Shown here in pieces: positions 1 to 64,000 of a stretch of 64,000 nt of DNA; the first letter of the stretch is position 1, and every line of letters begins with the position of its first letter. The stretch is from Octopus bimaculoides (taxonomy: Eukaryota). Where the stretch lies: the NCBI RefSeq assembly GCF_001194135.2, contig NC_068983.1, positions 68,676,950-68,740,949 on the forward strand, in the 5' to 3' direction. The notes under the pieces are model-generated. The model saw only the letters and a list, made by a program, of their open reading frames with translations. It did not search any database and was not told the origin of the DNA. Both the position numbers and the translations under genes were made by a program.

Positions 1-190
1 CACCAAGATTTAATAAGGGGTTTATGATCTGCGCATGCTTGTGTGTATTTGTTCTTGTATGTACATACACTTGTATGTTATCTATGGATATATGTATTTA
101 AATATCTATAAGTACAGTAGAAAACCTATATTTATGGTACAAATACTGTAGGCATCACACACAAACACACTCACTCATAATTTCTCTCTA

Positions 191-231
<41 letters not shown>

Positions 232-309
232 TGCATACACACACATTACAAGACTTCCATTTTCCTTTTCAAACAATGAAATTAGAAATAATTTGAAACT
301 GGTTCTTAC

Positions 310-376
310 TTGCCAGAAATGTGAGTGACCCAAGAGTAAAAGCTCTGTTCTGACACTGTGCATAGGTACGGAAGTG
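310..376 (-). CDS. TMEM141: TMEM141 coding exon 2 (HFRTYAQCQNRAFTLGSLTFLA+1 nt); gene continues beyond left edge
   Basis: On the minus strand: acceptor ctaaattcctttgttattacAG, a 67-nt exon, donor GTAAGA. It joins exon 1 in phase 0. VSEKFP-HFRTYAQCQNRAFTLGSLTF aligns by eye with human TMEM141 [26 protein letters not shown] (recalled sequence). Confidence 0.8.
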
Positions 377-484
377 CTGTAATAACAAAGGAATTTAGAT
401 GAGAAACTGAAACAGAAGGGAAACACGTGACAATCCTGTCATCATTATCATCAGCATCACTATCTTCATCATAACTATTCTCAC

Positions 485-772
485 AGAGGCAATGATTGAG
501 ACCTTTGGCATTATGTTGTGCTTGAGAAGAAGACCCATCAAGCAGAGCAAAATCACAGTCATAGCAAATGGCACCTGTGCAAGTGGCACATAAAATCACC
601 CAATACACTCTCAGAGTGATTGGTGTTAAGAAGGGCATCCAGCCATAGAAAACTATGCTAAATCAGACTGGAGTCTGGTGCAAATTTCTGGCTTACCAGC
701 CCTGGTCAAACCGTTCAACCTATGCCAACATGGACAACAGATGTTAAATGATGATAATGATGATGATGATTT
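485..772 (+). mobile_element. RTE 3'-end fragment
   Basis: GGTGTTAAGAAGGGCATCCAGC...CATGGACAACAGATGTTAAAT(GAT)n. Confidence 0.8.
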
Positions 773-2179
773 CATCATTAATAACATTGTTGTTTCATCA
801 CTGTTTTACTGTTTACTCATCATTACCATTATCACCATCATAATAATCAATCAACCTCCTCATTATCATCATGTTTGTTTTTATTGTTGTGTTATATCAG
901 TTCCTGAGAATCAAAAGTGACCACATCAATAAAGTAAAGTGGGGTGAGACATATCTTTCAACTCCCTCCATTTGCTTTGTGTTCAGGGCCAAGAAGACAC
1001 TTTACACCTAATGGCTGACACCACCTACCTATAAATAAGAAACAAGAGGCAGTATTAGCAGGTGTGCTGTGTATTATTGAAGACTGACTTATTACCTTAC
1101 AAGAACGAGTTCCCCTTATCTAGTTGAAAGGTATAGAATACTCTACCCAGCTGATTTGTTAACAGTAATTATCTTCTAAACCTCAACAGGTTTTCAAAAG
1201 CCATGATTAGCTTTCATTTTATGATATTGTACACAGAATTTTAAAACATCTTGGACAGAAAACCTTTTTTACTGCAGGTAACATTCACAAGTGATCTGAT
1301 ATTTATTTTTAATGACAGTTATATATGAATCTACAAACACAAAACATCTGTGGTATATTGGAACTTGAGTAGGTAGTATAACTTATTCTCTCAACCATCT
1401 CACCTCTTCTCTAAGCTGACTTATTCTAAATACACAACTATCTTCAGTAGTATTACAACCAATCAATGGGTCACATAAGTGTAATACTACCTTACATCTT
1501 CCTTCCCATACTAGCATGGGTGGGATAGATTTTGTTTGAGCAATTGATTTATTTCTATAGCTGGATGTTCTTCCAACTACAAACCATTTAACTATAGTCA
1601 TAAAACCTGGTTCAAGTAAAACTGAAGCAAACAGTTATGATGATTGCCTAACAATACAATGGATAGCATCATTATGAGGTCTATTGTCACCTTCATGTTC
1701 TTCATTCACACCACTTTCACTGGCATTCACATATGAATGATATTTTTTTTCTTTTCTTCCATAATAAAATCATTACTTTTGCAGGGGACCCATCCTTGCA
1801 CTGAATCATCAAAGAATCCATTTTGAGCTCAAATGAATTTAGAAGGCAACTTAGCATCCAAGACATTAGCAGATGTATGAAACAGATCTGTTTATGCCAG
1901 GGGTCAGCAAACTTCTTACACTGACCCTTTCATGGAATCATTGATAACTTATCAACCCGCATCATGTAAATTCTAAAATAAAATTAAAAATTACAATTTA
2001 AAAAAATATTCTTGATTTAAAAGCAATAATTCTTACATTTGTGTCATTATTTTTTAAAGAAATTTAATGAAAATATCTAAGGTAATTGATAAAGAACAAT
2101 AAAAGTTCAATCTTATTATATTGATATGTGAAATATGTTCGGTGAATACTAGTTATTATATCTAGAATTGGCTGGAAGT

Positions 2180-2485
2180 GAAGGCACATGGCTCAGTGGT
2201 TAGAGCGTCAAGCTTACGATCGTGAGGTTGTGAGTTCGAATCCTGGACCGGGCTACGTGCTGTGCTCTTGAGCAAGACACTTTATTTCACGTTGCTCCAG
2301 TTCACTCAGCTGTAGAAATGAGTTGCGACGTCACAGGTACCAAGCTGTATCGGCCTTTGCCTTTCCCTTGGATAATACTGGTGGCGTGGAGAGGGGAAAC
2401 CAGTATGCATGGGCGACTGCTGGCCTTCCATAAATAACTTTGCCCAGACTTGTGCCTTGGAGGGGAACTTTCTAGGTGCAATCTG
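2180..2485 (+). mobile_element. tRNA-derived SINE (family B)
   Basis: A box TGGCTCAGTGG, B box GAGTTCGAATCC, then a CACTCAGCTGT core. Related copies at 14735-14988 (-) and 16120-16245 (+). Confidence 0.8.
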
Positions 2486-3892
2486 AAGGGGGTCTCAGCA
2501 ATTGGCTATGACATGTTCAAACAAATGTCAAAATAATGATTTCCATTACAGAACATGCACGTTTTATTCATATCAACATAAACCAGGGGTGAGCAAACTG
2601 GCCAGTCTCGACTCCTGGGGATTTGTGTGACTATCCAAGGGGTCAATAAACACCTGATATGAGTTTGAGCATTAAAGGTGATAAATTATTTGCACCCTGA
2701 ATATGGAAGAGCACAATAATTTAAGGTTAAAACTCACTAATTTCCAGCCAATTATATAGATACAATAACTAGTTTTCACCGAACATATTTCACATATTTT
2801 TAAATGCAAATAGAGTATGATTTCAGGGAAATTTGGCTGCTTTTTTTAGCAAGTCACGAGACCATACAGAGGCTCCCATCATCGTCTTGGCTGTAGGAAT
2901 AACAGTCCTAAAGTCAAGAACTTAATACATTCCATTACAAAATTTACGTTAGATTAAGTTGGGATGTTACATTTAGTAGGTTCCGTGTAATGTAGTTGAT
3001 GTTCGGTAACTATTCCTGGATAGAATTTTATCTATCGTTACCATTTCCCTAGTTAAGATAAGCTGAAATTACGGGATATAAAATGTTAGGTCTTTGTCCG
3101 AAAACAGAACGAAAGATGTGCAGTGGGAAATTGTATACACACACACTAGAGTTGACTGGGATTTCAAGTTCCACTTTAATGGCTTTTTTAGTTGTAGTTC
3201 GTTATTTTTTTAACCAGTCTTGTTGAACATAAGCTCTTAAAATGAAAAATTAGAAGTCTCGGTCAACTTTGTATGATTGATAACCTTGACTCTACTAATA
3301 GTATAATTCCATCACCATTTATTATCTTTTTTTTTTAACACTATTCAAGTTTCAAATTTTGATTGTATGGGTTACGAAGTATCCGTCATAGGACAATCAA
3401 TCCCACTGACTTCGGATCAAGAAGTGAGGTTTATGGTACCCACTAGAACAGTTGAGGCTAAACAACGGCCAAGAGAAAAATAACCTTTAATTTTGTTTTT
3501 AGTAGTGCGGCTAGTCTGATGATGAGTTTGTGTCTCATGCGGCCCGCTTCTAGATAAAAGGTTACCTATGCTTGCCCCTAAAACATCAACGCCGTAAATA
3601 AGCCCATCTCGATGCTTAGTGTTCAGAAAAAATATACATGTATTGCCTTATTTTATTTGAGTAGGAATCGTAAATGGTCCTCTGACACAATATATAAGGA
3701 TCTATTTGTATATGTACTGGTATATTTATGTTTCGAAATCAATGTGTGTAACCTGTTATATAAACAAACCAGATACGTTACACCTGATGAATATTTCTTT
3801 GTAGCATATTAGAGAATTACTTTGTCATAGTTTTCACGCTGTTGTGTTGATAAAACTAATTCAAATTAAAATGAAAGAGTCAAAAATCTTAC

Positions 3893-3958
3893 TGGGAATT
3901 TCTCGGACACTTCTTCGGCAATAACTTCTTTACTTCGAAGCTGATGATGTCCCCCCAT
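3893..3958 (-). CDS. TMEM141: TMEM141 coding exon 1 (MGGHHQLRSKEVIAEEVSEKFP)
   Basis: ATG at 3958 with an in-frame TGA three codons upstream, 22 codons, then donor CCA|GTAAGA. It lies in a CpG-retaining region. Confidence 0.75.
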
Positions 3959-4514
3959 ATTCAGTCAAAACAACACTGGCCTGTCTTGATGTTCAGTATA
4001 TATATATTATTTAACTACAGCGTATAATTTAAGAGCATTTAGCGCACGAACCTACATCGAACCGAATAGCATTTCATTGATTTATTTTATCACCTTTTTT
4101 TTCTTTTCAACATTTAGGATCTTTCTGATTTGGTGGCTAATTTATAGATACTGTATAGACAAGAACATTGAAACCCTAATTATCCCTCGTTTATAAATCT
4201 AGGTAATATATGTAATCGTAACCAAAGACATTACGGTAGAGCCCATCTGGACTTTACACACACACACACACATACATACGTCAATATATACATAGCAACA
4301 CCATGGGCGAACACACATATACAGAGGAATTGTACCATTTTTTTTCTCCGGATCTTAGGACAGCAGCAACAAAATGGGATGTGAGAATGGGGCTGAGGGG
4401 AAGGCCACACTGCTGCTAAAAACTATGACGCGCGCACGCACGCACGCACACACACACACACACATACACACGCACACAAACACATGCGCACATAAGGATA
4501 CACATCTTAGAGGA

Positions 4515-4564
4515 ACAGAATGGAGTAAGTGGAGCGAAAACACGTTCCACTTACTCCATTCTGT
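4515..4564. other. Perfect 19-bp inverted repeat (hairpin) with 12-nt loop
   Basis: ACAGAATGGAGTAAGTGGA (4515-4533) is the exact reverse complement of TCCACTTACTCCATTCTGT (4546-4564). Confidence 0.9.
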
Positions 4565-6160
4565 GAAGTGTCGCTGAAGAGGTCATAGCTGTGGGACGAA
4601 AGATTTCCGGACAATGGACACGAATTAAAAAAAAAAAAAAAGGAACAGTAATAAGTGAAGGAAAAACATATAGTGCGTGTGTTTATTTGGCAGGAAAAAA
4701 AATGACCGTCCTGAAATACAACAATATATATAGGTATATAAATAATATATATGTATATATGCATATATACACATATGCATAGATGGGTACAGGACGTCAC
4801 CAACTGTAAACAACATGAAATACGAAAACAAATGAGTTCAATAAACAAACTACAAGAGAAACAAATGGAAAACAGGACAAGTAACATAAAGAACGACCCT
4901 TCATCAGTTGTTGGCTGTCTACCTACTCCTCATTTTGAGCATTGAACGGCAATATGAGTCTTCAAAGACAGTTGCCCCTATAAGTACCAAAATAAAATTT
5001 GGGATTTATGGAGGGTCAAAGTTGGGAACAAAAACAGGACAGTGGAGGCATACAAGGAAACCAAATGAAAACAGACATGGAGGGTCATTAGACCTGAACA
5101 AGGCTAAAATAGCGAACACTGAAGAAATATTTTCTTTGTCAGGAGAAAAGACAGAAGAGAGAGAATGGATACATCAAGTCCTTAGGACAGTCCTAAAGGA
5201 AAAGAAGGATGATCACGTGAGGAAAAGAAAGATGGACAATGGTCATATGATAGCAATGAGAGACTGCTTTTGATAAAATGAATTTTGATCGAAATCTAGC
5301 CTAGCCATATATGATGTGTTGCAACAACTCTATGCCATATATATATATATATAAAATGCATGTTATTCTTTTATTCTTTTATATGTTTCAGCCCTGAGGC
5401 TAGAGACATTTTTTAAATACTAGTTTCAGTTTAGTTTCTGTTAGTTGACTGTTAGATAGAACAATTTCTGTGCTGATGATGCCTATTGAGGTCGAAGTAC
5501 ATATCAACAGCTGCCCTCTTTCCTTTCAATCAATCAGTCTGTCTTTTCCTTAGTGACATCAATTTTGGAGAATTCTTGATTCTTAAGATTCTTGACTCCC
5601 TTCTCAGAGTTAATACCAGTTGCCACCAAATAATTGGTCTACTCTCTCTGAAAGGGGAGATAATTTCAATAAACCAAGTATTTATCTTGTATGTTATTTA
5701 ATATAACTTTATTAATTTTTGTCGTTTAAATTCATGCTACTGGCCACTCTGAATTGATTCTCTTAGTTCATTTCTGTTTCATATACTAACATCACACACA
5801 CATGCACACATGCATGCACATGTGCACTCACGCACGCACACACACATACACAATCACATAAAGGTAGATAAAAAATAAAAACAGGAAAAAACAACAAAAG
5901 TCAAGAGGACTTACACAGTGAATGCATTAGATTGATGCTCACAGAAGGTTTAAAATGGAAAAAAGAGTAGTTGCGGGCATGGCTCTTTGTCGGAAAGAGG
6001 GAAGAGGTAAAATTCTGGAGAGAAGGAAAAGAATAGTCCAAGAAAAGCACATGTGTTGTTACATAGCTGAAAAATAATTGCCCAGAAGTTGAGAGAAGTA
6101 GAGAAAGTTGATTTTGGAGGCAGGAGAGTGCAAAAATGGCCAGTGTGTATGTGTGTTTAT

Positions 6161-6204
<44 letters not shown>

Positions 6205-6206
<2 letters not shown>

Positions 6207-6705
6207 CATCATCATCATCATCATCATCATTATTTTACGTCTGTTTTCCTTGCTGGCATGGGTTAGACAGTTTGATTGGGGACTGGCAAGCCAGTAGGCT
6301 GCACCAGGCTCCAATCTGATCTGGCAATGTTTCTACAGCTGGGTGCCCTTCCTAATGCCAACCACTCAGAAAGTGTAGTGGCTGTTTACTGCATGCCACC
6401 AGCATGAAAGCCAGTCAGGCAGCACTGGCATCAGTCATAACTACAGTTTCCACTTTGATTGTGATTTCATTTTTGATTTTACTTGACTCAATAGGTCTCC
6501 TCAAGCACGGCGTGTTGCCCAACGATTCAAGGGTACTTTTTAAATGAGCTGGTTATGTGACACTGGTATAGGCTATGGCTGTGATCTCACTTTACTTACC
6601 GGGTCTTCTCAATCACAGCATATCTCTGGCGGTTTCAGTCTCTTGAGGCCTCTGCGAGGCCCAACGTTCGAAGGTCCTGCTTCACCACCTCATCTCAGCA
6701 GTGAT
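6205..6705 (-). mobile_element. RTE 3'-end fragment at a (TA)n tract
   Basis: (CAT)n tail followed by the family 3' UTR in reverse. Confidence 0.82.
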
Positions 6706-7530
6706 GAGTCTAAAAAATTTCTTTAAGAGGATATGGGCCAACAGCTTTTTGGGATCTGACGTTATGCCATAAAGCTAAACCATTTATAGACGGGAAATCT
6801 AAGGTATTCCCATAAACTGGCCTTCCCCATTTTTAATATATGCTGCTCTACAACTTCTTTTGGATTTGTTTTCTACAAACGATAGTGGCAGATACCAGTG
6901 TCACACAAATGGCACCCATGCTGGTGGCACATAAAAGCACCCATTACACTTTTGGAGTGGTTGGTGTTAGGAAGAGCATTCAGCTGTAGAAACCATGCCA
7001 AATCAGACTGGAGCCTGGTGTAGCCTTCCAGCTTGCCACCCCTCGATAGATGAATATGTATGTATGTTTGTGCGTGCGTGTGTGTGTGTGTGTGTGTGTA
7101 AACATGTACCTCACAAAAAGTATTGAGTAATCCTTCTGTTTAATGTCAAATTACTTTTATATGTTTTAACAANNNNNNNNNNNNNNNNNNNNNNNNNNNN
7201 NNNNNNNNNNNNNNNNNNNNNNNNNNNNNNNNNNNNNNNNNNNNNNNNNNNNNNNNNNNNNNNNNNNNNNNNNNNNNNNNNNNNNNNNNNNNNNNNNNNN
7301 NNNNNNNNNNNNNNNNNNNNNNNNNNNNNNNNNNNNNNNNNNNNNNNNNNNNNNNNNTATATACATACATACATATACACACACAGTTATTACCGATAAA
7401 TGTACGTGTATATTGATTCCTATAAGTTACTTTTTCTAAACTCTGTGAACTAAATATAAAACTTGCGTTCGATTGAAGTCCTTGTAAGAACTGGCTCTGT
7501 TTGTCCCGAGTCAAATGTTACCAGTTCAAC

Positions 7531-7646
7531 ATGGCTGACATCCGACTCGCGAGTTCATCTGTTCGGACAAAAAACAAGTTTCAGCCTTCAGTAGAGAACT
7601 TGGTTACTCCAGGAGATGTTATTACATCAGACACATGTTTCATGAG
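7531..7646 (+). CDS. EXOSC2: EXOSC2/RRP4 exosome cap subunit, exon 1 (MADIRLASSSVRTKNKFQPSVENLVTPGDVITSDTCFM-R)
   Basis: ATG in strong context (caacATGG). LVTPGDVITSD..FMR matches the RRP4 N-terminus. Donor AG|GTAAGT, phase 2. Confidence 0.93.
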
Positions 7647-8439
7647 GTAAGTTTAAAATGATGGTTGACTAACATTAAATTCATCCTTATTTTTCCTTGT
7701 GTTTATTTTCAGCTTCCCGCTTAAAGTTGATAGCTTCACGTTGCTGTGATGTTTAGAATGTTTTGATTATAAAGGAGCTCAGAGTTCACGGCATTGAATA
7801 AGTGTGTAGTTAGAAGTAAAGTTTTAAAGAATTTAGAGTCAGATCCCACTTCATGGAAAGAATCTTTTCAGTTTGTAAAGTTCATTTGCAACCGCTCAAA
7901 ACATTTCTCAAATTTTATACTGCGCGAAACCTTGTGATTCCAGCATGTGCAACATCATGAAATTTATTTACTGAATTTTGTCGATCACCATGACTCTCCT
8001 TGAACATTATATTTCTTTGGATAAATTATTAGGAGAAAGCTATCATTCCTACCCAATATCACGATTATTAAGAACTATATTTTTACGGGTATCAATGGGG
8101 AAATGATAAATATTAAATTATGCCCTGAATGTACACTTCAATCGGGTTCGAAACAGAATCGCTTTAATCAGTCTGAACTTTCCCACTGCCGACAAAGGGA
8201 GCCAACCGGATCTAATTCTAATCGATATAGAAAACACGCCAACAATACTGGAAACAGAATGTCTAAAGATTTACCTACTGCAAAGTAGACTATATTTCCC
8301 TATCAAAGCAAATACATGTGATCTGATGAGTGAACTAACAGACGTACAAGAAACCGTTCATAGCAGGCGCTACCAGCAAATAAAAACAAACCAAAGTATC
8401 TGGACTAAATTCAAAACATACTTGGATCGTAGGGCGACC

Positions 8440-8763
8440 TGCTGTGCTTGAAGAGAACTATTGAGTCAAGTACATCAACATCAAAATGAAAATCAAATGG
8501 AAATTGTAGTTGTGATACCCGTGCTGGTGGCACGTAAAAAGCACCAACCGATCGTGGCCGTTGCCAGCCTCCTCTAGCCCCTGTGCCAGTGGAACGTAAA
8601 AAGCACCCACTACACTCACAAAGTGGTTAGCGTTAGGAAGGGCATCCAGCTGTAGAAACACTGCCAGATCAGACTAGAGCAACCTCCTGGCTTCCCAGAC
8701 CCCGGTTGAACCGTCCAACCCATGCTAGCATGGAAAACGGACGTTAAACGATGATGATGATGA
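8440..8763 (+). mobile_element. RTE 3'-end fragment
   Basis: GCATGGAAAACGGACGTTAAAC(GAT)n end. Confidence 0.85.
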
Positions 8764-9402
8764 CTTCTCAGTATGACTTAACTGTTAATGCCACAGAAAG
8801 CCATGAGTACTATCTGGTGGTGTTGTATACAAACGTGTCCTATAGAGCTACTTATTTTAGTTATAGAGCTATTTACTTAGTTTAATTAGTTTATTAAAGG
8901 CAGCTCTAAAATTATTTCTTCAAGATAGTTGAATACAATTCTGAAAAGCTCTTTCTTTTGCTAAACTAGATGAATAACAGAATGTGAATCGACTGGTTAG
9001 CATGTAAAAAAAGCAAGTTTGGTTTGTAAAGGTGGGAAACTGGCATGTCTTGTGTAATACAAGGTACATTGCTGAATGTACATCTGTGAGGTGTGAGATT
9101 TTCAAAGTTACCATTAATGTAGACGACAGGCTATAGTGTTATTTAGTATAAAACTGAAACTGTTTAAAAACATCAGACACATATACAAATGGTATAACAA
9201 TACAAATTGATCTCAAGAAATGGAAAATGAAGTCAGTTAAGGAAGGAAGGTTAGAAACTTTGGGCAAAACAGGGTTCAGAGTGAGAGAACCCATGGGTGA
9301 GAAGGGATAGTGGGGATGAAAGGCAGCTGTTGATAAGAAAACTAAATAAGGTAAAAAGACATTATTTACTATGGATGGATAGGTGTCCTCACCTTTGTTG
9401 TT

Positions 9403-9448
9403 ATCACAATGTTTTGGCTGATGTACTCCCCAGCCTCCATTAGGTTTT
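9403..9448 (-). ncRNA. Decayed hammerhead motif, inverted partner copy
   Basis: Minus strand reads AAAAC-CTAATGG-A-GGCTG-(10 nt)-CAGCC-AAAAC-ATT-GTGAT. Stem II is intact and the core is mutated. Confidence 0.55.
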
Positions 9449-9735
9449 TTGGTGGAATTTTGAACCCAACCCTTTATTTGACTAATGGGGTATTCTTTTT
9501 TACTGATGTTATTTTTTTTTGTTGATATTATTTCCCAAGTCCCAGTCTGGGATTGAACTCAGAATCCGAGGGTACATAACATAGTGGATAAGAGTGCGGG
9601 CTACTGACACTCGGATTCTGAGGCAGGGACTTGGGAAATAATACCAAAAAAAAAAAAAGAAAACAGAATACCTTAGGAATGAGAACAGGGCACTCCCATT
9701 AGTCAAATAAAGGGTTGGGTTCGAAATTCCACCAG

Positions 9736-9776
9736 AACACCTGATGAAGGCTGGAGAGTACATCAGCCGAAACATA
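9736..9776 (+). ncRNA. Minimal type-I hammerhead ribozyme motif (core intact, 3' strand of stem I deleted)
   Basis: AACAC-CTGATGA-A-GGCTG-(10 nt)-CAGCC-GAAAC-AT. Confidence 0.7.
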
Positions 9777-10368
9777 ACAACAAATAAGGTGAGGACACCT
9801 ATCTGTCCATTGTAAATAATGTACATAATTCCTCTTCTCAAAAATATAGAATGGTGAGGAAAACAGAATTAGATGTTTATATTTTATTACTGACCAATGC
9901 ACAAATAAGATAGAGGAATTGTAACTAAGAATTGCAAACTTCAGACCACAAAGTACTCATATTACTGTAGAACACAAGATATAATTGAATAAAGTTGAAT
10001 TTTGTATTAACAAAGCAATAAACACCTTCCACGCTGCAAACTATAAAGTCTTTTTAAAGAATATTGAAGAGAATAGTGAGAGGATTACTGTTTTATGTAA
10101 ATAGTATGTTAATAGCATTAGGTGAATCTGAACATGGGTTTTGAAGAAAGCTTATTTGTATGAAGGTTGTCCTGAAAGTAATGTATAAGTGGGAATAACT
10201 TTTTTTCATATATATGAATGATATACATAAGGCTTCTCAGCCTGTTAGTGTCCAATTTGAGTTGAAAAATCTCATGGAATTATGGCTCCTGTTGAATGAG
10301 ATTTTAAATCTTTATATATTAATGAGATGATTTATGAAAGACCATTATTTTTTCGTTTTGTTTCATAG

Positions 10369-10470
10369 AGGACATGGCACCTACACAGCGGATGACCGAC
10401 TTCATGCTTCAGTGGCTGGTGTTGTAGAGAGAGTGAATAAGTTGATCTGTGTACGTCCTTTGAAAACGAG
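10369..10470 (+). CDS. EXOSC2: EXOSC2 exon 2 (GHGTYTADDRLHASVAGVVERVNKLICVRPLKT-R)
   Basis: Acceptor tttcatAG, 102 nt, donor GTAAAG. Conserved RRP4 motif GHGTY...ASVAG.VERVNKLI. Confidence 0.96.
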
Positions 10471-12139
10471 GTAAAGTATAATTTTTTTCAAATAGCCCCA
10501 GAAATTCATAGGGCTGGTAAGTTTCTGTGTTATTGAATAGAGGTGGATGGGATTGTTAGAGTTATGTCCCTTATGTCATTAATTGCCGTGTTTATGATTT
10601 CTAACAATTAGTGTGTTAACATTTTCGAGGAAGACGTGTAATCTCAGCTTCATGACTAGTGTCAGTTGATCCCAAATTGTGACTGGTATGCATTTTCATC
10701 GACCCAGGAAGAGGAAAATCAATGTCAACTACCGTGAAATTTTGAACATAGTATATAAAGGAACGTAACTATATAGCGTAAGGCATTTGAAAGGTTTGCA
10801 CTACTTTTCTGTCATTCTGCCATTCTTATAAATGAAATGGAAACATAATTTTTGCAGTAGAGTCTGTATTAATGAAATTTGTTAATTGGTGATAGATTGA
10901 CAGTAATGATATTTACAATGTATAATTGAAAAAAAATTTTAAAAGAAAATTTCTTTAGGCAAAGCTAACATTCTTTAGTTTAATTTTCGAATGAAGCAAG
11001 ACCTCTCATAGGCAGGGATAAATTTCTTTTGAGGATTTTAACTCTGGAATTCTTAGGTTTATATAAATTTTAATATATTTATTTGTTGATGAGAATATAT
11101 TTTATTAGCATAAATTTTTCACTGTCACTTTTCTGTTTTTTTTTTTTTTACTCTTTTACTATGCATAAATCTCAATTATCTTTAAGTCTATTTTGCTTTC
11201 TTGCCAAATGAGAAAATAGCATAAATACTCTTTGTATTCTTTATGATACATGAAAAATAAAAAGTTTCTGGCTGTAGCAAAAAGGAAAAACAAACAACTT
11301 CAAAGAATGTAGCAATGAAGATTTTATGCTGCTAAAATGTATCTTAGCCTGTTCTCATCATCATCATCATCATATGTTTATTTTCCATGCTGGCAAGAGT
11401 TGGACGGTTTGGCAGGGCGCTTGTTAGGCAGGAAACTGCACCAGGTTTCACTGTTTTGGTTGGATTTTAATGGCTGGATGCTCTTCCTAACACCAACTAC
11501 CTTACAGAATGGGCAAGCTTTAGTTTTTCAAAGCTCACTGTGTTTATAATGAGAAATCAACTTGATTTGTTAGGATTGTTTGTCCCAAACTCTGTTTACG
11601 CATCTATTACAGAAAACTTTCTAGGAAGTTCTGCTACTTATTGCCCTACTATTAGGTATGTAGATTACAGCATCCTACCCAGATACCCAGTAATATGCCT
11701 GTACTAATATTCCAGTAATATGCCTGTAATTATATTGTTATCTAGTCCAGGAAGGCACAACGTTGTCTATATCTTTATTTGAGATTGATCAAATAAGTTT
11801 TTTAGTGTTTTGGTTACATATATTGGAATATTTGATGACAGGGTCTTAGCTTTTGATGTAGGTGTAGAAGCACCATTGCAACAAACACTTTAAATTGGAA
11901 ATTTCTTAAACCTGCCAGAGCCTACTCTTCTTCAAAGAAAAATAAAACAAAGAATTGATCCCGGTTTTGACCAGGTTACTTTATTTATTGACCTTGAAAG
12001 GATAAAAGGCAAAGTTGACCTTGGTGATATTTGAAGTCAATGCATAAAGAGCCAAAATAAATACCACAAAGCATTCTGTCTTCTGCTCTAATGACTCTGC
12101 CAATTTGCTGCTTTTTATTGTAATTACCCTAATTATAGA

Positions 12140-12556
12140 GGGAACATATGGCAGGGGTAGACCCAGGAAAATGTGGAACAAAATGGTGAGAAAGGATCTA
12201 CAGATGCTGGGGTTCACAAAGGAGATGACAGGGCACTGAGATTCCTGGTGGTTTGCTGTACTTGAAGAGACACATCAGGCTAAGTAAAAGTGTGGTTGTC
12301 CTTGCATACAGGCTTGTCCCCTGCATCCCTAATCTTGCGGGCTCATAGGTACTGGTGCCATGTTAATGCACCCATGCCAGTGCTGTGTAAAAGCACTCAG
12401 TACACACTCTAAAGTGGTTGGTGTTAGGACGGGCATCCAGCCATAGAAAGCATGCCAAAACAGACATTAAGCCTGGGCAGCTCTTCAGCTGGCCAGTTCC
12501 TGTCAAACTGTTTAACCCATGCCAGCATGGAAAACAGATGTTAAATATAATGATGA
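12140..12556 (+). mobile_element. RTE 3'-end fragment (older)
   Basis: GRGRPRK-like ORF end, 3' UTR and short tail. Confidence 0.8.
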
Positions 12557-12573
12557 CTTTACTACAATTAAGT

Positions 12574-12905
12574 ATCATCATCATCGTTTAACGTCCACTT
12601 TCCATGCTAACATGGGTTGGACGATTTGACTGAGGACTGGTGAAACCAGATGGCTACACCAGGCTCCAATCTGATTTGGCAGAGTTTCTACAGCTGGATG
12701 CCCTTCCTAACGCCAACCACTCTCAGAGTGTAGTGGGTGCTTTTACGTGCCACCGGCACGAAGGCCAGTCAGGCGGTACTGGCAACGGCCACATTCGAAA
12801 TGGTGTCTTTTACGTGCCACCCGCACAGGAGCCAGTCCAGTGGCACTGGCAACGATCTCGCTCGAATCTCTTTACACGTGCCACCGGCACAAGTGCCAGG
12901 GCACA
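12574..12905 (-). mobile_element. RTE 3'-end fragment (young subfamily)
   Basis: Near-identical in reverse to 28800-29103 and 46000-46358. Confidence 0.88.
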
Positions 12906-13075
12906 GGTCTTTTTTTAAGATAGTAGGATGGGATTTATGTGAAATTAATTTGCTGTTTTTAGCAAGCCAACTGCTTGTATAGAAGTTCCTCTAATGGTTT
13001 CATTGATACTCTATTGTTAATCTATGTTGTTAATAGTTAAAATTTCTCCATCTCACTGTTGTTGATGTTCTGTAG

Positions 13076-13211
13076 GTATAATGGTGAAGTTGGAGATGTT
13101 GTTGTTGGTCGAATCATTGAAGTAGGTCAACGGCGATGGAAAGTGGATACGCATTCCAAATTGGATTCTATTTTGATGCTGTCTTCTGTAAATTTACCTG
13201 GAGGAGAATTG
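13076..13211 (+). CDS. EXOSC2: EXOSC2 exon 3 (S1 domain: YNGEVGDVVVGRIIEVGQRRWKVDTHSKLDSILMLSSVNLPGGEL)
   Basis: Acceptor ttctgtAG, 136 nt, donor GTAAGG. RRP4 S1-domain sequence. Confidence 0.97.
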
Positions 13212-13320
13212 GTAAGGGACCTTTTTTTTCTAAGTTGTTGTGAAATGTTTATAGTAATTTCTAATTTAGACACAAGTCAAATTTTGAGCTATTGTATGGT
13301 CAGTTATTTCAACGGTGGTA

Positions 13321-13559
13321 TCTCATCATCATCATTTTAATGTCCACTTTTCCATGATTGCATGGGCCATACAAAATTTGCTGAGGCTGATTTTCTACAG
13401 TTGGATACCCTTCCAGTTGCCAACCCTCACTTGTTTCCAAACATGGTAATATTCCTCATCGCCAGACATCTTTTCATGGAAAATTGGAAAGAAAGGACAC
13501 TGCTTGCATGATGGTGACATTTATTTACAACTACCATGTGATGTCAAGGCAAGGAGACA

Positions 13560-13560
<1 letters not shown>
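13321..13560 (-). mobile_element. Non-coding element sharing the RTE 3' tail (family F)
   Basis: RTE-like terminus fused to a different body. Related copies at 23087-23300 and 34079-34315. Confidence 0.65.
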
Positions 13561-13595
<35 letters not shown>

Positions 13596-13597
<2 letters not shown>

Positions 13598-13790
13598 TGG
13601 AGTACTCTGCCTTAAAGGGTTTTAGTTGAACAAATCAACCCCATGACTTATTCTTTGTAAGCGTAATACTTATTCTATCTGCCCCTTTTGCCTAACTGCT
13701 AAGTCATGGGGATGTAAACACACCAACATCAGTTGTCAAGTTATGATGGGGGGGACAAATACAGACACAAAGACACACACCTATAAATAA

Positions 13791-13824
<34 letters not shown>

Positions 13825-13985
13825 GATGGGTTTCTTTCAGTTACCGTCTACCAAATCCACTCTCAAGGTTTTAGTTGGCCGAAGGCTATAGTAAAAGACA
13901 CTTGCCCTAGGTGCTATGCAGTGGGACTGAACCTTGTAACCATGTGGTTGGGAAGCAAGCTTCTTAGCATACAGCCATGCCTATA
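13596..13985 (-). mobile_element. SINE family A (tRNA head, central microsatellite, 3' module)
   Basis: Matches the copies at 17765-18172, 44420-45476 and 60930-61251. Confidence 0.8.
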
Positions 13986-14217
13986 AAATGTATATATGTG
14001 CTTGTGAGTATATTTGTATAATAACAAGTAAGGGGTGGAAACAAAGCCAGTCTGACATGCTTACTGTGAGATTGCTTTCTTTTGCCGAACAGAATAGCAG
14101 TTAAATTAGTGGTGATGATGATGGTTGTTGTTGTTGTTGTTAATGTCTTTCAAGAAGAGACCTGCAACATGATTAAGTTTTGATGGTTTTTAATTTTCAT
14201 TCCTTTTTTTCATGCAG

Positions 14218-14283
14218 AGACGAAGGTCAGAAGAAGATGAGAAGATGATGCGACATTACTTAAAAGAGAATGATCTCATCAGT
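14218..14283 (+). CDS. EXOSC2: EXOSC2 exon 4 (RRRSEEDEKMMRHYLKENDLIS)
   Basis: Acceptor catgcAG, 66 nt, RRRS.EDE..MR..L.E.DLIS motif. Followed by a U12-type donor. Confidence 0.95.
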
Positions 14284-14293
14284 GTATCCTTTC
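14284..14293 (+). promoter_or_regulatory. U12-type 5' splice site GTATCCTTTC
   Basis: Exact match to the minor-spliceosome RTATCCTTT consensus at the end of exon 4. Confidence 0.92.
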
Positions 14294-14429
14294 TTTCTTT
14301 GCTTTTCTTTTCTGGTTGTATCACAATTTCACTTTGTTGGTTTACTGATCTGTTGGCTTATTTCTTTGTTTATTTATTGGATTTTTTTGTATTGATTTGT
14401 TGTGTTATTTGTTCATTATTGTCATCATT

Positions 14430-14620
14430 TAGCCATAGGTCAGCCTTTATGAAACAGATCCATGATCAAAAGCATTCCTGTTGTGATGAGCCAATCTTTC
14501 TGCTCAGGTCAATATCTAATGTGTCCTTTTGTTTTTTTAAGAAGACAGGTGTAATTTGAGGGAGATGTAGTTGCTATTTCTTTAATATCAAGTGGCCATA
14601 CTGAGGCTCACTTGTTGGCT
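14430..14620 (+). repeat. Short interspersed repeat family G
   Basis: Motif GATCAAAAGCATTCC...GATTTGAGGGAGAT..GCTATTTCT recurs at about 19590-19770, 20400-20585, 20690-20955, and reversed near 41950, 51390 and 55070. Confidence 0.6.
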
Positions 14621-14734
14621 TGATTGGTTTGGCAGATTTCTTATAGTTCTTTAACCCAGGTCAGCCTAGCTTATGGTCAAAAGCATTACAACCATGACTA
14701 TCTCACCTTTTAATACATCTACCATTGTCCAATG

Positions 14735-14988
14735 TAAAGTAAAAGTTAAGTTTCCTTCTCGAGTCATGCTGACTCATAAGGGCTGGTTTCCATGACGTAT
14801 AAATTCCCCACCTGGATGGGACACTGGTCCATCACAGGATTACTCACTTTTGCCAGCTGAGTGAATTGAAGCAACATGAAATGAAGTGTTTTGCTCAAGA
14901 ACACAACACATCACTCAGTCCAGGAATCGAAACCACAATCTCATGATGATGAGTCCAACACCCTAACCACTAAGCTGTGTGCCTCCAC
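14735..14988 (-). mobile_element. tRNA-derived SINE (family B-related head)
   Basis: Reverse tRNA-like head GCTTAGTGGTTAGGG...GGTTTCGATTCC and a CACTCAGCTG core. Confidence 0.7.
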
Positions 14989-15639
14989 CATTGTACAATA
15001 TACATTATTTATACTCATATATGAGTTGCAGTGGTAGACAAGTCAGCCTCTATTCTCGTCTTATGTTTATAATTTGTTTTGGGTATGACCATGATTTTAA
15101 ACTGTAACTGGTAGTGGGGCCCTAGTTCAGGGTTTCAGGATTTTGAGGAGTGTGGAACCACCATTTAGCCACTATTGTTTCCTGGTCTACTCTGACCTGA
15201 AATGGTAGCACTTAACAGGGCCCCAGCTGTGGGTTAATTAGCATATTAGGGCTTCATTGTTTATGCATGTGAAGACTGGATTTGGTGGATTCTACAGAAG
15301 AAACCTTCATGGTTCAACAGAGGGAACTGTGGCTGCTGCAATACATCGTGGAGTGCAGAGAGCAAGATGATTTAAGTAAGACCTCTTGGTTATCATCCAC
15401 TGCGTCTGTCTCTGTCCCAAGTTATCTTGACCTGGTTTTGTTACTCGGTTGAAGATGGTCATGGCTGAGAGGGAGGCTGACAGTGCATGGCTCTTCTTCA
15501 TTTTAAACAAAATCACTGAGCAAGTCATCAGTAATCCATAAGGATGACTAGATATGTCTCATTGCTCCAGTGGATGGACACGATATGTTTATAATATTTT
15601 GTATTCAGCCTTTGACACATGTAACTTTTCATTTGTGGC

Positions 15640-15866
15640 TGCACCATGCACAAAGCACCTGTGTCAATGCTATGTAAAGGCACCTGTGCTGTCACCCAGT
15701 ATATTCTGTAAAGTGGTTGGCATTAGGAAGGGCAACCAGCCATAGAAACCATGCCAAAAAGACCCCCAGCCAACTAGAACCTGGTACTGTCCTCTGGCTT
15801 GCCAGCTCCTGACCATCCAACCCATGCCAGCATGGAAAATGGGTGTAAAATGATGATGATGATGAT
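15640..15866 (+). mobile_element. RTE 3'-end fragment
   Basis: Family 3' UTR and (GAT)n tail. Confidence 0.8.
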
Positions 15867-16734
15867 TAAAATAAACATATTTAGCTGCTATGAAGGTAGG
15901 TTGGTCATGGTGACATAAGTAAGCTGCCTTATATAGTCAATGTGCCACTGGTATGCTGGTATGTATGTTGATGCTTATTGATCCAAGCTCAGGGCAAGGA
16001 TTTGTAGATAAGTCATGGAAGTTTTTATTTTATTGTGTCTCTTTATTGAGGAAAAGACTGTAACTTCTTGAGAAATATAAGTAGTACTTCTCTATGAAAG
16101 GTGGTAAACTGTAGTTTCTGAAGGCATGTAGCCTAGTGGATAAATTATTGGGATCTCTATCATTAGGTCATGGGTTCTATTCTCAGGCAGGGCTGTGCTT
16201 TGTGTCCTTGAGTATAGTATTTCATTTCATGTTTCTCCAGGACACTTAGCTGAAAAAGAGGACCTTCTGGGGGTTGTTGTTGTTGTTGGTGGGTGGGTGT
16301 TTGGGTTAACTTTGCAATGGATTAGCATCTTGTTCAGGCAGGCATCTTGTACTTTCAGCCTAAATGCCTTGAAAATCCAGATAATTCTGACATTATGAGC
16401 CTGTTGGCTCAAAGCATACTCCCTACTCTCAAACAAGGACCCTATGATTTGAGGAAGATTGGGCTACTATTTCCAGTAAGTTGATTGACCATGTAGAGGC
16501 TTCAGGGAACGTTTGAAAATCATATGTGGCTCTTAACAATTAAAGAGTTAAAACATTTATGAAATAATTTGAATGAACTTTATTAAAACTACATTTATAA
16601 TATCTACAGTTAGGTTTTATGAGCCCATCATTACTACTGGATTCACTGGTGGAAAATGGTCACATTTCTGTTCATGAATCTCAAACACCATTCAGTTGAA
16701 ATATGAAACTTTTAATTACTTAATATATATATAT

Positions 16735-17415
16735 ACTTGAAGAGGTGTGTATGGGGGTGTGATTGTGCTGACAATGTTATATGGTGCAGAGACGTGGGGG
16801 CTGAAAGAGGTGGAAAGGAAGCGACTAGATGTGTTTGAGATGAGATGTTTGAGGGCTATGGTTGGTGTGACATGGATGGACAGGATGAGGAATGAGGAGG
16901 TGCGAAGGTGAGCCAAAATGAGAGAAAAACTAACAACCAAAATGGATAGACGAATGTTGAGGTGGTTTGGCCACATGGAGTGGATGGAGGAGAAGTGAGT
17001 GGTAAGGTGGGTGATGAAGGCAGAAGTGGTAGGCAACAGAACCAGAGGCAGACCTCAGTTTGTGTGGATGGATGGAGTGAGGAAAGGTTTGGTAGTTAGA
17101 GGTGTTGGAGTGAGAGAGGCAAGGGAATTTATAAATGATAGGAAAGCTTGGAGAGTGTTTGTGGATGGATGAAGGAATTTTGATGTTGCTCAAAGGGGTA
17201 TGGAACCAGCATGATGTGGCAGGGGTAAACCAGCATATGCTGTTGGGCCCCGCTGCTGATATTGGGGGTTGCATTCTATGCCTTGACCCGAGCATAGGAC
17301 GGGGCTCGCCTCTTTGAGCTGAGAAATGAATGGAATGCCTGGTGTGTGTCTTGTGGCTACCCACTCCTAAAAAAATGGGGGATAGGCCTGGGTATATGTA
17401 TGTATGTATGTATTC
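16735..17415 (+). mobile_element. RTE-clade LINE 3' fragment of a distinct lineage with (TATG)n tail
   Basis: MLYGAETWGLKEVERKRLDVFEMRCLR...LRWFGHME...RGRPQFVWMDGV; tail TATGTATGTATG. Confidence 0.8.
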
Positions 17416-17764
17416 ATGTGTAGTTCTAATGTTTTTGTCCATTCATTTGTAATTCATGTGTCCAAATAGATAAATCTTTCTCCAGTTACTTTTATGGACA
17501 GCAATTTAGCACATTTTAATTTATTTTGCAGTCTCAAGTGTCTCTTGTTTCTGTCCTTCACAAATTTTTCTGACACACAAAATGCTGTCTCAGCATTATG
17601 ATTTCCATGCCTTTCAACATATCATTAATATACAACTTAAAAACCAGCCTCATAACTTTAGTTTTTGGTATTCATGGTTTTGTTTTGTTCTTTTTTTTTT
17701 TTTGTCACATTTTTCTTTTAAAAGTTGAATGTATTTTTCATCACTTTTGTCAACAAATTTGTGC

Positions 17765-18172
17765 GTATCTTTTATCTTTTACTTATTTCAGTTTGCCTGC
17801 AGCTATGCTGGGGCACTGCTTTGAAGGGATTTTCTAGTCGAACAAATTGACCCCAGGACTTATTTTTTAAAGCCTAGTACTTATTCTATTGCTCTCTTTT
17901 GCCAAACCACTAAGTTATAGGGATGTAAACAAATCAATACCAGTTATCAAGCGGTGTTGAAGGGAAAAACACAGACACAAAGATAGATAGACAGACACAC
18001 ATATACGACAGGCTTCATTGAGTTTCCATCTCCCAGATCCAGTCACAAGGCTTTGGTTGGCCTGAGGCTATAGCAGAAGGCACTTGTCCAAGGTGCCATG
18101 CAGTGGGACTGAACCCGGAACCTTGTGGTTGGACAGCAAGCTTCTTACCACACAGCCATGCCTATGCCTATA
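17765..18172 (-). mobile_element. SINE family A
   Basis: Head on minus GGCATGGCTGTGTGGTAAG...GGGTTCAGTCCC; full 3' module. Confidence 0.82.
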
Positions 18173-21112
18173 AGGGCTAAAAGTTTATATGAAGCAACAT
18201 AGCATGCATTTCATCACACATTGACACATTTGTTCTGTAGCAAAATTAAGCTCAGTTAATGTAAGTCAGAGTTTGATTACAAATTGTGAATTTTAAATAT
18301 ATAATTGCCTTCCTATCACTTCCTGCTCATCCATGGAATAATGGTATCTGTTCTCATACAAGTTGTGTTCCTTGCTCTACTGACATAACAAAATTGCTTT
18401 AGTAGTAAATAACATTTGAACTGACAATATCCTGCTACTCTTCCTACTCTTAAATCTCTCAACTATGAAGTGGTGCTGGAACATGTTTGTCACCAATAAA
18501 GACTGGCAAATAGAGTTGAATGACTTGCTCAATGTTTTTAAACAATTATTGCACAGCTGGTTTTATGTTAAGTCATCTAGTATCTTGTTCTCTGTTACAC
18601 TCTAAACAGAAGAATTTCATGTTGAAAATGGAGTCCATGTTGCCAGATTTAAAGATAGCATATGTAATTGCTAAACAAGCGTTACTGAACTAGGTATCTC
18701 AAAGCATCTAGTTTGACCTTTTCCCATGCTTGTGTCAGCTCTTCAGCAACAATTTAACAAAGATTAATTTTATCTGTAGTTCAACATTGAGAAATAACCT
18801 ACTTTCCTTAGATTGTCATATTATTCAAAAGGCAAATCTTTCATCCACTTAAAATCTTTATATATTCCTTTAAATATCTTTTATTTCAGTCTGTCTCTAT
18901 ATCATCATCAATAGGTTGGGCTTTTGATAGTTGACAACTAAATGGATAGATGAGGTTGATTGACCATGTAGAGGCTTCAGGGAACGTTTGAGAATCATAT
19001 GTGGCTCTTAACAATTAAAGAGTTAAAACATTTATGAAATAATTTGAATGAACTTTATTAAAACTACATTTATAATATCTATAGTTGGGAAATAACCTAT
19101 AAGCTGTGTGCTTGTGAGCATGCACACATTTTTGTAAGAAAGGTAATAAATTTTCATGGTGCTCTAGCATGGCCACAGTCAAATGACTGAAACAAATAAA
19201 AGAATAAAAGAGTAAGATGAATTCAAATTTTTTTTAATTGGAAATATTTTAGTGATCATTACTTGCATGGATGTGTACCTACTTTGCAGAGAAAATTAAA
19301 ATTTGCACTCAGTGCATATTTCTGTGCATACCCCAGCAAAAAAATTATGCTCATGGCATAGGCACAGCTAAGTAAGGCATTGCTCATGTAAGCACATTGC
19401 TCATGGCATAGGCAAAGCTAATGCAGTTTGGGTGCTATACGCCCCCCCCCCCTCGCTCAGACAGTATTAAAATTTATTAAGGAAACATTATTAATGAAGT
19501 TACTCTAAAGTGTTGGCTTGTTAATTCGGCAATGTTTTGAAATATTACCTATGATGTTGTGTGACATACCTTTCAGAGTTGTTATTGTTTAGGTCCAAGT
19601 AAACCCTGCAGGACAAAGCTATGATCAAAGAATTCCAACCATGACCCTCCTGTATTTTTAGAGGTATCTAGGACTGCACTATCTAATGTGTCCTGTTTTT
19701 TTAAGAGTTAGGGTGTACTTTTAAGATTTAATCTGTTGTTTTTAGCTAGTTCAGCAACTATATTAAGGTCCTCTTTGGGCCCATCACAGTGGAACTATCA
19801 AGTAGGAGTTTCTTGAAAGTGAAGTTTAGGAACGGTGAATACAAATACAAAAAAAAGTGGTTTGGGGAATTATTGATGTTGATCTTTTACTCTGAATACC
19901 ATGTGGTACAGGTGCATACTGCACACTCTGCCATGCAACAGTTGATCAAGTAAGATGCAGCATGAGAGTCAAATCATGTTGCAGCTGTCCTTCATTGTTT
20001 AAGATGTTTTAAAGAAGATAAGGCTGCTATTTTCAGCAGGTTTAGCAATAACATAGAAGTTCCATGATTGGCAAAATTAAAAGAGAGAGTCAGGTAAAAT
20101 AAATGTTATATTTCCATTTCTTTAGTCTCTTAGCTTAAATCCTGTTGGGGCTGTTTTTCTGTTTGTATTTGGATGGGAGAAATAAGGCTTTTAAGAGTGT
20201 ATCCCAGATTTATTAGAGCTGATGGCTTTTATAATTGATTTATTGGTTTAGATGTGGTTTTGTAAACTAACTCTTTATTAAATCATTGACTCAGTAGCAA
20301 GGTCTATATTCTCTACTCTATTTGATTGAAACAAAAAGTACAGTTTACCTTGCCAAAATGTATACTGTAATATCTATTTGTTATTTTGTGGTTGTTTAGT
20401 TCCAGGTCACCCTGATCAAGCAGACTTACAATCAGAGACATTCTAATCATGCTCTTTCTGTCTTTTTATAGTATATCTAAGACTTCTACATTATTCAATA
20501 TGTTCCCACTTCTTTTTAAGATTGCTGAGGGAAATTTGGTTGCTATTTCTAGATGGTCAAAAACTCATGTAGAGGTTCTTACTTGTTCATCTGTCAGTTT
20601 GTGTTAAACCCTTGATCATTATGTCAATTATTCTAGCCATTGTTTCATGTTCTATGTAATTTCTTTAGTGTGTGTTGTTTATCTTTGGTCAGGGAGACCT
20701 GTTATCAAAAGCATTCTAACCATGACCAACCCATCTATTTTTTCAAGCAAAGTTTACTCTGGACTACATTAACTTATAGTTTTGCTGCATTTAAACTGGC
20801 CATACCTGGCCCAAATATTCTACATGTTTTGTATTCAAAACAATGTAAATAAATAAGCATTACAATCGACAGAATAATTTAAATGCTAAAGTGTTAAGGT
20901 GTGATTTGAGGGGAAATTTGTAGGAAGTCAAGTGGCTACATATAGGCCCTCTCCCACTTGTAACCTTGTTCACTCTGTGGTCTTAATCTTTGCTATCAAC
21001 TGGAAATATATGACTTTAATGCAAGAATTTTGTTAAGTGTAAATTGCAACTTCATGCTTCAGTTGATCTTGACCAAGTGTATAACTTGTTTCTCTGTCTG
21101 TCTGTTTGTTCC

Positions 21113-21129
21113 TCCTTAACTGGCCGAAG
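21113..21129 (+). promoter_or_regulatory. U12-type branch point TCCTTAAC and 3' splice site (GAAG)
   Basis: TCCTTAAC at 21113-21120 ends 9 nt before the intron end. There is no polypyrimidine tract between branch point and AG. Confidence 0.92.
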
Positions 21130-21198
21130 GCTGAAGTACATTCAGTGTTCTCTGATGGGTCCTTGTCTTTACATACTCGCAGTCTCAAGTATGGCAAG
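21130..21198 (+). CDS. EXOSC2: EXOSC2 exon 5 (AEVHSVFSDGSLSLHTRSLKYGK)
   Basis: 69 nt, conserved AEV..VFSDG..SLHTRSLKYGK, donor GTGAGT. Confidence 0.96.
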
Positions 21199-22176
21199 GT
21201 GAGTGAGATTTTTAAATGATCCATATTCCTATGTATATAACTGTCCTCTTTATTTACCCTGCTTTTCTCCCTTTTTTTCCTGTCTTTTTATTTTTTACTT
21301 GTTTCAGTCACCGGGTTGCTTTCATGTTGGGGCTCTGCCTTGAAGGGGTTTTAGTTGAACAAATTGAACCCAATACTTCGTGTTTTTGAAAGTCTGATAT
21401 TTATTCTGTCAGTCTCTTTTTCTGAACCGCTAAGTTACGAAGATATAAACAAACCAACACTGGTTATCAAGCAGTGGTGGCAGGCAAACACATGCACAGA
21501 GACACACACATACTATAGTCACCTCTATCCCATCTGTAACTATCCTCACATTCCCATGAAACTTGTGCTCTGTTCCCCTCTTGCCCTCTCACCCTGTACA
21601 ATCTGCTGTATCACTTCAACTATATNNNNNNNNNNNNNNNCACACACATACACTGTACCATAACCCTTTCGTTACCAACCTGGCTGAAACCAGCTCTGGC
21701 TCTGAGTACAAATGTCTTGTTTTCATAAGTTTTGAATTAAAATCTTCCACCAAACCTTAGTCACAATTTATGTTCCTAACACTAGCTGAATGATAACTAA
21801 GTTATTTTACTAAATTCTTTGTTATATCTAAATTAAAAGAAACACAGAGCATCTCAAAATAAATCCAGTAACAAAAGGGTTAAGGGTATGTCCTGACGTA
21901 TTCACAACCATCTATCTTCCCCTTTCCAGCTATTTGAAGGGATTTTGTCTTGCAAGTTACTTGGTGACCCCCACCACTGATGCTAGTGCCATGAAAAAAG
22001 CACCTGGAACACTCTGTAAGTGTTAAGTAGGGTATCCAACCTTAGAAACCATGTCAAAACAGACAATAGTGTTTGGCACAGTCCTCTGGTTTACCAGCTC
22101 GTTAGATTGTGCAACCCATGCTGGCATGGAAAACGGATGATGTATACATATACATACAAACATTATATATATGTAC

Positions 22177-22207
<31 letters not shown>

Positions 22208-23323
22208 TATNNNNNNNNNNNNNNNNNNNNNNNNNNNNNNNNNNNNNNNNNNNNNNNNNNNNNNNNNNNNNNNNNNNNNNNNNNNNNNNNNNNNNNNNNN
22301 NNNNNNNNNNNNNNNNNNNNNNNNNNNNNNNNNNNNNNNNNNNNNNNNNNNNNNNNNNNNNNNNNNNNNNNNNNNNNNNNNNNNNNNNNNNNNNNNNNNN
22401 NNNNNNNNNNNNNNNNNNACACACACACACACACACAACGTGCTTCTTTCAGTTTTTGTCTATCAAATCCACTCACAAGGCTTTGGTCGACCCAGGGCTC
22501 TGACATTTGACTAAGGTGCCATACATTGCAAGATCTGTGTAAACTTTCATTTCTTTAAGCTGTTCACTTTTGATGAAGAGCCTTTGTGCCTGAAATATAT
22601 AAAGGTTCACTTTACTTTCCCTTCTGCAGTGTAAGAAGCTCTCCATCTTCATTATTTGTTATTTTATTCCTGTATCACAATGCTTCAAGCAATCTGCCAC
22701 GTTCTTCGTTAAAAACTAATTTTAATTTGAAAATTGAAATTTTAGGGTCATAGAAAATGATGCATTTGAACAGTTAAGGGATTATCTCCCTTAGACTTGC
22801 TTTCGTTTCAAAACAAACCTCTTATCTCGTTTTGATGCATGTTCGCACGCGCGCGACACACACACACACAGTATACCCAGTAACAAGTACAGAGTTGATA
22901 GTCGTGATTTTAAGCCTTACTATTAAAGTCATTGTACAAGTCACAAATTCTATTTGCCTGACATTCATAAACAATTTCTCCTCTAATTTCGTATTTCAAT
23001 GGCATCCAGCAGATAATTCATCCCCCTCTCTCAAGGAAAGAAAATTATGGTAAATACTTGTGTTATATATATGTATAATATATCATTATCATCATCATCA
23101 TCATTTAGCACCCGCTTTTCCTTTCTTGCTTGGATCAGATGGAATTTGCTTAGGCAGGTTTTCTGTAGCCAGATGTCTTTCTTTTCACCAAACCATTCCT
23201 GTTTCCAAGCAAGACATGTTTTTCACAGAAGACTAGAAATGAACAACATTGCTTGTATGACAGTCATACTTTTACTAATCATCATATGATGTCAAGGTAC
23301 ATTTACATGCATATACACATCAG

Positions 23324-23355
<32 letters not shown>

Positions 23356-23442
23356 TTGTGTATAAGTTGCACTATTATACACTTGATTCTAACTCAAAAT
23401 ACTAGGGTGCAACATATATATTACTAAATATGGTACATATAT

Positions 23443-24420
23443 ATCATCATCATTTAACGTCTATTTTCCATGCTGGCATGGGTTGGATGGTTTAACTGAG
23501 GTCTAGAGAGCCTGCAGCTGCACCAAGCTCTAATCTGATCTGGCAATGTTTCTACTGCTGGATGCCCTTCCTAACGCCAACCACTCTGAGAGTGTAGTGG
23601 GTGCTTTTTACGTGCCACTGGCACTGGGGCCGGTCGGGGTGTGCTGGCATCAGCCACGTTCGGATGGTGCTTTTTACATGCGACTGGCATAGGAGCCATT
23701 CAGGCACTGGCCACAGCTACGATATTGGTTTTACTTGACTCAACAGGTCTTCTCAAGTATATCATATCGCATAACTCATCAGGGATACTCCGCGATCTCA
23801 CTTTAGTTGCTGGGTCTTCTCAATCACAGCATAACTCCAAAGGTCTTGGTCTCCTGTTATTGACTTTGTGAGGCCCAATGTTCGATGGTCATGCTTCACC
23901 ACCTCATCCCATGTCTTCCTGGATCTAACTCTTCCACACTTCCACAGGTTCCTTCCACAGTTAGGGAATGGCACTTTCTCACGCAGCTGTCCTCATTCAT
24001 ATGTAACACATGACCATAACAGCGCAGTCATCTCTCTTGCATACCACATTTGATGATTCTTATGCCCAACTTTCTCTTGCCTGCAATCTGTCGTGTATGC
24101 ACACTGACATTACACATCCAGCGGATCATACTAGCTTCATGTTTTTCAAGCCTAAGGATGTCCTCAGCAGTCATGGCCCATGTTTCACTGCCGTATAGCA
24201 TGGCTGTTCGCACACATGCATCATACAGTCTACCTTTCATCCTGAGCGAGAGGCCCTTAGTTGCCAGCAGATGTAGGAGGTCCCTAAGCTTTGCCCAGGC
24301 TATTCTTATTCTAGCCGCTACACTCTCAGAGCAGCCACACCCACTACAGACTTTGTCGCCTAGGTAGCGGAAGCTATTAACTACTTCTAGTTTCTACCCC
24401 TGGCACATGATGGAATCTGT
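23443..24420 (-). mobile_element. RTE LINE 3' fragment
   Basis: KGRLYDACVRTAMLYGSETW on the minus strand; (CAT)n tail at left. Confidence 0.88.
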
Positions 24421-24431
24421 TTTCTATATAT

Positions 24432-25394
24432 ATCATCATCATTTAACGTCCGCTTTCCATGCTAGCATAGGTTGGACGATTTGACTGAGGACTGGTNNNN
24501 NNNNNNNNNNNNNNNNNNNNNNNNNNNNNNNNNNNNNNNNNNNNNNNNNNNNNNNNNNNNNNNNNNNNNNNNNNNNNNNNNNNNNNNNNNNNNNNNNNNN
24601 NNNNNNNNNNNNNNNNNNNNNNNNNNNNNNNNNNNNNNNNNNNNNNNNNNNNNNNNNNNNNNNNNNNNNNNNNNNNNNNNNNNNNNNNNNNNNNNNNNNN
24701 NNNNNNNNNNNNNNNNNNNNNNNNNNNNNNNNNNNNNNNNNNNNNNNNNNNNNNNNNNNNNNNNNNNNNNNNNNNNNNNNNNNNNNNNNNNNNNNNNNNN
24801 NNNNNNNNNNNNNNNNNNNNNNNNNNNNNNNNNNNNNNNNNNNNNNNNNNNNNNNNNNNNNNNNNNNNNNNNNNNNNNNNNNNNNNNNNNNNNNNNNNNN
24901 NNNNNNNNNNNNNNNNNNNNNNNNNNNNNNNNNNNNNNNNNNNNNNNNNNNNNNNNNNNNNNNNNNNNNNNNNNNNNNNNNNNNNNNNNNNNNNNNNNNN
25001 NNNNNNNNNNNNNNNNNNNNNNNNNNNNNNNNNNNNNNNNNNNNNNNNNNNNNNNNNNNNNNNNNNNNNNNNNNNNNNNNNNNNNNNNNNNNNNNNNNNN
25101 NNNNNNNNNNNNNNNNNNNNNNNNNNNNNNNNNNNNNNNNNNNNNNNNNNNNNNNNNNNNNNNNNNNNNNNNNNNNNNNNNNNNNNNNNNNNNNNNNNNN
25201 NNNNNNNNNNNNNNNNNNNNNNNNNNNNNNNNNNNNNNNNNNNAGTTATCCTCATCCATTCTCACCACATGTCCATACCAGCGCAATCGTCTCTCTTGCA
25301 CACCACAACTGATGCTTCTAATGTTCAGCTTTTCTCTCAAGATACTTACACTCTGACGGGTATTCACATTGACATTACGCATCCAACGGAGCAT
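24432..25394 (-). mobile_element. Young RTE LINE 3' fragment, interior in N gap
   Basis: Tail end left of the gap. LRWMRNVNVNTRQSVSILREKL right of the gap. CpGs retained. Confidence 0.8.
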
Positions 25395-25429
25395 ATTCTT
25401 TTAGTTTATTCTTTTACATGTTTCAGTTA

Positions 25430-26075
25430 CATGTCACCAGCATCAGTCACAACTATAATTTCACTTGGCTTGACGGGTCTTCTCAAGCACAGCATATCGC
25501 CAAAGGTCCCAGTTGCTAGTCATTGCCTCTGTGAGGCTCAAAGTTCGAAGATCATGCTTCACCATCCTTTCCCATGTCCTCATGGGTCTACCTCTACTAC
25601 AGGTTCCCTCCACAGTTAGAGATTGGCACTTCTTTACACAGCTGTCCTCATCCATATGTATCACATGACCATGTCAACGCAATCGTCTCTTTTGCACACC
25701 ACATCTGATGCCTCTAATGCCTAATTTTTCTCTCAAGATGCTTACACTCTGTCGAACATGCACACTAACATTGCACATCCAGTGAAGCATACTGGCTTCA
25801 TTTCTTTCAAGCCTACGCATGTCCTCATCTGTCACAGAGCATGTTCCACTGCCATGTAGCATAGCTGTTTGCACACAGGCATCATACAATCTGCTTTTAT
25901 TCTGAGAGATAGGCCCTTTGTTGCCAGTAGAGGTAGGAGCTCTCTGAACTTTGACCATCTTAATCTTATTCTCACAGCTACACTCTCAGAGTATCCACCT
26001 CCACTACTAACTTGGTCACCTAGGTAACAAGCTATCTACTACCTCTCGCTTGCCCCCACTAGCAGTTGATGGAGT
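25430..26075 (-). mobile_element. RTE LINE fragment
   Basis: RLYDACVQTAMLHGS and CSRGRPMRTWERMVK on the minus strand. Confidence 0.85.
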
Positions 26076-26329
26076 CTATTTACTGCACATTTTATATATC
26101 ATATTTACTGCACATNNNNNNNNNNTATATCATATTTACTGCACATATATCATATTTACTTGTGTATAAGTCACATTATTATATGCTTGATTCTGACTGA
26201 AAATATTGGGATGCGACTGATATTCAAGTGTTTATAATCATCATCATTGGACAGTTTGACAGGATCTAGTGAGTGAGAGGACTGCATTGAATTCCAATGT
26301 CCTTCCTAGTACCAACTAGTTTGCAGTGT

Positions 26330-27310
26330 GTATTGGGTTCTTTATTCAAGACACTGATACTAGTGAGGTGGCCAAGTAACTTGCAAGACAGAAAAAGAAG
26401 AAGCCCTCTTGGCTGAGTAGGTTTGTAGTAGATGGGGAACTAGCTTTATGCCAGGTGTTGAGCTGCTACAATATGATAGAGGGACAGGCACAGGGGTTTT
26501 ACTATTGAAGAGATAAATGTCAACCTTGCATTGATTGGATTGAAGTAGGTGAGAGTAACTGGAAAGAAGATAACGATGTTGGTGATGAGGTATCAGTATA
26601 CTTTCAAGGTGAATATGAGAGAATATGAACTGAAGATCAGGAGGAGGGAGGAGAAATGTGAGGGGAGAGTGACAGATGATTAAAGCTGGGGGTTAGAGGT
26701 TAATGTAGTGATTGATGTGCAAGGGTGGAGTGTGATTGATGGGAAATATCAGTGTAGGGGTGAAAGTAACAGAAGTAGTTCAGGTAAGCGGAGGTGATAA
26801 GTGGCACCGCAGGTAGTTTGGAGAGCAGCAGCATAATGAAACCTGTAGATAGACTAGAAAATAGGGAGATGATGTGCTGAGTGGGAGAATGGTGAGAGAA
26901 GTGTACAAGAACAGATATGGAGGTTAGAGATACATAAGTGGTAGCTATAGTGAGTAGGGGTGTGGTAAAGATGGTGGTATTGGTCGGGGATGTTGGAAAC
27001 AGCTATGAAAGGGTGTTGAGAGTGATTGCAGATATAAGGGAGTGTTAAAAATGAGGATGAGGTGAGGAGTCACAGGAAGGAGTGATCAGTGGAAAATAAA
27101 GGATGATATTTAGAATGAGGGACGAATGTTTAAAGGAAGTGGTTCCAGGGACAGGGGGAGGTAACTGGTTGCACAAAGGGTAGGGAATATGTGCAGATTC
27201 TGCAGTCATGATTATAGCCGTAGGATAGTGACATTGTTGGAAGAGTGATGGAGGGATGGGTGTTAGGAAGAGCTTGACATGGGCAGATTGAGTGCAGGGA
27301 TAAAGTCTAG
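26330..27310. mobile_element. Purine-rich degenerate repeat, possibly a Penelope-like body
   Basis: Strongly G/A-skewed tract similar in composition to 44130-44410. No diagnostic peptide read. Confidence 0.3.
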
Positions 27311-27329
27311 TGAATGTATAGGCATAAAC

Positions 27330-27830
27330 AACGATTACAGAACCTCACTTTTTGCGGTAACGTTTTATTGAGCACAGTGAAATGCCAATCATTTCAGTTC
27401 TTTTGCCATCTCCTCCTTCAGGATCGACATCTTCAGATCAACCTTCACTACTTCATCCCATGTCTCTCAGGGTTTCTTGCCCCCACAGGTTCTATCCACT
27501 TTAAACAACCAACACTTCATTATGCAGCTGCTCTCATCCATATGCATCACATAACCACACCAGTACAGTTTTCTGTCTTGCACACTACAGCTGATTCCTC
27601 TTATGTACAATTATTCTCTTAACACGTGCACTTTGTTGTACATGCACACTGATGTTGCATTGGGGCATATTAGCTTCATTCCCCTCAAGTCTTTTGCATG
27701 CCCTCTGTATTCACGGCCTATGTTTGACTGTCATGTAGCATTGTTGTGTGTACCCAAGCATCATAGTCTGCCTTGCATTTTGAGGGTGATACCTTTTGTA
27801 AGCAACAAAGATAATAACTCCACTCTATTC
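27330..27830 (-). mobile_element. Old decayed RTE LINE fragment
   Basis: Degenerate similarity to the RT C-terminal region of the copies at 24.0-26.0 kb. Confidence 0.6.
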
Positions 27831-27858
27831 TTATTCTATCAGAATAGGATGGAGAAAG

Positions 27859-27898
<40 letters not shown>

Positions 27899-28799
27899 CA
27901 CCATTTGTGTATCATACTAAATGTATGCACACTATTAGAAGGCATGAAACTGTGGAATTGTCTGAAATAAAATCTCATCGTAGACGTGTTAAAAACACAC
28001 TATATATCAGCGTGAGATGAACATTGTTGCTGCAGTGACTCGAGAATGAGACTGTTTTGTCTTTGTTTAAGGTTTGTCAATGCTTTGCACTCAATTGTTT
28101 CCTACTTTAACAAAATATATGCTTTGATATATAAGAAGCAGTGACTATAACACTGGTATTGCAGAAGCTTGCCAGGCAGTAGTGAAACTTGTTACATGCA
28201 ATAGAAACAGTTTTCAATCAGTCACTATCTGTCTCTCATACTAAATGTATATTCACCATTAGAAGGCATAATGCTGTGGAATTGTCTGAAATAAAATCTC
28301 TTCATAGACCTGTTGTGTTACAAACACAATATATATTAAAGCAAGATGATATACATACAGTTTCTGTTTACCAGTTTCACTCACATTGGTCAGCTCAAGG
28401 CTATAATAGACAATACTTGCTCATGGTGTCTCAGAGTAGGAATGAACCCCAAATTGTATGGTTGTGAAGCAAAATTCTTAACGACATAGTCTTGATTGCA
28501 CCTCACAGCACAGAGGATGAAATAGTTCTGGCAGTCCAGCAAGTAGTAGCTGGCAGTCTAGGAGTAGCTGGTATTTCAATAGATCTGCTATAAATTATAT
28601 TAGATGGAAAAATTTTGTCTGCCATACTTAATATAACAGCTGAGAAGAAACACCTATGCTGCAATGGTGGATTGGTAGAGTTCTTGTCTCAATATGCAAA
28701 ATCTAAAGATTCAATTTGTGTTTGTCATTTATCCTGTATCATTCTCTTGGAGTTTGTTGCAAAAGTTTTACTGGACTACTTTTGAATTGGTTATTAGGA

Positions 28800-29103
28800 T
28801 TTTAGAGCGAGATCGTTGCCAGTGCCCCTGGACTGGCTCTTGTGCGGGTGGCACATAAAATACACCATTTTGAGCGTGGCCGTTGCCAGTACCGCTTGAC
28901 TGGCCTTCATGCGGGTGACACGTAAAAGCACCCACAACACTCTCTGAGTGGTTGGCGTTAGGAAGGGCATCCAGCTGTAGAAACCCTGCCAAATCAGATT
29001 GGAGCCTGGTGTTGCCATCCGGTTTCACCAGTCCTCAGTCAAATCGTCCAACCCATGCTAGCATAGAAAGCGGACATTAAACGATGATGATGATGATGAT
29101 GAT
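28800..29103 (+). mobile_element. RTE 3'-end fragment (young subfamily)
   Basis: Family 3' UTR, CpGs intact, (GAT)n tail. Confidence 0.88.
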
Positions 29104-30724
29104 TTACCCCTCAATGCTACCCCCAAACACAATTTGGTTTTAAATTATATAGGAGTACAGTGGACATGATTTTCTCTGTGAGACAATTAAAAGAAAAAAT
29201 ATATTGAACTGTATGTGCCTTAGATATTACAATAGCTTGGGTTTCAAGGGCCCATAGCTCTTCAGTATCTTCCTTAAGTAGTTGAGATCTACATGGGGTG
29301 GATGTAGATGTCTTCAAAATGGTACTAGGTCTCCCACTGTCAAGAGTCCCAGATGAACCATCTTTCACAGCAAGAAGTGTAAGTGAAGGCAGCAACATCA
29401 AACTCTGTTATTCACCAAAAGTCAACTATTAAAGGAGGATTAATGAAGGTTTGGTAACACAAATTCATGGTGTCCATCTCAAGATGAAACTAGTAAAAGA
29501 GGAAAAGGGAACATTTTCTGTCAACAGTGCATGGTTAATTTCTGCTCTATGATGACATTATATCCTACCATTTGTTTACCAGTTTCAGTCCTTGGACAAA
29601 CACTAATAAATGAATATTAGGGCTGATGTAATCAACTCTAGTATTTCTTCATCAACTTTTGAGGGTTGAAAGATTAAGATGACTTAGAAGTGATTTGAAT
29701 TCAGAACAAGGAAAGTAACCAGATATCATTAAGTGTTTTGCTCAATGCTCTACCAATTTTACCATCCATCTGTCTCAATGGACAAATTTGATAATGTATA
29801 AGGAATATTATGATGTCTAGAAAATACATACTAGAGTGGATGTAATTGTTATGGAAACCGTTGGCATTGATGTAAAATGATAAATTAACATTCAATACTG
29901 AATTTAACTCTTTTGGTTGTAGCCCTGAAAAAGAGGAGTTCAATTTGACTTATTTCATCAAGATACACTATCTGATTATAGTCTCCAGTGGGCTGTGTCT
30001 ATCCACCTAATGAGCTGAGGAACTTACTGTTTGATAATTGCAAAAGTAATCATTGTCAGGAAGATAACATTCTTTCATGTTTTTATCTTTATAAATAGAA
30101 ATTACATCCTCAACCATTCCCAAAAGAAAAATGATTTTTCTTGTGAATTATGTGAAGTTGAACCTGCACTTTAATCCATGGTAATCATATTTTTGGAGAG
30201 GCCACTAGTTTATTGAAAGCAACATAACTGCAATAAACTTAGTAGCTGTTTTTCAACAGTTTGGTGAAATAGGTGCATGTAGATTTAAGCATTTTACCTG
30301 AGAAAATAAAAATCCTTTCAGTAAAAATAAAAACATGGATATCCACTCCATTTTCACATGGTAATGTACCATTTCCAACCTATTTTTTTCTAATGCCTCT
30401 ACTACTATTGAATACTGCCTGGAGTTACGTCCCCTTAACCTTGTTAGGATATTATCCTTACGAAATGATCTAAACTGTTCTTGAGCAGGAGTATCAACCT
30501 TTTCAGAATGAGATAGAGTAAGAGTTATAACAAACGTTCCATTTTCAAGGACATTAGTGTTGTTTGTAAGCCACAGCTTACTCGCACTTTATTTTCTCCC
30601 CTATTCTACTCGCTAACCATTAGATATTTTTTATTATGCATCTCCTTAACATTCTGTGTTCAAGCTCCACCAATGTCTATTTTTTTTTTGTCGTTGAGTT
30701 GATAAAATAAATTTCAACCAAGTT

Positions 30725-31931
30725 TTGGGTCATCTCATAAATAATGCGGTTTTTTTTAAGACTTCTTTTATTTTTCAAAATTAAGATAAACAAAGTTCTT
30801 TTTTAATCTAAAATATACTCACCTTCATTTTCTACAATACTCTTCCATCTATCTGGTAGACTTGCAAGGCCCCTCTTCAAAAATTCACTTGTCCACGATG
30901 AAAAATACTCCTCTAGTACTGTTCAGACCTTGTCTACAGAATTCATATTTTTTTCTGTCCAAATTATTTTGAAGACTGCGGAATAAATGATAATCAGATG
31001 GGGCAATGTCTGGTGAATATGGTGGGTGGGGCATCGTTTCCCATTCAAACTGCTCCAGCCTTTGGAATGTCATCCTTGCTGTATGTGGCTGGGCATTATC
31101 CTGATGGAAGAACACCTTTTGTCTTGAAACCGAAGATAACGCTGTCTTAAGCCACTCAAGCTGCTTGCAGTAGATCTCCTTTGTTATTTGGTTTGGGTTT
31201 AAAAGTTCAAAGTGGACTAAATATTTCATATCCCACCAAAGAGAAAGCAATTCCTTCTTTAGCTTGGGGTGCTGGTGTTTCTCCTTTTCCAACTCACTGT
31301 CTTCAGCGCTTGACATTTTTATTGAGAACCCATTTCTTGTTACCAGTCACTATTTGGTCCAAAAAAGGTTAATTTGTGAGACGTGACAGCAAAGAAGAGC
31401 ACACATTTACTCTGCACATGATTAGACATGGTAAGTTTGTGAGGAACCCATTGACCCAATTTGCTGACTTTTCCAATGGCATGCTAGTATTGATGAATGG
31501 TTGAATGACGAATACAAGCTTCTCTGCTAGTTCCTCAACAGTTACGATGGAATTTGTTCCACCAGGATGTCCTTGTCAAGCTCTACAGATTTTCCAGGAT
31601 GAGGCTTGTCTTCTAGGCTGTAGTTTCCAACTCAGAATTTCTGGAACTACTGTTCCACTGTTGACACTGGCTTATGCTTATTGGCCAATCCCTATATACT
31701 GCATTAATATTCCTTACACTTTCTGTTGTGTTGTTGTTTTTATTGAACTCATAAAGCAAAATATGCCGAATATACTCCTTTGTCACTTCCACAGAACTTG
31801 CACTAAGAATAAGTACAAGGTAAAATTACTGCCTGCTTTTATAGTAAGTTGATGCAGGTAGTTTATCCAATCCCTCTCTGACTTTTAGTTCATGCAATTG
31901 CAAAAACTGCATTATTTATGGGATGACCCAA
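30725..31931 (-). mobile_element. Full-length decayed mariner (DD34D) transposon in EXOSC2 intron 5
   Basis: TIRs TTGGGTCATCTCATAAATAATGCGGTTTTT / AAAAACTGCATTATTTATGGGATGACCCAA with TA at the right end. Fragments EYIRHILLYEFNK, IVTGNKKWV, HQDNAQPH and YSPDIAPSDY give D34D spacing. Contains stops and frameshifts. Confidence 0.92.
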
Positions 31932-32813
31932 TAGTAAGATCAACCAAATTGATTGAGTCAGTCTCTGAAAATTTTTGTCAAATGCCAATGTTTGAAATGA
32001 TTTTTTTTCTGTCAGAAATAGTTGTTGAAGTCATCGAAGGCTTACTTGGAGAGGTAAATGTCAGTTTTCAGTCTGTTCAGTCATATCTACTACAATTTCT
32101 TACATTATAGCTGTCTCACAGAGGAAAATGTCTTTTGGCTCTATCCCCAACCAAAGAAAGGTAGCATTGCAATCATCAAAATGGACTTGGCGTGTTAGCA
32201 TCAGCTGTTTAACAAAACTCAACAAGCCAACATTGCTTGGACACTAAATGAGTTACTTGTAGAAAGTTTTTTTTTTTTTTTTTACTTTGTGTACATCTCT
32301 GACAGATCTGGCAACTACAGTTCTGTGCCAGTAGAATTTATCTTCAATGGGCAGAGTGCCCCCAGTAGCACTGCCATCATGGGATTTTTGGAAGTTGTCC
32401 ATAGTTTTGGGTTGAAACTCCTGGATCAGATCAGCCAGTTGATTCTTGTTGATGCCTAGAGTTTCCACAAGAACTTTATTGGTCTTCCTCATTATTAGTC
32501 TTTAACAACCACTGATACATTACCTGACTTGTAGGCATGACTCCACAAAGGTATTGTAGGTTATATTGACTCGAGTACTTAACTTTGGATGGATGAAAAT
32601 ACTGATTATAATACTCTTGAGACAGGCATGAATATCACAACATTCAAATGTTTGGTTGTCTGAAAATTTCAACCTTCATTTTAAGGCACATTTGTCATTG
32701 TCATTTTGTGTTAGAATGCTCATGAGATTAAACAAAAAATGGGACCACTGATCGCAAGATCTTATAAATTTAGGTTCTTACTTAGAGTTGTTGAGTTGTA
32801 CGTTTTATACAAC

Positions 32814-33198
32814 GTGGAGGCGCAATGGCCCAGTGGTTAGGGCAGCAGACTTGCGGTCATAGGATCGCGGTTTCGATTCCCAGACCGAGCGTTGTGAATG
32901 TTTATGGAGCGAAAACACCTAAAGCTCCACGAGGCTCCGGCAGGGGATGGTGGCGAACCCTGCTGTACTCTTTCACCACAACTTTCTCTCACTCTTACTT
33001 CCTGTTTCTGTTGTACCTGCAATTCAAAGGGCCAGCCTTGTCACACTGTGTCACGCTGAATATCCCCGTGAACTACGTTAAGGGTACACGTGTCTGTGGA
33101 GTGCTCAGCCACTTGCACGTTAATTTCACGAGCAGGCTGTTCCGTTGATCGGATCGACTGGAACCCTCGACGTCGTAAGCGACGGAGTGCCAACAACA
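32814..33198 (+). mobile_element. Full-length young tRNA-derived SINE (family C) with 10-bp TSD
   Basis: A box TGGCCCAGTGG, B-box-like GGTTTCGATTCC, (CAA)n end. TSD TTTATACAAC at 32804-32813 and 33199-33208. Confidence 0.92.
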
Positions 33199-33495
33199 TT
33201 TATACAACAGAATAAAAATAAATAAAACTCTCTACTTTCACTGATTACTGCTTCTAGTAGAAAGGACATCCACATATAAAAATATTTGCAACAAGTACAA
33301 TATCCTACCAATGCAAGCAAGAAAAAATGGGTGTAAAGTCGTGAAGCTATCCAAGAGAACAAAACTGGACTTGATGTTCTTAGCTAATTCTGTGCCTCCC
33401 TGTGACCAAATATGCAAGAAGTCAGTTGTGATATTTATTTTATCCACAGACACATTCCTTTTACTGAAAAATAAAAAATGATATTTATGTTTCAG

Positions 33496-33675
33496 CTGAG
33501 TCAAGGTTCATTAGTGACTGTATCCCCATCATTGGTGAAGCGCCGAAAGACTCATTTCCATAATTTACCATGTGGTGTACACATTATTCTTGGAAACAAT
33601 GGTTACATCTGGATAGCCCCAATCTCTCCGGAGGAGGATGAAGAGTCTGGTGGAGGTTATGAACAAAATCTGTCT
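33496..33675 (+). CDS. EXOSC2: EXOSC2 exon 6 (KH domain: LSQGSLVTVSPSLVKRRKTHFHNLPCGVHIILGNNGYIWIAP...EQNLS)
   Basis: Acceptor tttcAG, 180 nt, RRP4 KH GNNG motif, donor GTAAGT. Confidence 0.97.
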
Positions 33676-33699
33676 GTAAGTATCATTTTCTTTAAATGT

Positions 33700-34020
33700 T
33701 GATGATTGATGATGATGATGAATAAAGACAATGTCCATTTTCCATGCTGACATGAATTGGATACCTTGACAGGAACTGACAAGGTCAGGGCCCACATCAG
33801 TCCCATAGCCTGTTTTGGCATGGTTTCTACAAACTGGATGCCCTTCTTAATGCCAACCATTTTACAGAATGTGCTGGGTGCTTTTTATGTGACACCAGCA
33901 CCCACACCAATGCTTTTTACATGACACCTTGGTTTTAGGGTATAAAGTTTGTTGTAGTGGGTGGGTCTTCTTGAGTATAGCAATGTGCCACATATTCCGG
34001 TCCTCTGTCATCTCCTTTGT
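33700..34020 (-). mobile_element. RTE 3'-end fragment just downstream of exon 6
   Basis: Reverse family 3' end TTTTCCATGC...CTGGATGCCCTTC. Confidence 0.75.
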
Positions 34021-34497
34021 AAGGCTCAGCATATTGGATGTATGATTGTTTTGCTAACTCAATAAATAATATATTTATTATCATAATTTTAATGTTCATT
34101 ATTTCATGCTCTTGTGGGTTGGATGGAATTTGTTAAGGCTGATTTCCTACAGCTGGATGTCCTTCCTGTCACCACTTTCACCTGTTTTCAAGTAAGGTAA
34201 TATTTTTCCATGGTCAGACATGTTTTTCATGGAAGATTGGAAATTAAGGAGACCACTTGCATGACAGTAACACTCGTTTACAATTATTGCATTATGTCAT
34301 GATAAGGAGATGGTAACACACACACACACACACACAACAGGCTTCTTTCAGTTTCCACCTACCAGATTCTCTTACAAGACATTGGTTGGCCTGGAGCTCT
34401 AGTAGAAGACACTTGTCCAAGGTATCACACAGTAGCACTGAATCTGAAACCATGCAGTTGAGAAACAAACTTCTTATCACACTGCCATGCCTGCACA

Positions 34498-36020
34498 TCA
34501 TCATTATCATCATCATTTAGTGTCTGTTTTCCATGCTGGCATGGGTTAGATGGTTTGACTAGAACTGGTAAGTTGGGGAGCTGCACCAGGTTCCAGTCCG
34601 TTTTGGCTTGGTTTCTACAGCTGGATGCCATTCCTAATGCCAACCATTCCACAGAATGTTGTGGGTGCCTTTACATCTGATACCTTTTATACCCAATTTT
34701 TCTCTTAAGACACTTACACTCTGTCATACATAAACATTGACATTGCACATCCAGCAGAGCATACTAGCTTCATTTCTTTCAAGCCTTTGCATGTCCTCTG
34801 CAGTCACAGCCCATGTTTCACTGCCATGTAGCATGGCTGTTTGCACACAGATATCTGTCTTTTACTCTCAGGAAGAGGCTTTTTGTTACCAACAAAGGTA
34901 GCAGCTCTCTGAACTTCACCCAGCCTATTTTTATTCCAGCAGCTGCACTCTCAGAGCATCCACCTCCACTGCTTACTTGGTCACCTAGATAATGGAAGCT
35001 ATTTATTACTTCTAAATATTCCCCTGGGCATTTGACAAAGTATATTCTCTGTACATTCCTAGTGTTTATTGTACCTATACACCTGTCACACACAAAGACT
35101 ACTGTTAACCTTCCTCTGATACTGCTGCACCTGTTATGTATCCATAGCTTGCACCAGGTACACTTTATGGAGTTTCTACCTACATCTTTTCTGCATATTG
35201 AGCAGAGCCAGCTCCCTGAAGGGATTTGTGATTTGTCTGTTTTCCTACTTACTAAGACTTTGGTCTTTGCTAAATTAACTCTGAGGCCCTTTAATTCTAG
35301 ACCTTGCTTTCACACCTGAAACTTTTTCTAGTTCTGGTAATAATCTAGCTATAAGAACAAAGTTATCTTCGTAGAGGAGCTCCCAAGGGCAGCCCGTCTG
35401 AAATTCTTTGGGGCTGAGAACTGATCCTTGTTGAATTCCTACTTTGTACATTGAATTCATTGCTACACTCGCTGTCTACTTTCACCTTACTGATAGCATC
35501 CCTGTACTTGGCTTGTACAGCTCTCACCAACCACTCATCTATCCCTAGCTTCTGCATTGACAACCAAATAAGGGAGCAGAGGACCCTGTCAGAGGCTTTC
35601 TCCTATGTCAACAAAAACCAAGTACAGAGGTTTACTTTTGGCTAAGTACTTCTCTTGCTGCTGCCTTAATAGGAATATAGCATCAATAGTGTTTCTCCTT
35701 GGCACAAGACCAAACTGCATCTCATCTAGACTAACTCTTTTCCTAATTAGTTGATCTATGACCTCTGTAACTTTCATCACCTGGTCCAACAATTTGATAC
35801 CTCAGTAACTATTTCTGTCTAAGGCATCACCTTTACCTTTGTAGCAGTTGACTATGGTGCTGCTGCACCAGTCATTGGGCATGACTCCCTTGTGGACAAC
35901 TTGATTAACTGTATGTGTGACTAGACCATATCCTACTCTGCCAGATATTTTTTAGCATCTCAGTGGTGATTTCTGATGGGCTAGGGGCTTTCTCCATCTT
36001 CATACCCTTCATGGCTTATA
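34498..36020 (-). mobile_element. 5'-truncated RTE-clade LINE (RT remnant plus (GAT)n tail), internally deleted
   Basis: Peptides LDQVMKV, LDEMQFG, PLYLVFVD, CPWELLY and SFHYLGDQVSSGGG on the minus strand; (CAT)n tail at the left end. Confidence 0.9.
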
Positions 36021-36429
36021 TATATATAATTTGTATATATNNNNNNNNNNNNNNNNNNNNNNNNNNNNNNNNNNNNNNNNNNNNNNNNNNNNNNNNNNNN
36101 NNNNNNNNNNNNNNNNNNNNNNNNNNNNNNNNNNNNNNNNNNNNNNNNNNNNNNNNNNNNNNNNNNNNNNNNNNNNNNNNNNNNNNNNNNNNNNNNNNNN
36201 NNNNNNNNNNNNNNNNNNNNNNNNNNNNNNNNNNNNNNNNNNNNNNNNNNNNNNNNNNNNNNNNNNNNNNNNNNNNNNNNNNNNNNNNNNNNNNNNNNNN
36301 NNNNNNNNNNNNNNNNNNNNNNNNNNNNNNNNNNNNNNNNNNNNNNNNNNNNNNNNNNNNNNNNNNNNNNNNNNNNNNNNNNNNNNNNNNNNNNNNNNNN
36401 NNNNNNNNNNNNNNNNNNNNNNNNNNNNN

Positions 36430-36468
<39 letters not shown>

Positions 36469-36769
36469 GTATATATATGGTCTCTCTTTCCAGCTCCATT
36501 CCAGTTACTTTCACCCACTCTTCTAAAATGTTAGTAGCCCCGCAGCTACTCTACAACAAGAAACCCATTTTGGACCACTTCTGTCGTACGTCAATTATTT
36601 CCTAGTATAGAACCACTGTCCTCTCCACTGTAGCTCCACTCATTCAAAGCACCATTAACTTAGCAGACATTCTGTAAAGGTGACTGATGCTTATGATACT
36701 CCTTTGTCCTTGTCAGCATCAGAAATGCTGTAAGCCAATGTTTGGTCAACTGGAAATCTTTAACCAATG

Positions 36770-36945
36770 AGGGCGCCTGGCTTAGTGGTTAGGGTGTTGC
36801 ACTCACAATTGCAAGAATGTGGTTTTGATTCCCAGAACAGGTGGGTGATCATTTCAACATCTGACATGTGACACATCATGTGCCTGTACAGGCAATATCA
36901 ATTTGATGGAGGAAGCAAGCTAATGTACAACACAGACATTTGGTT
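36770..36945 (+). mobile_element. tRNA-derived SINE (family E), CpG-decayed intronic copy
   Basis: Homologous to 53866-54105. Confidence 0.7.
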
Positions 36946-36947
36946 AC

Positions 36948-38960
36948 CAGCACCATAGTCAACTGCTACAAAGCTAAAGGTGATGCTTTGGATAAAAATA
37001 ACTACAAGGGGTATCAAACTGCTGGATCAGGTGATGAAGGTCACAGAGAGGGTAATAGCCCAACTAATTAGAGAGACAGTCAGCCTAGATGAGATGCAGT
37101 CCGGTTTTGTATGCTATATTTTTGGTAAAGCAACTGCAGGAGAAATACCTAACCGAAGATAAACCCCTATACTTGGCTTTTGTTGACTTGGAGAAAGCCT
37201 TTGACAAGGTCCCCCAATCCCTTATCTGGTGGGCGATGTGGAAACTAGAGATACATGAGTGGTTAGTAAGGGCTGTACAGGCCTTGTACAAGGATGCTGT
37301 CAGTAAGGTAAGGGTCGGCAACAAGTATAGTGAAGAATTCTGGGTAGAAGTAGGGGCACCAAGGATCAGCCCCCTCTTATTCATCATAGTCCTCCAGGCA
37401 ATGACAGAGGAATTCAAGACAGACTGCCCCTGGGAGCTCCTCTATGCTGATGACCTTGCACTAATTGCTGAGTCACTATCAGAACTAGAGGAGAAGTTTC
37501 AGGTGTGGAAGCAGGGACTAGAATCGAAGGGCCTTTGAGTCAATGGTGCAAAAACCAAAGTCCTAGTAAGTAGGAAGGCTAACAAAATCACAAACCCCTT
37601 CAGGTAGATGGCCCTGCTCGATCTGTAGAAAAGGTATAAGTAGAAACTCCATAAGATATACCCAGTGTAAGTTATGGATGCATAAGAGGTGCAGCAACAT
37701 CAAAGGAAGGTTAACTGGGATGATAGTTTTTGTGTGCGGCAGATGCACAGGGGCAATAAACACCGAAAATGTTCAGAAAACAGATTCCATCACATGCCAG
37801 AGGGAGAAACTAGAAGTAGTTGATAGCTTCCATTACCTAGGTGACCAAGCCTGAAGTGTTGCCACTAGAATAAGAAATAACCTGGGCAAAGTTCAGGGAG
37901 CTCCTACCTCTGCTGGTGACAAAGGGCCTCTTGCTCAGAGTGAAAGGTAGATTGTATGATGCATGTGTGTGAACTACCATGCTACATGGCAGTGAAACAT
38001 GGGCTATGACTGTTGAGGACATATGTAAGCTTGCAAGAAATGAAGCTAGCATGATCCGCTGGATGTGTAATGTCAGTGTGCACACACAACAGCGTGCAAG
38101 CGCCCTGAGAGAAATGTTGGACATAAGAAGCATCAGATGTGGTGTGCAAGAGAGATGACTGCACTGGTATGGTCATGTACTACATATGGATGAGGAGAGC
38201 TGTGTGAAGAAGTGTCACTCCCTAACTGTGGAAGGAACATGTGGAAGAGTTAGACCCAGGAAGACATGGGATGAGGTGGTGAAACACGACCATTGAACGT
38301 TGGGCCTCACAGGGGCCTCAAGTGACCTAGACCTCTGGAGATATGCTGTGATTGAGAAGACCCCAGCAAGTAAAGTGAGATCACAGCTGTAGCCTATACT
38401 AGTGTCGTATAACCAGCCCATTTAAAAAGTACCTTTGAATTGTTGGGCGACACACCGTGCTTGAGGAGACCTATTGAGTGAAGTAAAATCAAAATAAAAA
38501 TTACAATCAGAATCTCAATCAAATCGAAATCAAAATGGAAATTGTAGTTGTGGCTGATGCCAGTGCTACCCGACTGGCTCCCATGTTAGTGGCATGCAAG
38601 AAGTACTTTTCATGCNNNNNNNNNNTGGCTCCCATGTTAGTGGCATGCAAGAAGTACTTTTCATGCATGAGACGATGCCAGTGCTGCCTGACTGGCTCCC
38701 CGTGCCAGTGACACGTAAAAAGCACCATCTGAACGTGGCCGATGCCAGTGCCACTTGACTGGCTCCCATGCTGGCGGTATGTAAAAAGTACCCACTACAC
38801 TCTTGGAGTGGTTGGTGTTAGGAAGGGCATCAGCTGTAGAAACCTTGCCAGATCAGATTGGAGCCTGGTGCAGCCTCCTGGCTTGCCAGTCCCCAAACAA
38901 ACCGTCCAACCTATGCCAGCATGGAAAACAGACGTTAAACAATGATGATGATGATGATGA
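36948..38960 (+). mobile_element. 5'-truncated RTE-clade LINE (RT remnant, 3' UTR, (GAT)n tail)
   Basis: LAFVDLEKAFDKVP, WELLYADDLALIAES and MLHGSETW; 3' end GCATGGAAAACAGACGTTAAAC+(ATG)n. Confidence 0.92.
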
Positions 38961-39247
38961 AACAAATCATCTGTGAAGCTTGCACAACAAGAAATTATGG
39001 AATCCTCTTTCTTGGATTTGAGAAACTACCAAGAAGAAAAAACAATGACAATGGTTGTTGTTCACGAATTGTGATATAAACTAAATAAATGAATATGATA
39101 CATAGATTTAAGTGTCAACTGCTGGCCACATTATCATTACTATAGCTGTTGTATCATGCACATGAGTAAGGTAACTGATTAATAGCATGATTTCAGTAGA
39201 TTTGTATTATGTTTTGTTCTGATGTATTCTGTTATATTCTCTTGCAG

Positions 39248-39376
39248 CCAGTTTCCTGTGGTGACCGAGAGGTGATTGCTCGCATGAGGAACTGTATCCT
39301 GGCTCTCAGCCATCACAAGATGATGTTGTTTGATACCAGCATATTGTATACCTATGACAATTCCCTGAAATTCTCA
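39248..39376 (+). CDS. EXOSC2: EXOSC2 exon 7 (PVSCGDREVIARMRNCILALSHHKMMLFDTSILYTYDNSLKFS)
   Basis: Acceptor cttgcAG, 129 nt, DREVI.R.RNCI...MML.DTSILY motif, donor GTAAGT. Confidence 0.96.
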
Positions 39377-40187
39377 GTAAGTTTCAAAATGAGGCAGCTT
39401 TTATGTTTTCAGGAACTGTGTGTTTTTGGATAGAATATTGTGTTTTCTTTTCTTTTTATGCAAACTGTCAAATTTAGTCCAAACACCCTGTATATGTGAA
39501 ACAAGATTTGAGGGAGTTGTTACCTTTGTTGACAACCATGAATTTCTTTCTCGCTGCAAAAGTCAGAATTTTAAAAAGAAATAATTTGTAAGTCAGTCAA
39601 TAGAGAAAGCAATGCTCATTGCTTTTACTGTCTGCCCAGACTGGTAAAACTGATACATTTAATGCCCAGCTGGAATATCTGTAGATCATACATAGTTGGG
39701 GAAGATTGACATTGTAGTCTGGATGCTCATGACTGTGAATCAGCTAATGTCTCCCCAGGTCCGAATAGGGTTGTTGCACCAGGTGGTCTGTTAGATGTTA
39801 CCAGACTGCATTCCTTGAATTGTGTGTAAGAAGTTGATCCTGTATAGCAACCCACGGAAAAGTAAGCATCAAAATAGTAATGGTGATAGTGATTTAAAGT
39901 ATAGAAAATTTCTAAATTTCTCCTGAAGATGTTCTTGAACAGTTCCTTCACTCTGGCTCAACTCTGGTTGAGTACACCTATGCTACAGAAGTAGTTAATC
40001 AATTGACAATATCAGTCAGGTATTCCAGCTCTGATTATGCAGTCTTTATTTTTAAAGCATGCTGTCTTATGATATAAGACCTAAATAAAACAGCTGGCTC
40101 CCTTGATGCCAATTTCCTTTTTGAAGTGATCTAAATGAAAACTTTTCAAAATTTTATGTAAGTTTAAGTTCCAAACATCAGCTTAAC

Positions 40188-40872
40188 AATCCATTCATCT
40201 TTTCGACTCACTATTCCTGGAAGGGTCATGTGGGTAGAGTCCTCAGGCACCTCTTCCATAGGGTCCTATCAGAAAACCAGCATTAAATTTTCCAGTTGGA
40301 TTCCCAAGCATGACAAACTGAGACTATGTTTATTATCCAACCATCTTGTTCTTTGTCTACCTCTAGGTCTTCTGCCAGTTGGCTTGGCTTAAGGAATCTG
40401 TCTTGCGACTCTTTCCTGTGAATTAGTGTTCTGAAGATTGAAATATTTGTTTTCTCAAGAAACTCATCCCATAGTACTTTACATGTTAGTGGAATATCAC
40501 TGAGACAAGGAGAGAAGCTTAAGTATCTCAGGACCATATTCATGAGTGGTGGAAGGCAGGAGGCTGAATTGAATGCTAGAATTGCACATGCTGACAAAGT
40601 AATGTACCGACTCCAGCATTCGATCCTCAGAAAAGATGTTGGTAAAAAAGCCAAATTTGCTATTTTCAATTAGGATTTCATGCCTATCCACATCACCTAT
40701 GATCATGGTTGTTGGTAATAATTAAAAGAGTAGTAGATACAAGCAGCTGAATTGGGGTTCCTCTGAAAGGTCTCTGAAGTAATGTTTTCTCAACAGGGTG
40801 TGTAGTTTGAAGATCAGGGAGTCTAACTCTGGGTTGAGCTGCAACTTTTCCACATTGAGTGGAACTAAGCTG
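40188..40872 (-). mobile_element. Expander/Rex3-like RTE fragment with inverted 5' segment
   Basis: 40188-40416 on minus encodes the ORF end (AKPTGRRPRGR). 40417-40872 on plus encodes the upstream part (EKLKYL..F...GRQEAELNARI...HIE). Confidence 0.75.
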
Positions 40873-41096
40873 TCATACAACTTAGTTATGACAAGGTCAT
40901 TTTACGAAATTTCCTCATTTATTTTAAAATTATCTAGCAGAACATTAAGACAGTAAATTAACTTTGCGAGAGATTTGTTAGCTATTTCTAGCATGTTGAA
41001 CGACCACCTTGAAGCTCCTGATGAGCCTAGCATTTGTATAACAGCAAAACTGACCTCTGAAAGTCACCTGACCTAATTTATCATTTTCTGTTACAG

Positions 41097-41177
41097 TGTA
41101 AAGACATCTTGAAACCAGAAATAATGAATGAGATTGTTGAGATGACACGGTTAAGGCTTGAACAAGAAACTCTTTGA
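41097..41177 (+). CDS. EXOSC2: EXOSC2 exon 8, last coding segment (CKDILKPEIMNEIVEMTRLRLEQETL*)
   Basis: Acceptor ttacAG, KDILKPEIM.EIV motif, TGA at 41175-41177. The exons sum to 879 nt (292 aa + stop) with all phases compatible. Confidence 0.95.
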   Translation, partial: CKDILKPEIMNEIVEMTRLRLEQETL

Positions 41178-41236
41178 TTAGCAGAATATCACCTATCGTT
41201 CAGGCCATCGATCTACAATCTTCATTGATCTTACTG

Positions 41237-41432
41237 GTAAGTGATTGCTATCTATTAGTCTCCAACTATAAATATTAACTTCTCATTCCATTTATGTTGT
41301 GGTGGCAGTGGTAGTGAAAGTGACAGCTGTTGTAGTAGCAACAGCAGTGAAAATAATGTTCCAAACAACTGTATGTTCTATTGGCCTTCTCAATGTTGGA
41401 CTCTAATTTTATTTCTGTTTATTTACTTACAG
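41237..41432 (+). other. Probable 3' UTR intron of EXOSC2 (196 nt)
   Basis: Donor CTG|GTAAGT, branch-like CTCTAAT at 41401-41407, T-rich tract, acceptor ttacAG|G. Confidence 0.6.
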
Positions 41433-42017
41433 GAGGCTGCTTCAAAAGCAATGGTGAAGAACATGACTATTCCTTTGATTTCCACTTTCTGGCCATGGGT
41501 TTGCTTGTTCCAGCTGCTCAACAATCACAATCAGATTTTCACCCAATACTTTCAACTCCTATTTAGTTGTGTTCTTTTTTTTTTTTAATTTATATTTAGT
41601 TCTTCTATCTACATGTTACCTACCATGTCATCTCTGTCTGCTCCATCCTTCATATATACAGTTGACAAATTATGTCTGGTGACCTTCAGCAGCAGTCAAT
41701 ATCATCATCACATTCATAAAGTTTCCTTAATTTCTCTTGTGTCATCTCATCTTTTATCTCAAAATCCTCCTCTCATACCACTACCACCATTACCATCACT
41801 GCCATTACAGTCACCATTACAAGCTTAGCAATCATTTTCATCTTTCTCTTTACACTGCTGTCTATCTGAGATAGTAGCTTAGTCAGAGGTCAGTAGTGTG
41901 GATTATCTCAACTCTAAACATTCTGTTTCATGGGTGAACATACGCATGGTCACTCTACCTACTAGAAATAGCAGCAAATCTCTCAAGTCTTACAAAAAGG
42001 ACATTTTGAATAATATG

Positions 42018-42177
42018 AGTGGTTGGCGTTAGGAAGGGCATCCAGCTGTAGAAACTCTGCCAAATCAGATTGGAGCCTGGTGTAGCCTTCGGGTTCCACC
42101 AGTCCTCAGTCAAATCGTCCAACCCATGCTAGCATGGAAAGCAGACGTTAAACGATGATGATGATGATGATGATGAT
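42018..42177 (+). mobile_element. Short young RTE 3' fragment inserted into another repeat
   Basis: Family 3' end plus (GAT)n. The flanks are two halves of one short repeat (41950-42017, 42178-42255). Confidence 0.85.
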
Positions 42178-43239
42178 CCTAGCTGTATCTGGGGAAATAA
42201 AAGACTTGAATTATCATGGTTGGAATGCTTTTTGCTTGAGACTGACCTGGGGATAAACAACATCAACGATAACATCTTGTTTTATATCAGAATATATTGT
42301 CTCTTCCTTAATAAGAGTGACCCCAGAGATCTCAGTTCCATAATGTAGTATTGTTATTGTCATATAAAGTAAGACTTGTTCCGTATAAAAACTTACCTCA
42401 ACTAATTGAACCAAGGAGGTTGGTATCTCTTCAGCAGACTGACACCATAGACAAAGAAATTCAGTCTCAAATAGTCCCTGACAGCTCTGACTGCAAGGGA
42501 GTCATTCAAATGGCAGGGAGAGGTGTATGTCTCTGGCTGATGCTTGAATAATACTTGGTCTAAATTTTATCTTGTGATCTTGGGAGGTCATCAAAAATGG
42601 CAAAAAATAAATATATATAAATAAAACAAATGATCTGGTGGAAGGGTTAAGAAATTCCATTTCAATTAATTCTCATAATCAGACATTCCTCATCATCTCT
42701 TATAGACATAGAGGAAAACACGCACACACAAACACAAACAGAACCAAGGAACTTAATGACATTAAAGAAATCTGGTACCACAAACATTCTGTCCAATGTA
42801 GAATTTAAAACAAAATGCAGTTATTTGATGTTATTAATTAATTTTTTTTTTCATTTAAACATTGTATTGTTTTTTTTACATACAGTTTCAAAAAAGATTT
42901 CTTATCTTTCATTTTCATCATCATCACCATTATGACAACTATCACCAATCAATCATCAATACCAGGTAATGGAAATGTCCACAGGAAATCTCTTAATATT
43001 ATCTTTCATGCTTTTTTCCTATGTCTCTTTCAATATATGTGTGTGTGTGTGTGTTTGATATACTGAAGTACAGGCATGGATGTTTATTTAAAAGGTTGCT
43101 TCCTAACCCTGGTTTTGGGTTCAGTTCCACTGTGTGGAACCTTGGGAAGTATCTTCTGCTACAGCCCCAGGCAGAGCAATGTTTTATGAGTGGATTTGGT
43201 GGATGGAAACTAAAGAGGCTCATTGTGTGTGTGTGTGTA

Positions 43240-43440
43240 TCATCATCATTTAACGTCTGTTGTCCATGCTGGCATGGGTTGGACAGTTTAACCAGAGCTG
43301 GCAAGCTGGGAAGCTGCACTGGCTCCAGTCTGATTTGGTTGGATGCCCTTCCTAATACCAGACACTTTACAGAGTGTGCCAGGTGGCTCTTATGTGACAC
43401 TGCATAGGTGCTTTTATGTGGTGCACTTTTATGTGGCACC
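43240..43440 (-). mobile_element. RTE 3'-end fragment
   Basis: (CAT)n tail after (TG)n; family 3' UTR in reverse. Confidence 0.8.
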
Positions 43441-44419
43441 AACACAGGACTCTTGCAGGTCAATCCTTACCACAAGTGGGACTGATCTTAACACTTCTGC
43501 AGAGGAGTACAGATTATATANNNNNNNNNNNNNNNNNNNNNNNNNNNNNNNNNNNNNNNNNNNNNNNNNNNNNNNNNNNNNNNNNNNNNNNNNNNNNNNN
43601 NNNNNNTATATATATATATATATATATATATGATATATGATCATTATCATACACATGATTTTATTTGTTTGTTTTATTTAAAGTCAGGTTTCCAAAGCTA
43701 GCATGGCTTAGGTGGGAGGAAATTGAAGCAGACTTTCTATGACTGGGTACTTTTCCTGGTGCCAACCCATACCTATCTTTTATGTATGGAACTTTTTCTA
43801 TTCCAGAAAGATTTGAGGATGCAGACCTAGAAGATGAATTGTTGATTAGAAGTGTTAAAGGTTACTGGTCACAGCCTAACGGCAAATGATGATGTCATTG
43901 TTGTGACGTCATTATTCTTTCTATTATAGACACATGGCCTGAAATTTTGTGGAGGGGGTTAGTCGATTACATCAATGCCTGTTCTTGATTGGTGCTTATA
44001 AAGAACATGAAAAGATGAAAGGCAAAGTCGACATAGGGTGAATTTGAACTCAAGAGTGTAAAGATGGACAAAATGCTGCTAATCATTGTATTCGATGTGC
44101 TAATGGTTACACACACACACACACACATACGTGGTGGGCTTTCAGTTAGTCAAGCAAACACACTTGCTTGAGTGTAGATGTGGGGAATGAGAGATGGCTA
44201 GAAATGGGGTAAAGGTGAACGTAGTGAATGGTGAAAGGTGATGACTGGTGGCGGTACAGAAAGTGTGAAGAGCAGTGGAATCATAATAATACAGTAGATG
44301 GGGAAGGAAGAAAGACATGGAGGGGATGGATAGTTGTTGGGTGAGTGACGGTTGCAGGAGTGTGTAGGAAGAGTTAGAGGAGATGTGCAGTGATAAAGAT
44401 AGAGGGAGTCATATATATA

Positions 44420-45472
44420 TTACTCTTTACTCTTTACTCTTTTACTTGTTTCAGTCTTTTGACTGTGGCCATGCTGGAGCACCTTTAGTCGAGCAAATCG
44501 ACCCCAGGACTTATTCTTTGGAAGCCTAGTACTTATTCTATCGGTCTCTTGTGCCGAACCGCTAAGTTACGGGGACATAAACACACCAGCATCGGTTGTC
44601 AAGCGATGTTGGGGGGACAAACACATACACACATCAGCCATGCTACATGGCAGTGAAACATGGGCTGTAACTGCTGAGGACATACGTAAGCTCGCAAGGA
44701 ATGAAGCCAGTATGCTCCGTTGGATGTGTAATGTCAATGTGAATACCCGTCAGAGTGTAAGTATCTTGNNNNNNNNNNNNNNNNNNNNNNNNNNNNNNNN
44801 NNNNNNNNNNNNNNNNNNNNNNNNNNNNNNNNNNNNNNNNNNNNNNNNNNNNNNNNNNNNNNNNNNNNNNNNNNNNNNNNNNNNNNNNNNNNNNNNNNNN
44901 NNNNNNNNNNNNNNNNNNNNNNNNNNNNNNNNNNNNNNNNNNNNNNNNNNNNNNNNNNNNNNNNNNNNNNNNNNNNNNNNNNNNNNNNNNNNNNNNNNNN
45001 NNNNNNNNNNNNNNNNNNNNNNNNNNNNNNNNNNNNNNNNNNNNNNNNNNNNNNNNNNNNNNNNNNNNNNNNNNNNNNNNNNNNNNNNNNNNNNNNNNNN
45101 NNNNNNNNNNNNNNNNNNNNNNNNNNNNNNNNNNNNNNNNNNNNNNNNNNNNNNNNNNNNNNNNNNNNNNNNNNNNNNNNNNNNNNNNNNNNNNNNNNNN
45201 NNNNNNNNNNNNNNNNNNNNNNNNNNNNNNNNNNNNNNNNNNNNNNNNNNNNNNNNNNNNNNNNNNNNNNNNNNNNNNNNNNNNNGATGATGATGATGAT
45301 GATGATATATACGACAGGCTTCTTTCAGTTTCTGTCTACCAAATCCACTCACAAGGCTTTGGTCAGCCCGAGGCTATAGTAGAAGACACTTGCCCAAGAT
45401 GCCACACAGAGGGACTGAACCCGGGACCATGTGGTGGGTAAGCAAGCTACTTACCACACAGCCACTCCTGCA

Positions 45473-45476
<4 letters not shown>
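44420..45476 (-). mobile_element. SINE family A split by an RTE insertion (44420-44636 and 45306-45476)
   Basis: The two halves are contiguous in other copies; the RTE sits in the central CA/TA tract. Confidence 0.82.
44637..45305 (+). mobile_element. Young RTE LINE 3' fragment nested in a SINE; interior in gap
   Basis: MLHGSETWAVTAEDIRKLARNEASMLRW; (GAT)n tail after the gap. Confidence 0.85.
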
Positions 45477-45515
<39 letters not shown>

Positions 45516-45999
45516 AGAAATGAAGAGAAGTGTACTTAATACTGGAGGCAGAGTGCAAAATTTCTGTTTTGGAATTCATATTGGTACCTGAATATGATAT
45601 TGCTTTGTCTTAGTGTTGAAACATTAGGGACTGATCTGAATTTTGGGTGACTTAAGGAACTGGTAACATGTTGGAAAACTCCAGACTAACTGGGTCAGCT
45701 CAAAAAAATTATTACACTCCATTATGATATTGAGTACTTTCCTCCTGTTTTTTTTAAACCAATGCCCTATATGTGTGTTCATATCTTCTTTTTAGCTTTT
45801 ATTTGTTTCAGTCATGTGACTGGCCATGCTGGGCCACTGCCTTGAAAGGTTTAGTTAAATGAATCACACCCCTTATTCTGTTGATCTTTTGCCTTACTGT
45901 TAAGTTATGGTGACATAAAAAAACCAGCACCGGTTGTCAAGTTCTGGTAGGGGTACAAACACAAAATCACACACACATGCATATGCGTACCTTCCTTCA

Positions 46000-46717
46000 T
46001 TGGACACTAAACTCCACTTGTGAAGACCTGTTGAGGCAAGTGAAATCGAAATCGTCATGGCACCTGTGCCCAACGTCGCCTTCCTGGCACTTGTGCCGGT
46101 GGCATGTGTAAAGACATTTGAGCGAGATCGTTGCCAGTGCCGCTGGACTGGCTCCTGTGCAGGTGGCACATAAAATACACCATTTTGAGCGTGGCCGTTG
46201 CCAGTACCGCCTGACTGGCCTTCGTGCCGGTGGCACGTAAAAGCACCCACTACACTCTCGAAGTGGTTGGCGTTAGGAAGGGCATCCAGCTGTAGAAACT
46301 GCCAAATCAAATTGGAGCCTGGTGTAGCCATCTGGTTTCACCAGTCCTCAGTCAAATCNNNNNNNNNNNNNNNNNNNNNNNNNNNNNNNNNNNNNNNNNN
46401 NNNNNNNNNNNNNNNNNNNNNNNNNNNNNNNNNNNNNNNNNNNNNNNNNNNNNNNNNNNNNNNNNNNNNNNNNNNNNNNNNNNNNNNNNNNNNNNNNNNN
46501 NNNNNNNNNNNNNNNNNNNNNNNNNNNNNNNNNNNNNNNNNNNNNNNNNNNNNNNNNNNNNNNNNNNNNNNNNNNNNNNNNNNNNNNNNNNNNNNNNNNN
46601 NNNNNNNNNNNNNNNNNNNNNNNNNGGTGAAACCGGATGGCAACACCAGGCTCCAATCTAAATTTGGCAGAGTTTCTACAGCTGGATGCCCTTCCTAACG
46701 CCAACCACTCAGAGAGT
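46000..46717. mobile_element. Two young RTE 3' fragments tail-to-tail across a gap (+ 46000-46358; - 46626-46717)
   Basis: The same 3' UTR sequence appears in opposite orientations on each side of Ns 46359-46625. Confidence 0.85.
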
Positions 46718-47025
46718 GCATGTATATTTTTATTAATATCTAACCGAAGTAACACAGTGACTCAAGGTCCAGGAGTTTCGTGTGTTGGCACTTACCAAAA
46801 TAAGTCACAGGGTTTAAACACAGGCCTTCGAACTGTGACGGCTTTGATGAGTGCCAACGCACGAAACTCTCGGACCTTGAGTCACTCTGTTACTTTGCTA
46901 ATTATCAATAAAAATATATTTTGAGTTCTATTTTTCCTGTTTGCATCAACACATCTTTTTTTGATGAGCTCTATCGACAAACTCGAATGTGAGCATGAAG
47001 AATTATCATCTACTGTACTCAATGA

Positions 47026-47396
47026 GTGGAGGCGCAATGGCCCAGTGGTTAGGGCAGCGGACTCGCGGTTTCGATTCCCAGACCGGGCGTTGTGATTGTT
47101 TATTGAGCGAAAACACCTAAAGCACCACGAGGCCCCGGCAGGTGATGGTGGCGAACCTTGCTGTACTCTTCCACCACAACTTTCTCTCACTCTTACTCCC
47201 TGTTTCTGTTGTACCTGTAATTCAAAGGGCCAGCCTTGTCACACTGTGTCACGCTGAATATCCCCGAGAACTACGTTAAGGGTACACGTGTCTGTGGAGT
47301 GCTCAGCCACTTGCACGTTAATTTCACGAGCAGGCTGTTCCATTGATCGGATCAACTGGAACCCTCGATGTCGTAAGCGACGGAGTGCCAACAACA
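47026..47396 (+). mobile_element. Full-length young tRNA-derived SINE (family C) with 11-bp TSD
   Basis: Near-identical to 32814-33198. TSD GTACTCAATGA at 47015-47025 and 47397-47407. Confidence 0.92.
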
Positions 47397-48490
47397 GTAC
47401 TCAATGAAAAATATCTGTCTGTCTGTCTACACAGACACACATAAACATTAGTGAAAAACAATTTCTAAACAAAAGAACCGAGAGTCACTTTCAGATCCCC
47501 AAATTTCTCTACTACAGTAGTGTAGTATTTAAAGGCCTATAATTACAGCATTACCTTTCAGAAAGAGAAGAAACTGAATTAAATATCCTCTAAATTTAAA
47601 GGGCCCCCAAGCTTACTTGTTCCTAGTATCACACCCACATGAAGAATGTTATAAATCTGGGTAGAACAGCTGTTACTATCTTGCCGATGCATCCAATAAT
47701 GGTGCTAATGCATGCATAGATTGATTGATTGTTTGAGGTTATGATGTACAGTGGAGATGACAGAGAAGTAAACTGTCCACTAAAAGCATTGTCTTGATGG
47801 CTTGAACAACATAAAAAACGAACTTGTGCATATACGTGTATGTGTTTGTATTACATTGTCGCCCTCCTCAGACTGCGTTGGACCCCATGTGATAACGCAA
47901 CAGTGGGAGTCAGGAATTAAATGTTATTAACAATAAGAGCCGAAACCTGAACGGTAGAATTGTCGTGTATTGAACGTATCCACCTTTATATCTTGTATCT
48001 TTTACCTGTTTCAAGTCATTAGACTGCGGCCATACTGGAGCACCGCCTTGAGGAATTTTAGTCGTATTAATCGACCCACTACTTATTTTCTTTCTAAGCT
48101 TAGTACTTATTCTATCGGTTACTTTTGCCGAACTGCCAAGTTACGGGGACGTAAACACACCAATTGTTAAGTGGTGGTTGCGCGCGCTCGTACACACAAT
48201 CTAGTAGTTCAGTGTCTATTTTTCCATGCATGGGTCAAGCAAAAATTGTTGAAGCTGATGTTTCTATTGCGGTTGTTCTTCCTGTACCCAGGTCTCCTTT
48301 ATTTCGATGGTACTTTGAATAACGAACACAGCTCAATAGCTACACATACTTTCACACAGAACATTGTAAACAAATGTCACGATTTGAGTCGTAACTTCGT
48401 GTATTATCAGTGCGCAAACATCACGGCAGAGACACAAGCACACAGATCACCCCCACCACACCACACCACATACATGTATGTGTGTGCGAT

Positions 48491-48524
<34 letters not shown>

Positions 48525-49160
48525 GTGATAATGAAGGCGGCTGTACGTAATGTAAAACCAAAAAGGAAAAATTTAGTTGTCACTAATTGTGACTGACGGT
48601 GCAGGGTACCACTTACATTGCTAGAAATAAAGAGTTAAAATACCTTAACCGCAAGGAGGCACAGTTACATTCACCGGCAGGGGGAGATAACCGCATCACA
48701 GTGAGCAAGATCAGTATACTAGTCTAGTTTCGCTTAAAAATTAAAGCTCATCAATGGTCATTACTGTATCGCTGTATAGTTTGACTAAATCCTGAGTGTC
48801 CGTATTTGGCATATGAATCTCTTTTTGATTCGGCAAAATGGGAATGGGAAAATTATAAAATAACGAAAGTGGCTCTAAACAATATAAAACCAAAAAGGAC
48901 GCGCATTCCACCATTATGGTTGTTTGGAACCCCTAGAATAGGTATTCCAAATGCTTAGCCACAACGGATCATCAGGGATCATATTGCATTAAGTTGCTGA
49001 TAGCTATGTCTCATTGTTAACATTTATTCTGTAGTTTACAACTGTTAATACTACTTGGTATAGAAGCTACTTAATATCTATACAGAAAGCAAACTGGATT
49101 ATGAATATCAACGTGAGCTCTAAACATGACAGTCGTACGTCCACTTGAACCCACAATTTC

Positions 49161-49224
<64 letters not shown>

Positions 49225-49254
49225 GCATATGTAAATATATGCATGTATATATAT

Positions 49255-49480
49255 GTAGTGGCTGTGTGGTAAGTACCTTGCTTACCAACCACATGGTTCC
49301 GGCTTCAGTCCCACTGCATGGCACCTTGGGCAAGTGTCTTCTACTATAGTGGATTTGGTAGACGGAAACTGAGAGAAGTCCATCGTATATATGTATATAT
49401 ATGTGTTTGTAGTCCTGGGGTCGATTTGCCCGACTAAAAGGTGGTGCTCCAGCATGGCCGCAGTCAAATGACAAACAAAA
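49255..49480 (+). mobile_element. SINE family A with internal deletions
   Basis: GTGGCTGTGTGGTAAG...TTCAGTCCC head and ...GCATGGCCGCAGTCAAATGAC end. Confidence 0.8.
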
Positions 49481-49537
49481 GAATGTATGTATATATATAC
49501 ATATGTATATATATATGTGTGTGTGTGTATATATATG

Positions 49538-49577
<40 letters not shown>

Positions 49578-49663
49578 GATATATATATATATATACTATG
49601 ATTGACCGTTGACTGAACACTATTCAATTTCTTTTCTCCGTGTTTTTCTCCTTGTCTCCGTAT

Positions 49664-49700
49664 TCTTTCTGTTGAAGAGCGTAGCTCGAAACATTAAAGA
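49664..49700 (+). ncRNA. Minimal type-I hammerhead ribozyme motif in a Penelope-like fragment (about 49600-49790)
   Basis: TCTTT-CTGTTGA-A-GAGC-GTA-GCTC-GAAAC-ATT-AAAGA. Stem I (5 bp) and stem II (4 bp) are perfect, with two core substitutions. Confidence 0.65.
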
Positions 49701-50404
49701 CTTTCCGTATTCCCGAGCGTCATACTAATACATCCTTTTGTTGTTTACACCACCTGTCCTCGTCTGTTGTTGTTTTTTCGTACATTCTCCCATATATATA
49801 TAAGGCATTGGATAAATACCTGACAGTTGCAAATTCCAGTGCGTCGGCAGTGGACGTTTCCAATTGGCTAAAAATACATAATTGTAACTTTTTAATAATT
49901 AATTTTTAGGGAAAATAAATGTAATTTTCGTGCCCGGCATGCAAAACTACTTCAGTGTAGAAAATTTGAAAAATTCTGGTGGTTATTTGGAGAGAGTTAA
50001 GAAATATCCAAATTTGGTACTTACTCTATTTGTCTTTATTTTGATGAGATGTTAAGTTACAAGGATGTTAACAAACAAACTCCACTTGTCAAGTGGTGTC
50101 ACATAAAGACAAGTTACGGAGACACAACAAGCACGTAAACACATGTATATATACGATGGGGTTCCACACAGTTTCCGTCTAATTCTCTTAAAGAATTAGT
50201 CAGGCCAGGGTCATAGTGGAGAGCACTTGTCAAAGTGCGGCACAATGAGACTGAACCTGAAACCACATAGTTTCGAAGCTAATTTATCTACACAGCCGCG
50301 TTTACATTAATTCATTATATATCACCAGGAAATACTAAAATACTACGCTATAGCGTATAGTACGATACAACGATTCAATACAAAATAGTATACCACGACA
50401 ATAT

Positions 50405-51010
50405 ACGTCCATCCAACTACCCTCTTCCGCTGACTATTCTTAGGAGATGGTGGCACTTCTTCCATAGGGTCCTATCAGAAGCAATTTACGGTTGGATTCC
50501 TAAGCGTGACCTACTTAGCCTATGGATATCCAACCATCTCGTTTTTGGTCTCCTGCCGATTGTCTTGGCTTGAAGAATCCATCATGTAATACTTTCTTTT
50601 GACATTCTGCTCACATGTCCGTACTACCAGATGTTCTGATCTCACAATGCAGATAAGTAGCGGCTCGGCCTGGAGAGACCCCTTGGTCTCTGAGCTATGC
50701 ACCCGCTTGTTTTTTGCAATCATACTTTTTAGGCATTACCCAACAATCATGACATAGCTGAGGATAGGTACGAAAACTGGTTTGGCTTTTTATTTATTAA
50801 TTTTTTTTTTCTGTACGACCCCCCCCCCCCNNNNNNNNNNNNNNCCCCCCCTTGAGGATCGAATCTTGGAGGTTGTGCAATTCTCGTATCCAATTCAGCC
50901 TCCTGCTTCCAATCACTCGTGAATGCGGCTCCAAGATACTTCAACTTCTCCATTCGTCTCAAGTGATGTGACACTGACATGCAGAACGCAGTTGGAAAAC
51001 GTTCTTGAGA
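50405..51010 (-). mobile_element. Expander/Rex3-like RTE fragment, colinear copy
   Basis: EKLKYLGAAFTSDWKQEAELDTRIAQ through YGHV.RMS to GRRP, all on minus. Shares TCTTCCATAGGGTCCTATCAGAA with the 40.2 kb copy. Confidence 0.75.
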
Positions 51011-51061
51011 GGACCAATGTCTCAGTCTTCGCACTTCACAATATTACATTACACAATCAGA

Positions 51062-51240
51062 CGTCGAGCTGGCAGAATCGTTAGCACTCTGGGCAAAATG
51101 CATAGTGGTATTTCATCCGTATTTACGTTCTGAGTTCAAATACCACCGAGGTCTTTTCGGGTGTTGTTAAAATAAGGACCAGTTGAGCACTGGGGTCGAT
51201 GTAATTGACTTACACTCTCCCTCAAAATTTGAAACCAATG
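51062..51240 (+). mobile_element. SINE family D (possibly Nin-domain type)
   Basis: TGGCAGAATCG...GAGTTCAAATACC head and CTGGGGTCGATGTAATTGACT core. Degenerate reverse copies at about 10620-10830, 29570-29700 and 43935-44110. The domain name is a recollection. Confidence 0.6.
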
Positions 51241-51669
51241 TTACATTACATAATATATAAGATTATAATACCACACTGCATTGCATAGAAATACACAGAT
51301 CTCAAAACTGCACCACACAACCATTCAATACCACATTACACTTTAATATTCTACATTATACTAACTAATGAAGTAGCCTCTACGTGGTCGCGCAACGTAT
51401 TAGAAACAGCAGCCAAATCTCTAATATTCCATTTTACTATCTTAAAAAAAAAAACAAAAAAAGTTTGGTTTGTGTAGTCTGGGTAACGCTGCCTGAATAC
51501 AAAACTGGGATGATCATAGCTGGAATGTCTTTGACCCTAAGTTTACTTAATCAGGGATTAGACAGCAGCGGTGACACCACAATGTATCATACCAAACACT
51601 ACCATGCTATACCTGTACATTAAATGAATGAGTCTTCATCATTTTCACGATGAGTATTCAGTTGTTCAG

Positions 51670-51800
51670 TCGGTCAACTGAACTTAACTGAATTAGTGTG
51701 TAAATGGTTGAATATTCCACAGACGCGTATACACTTTAATGTAATTTTCAAGTGACGGACTGTGGGATGGCTGGATCTTTAAATTACGGGTATAACCCCT
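51670..51800 (-). mobile_element. Old fragment of SINE family C
   Basis: Degenerate reverse match to the family C body. Confidence 0.55.
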
Positions 51801-52611
51801 CCGTCGGGCATCCGCACAATTTCCGTCTGCTCTGTTTTACTCACGAAGTTTTGCTCAACTCAAAGCTATGGTAAAGATTTCTCCAGCTGCTGGGCCGTGG
51901 ATATTTTTCTACTGGGCCGCACAAAAAGAATGAATCTTAAAGCTGTATTTCTATTTTGACGATCACAGTCTGTTGGGTGATTTTGCATTAAATATGTCTG
52001 TATGTAAATGTATTATATAATTAAAGTATGTATTATACATTTTATTGTATTTTGTTATGCACGTGATCCCCTGGTTTGTAGAAAAATTGTCTTGCATGAA
52101 ACCGTTTTGTGATGCAAAAGAGGTTGTGGAGCGCTGGTAAAAGGCACTTAAAGTGTTACGCAATAGGATGGAACTCGGGATCTTGTAATTACGAAGTAAA
52201 TTTTCACCATTCGTTCTTCTCACGCTGTACTACACTACAATTATATTGCATAATACGTTATACTAGTTCGTGGTTCTCAAACTGACATATTAGCCTCACA
52301 AAAAATATTAGTGAAAATGGTCTCTGGTTCTTTATTAACAGAAAGACGTTAGAATTTACACCCATCTTATTTTTTCTTCGTTATTATAGACAAATTCAAG
52401 CGCGCCTATATGTATGTATGTATATGATAAAAGAATCCATCGAAGAATGGAGTTAGCAAATTATGTTTATTGCTCAGTTTACAATTGTTTCGTCGATTTC
52501 CATTACAACCAGCCTTGCATCATGTCGTTATCATGTCAATAATAACTGATTTATTTTCATGCACTCTGCTCGGCGGAATCAACTCAGAAGGACGTCTCAA
52601 GACGCAATTCA

Positions 52612-52649
<38 letters not shown>

Positions 52650-53865
52650 TGGAAATTTGTCTGTCTCCTTTTCAGTCCTGACAGCATTTACTTCTCTGAG
52701 AACAGCTTTATTATACCACACAACAGTATTGTATGGTTGTCATATAAATCTATAGCAAAAATTGAACTCCTGGGGAATCGAGTCTACGATCAAGTTTCGA
52801 GTCCCGCCACAATTTAACCGATGCCATACTCGAACTGAGAAAGCCACGAATGTCACATGATTTCACATCACTCTGTTATATTTCATCAGTGTATTTTCGC
52901 AACAACAAAAAAGAAAAAAGTGCTTACAACTAAAACGAGTCAACGAGGGGGATACAGGGATCAGGGTTTCAGCAGAAGTGCGGAAACGAGGGCAACAGGA
53001 ACAAGTCTGAAAATCAGTTGGAATGATATAGTTAGAATGTTGTGATCATTTTCTCTATCTGGACTGACCTAGGGTTAAATTACAACAGTAGCAATGCTCT
53101 CAGCTATAGCAAAAAAGAAAAAAAAACAAGTAATATCAACAGTCAACAATAACAACAATAATAGTTACTTTCGCCCTCCCATTTCCCTGTACCGCCACCA
53201 ACACTCCCTATGTTGTTTTTGTAATAAGAACAGCAACATTAACATTAATTATTGTCCTCAAATGTCAATATGTTGGCAATGATGGAGACATTAAACAGTA
53301 AACTGTTCATCTAATTCTATGTCATCTGGTACAACAACAACAGCAGAACCACGACGACTATAGAAGTAGCTATAACAACTATAATTGTAATAACTGAACA
53401 ATAACAACATAATCACCAATAATACTGACATCATAATACCAAAAAAAAAAAAAACACGCCAACTCGTCGGCACCCCATCCATCACTCTCAATCCTTCATT
53501 AGCATTTTCAGTTACTCTACCGCCATCCACCCATCACAAACAAGACCACCATCGCCAACAACAGCAATAACAACAACACTTTCGAGCTCCCTATCAACAA
53601 CACAATTAGCACAATCAACATAGAGACCTCTACGTAATTGATCGTCCTGCTAGAACATGTTACACTATATAGTTCTAGATATAAAAAGATGTGATGGTCA
53701 AAGCTAGAAATTCCATGACCGTGGGTCTTCTCAGTCCAGACTAACCAATAACAACAACATAAGTTCAGTTATGTCCTACATAGGCTAAGTAGCAACAACA
53801 ATATTAACAACAGTCCCTGCAACAATAATAGTCATACAAAACGATTACCCTAACCCACTGGAAGC

Positions 53866-54105
53866 GTGTGGCATAGTAGTTTGGATATTGCACTCACGAT
53901 TGTGAGATAACGGTTTCGATTCCCGGACCGGGCGGTGAGTTGTGTTCCTAATAGAATCACTTCATCTCACGGTGCGCTGCGATCACTTCGACATCTGATG
54001 TGTGACACACCGTGCACCTGTTCAGACAACGTCAATTTGATGGCGGGAGTGAACTCATCTACATCACAAACATTTGATCGCTGTAAACAAATCTGTGCAC
54101 AAGAA
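53866..54105 (+). mobile_element. tRNA-derived SINE (family E), intergenic copy
   Basis: TGGCATAGTAG / GGTTTCGATTCC boxes; body shared with 36770-36945. Confidence 0.72.
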
Positions 54106-56367
54106 ATTGTTGAACCCTCATCTCTGTCGCCTACAAGACAGTCTACTAGTCTACGACATCCTAACCACTAATAACATCAGAACAATACACGCAGAAAACC
54201 CCCCATCGTTAATAGCAGTACCATCAACATCACTAACAATACCACCAATACCATCATACTGTTAACAACTACAATGCCTTAATATAACATTCACATTGCA
54301 GCAATACAAGAACCAATGCTTCAATACCAATATAGGGTCCCATGAAATCCATAATCACACCTTTATAAAACAGGACATGCTAAACTATGGTAGAAATCTT
54401 ATACTTAAAAACTATGCATTTAATACATTGATACCGCAAATGATACTGAAAAGGTATGATAATATACCATGCAAATATTATACGTAAGACCCCGAAATCT
54501 ATAAATATAATAAACATATTTACGATATTTATGAATATAATACATACATATCACCCGTCTCACCAGACGACACTTTTCATTCAACAACAACACAACGCAT
54601 GTATACGTATTATTGGAGAGGTTTCAACATAGAACATCTTTGTATAAAACATTACAAATAATCTGAGAGACATTTTATATCTAAATTCCCTGTTAAAACG
54701 ACAAAATACCTTACATCTCAATTGACTTTGGCCAGTTTCTTCCATTTGGTACTAGAAAAGCAATAGATACCACAATTTAAAACCCACAAGGTTTGACAAA
54801 GTCACAAATGTATATCTAAAACGCACTAATCTTGAAGGAATTATCATTCATCAGCATCTTCAATTCCCCTTGCACACATTACCAAATCCCCGAACTCTGG
54901 AAGAAAAAAAATCATCACACAGACACCTCCATTACATATCCCTAAACTCCAGAAACACTGACCTTCGATATCGCCAACCACACACTTCTTTTTCCAATTC
55001 TCAATATTCTGGCCACTGTACACTATCCACGCTACTAACGAAGGTATCTCTCCAGAGTCACTTGACATGTTAGAAATAGCAGCCAAATTCTTCCTAACAA
55101 CACACTCTACCATCTTTAAAAAAAAGCATATTTTCGATAATGTAGTTCTGTTTTCATGGCTTGAGGAAAAGATGGGATGGTCATAGCTGGAAAATATTCG
55201 ATTATAGATCTGTTCAATCAGGGCTGGCCTGGCGCTCAATAACAACGAGCAACAGCTTCCATTTAACTCCTAAACATCACACAAAAGATCACGGCGGTTT
55301 CAGANNNNNNNNNNNNNNNCCACAAAAAAAAACCTTTCATTCTTACTAGTATCGAAATCATCAAAACATTTAAGTCCATTTTCCGCCATCCGCTTATAAA
55401 GCAAGCGGATAAATATCTTCAGAAATAAAAATATCAGGCTGGCGAACTGTTTTCTGAAATCGTCAAACATATGTACCGTATATTAGAACATCTAGAATGT
55501 GTAATTTTCCGAGCAATGTACTACAAGAATCCCTCCACTCACCCAAGTTAAAAAAAATTATACCTATCCAACCTTCCCACATCTCCGCGAAACATGCGTA
55601 CTATGTGAGGTATACTGTGAAAGTCACATCCCTTTACTATTCCCCAGACACGTCTGTACAACTACATTAAACTCATAGGAACCTGGTTCGTAATAAATAG
55701 CCTAAATCTAACTTTAACGAAGCCACTATTTACCTTCTTAACAGCAACACTAAAGACTATTGAATACAAGTTCGCATACTTAACATAACACCATCAGCTT
55801 GTCTCAAGTGAAGCAGCTTTGGCTCAAGTATGGACCAAGGTCGAGCATTTGGTACCTGAAATGTTACCCGGATTCATTTCAATCTAGTTGCAGATCAACG
55901 CGACCGATGGAACATCTCCCCTTCCATTCTAAATAGGACAAGTGGAGGAAAAGTATGAGCGATTCTGGTCGTTGACGAGGTCCGCCTGAGTTGTCTCTTT
56001 GGGATGGCATTCAAGTCAAGGATTATGGACATTCTCCTGTTGGCGTGGTAGTATAAAAAGGGCTATTTCATGTTGGAGGAAGACTCTACAGGAATATAAG
56101 TGTTTCTAACCTGCACGCTGGGCTGCGACACCTTGTACGCACTTGTTCAGTGTCTATCCATTGCTGATTTGTGGGTTTGTGTCGAACAGCTGCTCTTACG
56201 TGCAAGACGAATTTGAAATCTCAGTTTTTGTATTCGATACTTTAATTGCCCACTAATACTATGAGCCCTTGTGGTCAATAAATTATGATTATAACCCCTA
56301 CCATATTTCATGTAACTTGTCTTTGCAATGACCCCGATAGCCGACAACTGGGAGTAAATAAAAAAAT

Positions 56368-56424
<57 letters not shown>
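56368..56424 (+). repeat. Compound microsatellite (TAC)11(TGC)8
   Basis: Read directly. Confidence 0.95.
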
Positions 56425-56431
56425 CCACCTC

Positions 56432-57643
56432 TCTCTCTGGGGGAGGCAGTGCACTGAGTGACATCGCTGTGTTACTTCGCAAGTGAAATTTGTGTGTTTG
56501 TGATCACGTGTATGCTGTAGTCTGCGATTTTGTCATGGAACAAAGAGCCAATGTGAAATTTTGCGTTAAACTCGGGAAGTCTGCTACACAGACATTGAGC
56601 ATGCTCCGGCAAGCTTACAGCGACGAGGCAACGGGTCGGACGCATTGTTTTGAGTGGCACGGGTGCTTCAAAAACGGAAAAACGTCCCTGGAAGACGGTG
56701 AGCGTCACTCCCGGAAATGTGGAGAAAATTCATCAGCTTGTACATGAGGATCGTCGGAGGACAGTCAACGACATTGCCAATGTAGTTGGTCTGTTGTATG
56801 GGTTCATGCAAGCAATCCTAACGTTTAAATGAACATGCGATGTGTCTCTGCCAAGTTTATTCCCCGCCTGATGACCACTGTGTACAAAGAATACCGCATC
56901 GAAGTCTGTAAAGATCTCCGTCAGCGTGCCACTGATGACCCATTCTTCATAACAAGGATTATCACCGGTGACGAGAGTTGGGCCTACGGGTACGACCTTG
57001 AGGCGAACAGCAGTCCTCACAATAGAAGAGCCCTTCATCACTACGACCAAAGAAAGCCCGTCTAAGCCTCAGCTCAATCAAGAGAATGCTCATAATTTTT
57101 TTCGACATCCGCGGTATTGTGCATCGAGAATACGGCCTCCAGGACCAGACCATAAATCGAGAGTTCTGCTACGACGTTTTGAAGCGTTTGAGGGAGGAGA
57201 TTAGGCGAAAGCAACGGGATCCGTGGAGCGCGACGAATTGGATTCTTCACGATAACAACGGACCTTGTTACTGAGCTCTCCTCACTCGTGAGTCTCTTGC
57301 ACCCGTCCTATTCGCCAGATTTAGCAGATGTGGTATCGCTTCCGCACCCGTCCTATTCACTAGATTTAGCAAATGTGGACTTCCATCTCTTCCCCAAGAT
57401 GAAAATGCAACTCAAAGGTCGCTGTTTTAACACCGTTGTCGAGATCAAGAGCGAATCGCAGAAGGTCCTCGACTCGCTTACGGAAAACGATTTCCAGGCC
57501 AGATTCCAAAAGTGGCAGGAATGCTGGGACCGGTGTATTGCTGCGCAAGGTAACTATTTAGAAGGAGACAATATTAAAACTTAGTTAAATAAGTTATTTT
57601 CTATTAAACATAACTAGTCCGGGAACCTTTTGACACTACCTCT
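56432..57643 (+). mobile_element. Decayed mariner transposon (different subfamily); left TIR missing
   Basis: MEQRANVKFCVKLGKSATQT (ATG 56535), ITGDESW, ILHDN, HPSYSPDLA, stop at 57584. Right TIR ...GGGAACCTTTTGACACTACCTCT followed by TA. Frameshifted. Confidence 0.9.
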
Positions 57644-57709
57644 TAAGTTGTGTTATTTTGTTGGGTGGTATTTGTAGTTTGTATTTACTATGTGACTAGT
57701 CTTAGTAGT

Positions 57710-57710
<1 letters not shown>

Positions 57711-57764
<54 letters not shown>
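57711..57764 (+). repeat. Compound microsatellite (GCA)6(GTA)12
   Basis: Read directly; reverse complement of the 56368-56424 tract. Confidence 0.95.
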
Positions 57765-57765
<1 letters not shown>

Positions 57766-59042
57766 CTTCTTTTATTGAATAGTGATTTGTATGTATGTGA
57801 TATGTTGGTTGTGTTACGCTTCATCTTCTCGTCAGTTAGTGAAATGCTTCATTCGTTTTCTTTTTAGAGACGCTTTTTATATTAAATAGATTAATATTCT
57901 CTTTTTAGAATACCAATAAATTTCAAACAAGCTATGACGTTTTTCTGTCTCTTGCTTGACTTTCGCCAGTGCTTACTCTATTCCATTTGTTCTCTCTTTC
58001 ATTCTTTAGCAGTTTCATCACTAACCTCCATTCCCGATCTCTTCTCTGTTACAGCGAGACGTCGGAGTGGTACTTCTATGTGTACTCTACAACAGGTCCT
58101 GTGATAGAGGATGTGAACCCTCGTCTTCTCAATCATCGTCGCCAACCTTATGTCGATCCTTGATTTCAAGAACCAGGGAGATAATGCCGTATAACCTACT
58201 GTAGTCGATGGCAATCGTATCGTCCCAGATAGGAGTCCCTTCGCTACACTTTTGAGAACGCGGTGAACACTCTTACGGTTCTGGAGAAGGAGCGACATAT
58301 CACGTTTACCCATGTTCACTCTTAGAGAAATTCTTCAGGTAAAAAACTGTTGGCCTGATCTTAAACTGCTCGTAGTAGCTTGAGAGTGTAAGTTTGTATG
58401 CGTGAATAAGAATGTTCATTCTGAAGAGTTTAACTGTAGATGGAACCATGAAAATGGCTCAAATGAAGCTAAATATCCAATTCTTGGTCTACAGCAGTGC
58501 TAGTGATTGACCTGTATAACTGTGGTGCAGGTTAGAGATGAAAGTGGGCTGTGTGGGAAAGTCCCAGAAATCTGTAGGAAGAACTGGAAGTATAAAGTTT
58601 GAGGGTGACAGTAAGAGATGAGACACTCTGCGTGTATGTGTGCGTGGGTGCGAGTGTATGGGTGTGTGTGCGTAGGTGCGAGTGCGTGTATGTATATATG
58701 TGTGTGTTTATGTGTGTGTGTGTGTGTGTGTGAAACTGAAGTAGGATGAGGAGTGAAATAAGTACACAGAGTGGGTTTTAGTAGGTGGTGGTGAGGAAGC
58801 GTGTGGGGTGGCGATATAGATAGAGTTAGCAAGTTGTTTCAACCGTTCTCCTATTAGAAACTGGTCCTTTGTTTCTGTCTGTCTGTCTGTCTATGTGTTT
58901 GTCAGTTTGTCTCGCCTTGTCTGGCGAATGAAATGAGATCCTTAGCTTCACAGCGTTGCCTAATTACAGAGAAGGTTCGAGAGAAAATGTACACCCGAAC
59001 ACTGATTGCAAGAAAAACAGTTCGAATAGCGTTGGCGCCATA

Positions 59043-59043
59043 A

Positions 59044-59083
<40 letters not shown>

Positions 59084-59102
59084 TAATAATAATAATAATG
59101 AT

Positions 59103-59140
<38 letters not shown>
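59043..59140 (+). repeat. (AAT)n microsatellite running into a gap
   Basis: Read directly. Confidence 0.95.
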
Positions 59141-60415
59141 NNNNNNNNNNNNNNNNNNNNNNNNNNNNNNNNNNNNNNNNNNNNNNNNNNNNNNNNNNNN
59201 NNNNNNNNNNNNNNNNNNNNNNNNNNNNNNNNNNNNNNNNNNNNNNNNNNNNNNNNNNNNNNNNNNNNNNNNNNNNNNNNNNNNNNNNNNNNNNNNNNNN
59301 NNNNNNNNNNNNNNNNNNNNNNNNNNNNNNNNNNNNNNNNNNNNNNNNNNNNNNNNNNNNNNNNNNNNNNNNNNNNNNNNNNNNNNNNNNNNNNNNNNNN
59401 NNNNNNNNNNNNNNNNNNNNNNNNNNNNNNNNNNNNNNNNNNNNNNNNNNNNNNNNNNNNNNNNNNNNNNNNNNNNNNNNNNNNNNNNNNNNNNNNNNNN
59501 NNNNNNNNNNNNNNNNNNNNNNNNNNNNNNNNNNNNNNNNNNNNNNNNNNNNNNNNNNNNNNNNNNNNNNNNNNNNNNNNNNNNNNNNNNNNNNNNNNNN
59601 NNNNNNNNNNNNNNNNNNNNNNNNNNNNNNNNNNNNNNNNNNNNNNNNNNNNNNNNNNNNNNNNNNNNNNNNNNNNNNNNNNNNNNNNNNNNNNNNNNNN
59701 NNNNNNNNNNNNNNNNNNNNNNNNNNNNNNNNNNNNNNNNNNNNNNNNNNNNNNNNNNNNNNNNNNNNNNNNNNNNNNNNNNNNNNNNNNNNNNNNNNNN
59801 NNNNNNNNNNNNNNNNNNNNNNNNNNNNNNNNNNNNNNNNNNNNNNNNNNNNNNNNNNNNNNNNNNNNNNNNNNNNNNNNNNNNNNNNNNNNNNNNNNNN
59901 NNNNNNNNNNNNNNNNNNNNNNNNNNNNNNNNNNNNNNNNNNNNNNNNNNNNNNNNNNNNNNNNNNNNNNNNNNNNNNNNNNNNNNNNNNNNNNNNNNNN
60001 NNNNNNNNNNNNNNNNNNNNNNNNNNNNNNNNNNNNNNNNNNNNNNNNNNNNNNNNNNNNNNNNNNNNNNNNNNNNNNNNNNNNNNNNNNNNNNNNNNNN
60101 NNNNNNNNNNNNNNNNNCCACCACCGCCTCCGCCTCTTCCGTAATGCTGTAATAGCACCCATCGGTGCCATATTAATGCAGAAGCAAAATAATTATCGGT
60201 AACAAGATCTTATCCAAAGAATTTGTACTTAAAATTCCGCCCTAAGTAGATTCTTCGTTTCTTTTTGTCTTTTATTATATATATATATATATTTTTTTTT
60301 ACTGTAGTTATTCCTCTTTCTTTTCTTCTATTTCTTTCAAAAACAAAAACAAAAAAAAAGCTTCATACTATATAATTCTGAAATGATTAAAATCTTTTAT
60401 TTGTAAACATATTCA

Positions 60416-60660
60416 TGTAGATGTGTGTGTATGTATGTATGTATGCATGTATGTATGTATGCATGTATATCTATATATATATATGTATGTATGTATGTAT
60501 GTATATCTATATATATATGTATGTATGTATGTATATATATATTTTTTCAGGATTAAATAAAAAGCCAACAAACAGAATACACAGACACACACAATATATA
60601 CACATACACACACTCACACACACCCATATATATATGCACCCGCACACACAAGCACATTAA
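60416..60660 (+). repeat. (TATG)n/(TA)n/(CA)n compound microsatellite
   Basis: Read directly. Confidence 0.9.
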
Positions 60661-60929
60661 ATAAGTTTTGCATTATGTATATATTATAACATGTATATAC
60701 GAACTAAATTCTATAATCCTTTTGTGTATAAAATAACTGTCATAACTAAGAAGTGTCATAACCCAACGGGAGGTCACATCTCAAAAGTGTCATAACTTTG
60801 TTTCTCACTCACTTTTTCTTCTGATAATCTTCGCCGTTAAACACACACACACGCGCGCGCACACACATACATACATACACAAGAACTAATGCAATAGCTA
60901 TCTTAAAAGTTTAAGTATATATATATATT

Positions 60930-61251
60930 CTTTTATTCTTTTACTTTTTTCAGTCATTTGACTACGGCTATGCTGGAACGCCACCTTAAAGGGTTACAGG
61001 GACATGAACACACTAGTATCGGTTGTCAAGCGATGGCAGTGGGGAGACAAACACGGACACGCACACATAAAAACATATATATATATATATACATTTATAC
61101 ACACGACGGGCTTCTTTCAGTTTCCGTCTACTAAATCCACTCATAAGGCTTTGGTCAGTCCGAGACTATAGTAGAAGACACTTACCCAAGGTGTCACGCA
61201 GTAAGGATTGAACCCGGAACCATGTGGTTGTGAAGCAAGCTTCTTACCACA
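60930..61251 (-). mobile_element. SINE family A, abutting a gap
   Basis: Same modules as other copies. Further partial copies at about 21290-21510, 34320-34497, 43066-43238, 45795-45985, 47995-48200 and 50030-50300. Confidence 0.8.
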
Positions 61252-62977
61252 NNNNNNNNNNNNNNNNNNNNNNNNNNNNNNNNNNNNNNNNNNNNNNNNN
61301 NNNNNNNNNNNNNNNNNNNNNNNNNNNNNNNNNNNNNNNNNNNNNNNNNNNNNNNNNNNNNNNNNNNNNNNNNNNNNNNNNNNNNNNNNNNNNNNNNNNN
61401 NNNNNNNNNNNNNNNNNNNNNNNNNNNNNNNNNNNNNNNNNNNNNNNNNNNNNNNNNNNNNNNNNNNNNNNNNNNNNNNNNNNNNNNNNNNNNNNNNNNN
61501 NNNNNNNNNNNNNNNNNNNNNNNNNNNNNNNNNNNNNNNNNNNNNNNNNNNNNNNNNNNNNNNNNNNNNNNNNNNNNNNNNNNNNNNNNNNNNNNNNNNN
61601 NNNNNNNNNNNNNNNNNNNNNNNNNNNNNNNNNNNNNNNNNNNNNNNNNNNNNNNNNNNNNNNNNNNNNNNNNNNNNNNNNNNNNNNNNNNNNNNNNNNN
61701 NNNNNNNNNNNNNNNNNNNNNNNNNNNNNNNNNNNNNNNNNNNNNNNNNNNNNNNNNNNNNNNNNNNNNNNNNNNNNNNNNNNNNNNNNNNNNNNNNNNN
61801 NNNNNNNNNNNNNNNNNNNNNNNNNNNNNNNNNNNNNNNNNNNNNNNNNNNNNNNNNNNNNNNNNNNNNNNNNNNNNNNNNNNNNNNNNNNNNNNNNNNN
61901 NNNNNNNNNNNNNNNNNNNNNNNNNNNNNNNNNNNNNNNNNNNNNNNNNNNNNNNNNNNNNNNNNNNCAGGGACATGAACACACTAGTATCGGTTGTCAA
62001 GCGATGGCAGTGGGGAGACAAACACGGACACGCACACATAAAAACATATATATATATATATACACATATATACACACACACTCATATTTTGTGTTTCATT
62101 TTTCTTGTTTGAATTACCAAACCTACACACATACACACACGAGTGCGCGCGAGATGACTTGCCTTTGTTTTCATTAATATGTGAATATACTCTTGCATTG
62201 CATAATGCTGAGGAAACATATTGATGCAAATATGTACGAATAATTTTTGAATAATAAAATTGATATTACAAGATAAAAGTTACGAAACGGCTGTAATCAT
62301 ATGGCGGTCATATGGAAAAATGAATTTATCTTTACGTCTCATATCTCCTGACTTTATACATTGCTTACTCCATGCTGAGAAATTTAACGCTCAAATTTTC
62401 TGGATTTTCATTTACATTACCTAACATTACATTGTAATTGACTACTACGTGGACTGATAGCCGTCTCCGAATGAGGAGCTTACTGTGATAACCGCATAAT
62501 TCTCTGAATTCATAGTTGATGCTTTTATATTTAGTGACTTCGAAGTTTAGGCTTCCTTTCATCAAACTGTTGAACGCAAGCAAACTGAAACTCGGAAGCC
62601 ATTGTCAACCTTTTCCATGTAAAAGTTAATACACACACACACATGTATGTATACTCATACACATACATGTGTGTGTGTGTATTCATTTGCTTTTTGTGAA
62701 CAATAGCATTGACGTTGGATATCATTTTTTAATGAGATTATCACTAATCGCCTGTTCACTGATTTCTGGTGGCAAAGGCAACGAAGTGAGTATTTGTGAA
62801 ACACGGGTGGAATAGATATCACAATGTATGTTTGGTCCATGCACCGGTTTATCAACAATTTCCTCGCTTATGAGTGCGTCTTTCGCAGACACACTTACAC
62901 ACAGACAGATACACACACTTACACGCACTCAAGCACACTCACACATGCATACACACATACAGATAGTTTTCGATCAG

Positions 62978-63105
62978 ATCATCGTAATAATCCTGTATAA
63001 GGAAGGACTCAATAATGCAGACAGAGCAAGGATACTTGGTGCTTATTGTCACATATCAGAGCAAGATGTTTATGACTCCCTTTCCCTCAACATCACGTCC
63101 ATGAT
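62978..63105 (+). CDS. Candidate internal exon of an unidentified gene (IIVIILYKEGLNNADRARILGAYCHISEQDVYDSLSLNITSM-)
   Basis: ttttcgatcAG acceptor, GTATGT donor, only one open frame. Phase-compatible with the next candidate exon. No homology recognised. Confidence 0.3.
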
Positions 63106-63226
63106 GTATGTAAATCTTCTGAGGTTATTCCAGCTGTAAAAGGAAGGAAACCGAATGTAACGGTGTTCTTTTCATTACCTTAAAACAGTGTATTCCTAAG
63201 CTAGTTCTTCTCCCATTTTCTTTTAG

Positions 63227-63254
63227 GACGACGAATCTCATTCTATGGAAAAGC
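63227..63254 (+). CDS. Candidate short exon (M-TTNLILWKS), possibly longer
   Basis: Strong polypyrimidine acceptor ttttcttttAG and donor GTAAGA. The frame stays open. Confidence 0.25.
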
Positions 63255-64000
63255 GTAAGAGAATCCAATATTATTAAAAAGAACAATCTCTTGTTTGTTG
63301 TTGCTGTTACAGTCGTTATTGCAGCAGCAGCAGAATGTATTTTGAGAACCTCACGGTTGTTGATTAAGAGTCTTGACTTTCAGACTTACTGCGTTTAATG
63401 AGCTAGTGTATCTGATATGGTACCTAGTCAGGGTCATCACTATTAAACTGATTTTTAAAACGAGGCGAAGAGTTGGGGGCTTGCTTCGCCTTTGCTACTG
63501 TTTGCCTGGTACAGTAGAACTTCCAGAAATCAACCCATACTACCATAACCACGTTCCTTAAGCTACACCAGCACATTATCCCTGCCAGGCCACGTATCTC
63601 CTTAAAGACTACTGTAATTAATACCATTACTGCGTTTAGTTATTTATTCCAAGTGGCCTGACAATGTCCTTTTAATTTGTCACGTCTGCAACATCATTCA
63701 GTCCCTTTCCTAAGGATGTAAATTAACTTAAGAAATAATTTCTTCAAATTATTTCCCCTTTTCTCTGAAAGTTACTAATAATTGTCGCTAGGTCTCTGCT
63801 GTTCTTCTTCGGCGGAAATGGGGAACTTTCTGCATATTTATTATTTACTGTACGCGACATTCCGTACATCATTTTCTGACTTAAAGCTACACTCTGCAAA
63901 CTGTTGAATCAGTCATCCATTATACAGATCTCTTACAGCTTCTGACAGCAAATCGCACGCATGTATTTACTTCAGGAATGAGTTATTCATGTTACCGGCT

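Follow-up and report, generated by a model that had tools for sequence, protein, structure and literature searches.

Intron 1 of the EXOSC2/RRP4 gene of Octopus bimaculoides contains a nested inverted repeat of about 460 nt, located at positions 9359-9822 of the window (the whole stretch of 64,000 nt that was analysed). This hairpin is probably a head-to-head inverted duplication of one non-autonomous, SINE-like retroelement of about 280 nt, generated in a single event and followed by neutral decay.

Structure and stability of the hairpin

Splicing of the exons present in the window results in a 292-aa protein with 100% identity to XP_014774425.1 (exosome complex component RRP4), and 547 nt lie between the end of the hairpin (9822) and the start of exon 2 (10369), with the hairpin upstream. 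These results confirm the location proposed in the sequence-only reading, which had placed the hairpin in EXOSC2 intron 1, about 550 nt 5' of exon 2. The nested arms, the 18-bp and 13-bp stems and the 39-nt loop described in that reading were all found at the positions it had given (Table 1), and BLASTN matched the left outer arm (9359-9490) to 9822-9695 (87% over 131 nt). The folding of the arms is very stable as well: RNAfold attributed -267.2 kcal/mol to the segment 9359-9822, compared to -114.9 +/- 7.0 for 100 dinucleotide-preserving shuffles of it, none of which was as good (z = -21.75). Approximately 192 base pairs are predicted in this structure, on the sense strand of the intron. The only ORF spanning the hairpin (110 aa), a spurious one, showed no homologue when compared to the protein collection, and it offered no route to further copies of the family.

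Table 1. Positions of the gene parts, hairpin segments and related features within the window.
Feature	Position	Strand	Remarks
EXOSC2/RRP4 exon 1, coding part	7531-7646	+	
EXOSC2/RRP4 intron 1	7647-10368	+	Hairpin within, on the sense strand
EXOSC2/RRP4 exon 2	10369-10470	+	
Sense unit (loop plus right half)	9570-9851	+	About 280 nt
Left half	9359-9570	-	Inverted copy of the unit
Left outer arm, antisense repeat body	9359-9490	-	Pairs with 9694-9822; stops 29 nt before the end of the unit 3' tail
T-rich stretch, antisense of the A-rich linker	9491-9525	-	GTATTC at 9490-9495
Left inner arm, antisense of unit nt ~41-85	9526-9570	-	Strands of the 18-bp (9526-9543) and 13-bp (9558-9570) stems
Loop, unique unit 5' end, nt ~2-40	9571-9609	+	39 nt; A-box-like TAACATAGTGG at 9577-9587
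Right inner arm, unit nt ~41 onward	9610-9643	+	11 nt deleted in O. bimaculoides
A-rich linker	9644-9693	+	GAATAC at 9666-9671, then TTAGGAATGAGAACAGGGCACT at 9673-9694 (last base is the first of the next part)
Right outer arm, sense unit body	9694-9822	+	84% identity to copy 2
Unit 3' tail, ACATAATTCCTCTTCTCAAAAATATAGAA	9823-9851	+	29 nt, beyond the palindrome, no left-side partner
Inverted arms, 44 nt	9359-9402 / 9779-9822		89% complementary
Inverted arms, 81 nt	9409-9489 / 9695-9775		91% complementary
Inverted arms, 46 nt	9503-9548 / 9621-9666		83% complementary
Inverted arms, 16 nt	9558-9573 / 9607-9622		94% complementary
Perfect 18-bp stem	9526-9543 / 9626-9643		
Perfect 13-bp stem	9558-9570 / 9610-9622		
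ORF spanning the hairpin	9509-9841	-	110 aa
LINE-type (R2/L1-like) RT element, intron 6	34673-35862 / 36948-38140		Head-to-head inverted duplication

The repeat unit

The sense unit is SINE-like. It opens with a head that bears pol III A-box-like and B-box-like motifs; the A-rich linker, the body and the 29-nt tail follow in this order. The left half repeats the unit in inverted orientation, but without the first ~40 nt and the tail. As this inverted copy adjoins the 5' end of the unit, the unique 5' end forms the loop. When reverse complemented, the left outer arm aligns to the right arm and to L001:2241-2348 in a second copy of the family (copy 2), and the left inner arm displays the B-box-like motif GAGTTCAATCC; the left-arm row of O. 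bimaculoides in the alignment begins CTCGGATTCTGAGTTCAATCCCAG. The 11 nt lost from the right half of O. bimaculoides, TAGTTCAATCC, comprise the B-box-like motif and are kept in O. sinensis and O. vulgaris (alignment A1, columns 293-303). The 22-nt TTAGGAATGAGAACAGGGCACT of the linker region has no partner in the left arm of O. bimaculoides and forms a bulge in the MFE structure; its partner is present in the other two species. The tail is conserved in both O. sinensis and O. vulgaris, and the similarity to copy 2 spans it (137-column alignment, 84%). This similarity continues 29 nt beyond the palindrome, to 9851, and hence the repeat does not end where the palindrome does. The flanks showed no recognizable target-site duplication, their best match being no better than those of shuffles (186/300).

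Foldback elements and MITEs, such as the Harbinger-derived repeat of Xenopus that is edited without a partner (PMC5625713), are comparable in that nearly the whole element is one long hairpin. The octopus hairpin differs from them in that the repeat outruns the palindrome by 29 nt on one side, no target-site duplication is found and the other copy is non-palindromic, and the pol III box motifs of its unit suggest a retroelement. The ends of a MITE or foldback DNA transposon were rejected, given the family similarity 29 nt past the right arm and the flanks devoid of a target-site duplication; as a whole-palindrome family, this class was rejected on the grounds that the sole other copy is one-armed (n=1).

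Resemblance to tRNA-derived SINEs

The head of the unit bears TAACATAGTGG at nt 8-18 and, in O. sinensis and O. vulgaris, AGTTCAATCCC at nt 52-62. Each motif has one mismatch to the tRNA A or B box and their spacing of 44 nt is canonical, so that in these two species both boxes show the common orientation and tRNA spacing of an internal pol III promoter. Such pairs occur at 0.025 per shuffled window, and the six others in the real window are clear heads of tRNA-derived SINEs. The A box of copy 2, TGGCGTAGTGG, is perfect. The structure-aware tools did not confirm tRNA ancestry: the unit gave no match to the Rfam tRNA model (RF00005) at E<=10, and ARAGORN predicted no tRNA at 100, 90 and 80% of its default thresholds. 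Furthermore, the head shares only weak in-register similarity with the other local SINE heads.

The repeat has the appearance of a tRNA-derived SINE. In O. vulgaris, 11.6% of the genome consists of SINEs, mostly from unclassified families, and Penelope-like elements (PLEs) are active there (PMC13282606). The unit resembles the tRNA-derived SINEs of Octopus in the A/B-box-like motifs at tRNA positions 8-18 and 52-62, in its composite of head, linker and body and in its dispersed copies. It differs from them in having an inverted partner and no detectable cloverleaf, and also in ending without a poly(A) or microsatellite tail, whereas the abundant local SINE ends in (GAT)n. A partner LINE or PLE 3' end for the unit was not found in the sequence examined.

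Copy 2 and the search for further family members

Copy 2 (L001:2213-2480) is non-orthologous to the hairpin and lies 7 kb upstream, so that two non-orthologous loci of the family occur within ~66 kb of O. bimaculoides sequence. It is composed of an antisense body, an AT-rich stretch and a sense head (nt 1-50), the same layout as that of the left half plus the loop. Its head (L001:2434-2480) is homologous to the loop (score of 19, where shuffles average 6.9 and 0/1000 of them reach it), and its end represents a real boundary, since orthology with O. sinensis restarts exactly there (L001:2481 = L006:576). No empty site could be recovered, because the other flank was not alignable to O. sinensis and the O. 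vulgaris site is occupied by a SINE array. The antisense body beside a sense head, which a plain one-off duplication at the hairpin locus would not predict, points to a foldback feature at the level of the family. The palindrome, or at least its inverted head junction, may itself be inherited or regularly regenerated within a foldback SINE family, in which the EXOSC2 copy would be a near-complete member and copy 2 a truncated one. The order of its parts, the significant similarity of its head and its true boundary are consistent with this explanation, which we regard as possible, if doubtful: copy 2 has one arm, not a palindrome (in a sample of a single copy), and the palindrome of the window is asymmetric, with a tail on one side only and no target-site duplication. 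A shared inner junction, initially drawn from a manual alignment, was withdrawn; the stretch between the linker and the head of copy 2 is not significantly similar to the inner stems of the hairpin (426/1000 shuffles), and thus the shared junction is not proven. In addition, only two loci of the family were seen; nothing beyond the orthologues and copy 2 was recovered by nhmmer with a profile of the unit in ~150 kb of Octopus DNA.

Exact-pattern scans of metagenomes with conserved motifs of the family returned 0 matches, and a search with the LINE RT ORF of the window led to ENA contigs, of which the one examined, L005, carried neither an octopus SINE nor a copy of the family. The boundaries of the unit and the mechanism of its origin rest on two family loci, i.e. 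on few copies.

Conservation, age and mode of evolution

The same palindrome was found at the orthologous site of O. sinensis (L002:4821-5277) and O. vulgaris (L004:~11825-12292), and in each of the three species the hairpin folds very stably (-233 to -267 kcal/mol). In Argonauta, no trace of it was found and intron 1 has an unrelated foldback. The structure had already become fixed in EXOSC2 intron 1 when the lineage of O. bimaculoides separated from that of O. sinensis and O. vulgaris. The window contains 14 N gaps (4156 N in total), which could raise the suspicion of a palindrome formed as a chimera in a gap-rich short-read assembly. Such an artefact has a negligible probability, as the arms are 9-13% diverged and differ by indels, unlike those of a chimera, and it is refuted by the presence of the same structure in the independent assemblies of O. 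sinensis and O. vulgaris.

Between O. bimaculoides and O. sinensis, substitutions separate the left arms by 7.2% and the right arms by 6.5%, compared to 7.4% over the intron as a whole. The two arms of the hairpin are 16-17% diverged from each other, a value of ~5% at the time of the species split, and 28-33% from copy 2. As a rough estimate, the hairpin would have formed ~1.7 times as long ago as the split of O. bimaculoides from O. sinensis and O. vulgaris. Across species, the arms group by side, left with left and right with right, showing that the arms diverge independently and that no gene conversion has taken place between them. Compensatory changes were seen in 1/192 pairs, a result equalled or exceeded in 272/500 shuffles. 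Of the pairs of the O. bimaculoides structure, 17 are broken and 26 are lost to indels in O. sinensis, and deletions of 7, 11 and 20 nt that break the pairing have occurred in different lineages. Taken together, these comparisons indicate that the hairpin evolves as neutral intron DNA, although three close species give little power against weak selection on pairing.

Origin of the inverted duplication

Both arms probably derive from a single event, in which reverse transcription ended with snap-back or template-switch synthesis, the mechanism proposed for complex inverted Penelope-like insertions; since then, the hairpin would have decayed as neutral intron DNA. A single origin is indicated by the fact that the arms adjoin without a spacer and are far closer to each other than to copy 2. 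The same evidence bears on an origin from two independent insertions of the same SINE in opposite orientations, in the style of inverted Alu pairs. The window contains 80 inverted pairs of at least 40 nt that are at most 3 kb apart, so that such pairs are frequent. Nevertheless, this origin is highly improbable here, because the two copies have no spacer and overlap at the 13-bp stem, one of them is devoid of both the 5' head and the 3' tail, and the arms were ~5% apart at the species split against the 28-33% that separate them from copy 2.

The sequence-only reading had pointed to Penelope-like elements, which often integrate with an inverted partial copy. In complex PLE insertions, a 5'-truncated copy lies inverted at the 5' end, and a tail of 30-40 bp occurs at one end only (Craig et al. 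2021, PMC8557442). The anatomy of the hairpin agrees with this in its arms: an inverted partial copy, the left half, which comprises the unit from nt ~41 onward, adjoins the 5' end of a fuller copy, and the 5' ends are central. A ~29-nt extension is present on the right side only, but as copy 2 carries this tail too, it may be simply the unit's own 3' end. In addition, PLEs are present and have been active in Octopus (PMC13282606). On the other hand, no hallmark of a PLE was recovered. The ~280-nt unit has no ORF for a PLE/TERT-like RT or GIY-YIG domain, being at best a non-autonomous passenger; a hammerhead ribozyme match at E<=10 was obtained from Rfam neither for positions 8500-10800 nor for the O. 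sinensis orthologue, and the whole window yielded nothing at gathering score; and neither a pLTR or partial tandem copy nor a direct repeat of the unit is present. The unit also differs from PLEs in its size of ~280 nt and its tRNA-like pol III head, and any dependence on a PLE is putative. Furthermore, the head-to-head geometry is not PLE-specific, since the LINE-type element of intron 6, in the same window, exhibits it.

LINE-1 5' inversions are said to arise by twin priming, as reportedly described by Ostertag and Kazazian in 2001. The hairpin is comparable to them in having an inverted 5' segment that would be made during target-primed reverse transcription; however, in twin priming the 5' part is inverted but not duplicated, whereas the hairpin has ~210 nt in both orientations.

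It is also conceivable that a simple SINE insertion suffered a later partial inverted duplication at the DNA level, where a short inverted repeat would have seeded a template switch in replication or a fold-back repair. The arms adjoin and were near-identical at origin, a perfect 13-bp stem lies at the axis, and head-to-head rearrangements recur in the window, as the LINE-type duplication in intron 6 demonstrates. We consider this quite unlikely, given that the duplicated tract is wholly inside the repeat and begins at its 5' end, which an event coupled to integration explains more easily, and that a similar inversion is found in copy 2.

Double-stranded RNA, editing and possible function

Octopus exhibits exceptional hyper-editing and an exceptional load of loci that form long dsRNA (Porath et al. 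2017, PMC5625713), in agreement with the very high ADAR activity of coleoids mentioned in the sequence-only reading. Operationally, dsRNA has been defined by a reverse-complement alignment of at least 50 nt with at least 80% identity within +/-2 kb (Zhang et al. 2023, PMC9989829), and the hairpin, with its 81-nt arm at 91%, has these properties. Because it is on the sense strand, the pre-mRNA should fold into an imperfect dsRNA of ~200 bp, a predicted routine substrate for hyper-editing by ADAR; putative effects on editing and splicing are plausible. In this regard, it resembles intronic inverted SINE pairs (IRAlus), in which two inverted SINE-like copies in one pre-mRNA result in a long, nearly perfect dsRNA, and it differs from them in that its arms come from one event and enclose a 39-nt loop, instead of two independent insertions. 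The differences between the arms showed no excess of A-to-G changes (3 A>G, 3 T>C, 4 others).

A regulatory role, as implied by the earlier reading, found no evolutionary support: the neutral rate of the intron, the lack of covariation and the lineage-specific deletions of paired segments do not favour it. If selected, the hairpin would be a dsRNA that tunes the splicing or expression of EXOSC2 via ADAR editing, or a small-RNA precursor (hpRNA or miRNA-like). It does fold strongly in three species, from the sense strand of the pre-mRNA, and the sole Rfam matches were to long-hairpin miRNA precursor models (plant), all far under their gathering scores. Such a selected element is very unlikely in view of the neutral substitution rate, the pairing-breaking deletions of 7, 11 and 20 nt without covariation, its absence from Argonauta and the annotated RRP4 isoforms, none of which uses intron-1 sequence. 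Exonisation was rejected as well; a donor-like AAG|GTGAGG occurs at 9788, but it has no strong acceptor and is not used by any annotated isoform. Nothing in these data shows that the hairpin is kept for a function or that it regulates EXOSC2.

The hairpin is ordinary for octopus, whose introns commonly harbour structures of this kind. As a single locus it carries little weight, being one more intronic inverted-repeat hairpin, with no sign of selection, in a genome known for them. Two observations point to a family that makes foldbacks, namely the antisense body beside a sense head in copy 2 and the LINE-type element with the same geometry. An undescribed SINE family of Octopus that regularly inserts as head-to-head foldbacks through its integration machinery (PLE-like or other), and that adds materially to the dsRNA and hyper-editing load, is a rather unlikely prospect. 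If such a family exists, each new copy would arrive as a ready-made long hairpin, and if the family or the retroelement machinery of octopus routinely makes foldbacks, this would help to explain the many dsRNA loci and the heavy hyper-editing. The hairpin itself offers a clean, dated example of how a small retroelement can give rise to ~200 bp of dsRNA in one step, and of the pace at which such a structure decays.

Gene context and structure of the hairpin

The window (36% G+C, with 14 N gaps) is contained in CM046603.1 of GCA_001194135.2. Exons were located by tblastn and reading by eye, and when spliced they encode a protein of 292 aa with ECR1_N, RRP4_S1 and KH_6 domains, 100% identical to XP_014774425.1, the exosome complex component RRP4 of O. 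bimaculoides. The exon and intron coordinates therefore place the hairpin, a nested inverted repeat, on the transcribed strand of EXOSC2 (RRP4) intron 1, 547 nt before exon 2, where the sequence-only reading had correctly located it. Direct reading of the region together with a repeat scan and exact checks also recovered the nested inverted arms as that reading had described them. When folded as RNA, 9359-9822 reached -267.2 kcal/mol, compared with -114.9 +/- 7.0 for shuffles (z = -21.75), a predicted stability far beyond chance that bears out the proposed stable fold.

Features of RRP4 and of the intron 1 hairpin, in window positions
Feature	Position	Strand	Description	Basis
RRP4 exon 1 CDS	7531-7646			
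RRP4 intron 1	7647-10368			
RRP4 exon 2	10369-10470			
Outermost inverted arms	9359-9402 / 9779-9822		44 nt, 89% complementary	repeat scan
Long inverted arms	9409-9489 / 9695-9775		81 nt, 91% complementary	repeat scan
Inner inverted arms	9503-9548 / 9621-9666		46 nt, 83% complementary	repeat scan
Innermost inverted arms	9558-9573 / 9607-9622		16 nt, 94% complementary	repeat scan
Perfect stem	9526-9543 / 9626-9643		18 bp	exact check
Perfect stem	9558-9570 / 9610-9622		13 bp	exact check
Hairpin loop	9571-9609		39 nt	exact check
GTATTC; GAATAC	9490; 9666			exact check
Full unit	9570-9851	+	head, A-rich linker, body, tail; loop plus right half	alignment of halves
Left half	9359-9570		unit from nt ~41 to 29 nt short of its end, in reverse complement	alignment of halves

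The repeat unit and its second copy

Neither an Rfam family nor a tRNA was called in the hairpin, and its BLAST search against the window returned only the self-match. The chromosome-scale O. bimaculoides locus L001, which begins 2470 nt before the window, holds a second and non-orthologous locus of the same repeat family (copy 2, L001:2213-2480), lying within the TMEM141 gene, ending at window base 10 and 84% identical to the right arm. This similarity extends past the palindrome by 29 nt and reaches window 9851, so the repeat does not end where the palindrome does: the right half is part of a longer unit, which the left half copies in inverted and shorter form. The unit head carries an A-box-like TAACATAGTGG at nt 8-18 and, in O. 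sinensis and O. vulgaris, a B-box-like AGTTCAATCCC at nt 52-62. The pol III consensus is TRGCNNAGTGG for the A box and GGTTCRANNCC for the B box; each motif has one mismatch to this textbook consensus, their spacing of 44 nt is canonical, and the A box is perfect in copy 2. A scan for A/B-box pairs returned that of the unit and six others in the window, plainly tRNA-derived SINE heads, against 0.025 pairs per shuffled window. No cloverleaf was recognised in the unit head by ARAGORN or the Rfam tRNA model, and we therefore call the unit SINE-like, with an apparent tRNA-type promoter, rather than a proven tRNA derivative.

Copy 2 is a single arm and not a palindrome. Read on one strand, its antisense body precedes nt 1-50 of the sense head (a head match attained in 0/1000 shuffles), an order that it shares with the left half and loop of the hairpin. 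The inversion may thus recur within, or be inherited by, a family seen at two loci only; a search of about 150 kb of Octopus DNA gave no third locus. The end of copy 2 is the exact point at which O. sinensis orthology resumes (L001:2481 = L006:576). On its left side copy 2 adjoins another SINE, and there the orthologous flank in O. sinensis cannot be aligned. Its segment between linker and head shows no significant similarity to the inner stems of the hairpin, so that a junction shared by both loci is not proven.

Origin of the inverted duplication

The two arms abut and were nearly identical at formation, and their divergence from copy 2 (28-33%) far exceeds that between them; therefore, two independent insertions are very unlikely. 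The 5' ends are central, the inverted copy is 5'-truncated and the extension occurs at one end only, three geometric features in which the hairpin matches complex insertions of Penelope-like elements, PLEs (Craig et al., PMC8557442). Octopus carries PLEs, and these have been active there (PMC13282606). The hairpin differs from them, however, in having no RT or GIY-YIG, no hammerhead and no pLTR. Of the earlier proposal of a Penelope-like inverted insertion, the transposable-element origin through an inverted partial copy holds, but the Penelope link is only circumstantial. Head-to-head inverted duplication is also seen in an RT element of EXOSC2 intron 6, whose ~1.2-kb arms (34673-35862 / 36948-38140) are 73% identical and flank a spacer of 1085 nt that includes the N gap 36041-36429. 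The RT ORF of this element (37089-37538, +) lies in the right arm, pointing outward, and has the R2 and L1 ORF2 proteins as closest solved relatives, so the element is LINE-type and not Penelope-type. Considering both the missing PLE hallmarks and this LINE-type element of like geometry, we favor the hypothesis that the hairpin would have formed in one event, by snap-back or template switching coupled to integration, with no commitment to a PLE partner, although a later inverted duplication at the DNA level could conceivably have produced it.

Age and evolution of the arms

The RRP4 loci of O. sinensis (L002, L006), O. vulgaris (L004) and Argonauta hians (L003) were compared. Both Octopus species carry the whole palindrome at the orthologous place, which rules out an assembly artefact and makes it older than their split from O. 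bimaculoides, quoted as 13.3-33.5 Myr (PMC13282606); no trace of it was found in A. hians intron 1 (L003:3118-6858). Ten arm differences (about 5%) are common to all three species, so they predate the split, and no bias towards A-to-G is seen among them. When O. bimaculoides is compared with O. sinensis, substitution divergence comes to 7.2% for the left arm, 6.5% for the right and 7.4% for the whole intron. As a rough inference from 5% before and 7.4% after, the duplication would be about 1.7 times as old as the species split.

Within each species the arms differ by 15.7-17.3%, and across species left arms group with left and right with right, so that they evolve independently, without conversion. 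When the O. bimaculoides structure was mapped on the alignment, 141 of 192 pairs were unchanged in O. sinensis, 7 survived a one-sided change, 1 was compensatory, 17 were broken and 26 were lost to indels. By formal count both sides changed in 1 pair, a number reached by 272 of 500 shuffles. Deletions particular to a lineage have cost the hairpin paired tracts: O. bimaculoides lacks 11 nt of the right half, whereas O. sinensis and O. vulgaris have lost 20 nt of the right arm and 7 nt of the left. At -233 to -267 kcal/mol, the fold remains highly stable in each of the three species; it has simply not yet decayed.

An unrelated nested foldback of ~570 nt occupies L003:4752-5320 in A. hians intron 1 (arms of 60 nt at 82%, 47 nt at 85% and 36 nt at 83%; MFE -195 kcal/mol, z -11.7), beginning right after a SINE (GAT)n tail. 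Therefore, the orthologous intron gained a different hairpin element independently.

Double-stranded RNA, editing and function

In octopus, the share of loci that form long near-perfect dsRNA is reported to be exceptionally high, as is the level of hyper-editing, which falls mostly on neighbouring inverted repeats (PMC5625713; PMC9989829). Long inverted pairs are common in the window, where 80 pairs measure 40 nt or more and have their members within 3 kb, and by its predicted structure the hairpin is a candidate of this kind. If transcribed, it is likely edited, which is a generic property of such repeats and no evidence of a role. The RRP4 isoforms annotated for O. sinensis and O. vulgaris all leave intron 1 out; this, with the arms evolving neutrally, leaves the suggested regulatory role unsupported, and the best reading of the hairpin is a neutral transposable-element remnant. 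Separately, an inverted SINE pair (8674-8763 / 11355-11444; 90 nt, 71%) lies in introns 1 and 2 and so brackets exon 2, where it could in principle favor back-splicing.

Other repeats in and around the window

An abundant SINE of ~245 nt ending in (GAT)n is found at window 8520-8764 and many other sites, with >20 copies, whole or partial, in L001; it is also present in O. sinensis, Argonauta and O. vulgaris, where its 5' part forms a tandem array (L004:700-1156). The six tRNA-derived heads, whose A and B boxes are canonically spaced, lie at window 2189, 14977, 18158, 32826, 45464 and 53869 and fall into three or more families. A piece of a mariner-like transposase (DNAQPHTARMT...PYSPDIAPSDYHLF) and C-terminal pieces of LINEs broken by N gaps occur at 30885-31316 (-), 24462-25394 (-) and 44640-45290 (+). 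A 586-nt contig carries a protein recorded as 'RNA-directed DNA polymerase, partial [Escherichia coli]' that is 70% identical to the octopus LINE RT; this bacterial entry probably contains eukaryotic contamination. The N gaps total 4156 N, among them 7173-7357, 22211-22418, 24497-25243, 36041-36429, 44769-45285, 59141-60117 and 61252-61967, and several are bordered by microsatellites or low-complexity runs, as is typical of a short-read draft assembly.

What the first reader, a model, noticed from the sequence alone, without database searches (positions are those of the whole stretch)
14284..21129. 6.8-kb U12-type (minor spliceosome) GT-AG intron in EXOSC2
Seen: donor GTATCCTTTC, branch TCCTTAAC 9 nt from the intron end, and a GAAG acceptor without a pyrimidine tract. 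All other introns have U2-type donors. Established: these are the defining U12 signals. I recall EXOSC2 as a minor-intron gene in human (to verify), which would make the intron ancient. Inference: a rate-limiting step for exosome supply that has survived expansion by many TE insertions. Standard gene predictors may mis-model it.
Basis: partly seen in the sequence, partly recalled or inferred. Interest (0 to 1): 0.72.

Follow-up and report, generated by a model that had tools for sequence, protein, structure and literature searches.

The report
Conserved minor-spliceosome intron in octopus EXOSC2
The fourth intron of the octopus RNA-exosome gene EXOSC2/RRP4 is a genuine U12-type ("minor spliceosome") intron that sits at the same codon in nine animal phyla-level lineages including mammals, so it is real and very old but is an expected orthologue of a long-known human minor intron rather than a discovery.

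Summary
The window is Octopus bimaculoides. My 8-exon model of EXOSC2/RRP4 (292 aa) is 100% identical to the NCBI protein. Intron 4 is 14284-21129 (6,846 nt, phase 0, DLIS^AEV). It has a perfect U12 donor GTATCCTTT, the branch box TCCTTAAC ending 9 nt from the intron end, and an AG acceptor. The other six introns are GTAAGT-like U2 types.

The motifs occur at chance frequency across the window. What is non-random is their position: roughly 2e-7 per intron.

Eight other animals have an intron at the same codon and phase: scallop, brachiopod, annelid, horseshoe crab, sea star, amphioxus, zebrafish and a cetacean. In each it is the only U12-like intron of the gene. Two eudicot plants have an intron at the same position, but it is U2-type.

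Human and mouse EXOSC2 have been listed as minor-intron genes since 2007, and minor-spliceosome knockouts cause retention of the human intron.

Three side claims fare less well:
- The public annotation already models the junction correctly.
- The 6.8-kb length is not special. The other octopus introns are 1-12 kb and the cetacean orthologue is 6.1 kb.
- TE content is real but modest.

The "rate-limiting" role is untested in octopus. Verdict: real, ordinary, already known in kind.

The parts
7531..41177 (+). EXOSC2/RRP4 coding region. Eight coding exons: 7531-7646, 10369-10470, 13076-13211, 14218-14283, 21130-21198, 33496-33675, 39248-39376, 41097-41177. The CDS is 879 nt and encodes 292 aa.
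   Evidence: Exact spliced model. The product is 100% identical over 100% of its length to NCBI 'exosome complex component RRP4 [Octopus bimaculoides]'. Pfam domains ECR1_N, RRP4_S1 and KH_6.
14218..14283 (+). Exon 4 (66 nt, RRRSEEDEKMMRHYLKENDLIS). It ends in the Ser codon AGT, so position -1 is T.
   Evidence: The AGT codon is invariant in 9 of 9 animals while neighbouring synonymous sites vary.
14284..21129 (+). Intron 4: U12-type GT-AG intron, 6,846 nt, phase 0, between codons 140 and 141 (DLIS^AEVH), inside the S1 domain.
14284..14292 (+). U12-type 5' splice-site box GTATCCTTT. It matches the U12 consensus at 9 of 9 positions and the U2 consensus (AG|GTRAGT) at 3 of 8.
   Evidence: It is the only plus-strand GTATCCTT in the 64 kb. 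Positions +1 to +5 are invariant and +6 and +7 are 8 of 9 across nine animals.
21112..21120 (+). U12 branch-point box CTCCTTAAC (core TCCTTAAC at 21113-21120). The presumed branch A is at 21119, or 21118.
   Evidence: The branch A lies 10 nt from the 3' end. The equivalent box lies 10-13 nt from the 3' end in all nine animals.
21128..21129 (+). 3' splice-site AG, preceded by TGGCCGA with no pyrimidine tract between the branch box and the AG.
   Evidence: There is no other in-frame AG within 60 nt upstream.
21130..21198 (+). Exon 5 (69 nt, AEVHSVFSDGSLSLHTRSLKYGK), followed by a U2-type GTGAGT donor.
14557..14559 (+). First in-frame stop (TGA) if intron 4 is retained. The product would be 140 native plus 91 unrelated residues, without the end of S1 or the KH domain.
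15692..15870 (.). High-copy interspersed repeat fragment inside intron 4, with more than 15 partial copies elsewhere in the window at 76-92% identity.
   Evidence: No tRNA or Rfam match.
17766..18165 (.). Two adjacent interspersed-repeat fragments inside intron 4, with about 9 copies elsewhere in the window at 75-90% identity.
14854..14988 (.). Interspersed-repeat fragment inside intron 4, with copies at 2178-2312 and 36780-36832.
19157..19223 (.). Short interspersed-repeat fragment inside intron 4, with 5 copies elsewhere in the window.

Best explanation
Intron 4 of the Octopus bimaculoides EXOSC2/RRP4 gene is a U12-type GT-AG intron removed by the minor spliceosome.

Proposed mechanism (inferred from established knowledge of U12 splicing, not shown here):
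- The U11/U12 di-snRNP recognises the donor GTATCCTTT through U11, later replaced by U6atac.
- U12 snRNA pairs with the branch box TCCTTAAC 10 nt upstream of the AG.
- The short branch-to-AG distance substitutes for a polypyrimidine tract.

The intron is the orthologue of the known human and mouse EXOSC2 minor intron and has kept its class since at least the bilaterian ancestor. The flanking 66- and 69-nt exons are bounded on their outer sides by ordinary U2-type sites.

Failure to splice the intron would run into a stop codon 91 codons in, giving a non-functional product or a decay substrate. This means EXOSC2 output depends on minor-spliceosome activity.

Shown here: the signals, their exact placement, the reading frame, and conservation of position, phase and class. 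Inferred: actual use of the minor spliceosome in octopus, and any regulatory (rate-limiting) consequence.
For: 1. Sequence. The donor matches the U12 consensus at 9 of 9 positions and the U2 consensus at 3 of 8, with -1 T and no G at +5. The branch box matches at 8 of 9, with the branch A 10 nt from the 3' end.
2. Placement. This is the only plus-strand GTATCCTT among 3,598 GTs, and it sits exactly at the codon boundary the protein requires. The joint chance is about 2e-7.
3. Frame. Splicing 14283->21130 reproduces the annotated 292-aa RRP4 exactly. cDNA-sized contigs from two other cephalopods (P0002, P0003; 950-1,302 nt for 295 aa) encode an uninterrupted ...DLISAEV....
4. Orthology. An intron lies at the same codon and phase in Pecten, Lingula, Capitella, Limulus, Acanthaster, Branchiostoma, Danio and a cetacean. 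Each has a GTATC(C/T) donor (7-9 of 9) and a (T/C)CTT(A/G/C)A box 10-13 nt from the AG, and each is the only such intron in its gene. Conservation falls to background beyond +8.
5. Literature. Human EXOSC2 is a U12-intron gene (PMC1874599). The intron is retained after ZCRB1 or DDX59 knockout (PMC12095793). Molluscs are relatively rich in minor introns, and Octopus sinensis was analysed as a minor-intron-bearing species (PMC10639083).
6. The -1 U seen in all nine animals fits the reported -1 U excess of U12 GT-AG introns (PMC7367187).
Against: No octopus RNA data were available, so neither junction use nor dependence on the minor spliceosome was observed directly.

The window holds no minor snRNA genes, and the rest of the genome could not be searched. 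No formal intronIC score was computed, only consensus match counts.

A T/C-rich stretch lies just upstream of the branch box. This means some U2-type use of the acceptor cannot be formally excluded, and some U12-consensus sites are reported to be spliced by both systems (PMC10853781 abstract).

Phase 0 is the under-represented phase for U12 introns, though this does not argue against class.
Confidence: 0.93

Rival explanations
1. It is a U2-type (major spliceosome) intron with a weak GTATCC donor, and the resemblance to U12 signals is coincidental.
For: The termini are GT-AG. A T/C-rich run lies upstream of the branch box. The 8-mers occur at chance frequency window-wide. Plants have a U2-type intron at the same position.
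Against: The donor matches the U2 consensus at only 3 of 8 positions, with T at -1 and C at +5. The joint positional chance is about 2e-7. Both boxes are conserved at the orthologous intron in 9 of 9 animals while the flanking intron sequence is not. The human orthologue responds to minor-spliceosome knockouts.
Confidence: 0.02
2. It is a dual-competence intron. It is mainly U12-type but can also be spliced, or have its acceptor used, by the major spliceosome, giving alternative products around exons 4 and 5.
For: Some U12-consensus sites are reported to be used by both spliceosomes (PMC10853781 abstract). Alternative splicing around minor introns rises when the minor spliceosome is impaired (bioRxiv 2020.05.18.101246, abstract). 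Exons 4 and 5 are both multiples of 3 (66 and 69 nt), so skipping them would stay in frame. A T/C-rich tract lies upstream of the branch box.
Against: There is no GTRAG cryptic donor within about 100 nt of the U12 donor and no alternative in-frame AG upstream of the acceptor. No isoform lacking exon 4 or 5 was seen among the cephalopod proteins; the only isoform seen skips exon 6. Exons 4 and 5 encode the conserved end of the S1 domain.
Confidence: 0.04
3. The gene model is wrong here, and the true exon boundaries or the transcript differ. The locus could, for example, be an assembly artefact or a pseudogene.
For: The window has 14 runs of N, which are assembly gaps. No RNA evidence was examined directly.
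Against: Intron 4 contains no N. The ORF is intact, and its exon boundaries coincide codon for codon with eight other animals. The protein equals the NCBI model.
Confidence: 0.01

Closest known systems
Human and mouse EXOSC2 (RRP4) minor intron
   Same: Same gene. The intron lies at the same codon boundary (DLIS^AEV) and phase 0 in a mammalian orthologue 97% identical to my human probe. It has the same GT-AG U12 subtype, the agt|GTATCCT donor, and a TTCCTT-type branch box 12 nt from the AG. The length is similar (6,092 nt against 6,846 nt). Human EXOSC2 is catalogued as a U12-intron gene and is retained on ZCRB1 or DDX59 loss.
   Different: The species differs, and the intron interior is unrelated, carrying octopus-specific repeats. 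The branch box is canonical in octopus (TCCTTAAC) and degenerate in the mammal (TCCTTCAT). Human genomic DNA itself was not examined here. The equivalence rests on the cetacean locus plus the literature.
U12-type GT-AG introns in general (minor spliceosome: U11, U12, U4atac, U6atac, U5)
   Same: |GTATCCTT donor, TCCTTAAC branch box 10-13 nt from the 3' end, no pyrimidine tract after the branch site, U at -1, a single U12 intron among U2 introns in the gene, and deep conservation.
   Different: It is phase 0, the phase reported as under-represented among U12 introns (PMC7367187). Nothing else is atypical.
U2-type intron at the homologous position of plant RRP4 (Ricinus, Macadamia)
   Same: Same codon boundary (DVVC^AEVR) and phase 0. 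Five further intron positions are shared between the plant and animal genes.
   Different: The plant intron is U2-type: tgt|GTAAGT..., a pyrimidine tract, and no TCCTTAAC box. The class therefore differs between kingdoms. That is compatible with a U12-to-U2 conversion in the plant lineage or a U2-type ancestral state.
Minor introns of other exosome subunits (EXOSC1, EXOSC5) and of ZCCHC8
   Same: They belong to the same complex or pathway and are reported to be co-retained with EXOSC2 when minor splicing is impaired.
   Different: They are different genes, are not in this window, and were not examined in octopus.

Membership tests
U12-type (minor-spliceosome) GT-AG intron | 5' splice site matching |RTATCCTT(T) | tested here: met
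   GTATCCTTT at 14284-14292 matches at 9 of 9 positions.
U12-type (minor-spliceosome) GT-AG intron | Branch-point box TCCTTAAC-like, with the branch A about 10-15 nt from the 3' splice site | tested here: met
   TCCTTAAC at 21113-21120. The A at 21119 is 10 nt from the last intron base.
U12-type (minor-spliceosome) GT-AG intron | No polypyrimidine tract between the branch site and the 3' AG | tested here: met
   The intervening sequence is TGGCCGAAG. Caveat: a T/C-rich run lies upstream of the branch box.
U12-type (minor-spliceosome) GT-AG intron | Poor fit to the U2-type donor (AG|GTRAGT) | tested here: met
   It matches at 3 of 8 positions, with -1 T, +4 T and +5 C. The six other introns score 6-8 of 8.
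U12-type (minor-spliceosome) GT-AG intron | Class conserved at the orthologous position in other lineages that have a minor spliceosome | tested here: met
   9 of 9 animals share the codon, the phase and the U12-like donor and branch box. Two eudicots have a U2-type intron there.
U12-type (minor-spliceosome) GT-AG intron | Formal classifier score (intronIC or SpliceRack PWMs) above the U12 threshold | not tested
   intronIC and its PWMs were not available. Only consensus match counts were computed.
U12-type (minor-spliceosome) GT-AG intron | The host genome encodes U11, U12, U4atac and U6atac and the minor-specific proteins | not testable with these tools
   The window has no Rfam hit, and the rest of the octopus genome could not be searched. 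Indirect support: Octopus sinensis is treated as a minor-intron species and molluscs as minor-intron-rich in PMC10639083, whose criterion for presence requires at least 2 minor snRNAs.
U12-type (minor-spliceosome) GT-AG intron | Excision actually depends on the minor spliceosome | not testable with these tools
   This needs RNA and perturbation experiments. It has been shown only for the human orthologue.
EXOSC2 / RRP4 exosome cap subunit | ECR1_N + RRP4-type S1 + KH domain architecture and orthology to RRP4 | tested here: met
   Pfam PF14382, PF21266 and PF15985 all score above their cut-offs. The protein is 100% identical to NCBI O. bimaculoides RRP4 and 65-86% identical to metazoan RRP4s.
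Orthologue of the human EXOSC2 minor intron | Same codon position and phase as the mammalian U12 intron | tested here: met
   In cetacean locus L008, intron 5 lies at DLIS^AEVQ, phase 0, with agt|GTATCCTG...TTCCTTCAT 12 nt from the AG. It is the only U12-like intron of the gene. The human locus itself was not fetched.

The most novel reading that the evidence does not exclude
The U12 class of this intron, not just its position, has been kept for more than half a billion years. That is despite phase-0 U12 introns being the ones thought easiest to convert to U2-type, and despite a plant counterpart that is U2-type.

The reason could be a conserved homeostatic loop. The nuclear exosome degrades unspliced U12-intron transcripts (PMC4066798), and several of its own subunits (EXOSC1, EXOSC2, EXOSC5) carry U12 introns. 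Under this model, low exosome activity would spare unspliced EXOSC2 pre-mRNA and restore supply. The invariant AGT codon at -3 to -1 in nine animals would be part of that constraint.
Probability: 0.15. Interest if true: 0.5.

Novelty: already known. Interest (0 to 1): 0.15.

Why it matters
The result is mainly confirmatory. It shows that a reader without tools can spot a minor intron from sequence alone. It also documents, junction by junction, that the EXOSC2 minor intron is shared by molluscs, brachiopods, annelids, chelicerates, echinoderms, cephalochordates, fish and mammals.

Two practical uses follow. First, the intron is a ready marker for minor-spliceosome activity in cephalopods, read out as the intron-retention level of EXOSC2. 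Second, the animal (U12) versus plant (U2) difference at one shared intron position is a clean case for studying class conversion.

It does not change what is known about minor introns or about the exosome.

Tried and rejected
1. Motif enrichment as evidence. GTATCCTT and TCCTTAAC each occur 3 times on both strands against about 2 expected, so counts alone say nothing. I replaced this with a positional test.
2. Minor snRNA genes in the window: none (Rfam gathering scan).
3. A small RNA or tRNA-derived element hosted in intron 4: none (Rfam E<=1; ARAGORN).
4. TE coding remnants in intron 4. The two ORFs of at least 100 aa have no Pfam hit. Recognisable transposase and RT fragments lie in introns 5 and 6 instead.
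5. My first spliced aligner, based on tblastn HSPs, lost exons whose HSPs ran into introns. I replaced it with an exact-block aligner.
6. Octopus sinensis (P0010) and Latimeria (P0111) loci were not on record, so there was no second octopod genomic comparison.
7. A possible U12-type intron at the neighbouring position in Ricinus (GTATCTTG...CCTTCAC) is not conserved in Macadamia (GTAAGA). I rejected it as probable chance.
8. Supplementary data of PMC10639083 held here contain nothing on Octopus or EXOSC2.
9. Representative-library hits included nematodes, chytrids and Entomophthora.
10. The flanks of the gene (1-7.5 kb and 41.2-64 kb) showed only TE debris and low-complexity ORFs. I recognised no second host gene.


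Full report
**What is in the sequence.**
- Exon 4 ends ...GATCTCATCAGT at 14283.
- The intron begins GTATCCTTTC at 14284.
- TCCTTAAC occupies 21113-21120.
- The intron ends ...CTGGCCGAAG at 21129.
- Exon 5 begins GCTGAAGTA at 21130.

I used a human EXOSC2 sequence recalled from memory only as a tblastn probe, and it located eight coding exons on the + strand between 7531 and 41177. I refined them by hand and then with an exact spliced aligner. The exons are 7531-7646, 10369-10470, 13076-13211, 14218-14283, 21130-21198, 33496-33675, 39248-39376 and 41097-41177. Together they give an 879-nt ORF of 292 codons.

That protein is 100% identical over its full length to NCBI's 'exosome complex component RRP4 [Octopus bimaculoides]'. 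It has the ECR1_N, RRP4-S1 and KH_6 domains. So the window is octopus, the gene is EXOSC2/RRP4, and the public annotation already uses the 14283->21130 junction.

**Is it more than chance?** Counting motifs is uninformative. GTATCCTT and TCCTTAAC each occur three times on the two strands, against about two expected from dinucleotide shuffles. The signal is positional.
- Of 3,598 GT dinucleotides on the + strand, only one is followed by ATCCTT. It is the one at the single nucleotide where the reading frame requires a donor.
- Of 3,522 AGs, only three have TCCTTAAC with its branch adenosine 8-21 nt upstream.
- The joint chance is about 2e-7 per intron.

I scored all seven introns uniformly.
- Intron 4 matches the U12 donor consensus at 9 of 9 positions and the U2 donor consensus at 3 of 8. 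Its branch box matches at 8 of 9, with the A 10 nt from the 3' end.
- The other six introns match the U2 donor at 6-8 of 8 and the U12 donor at 2-5 of 9.

There is, however, a T/C-rich run just upstream of the box.

**Orthologous introns.** I fetched genomic loci for RRP4 from eight more animals: Pecten maximus, Lingula anatina, Capitella teleta, Limulus polyphemus, Acanthaster planci, Branchiostoma belcheri, Danio rerio, and a cetacean whose protein is 97% identical to my human probe. I recovered every intron by exact spliced alignment.

All nine animals, including octopus, have a phase-0 intron at the same codon boundary (D[LP]IS^AEV[QH]). In each it is the only intron with all three of these features:
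- a GTATC(C/T) donor, matching the U12 consensus at 7-9 of 9;
- the lowest U2 donor match in the gene (3-4 of 8);
- a (T/C)CTT(A/G/C)A box whose branch A lies 10-13 nt from the 3' end.

Column by column, positions +1 to +5 are invariant and +6 and +7 are 8 of 9. Beyond +8 conservation falls to background. The last exon codon is AGT (Ser) in all nine, although the neighbouring Asp and Ile codons vary at their third positions. This matches the reported excess of U at -1 of U12 GT-AG introns (PMC7367187).

The intron length is 106-1,961 nt in the seven non-mammalian species examined (six invertebrates and zebrafish), 6,092 nt in the cetacean and 6,846 nt in octopus.

**Plants.** I identified a real plant RRP4 among unnamed representatives and fetched loci from Ricinus communis and Macadamia integrifolia. 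All six introns of the plant genes lie at positions and phases shared with animal RRP4, including the homologous DVVC^AEVR site.

There, however, the intron is plainly U2-type in both plants: tgt|GTAAGT..., a pyrimidine tract, and no branch box. So the intron position appears to predate the plant-animal split. With these data the U12 class can be traced only to the bilaterian ancestor.

A U12-like look of the neighbouring Ricinus intron (GTATCTTG...CCTTCAC) is absent in Macadamia and is probably chance.

**Literature.**
- EXOSC2 appears in a 2007 list of human U12-intron genes (PMC1874599).
- It is listed among mouse and human minor-intron genes (bioRxiv 2020.05.18.101246).
- Its U12 intron, with those of EXOSC1, EXOSC5 and ZCCHC8, is strongly retained after knockout of DDX59 or the minor-spliceosome protein ZCRB1 (PMC12095793).
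- A survey of more than 3,000 genomes with intronIC treats Octopus sinensis as a minor-intron-bearing species and describes molluscs as relatively rich in minor introns. It also reports that minor and major intron lengths scale together across species (PMC10639083).
- In human cells U12 introns are on average two-fold more retained than their neighbours, and unspliced transcripts are exosome targets (PMC4066798).

**How it most likely works.** This step is inferred from established knowledge of U12 splicing.
- The U11/U12 di-snRNP binds the donor box and the branch box co-operatively.
- The short branch-to-AG distance replaces the pyrimidine tract.
- U4atac/U6atac.U5 completes catalysis.

The flanking 66- and 69-nt exons are bounded on their outer sides by ordinary U2 sites. 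If the intron is retained, translation hits TGA at 14557-14559 after 91 extra codons. The product would lose the end of the S1 domain and the entire KH domain, so retention amounts to loss of function.

There are no GTRAG cryptic donors near the U12 donor and no alternative in-frame acceptor upstream of 21129. Whether this step limits exosome supply in octopus is untested.

1. 'May be mis-modelled': not so for the NCBI annotation.
2. 'Expansion by many TE insertions': partly supported.
   - Intron 4 holds at least four interspersed-repeat fragments: 14854-14988, 15692-15870 (more than 15 other copies in the window), 17766-18165 and 19157-19223.
   - Only about 15% of it matches repeats elsewhere in the window, against 54%, 28% and 71% for introns 3, 5 and 6.
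   - It holds no TE coding remnant, tRNA or Rfam match.
   - All introns of this gene are long (1.0-12.3 kb), so the expansion is general rather than specific to the minor intron.
3. 'Ancient': supported for Bilateria.

**Verdict.** The intron is real, correctly delimited and correctly classified. It is the expected orthologue of a long-known minor intron in a gene already annotated with this junction, so its novelty is low.

The only mildly interesting points are the U12 (animals) versus U2 (plants) class difference at one shared position, and the invariant AGT at -3 to -1. The most novel reading not excluded is a conserved exosome/minor-spliceosome feedback loop that selects for keeping the U12 class. 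I give that about 15%.

**Limits.**
- No octopus RNA data were available.
- No formal intronIC score was computed.
- I could not search the octopus genome for minor snRNAs.
- There was no second octopod genomic locus; P0010 was not on record.
- Human genomic DNA itself was not examined.

Noticed in passing
L009 2942-3056 (Ricinus) and L010 6177-8331 (Macadamia): All six introns of the plant RRP4 genes lie at positions and phases shared with animal RRP4. The intron homologous to the octopus U12 intron (DVVC^AEVR, phase 0) is U2-type (GTAAGT plus a pyrimidine tract) in both eudicots. The same position therefore holds a different class in the two kingdoms.
   Followed up: yes
L009 1796-2875 (Ricinus intron 4, GIQ^RRRT): This intron has a U12-like donor GTATCTTG and a CCTTCAC box about 15 nt from the AG, at the position next to the animal U12 intron. 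The Macadamia orthologue is an ordinary GTAAGA intron, so the resemblance is probably chance.
   Followed up: yes
window 14281-14283 and the homologous codon in L001-L008: The Ser codon immediately before the U12 donor is AGT in all nine animals, although Ser has six codons and the adjacent Asp and Ile codons vary synonymously. This suggests selection on the -1 to -3 exon nucleotides of the minor 5' splice site.
   Followed up: partly
L008 5816-11907 (cetacean EXOSC2 intron 5): The mammalian orthologue of the minor intron is 6,092 nt, by far the longest intron of that gene and close to the octopus length. Its branch box is degenerate (TTCCTTCAT).
   Followed up: partly
window 33496-33675 (exon 6); protein P0010: The NCBI 'isoform X2' of Octopus sinensis RRP4 (232 aa) lacks exactly the 60 residues of exon 6 (LSQ...NLS). 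This is an in-frame exon-6 skip that removes most of the KH domain, and it is unrelated to the minor intron.
   Followed up: partly
window 30888-31316 (-), intron 5: A mariner/Tc1-type transposase fragment (Pfam Transposase_1, E = 6e-11; '...HPPYSPDIAPSDYHLF...'). A second, more degraded mariner-like ORF lies at 57192-57581 (+).
   Followed up: partly
window 37089-37535 (+), intron 6; also 24031-24393 (-), 24462-25394 (-), 34821-35309 (-) and 44640-45290 (+): A reverse-transcriptase fragment (Pfam RVT_1, E = 4e-13) plus several ORFs that look like LINE C-terminal tails ('...LYGSETWA.TAEDI...MLRWM.NVNVNTRQSVS...'). These non-LTR retrotransposon remnants lie in introns 5 and 6 and downstream of the gene.
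   Followed up: partly
window 15692-15870 and more than 15 other sites (e.g. 12394-12465, 33813-33880, 23443-23603): An interspersed element of about 180 bp ('...GGCATTAGGAAGGGCA.CCAGCC.TAGAAAC...CATGCCAGCATGGAAA...') is scattered on both strands through the introns and flanks. It looks SINE-like, but ARAGORN and Rfam recognised no tRNA-like head.
   Followed up: partly
window 7173-7357, 22211-22418, 24497-25243, 36041-36429, 44769-45285, 46359-46625, 59141-60117, 61252-61967 and six shorter runs: There are fourteen runs of N (assembly gaps), usually flanked by TA/CA or ATC-type microsatellites. They account for the apparent GC dips at 24-26 kb and 58-62 kb. None lies in intron 4 or in an exon.
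   Followed up: no
L004 4094-4615 (Branchiostoma belcheri): The amphioxus model contains an extra 342-nt 'intron' (VMVQ^VSPS) between two blocks that encode overlapping residues (163-177 and 168-222). This looks like a local duplication or an annotation artefact rather than a conserved intron.
   Followed up: no
window 4494-4501 (-) and 63028-63035 (-): The two other GTATCCTT matches are on the minus strand, outside any recognised gene, and occur at the frequency expected by chance.
   Followed up: no
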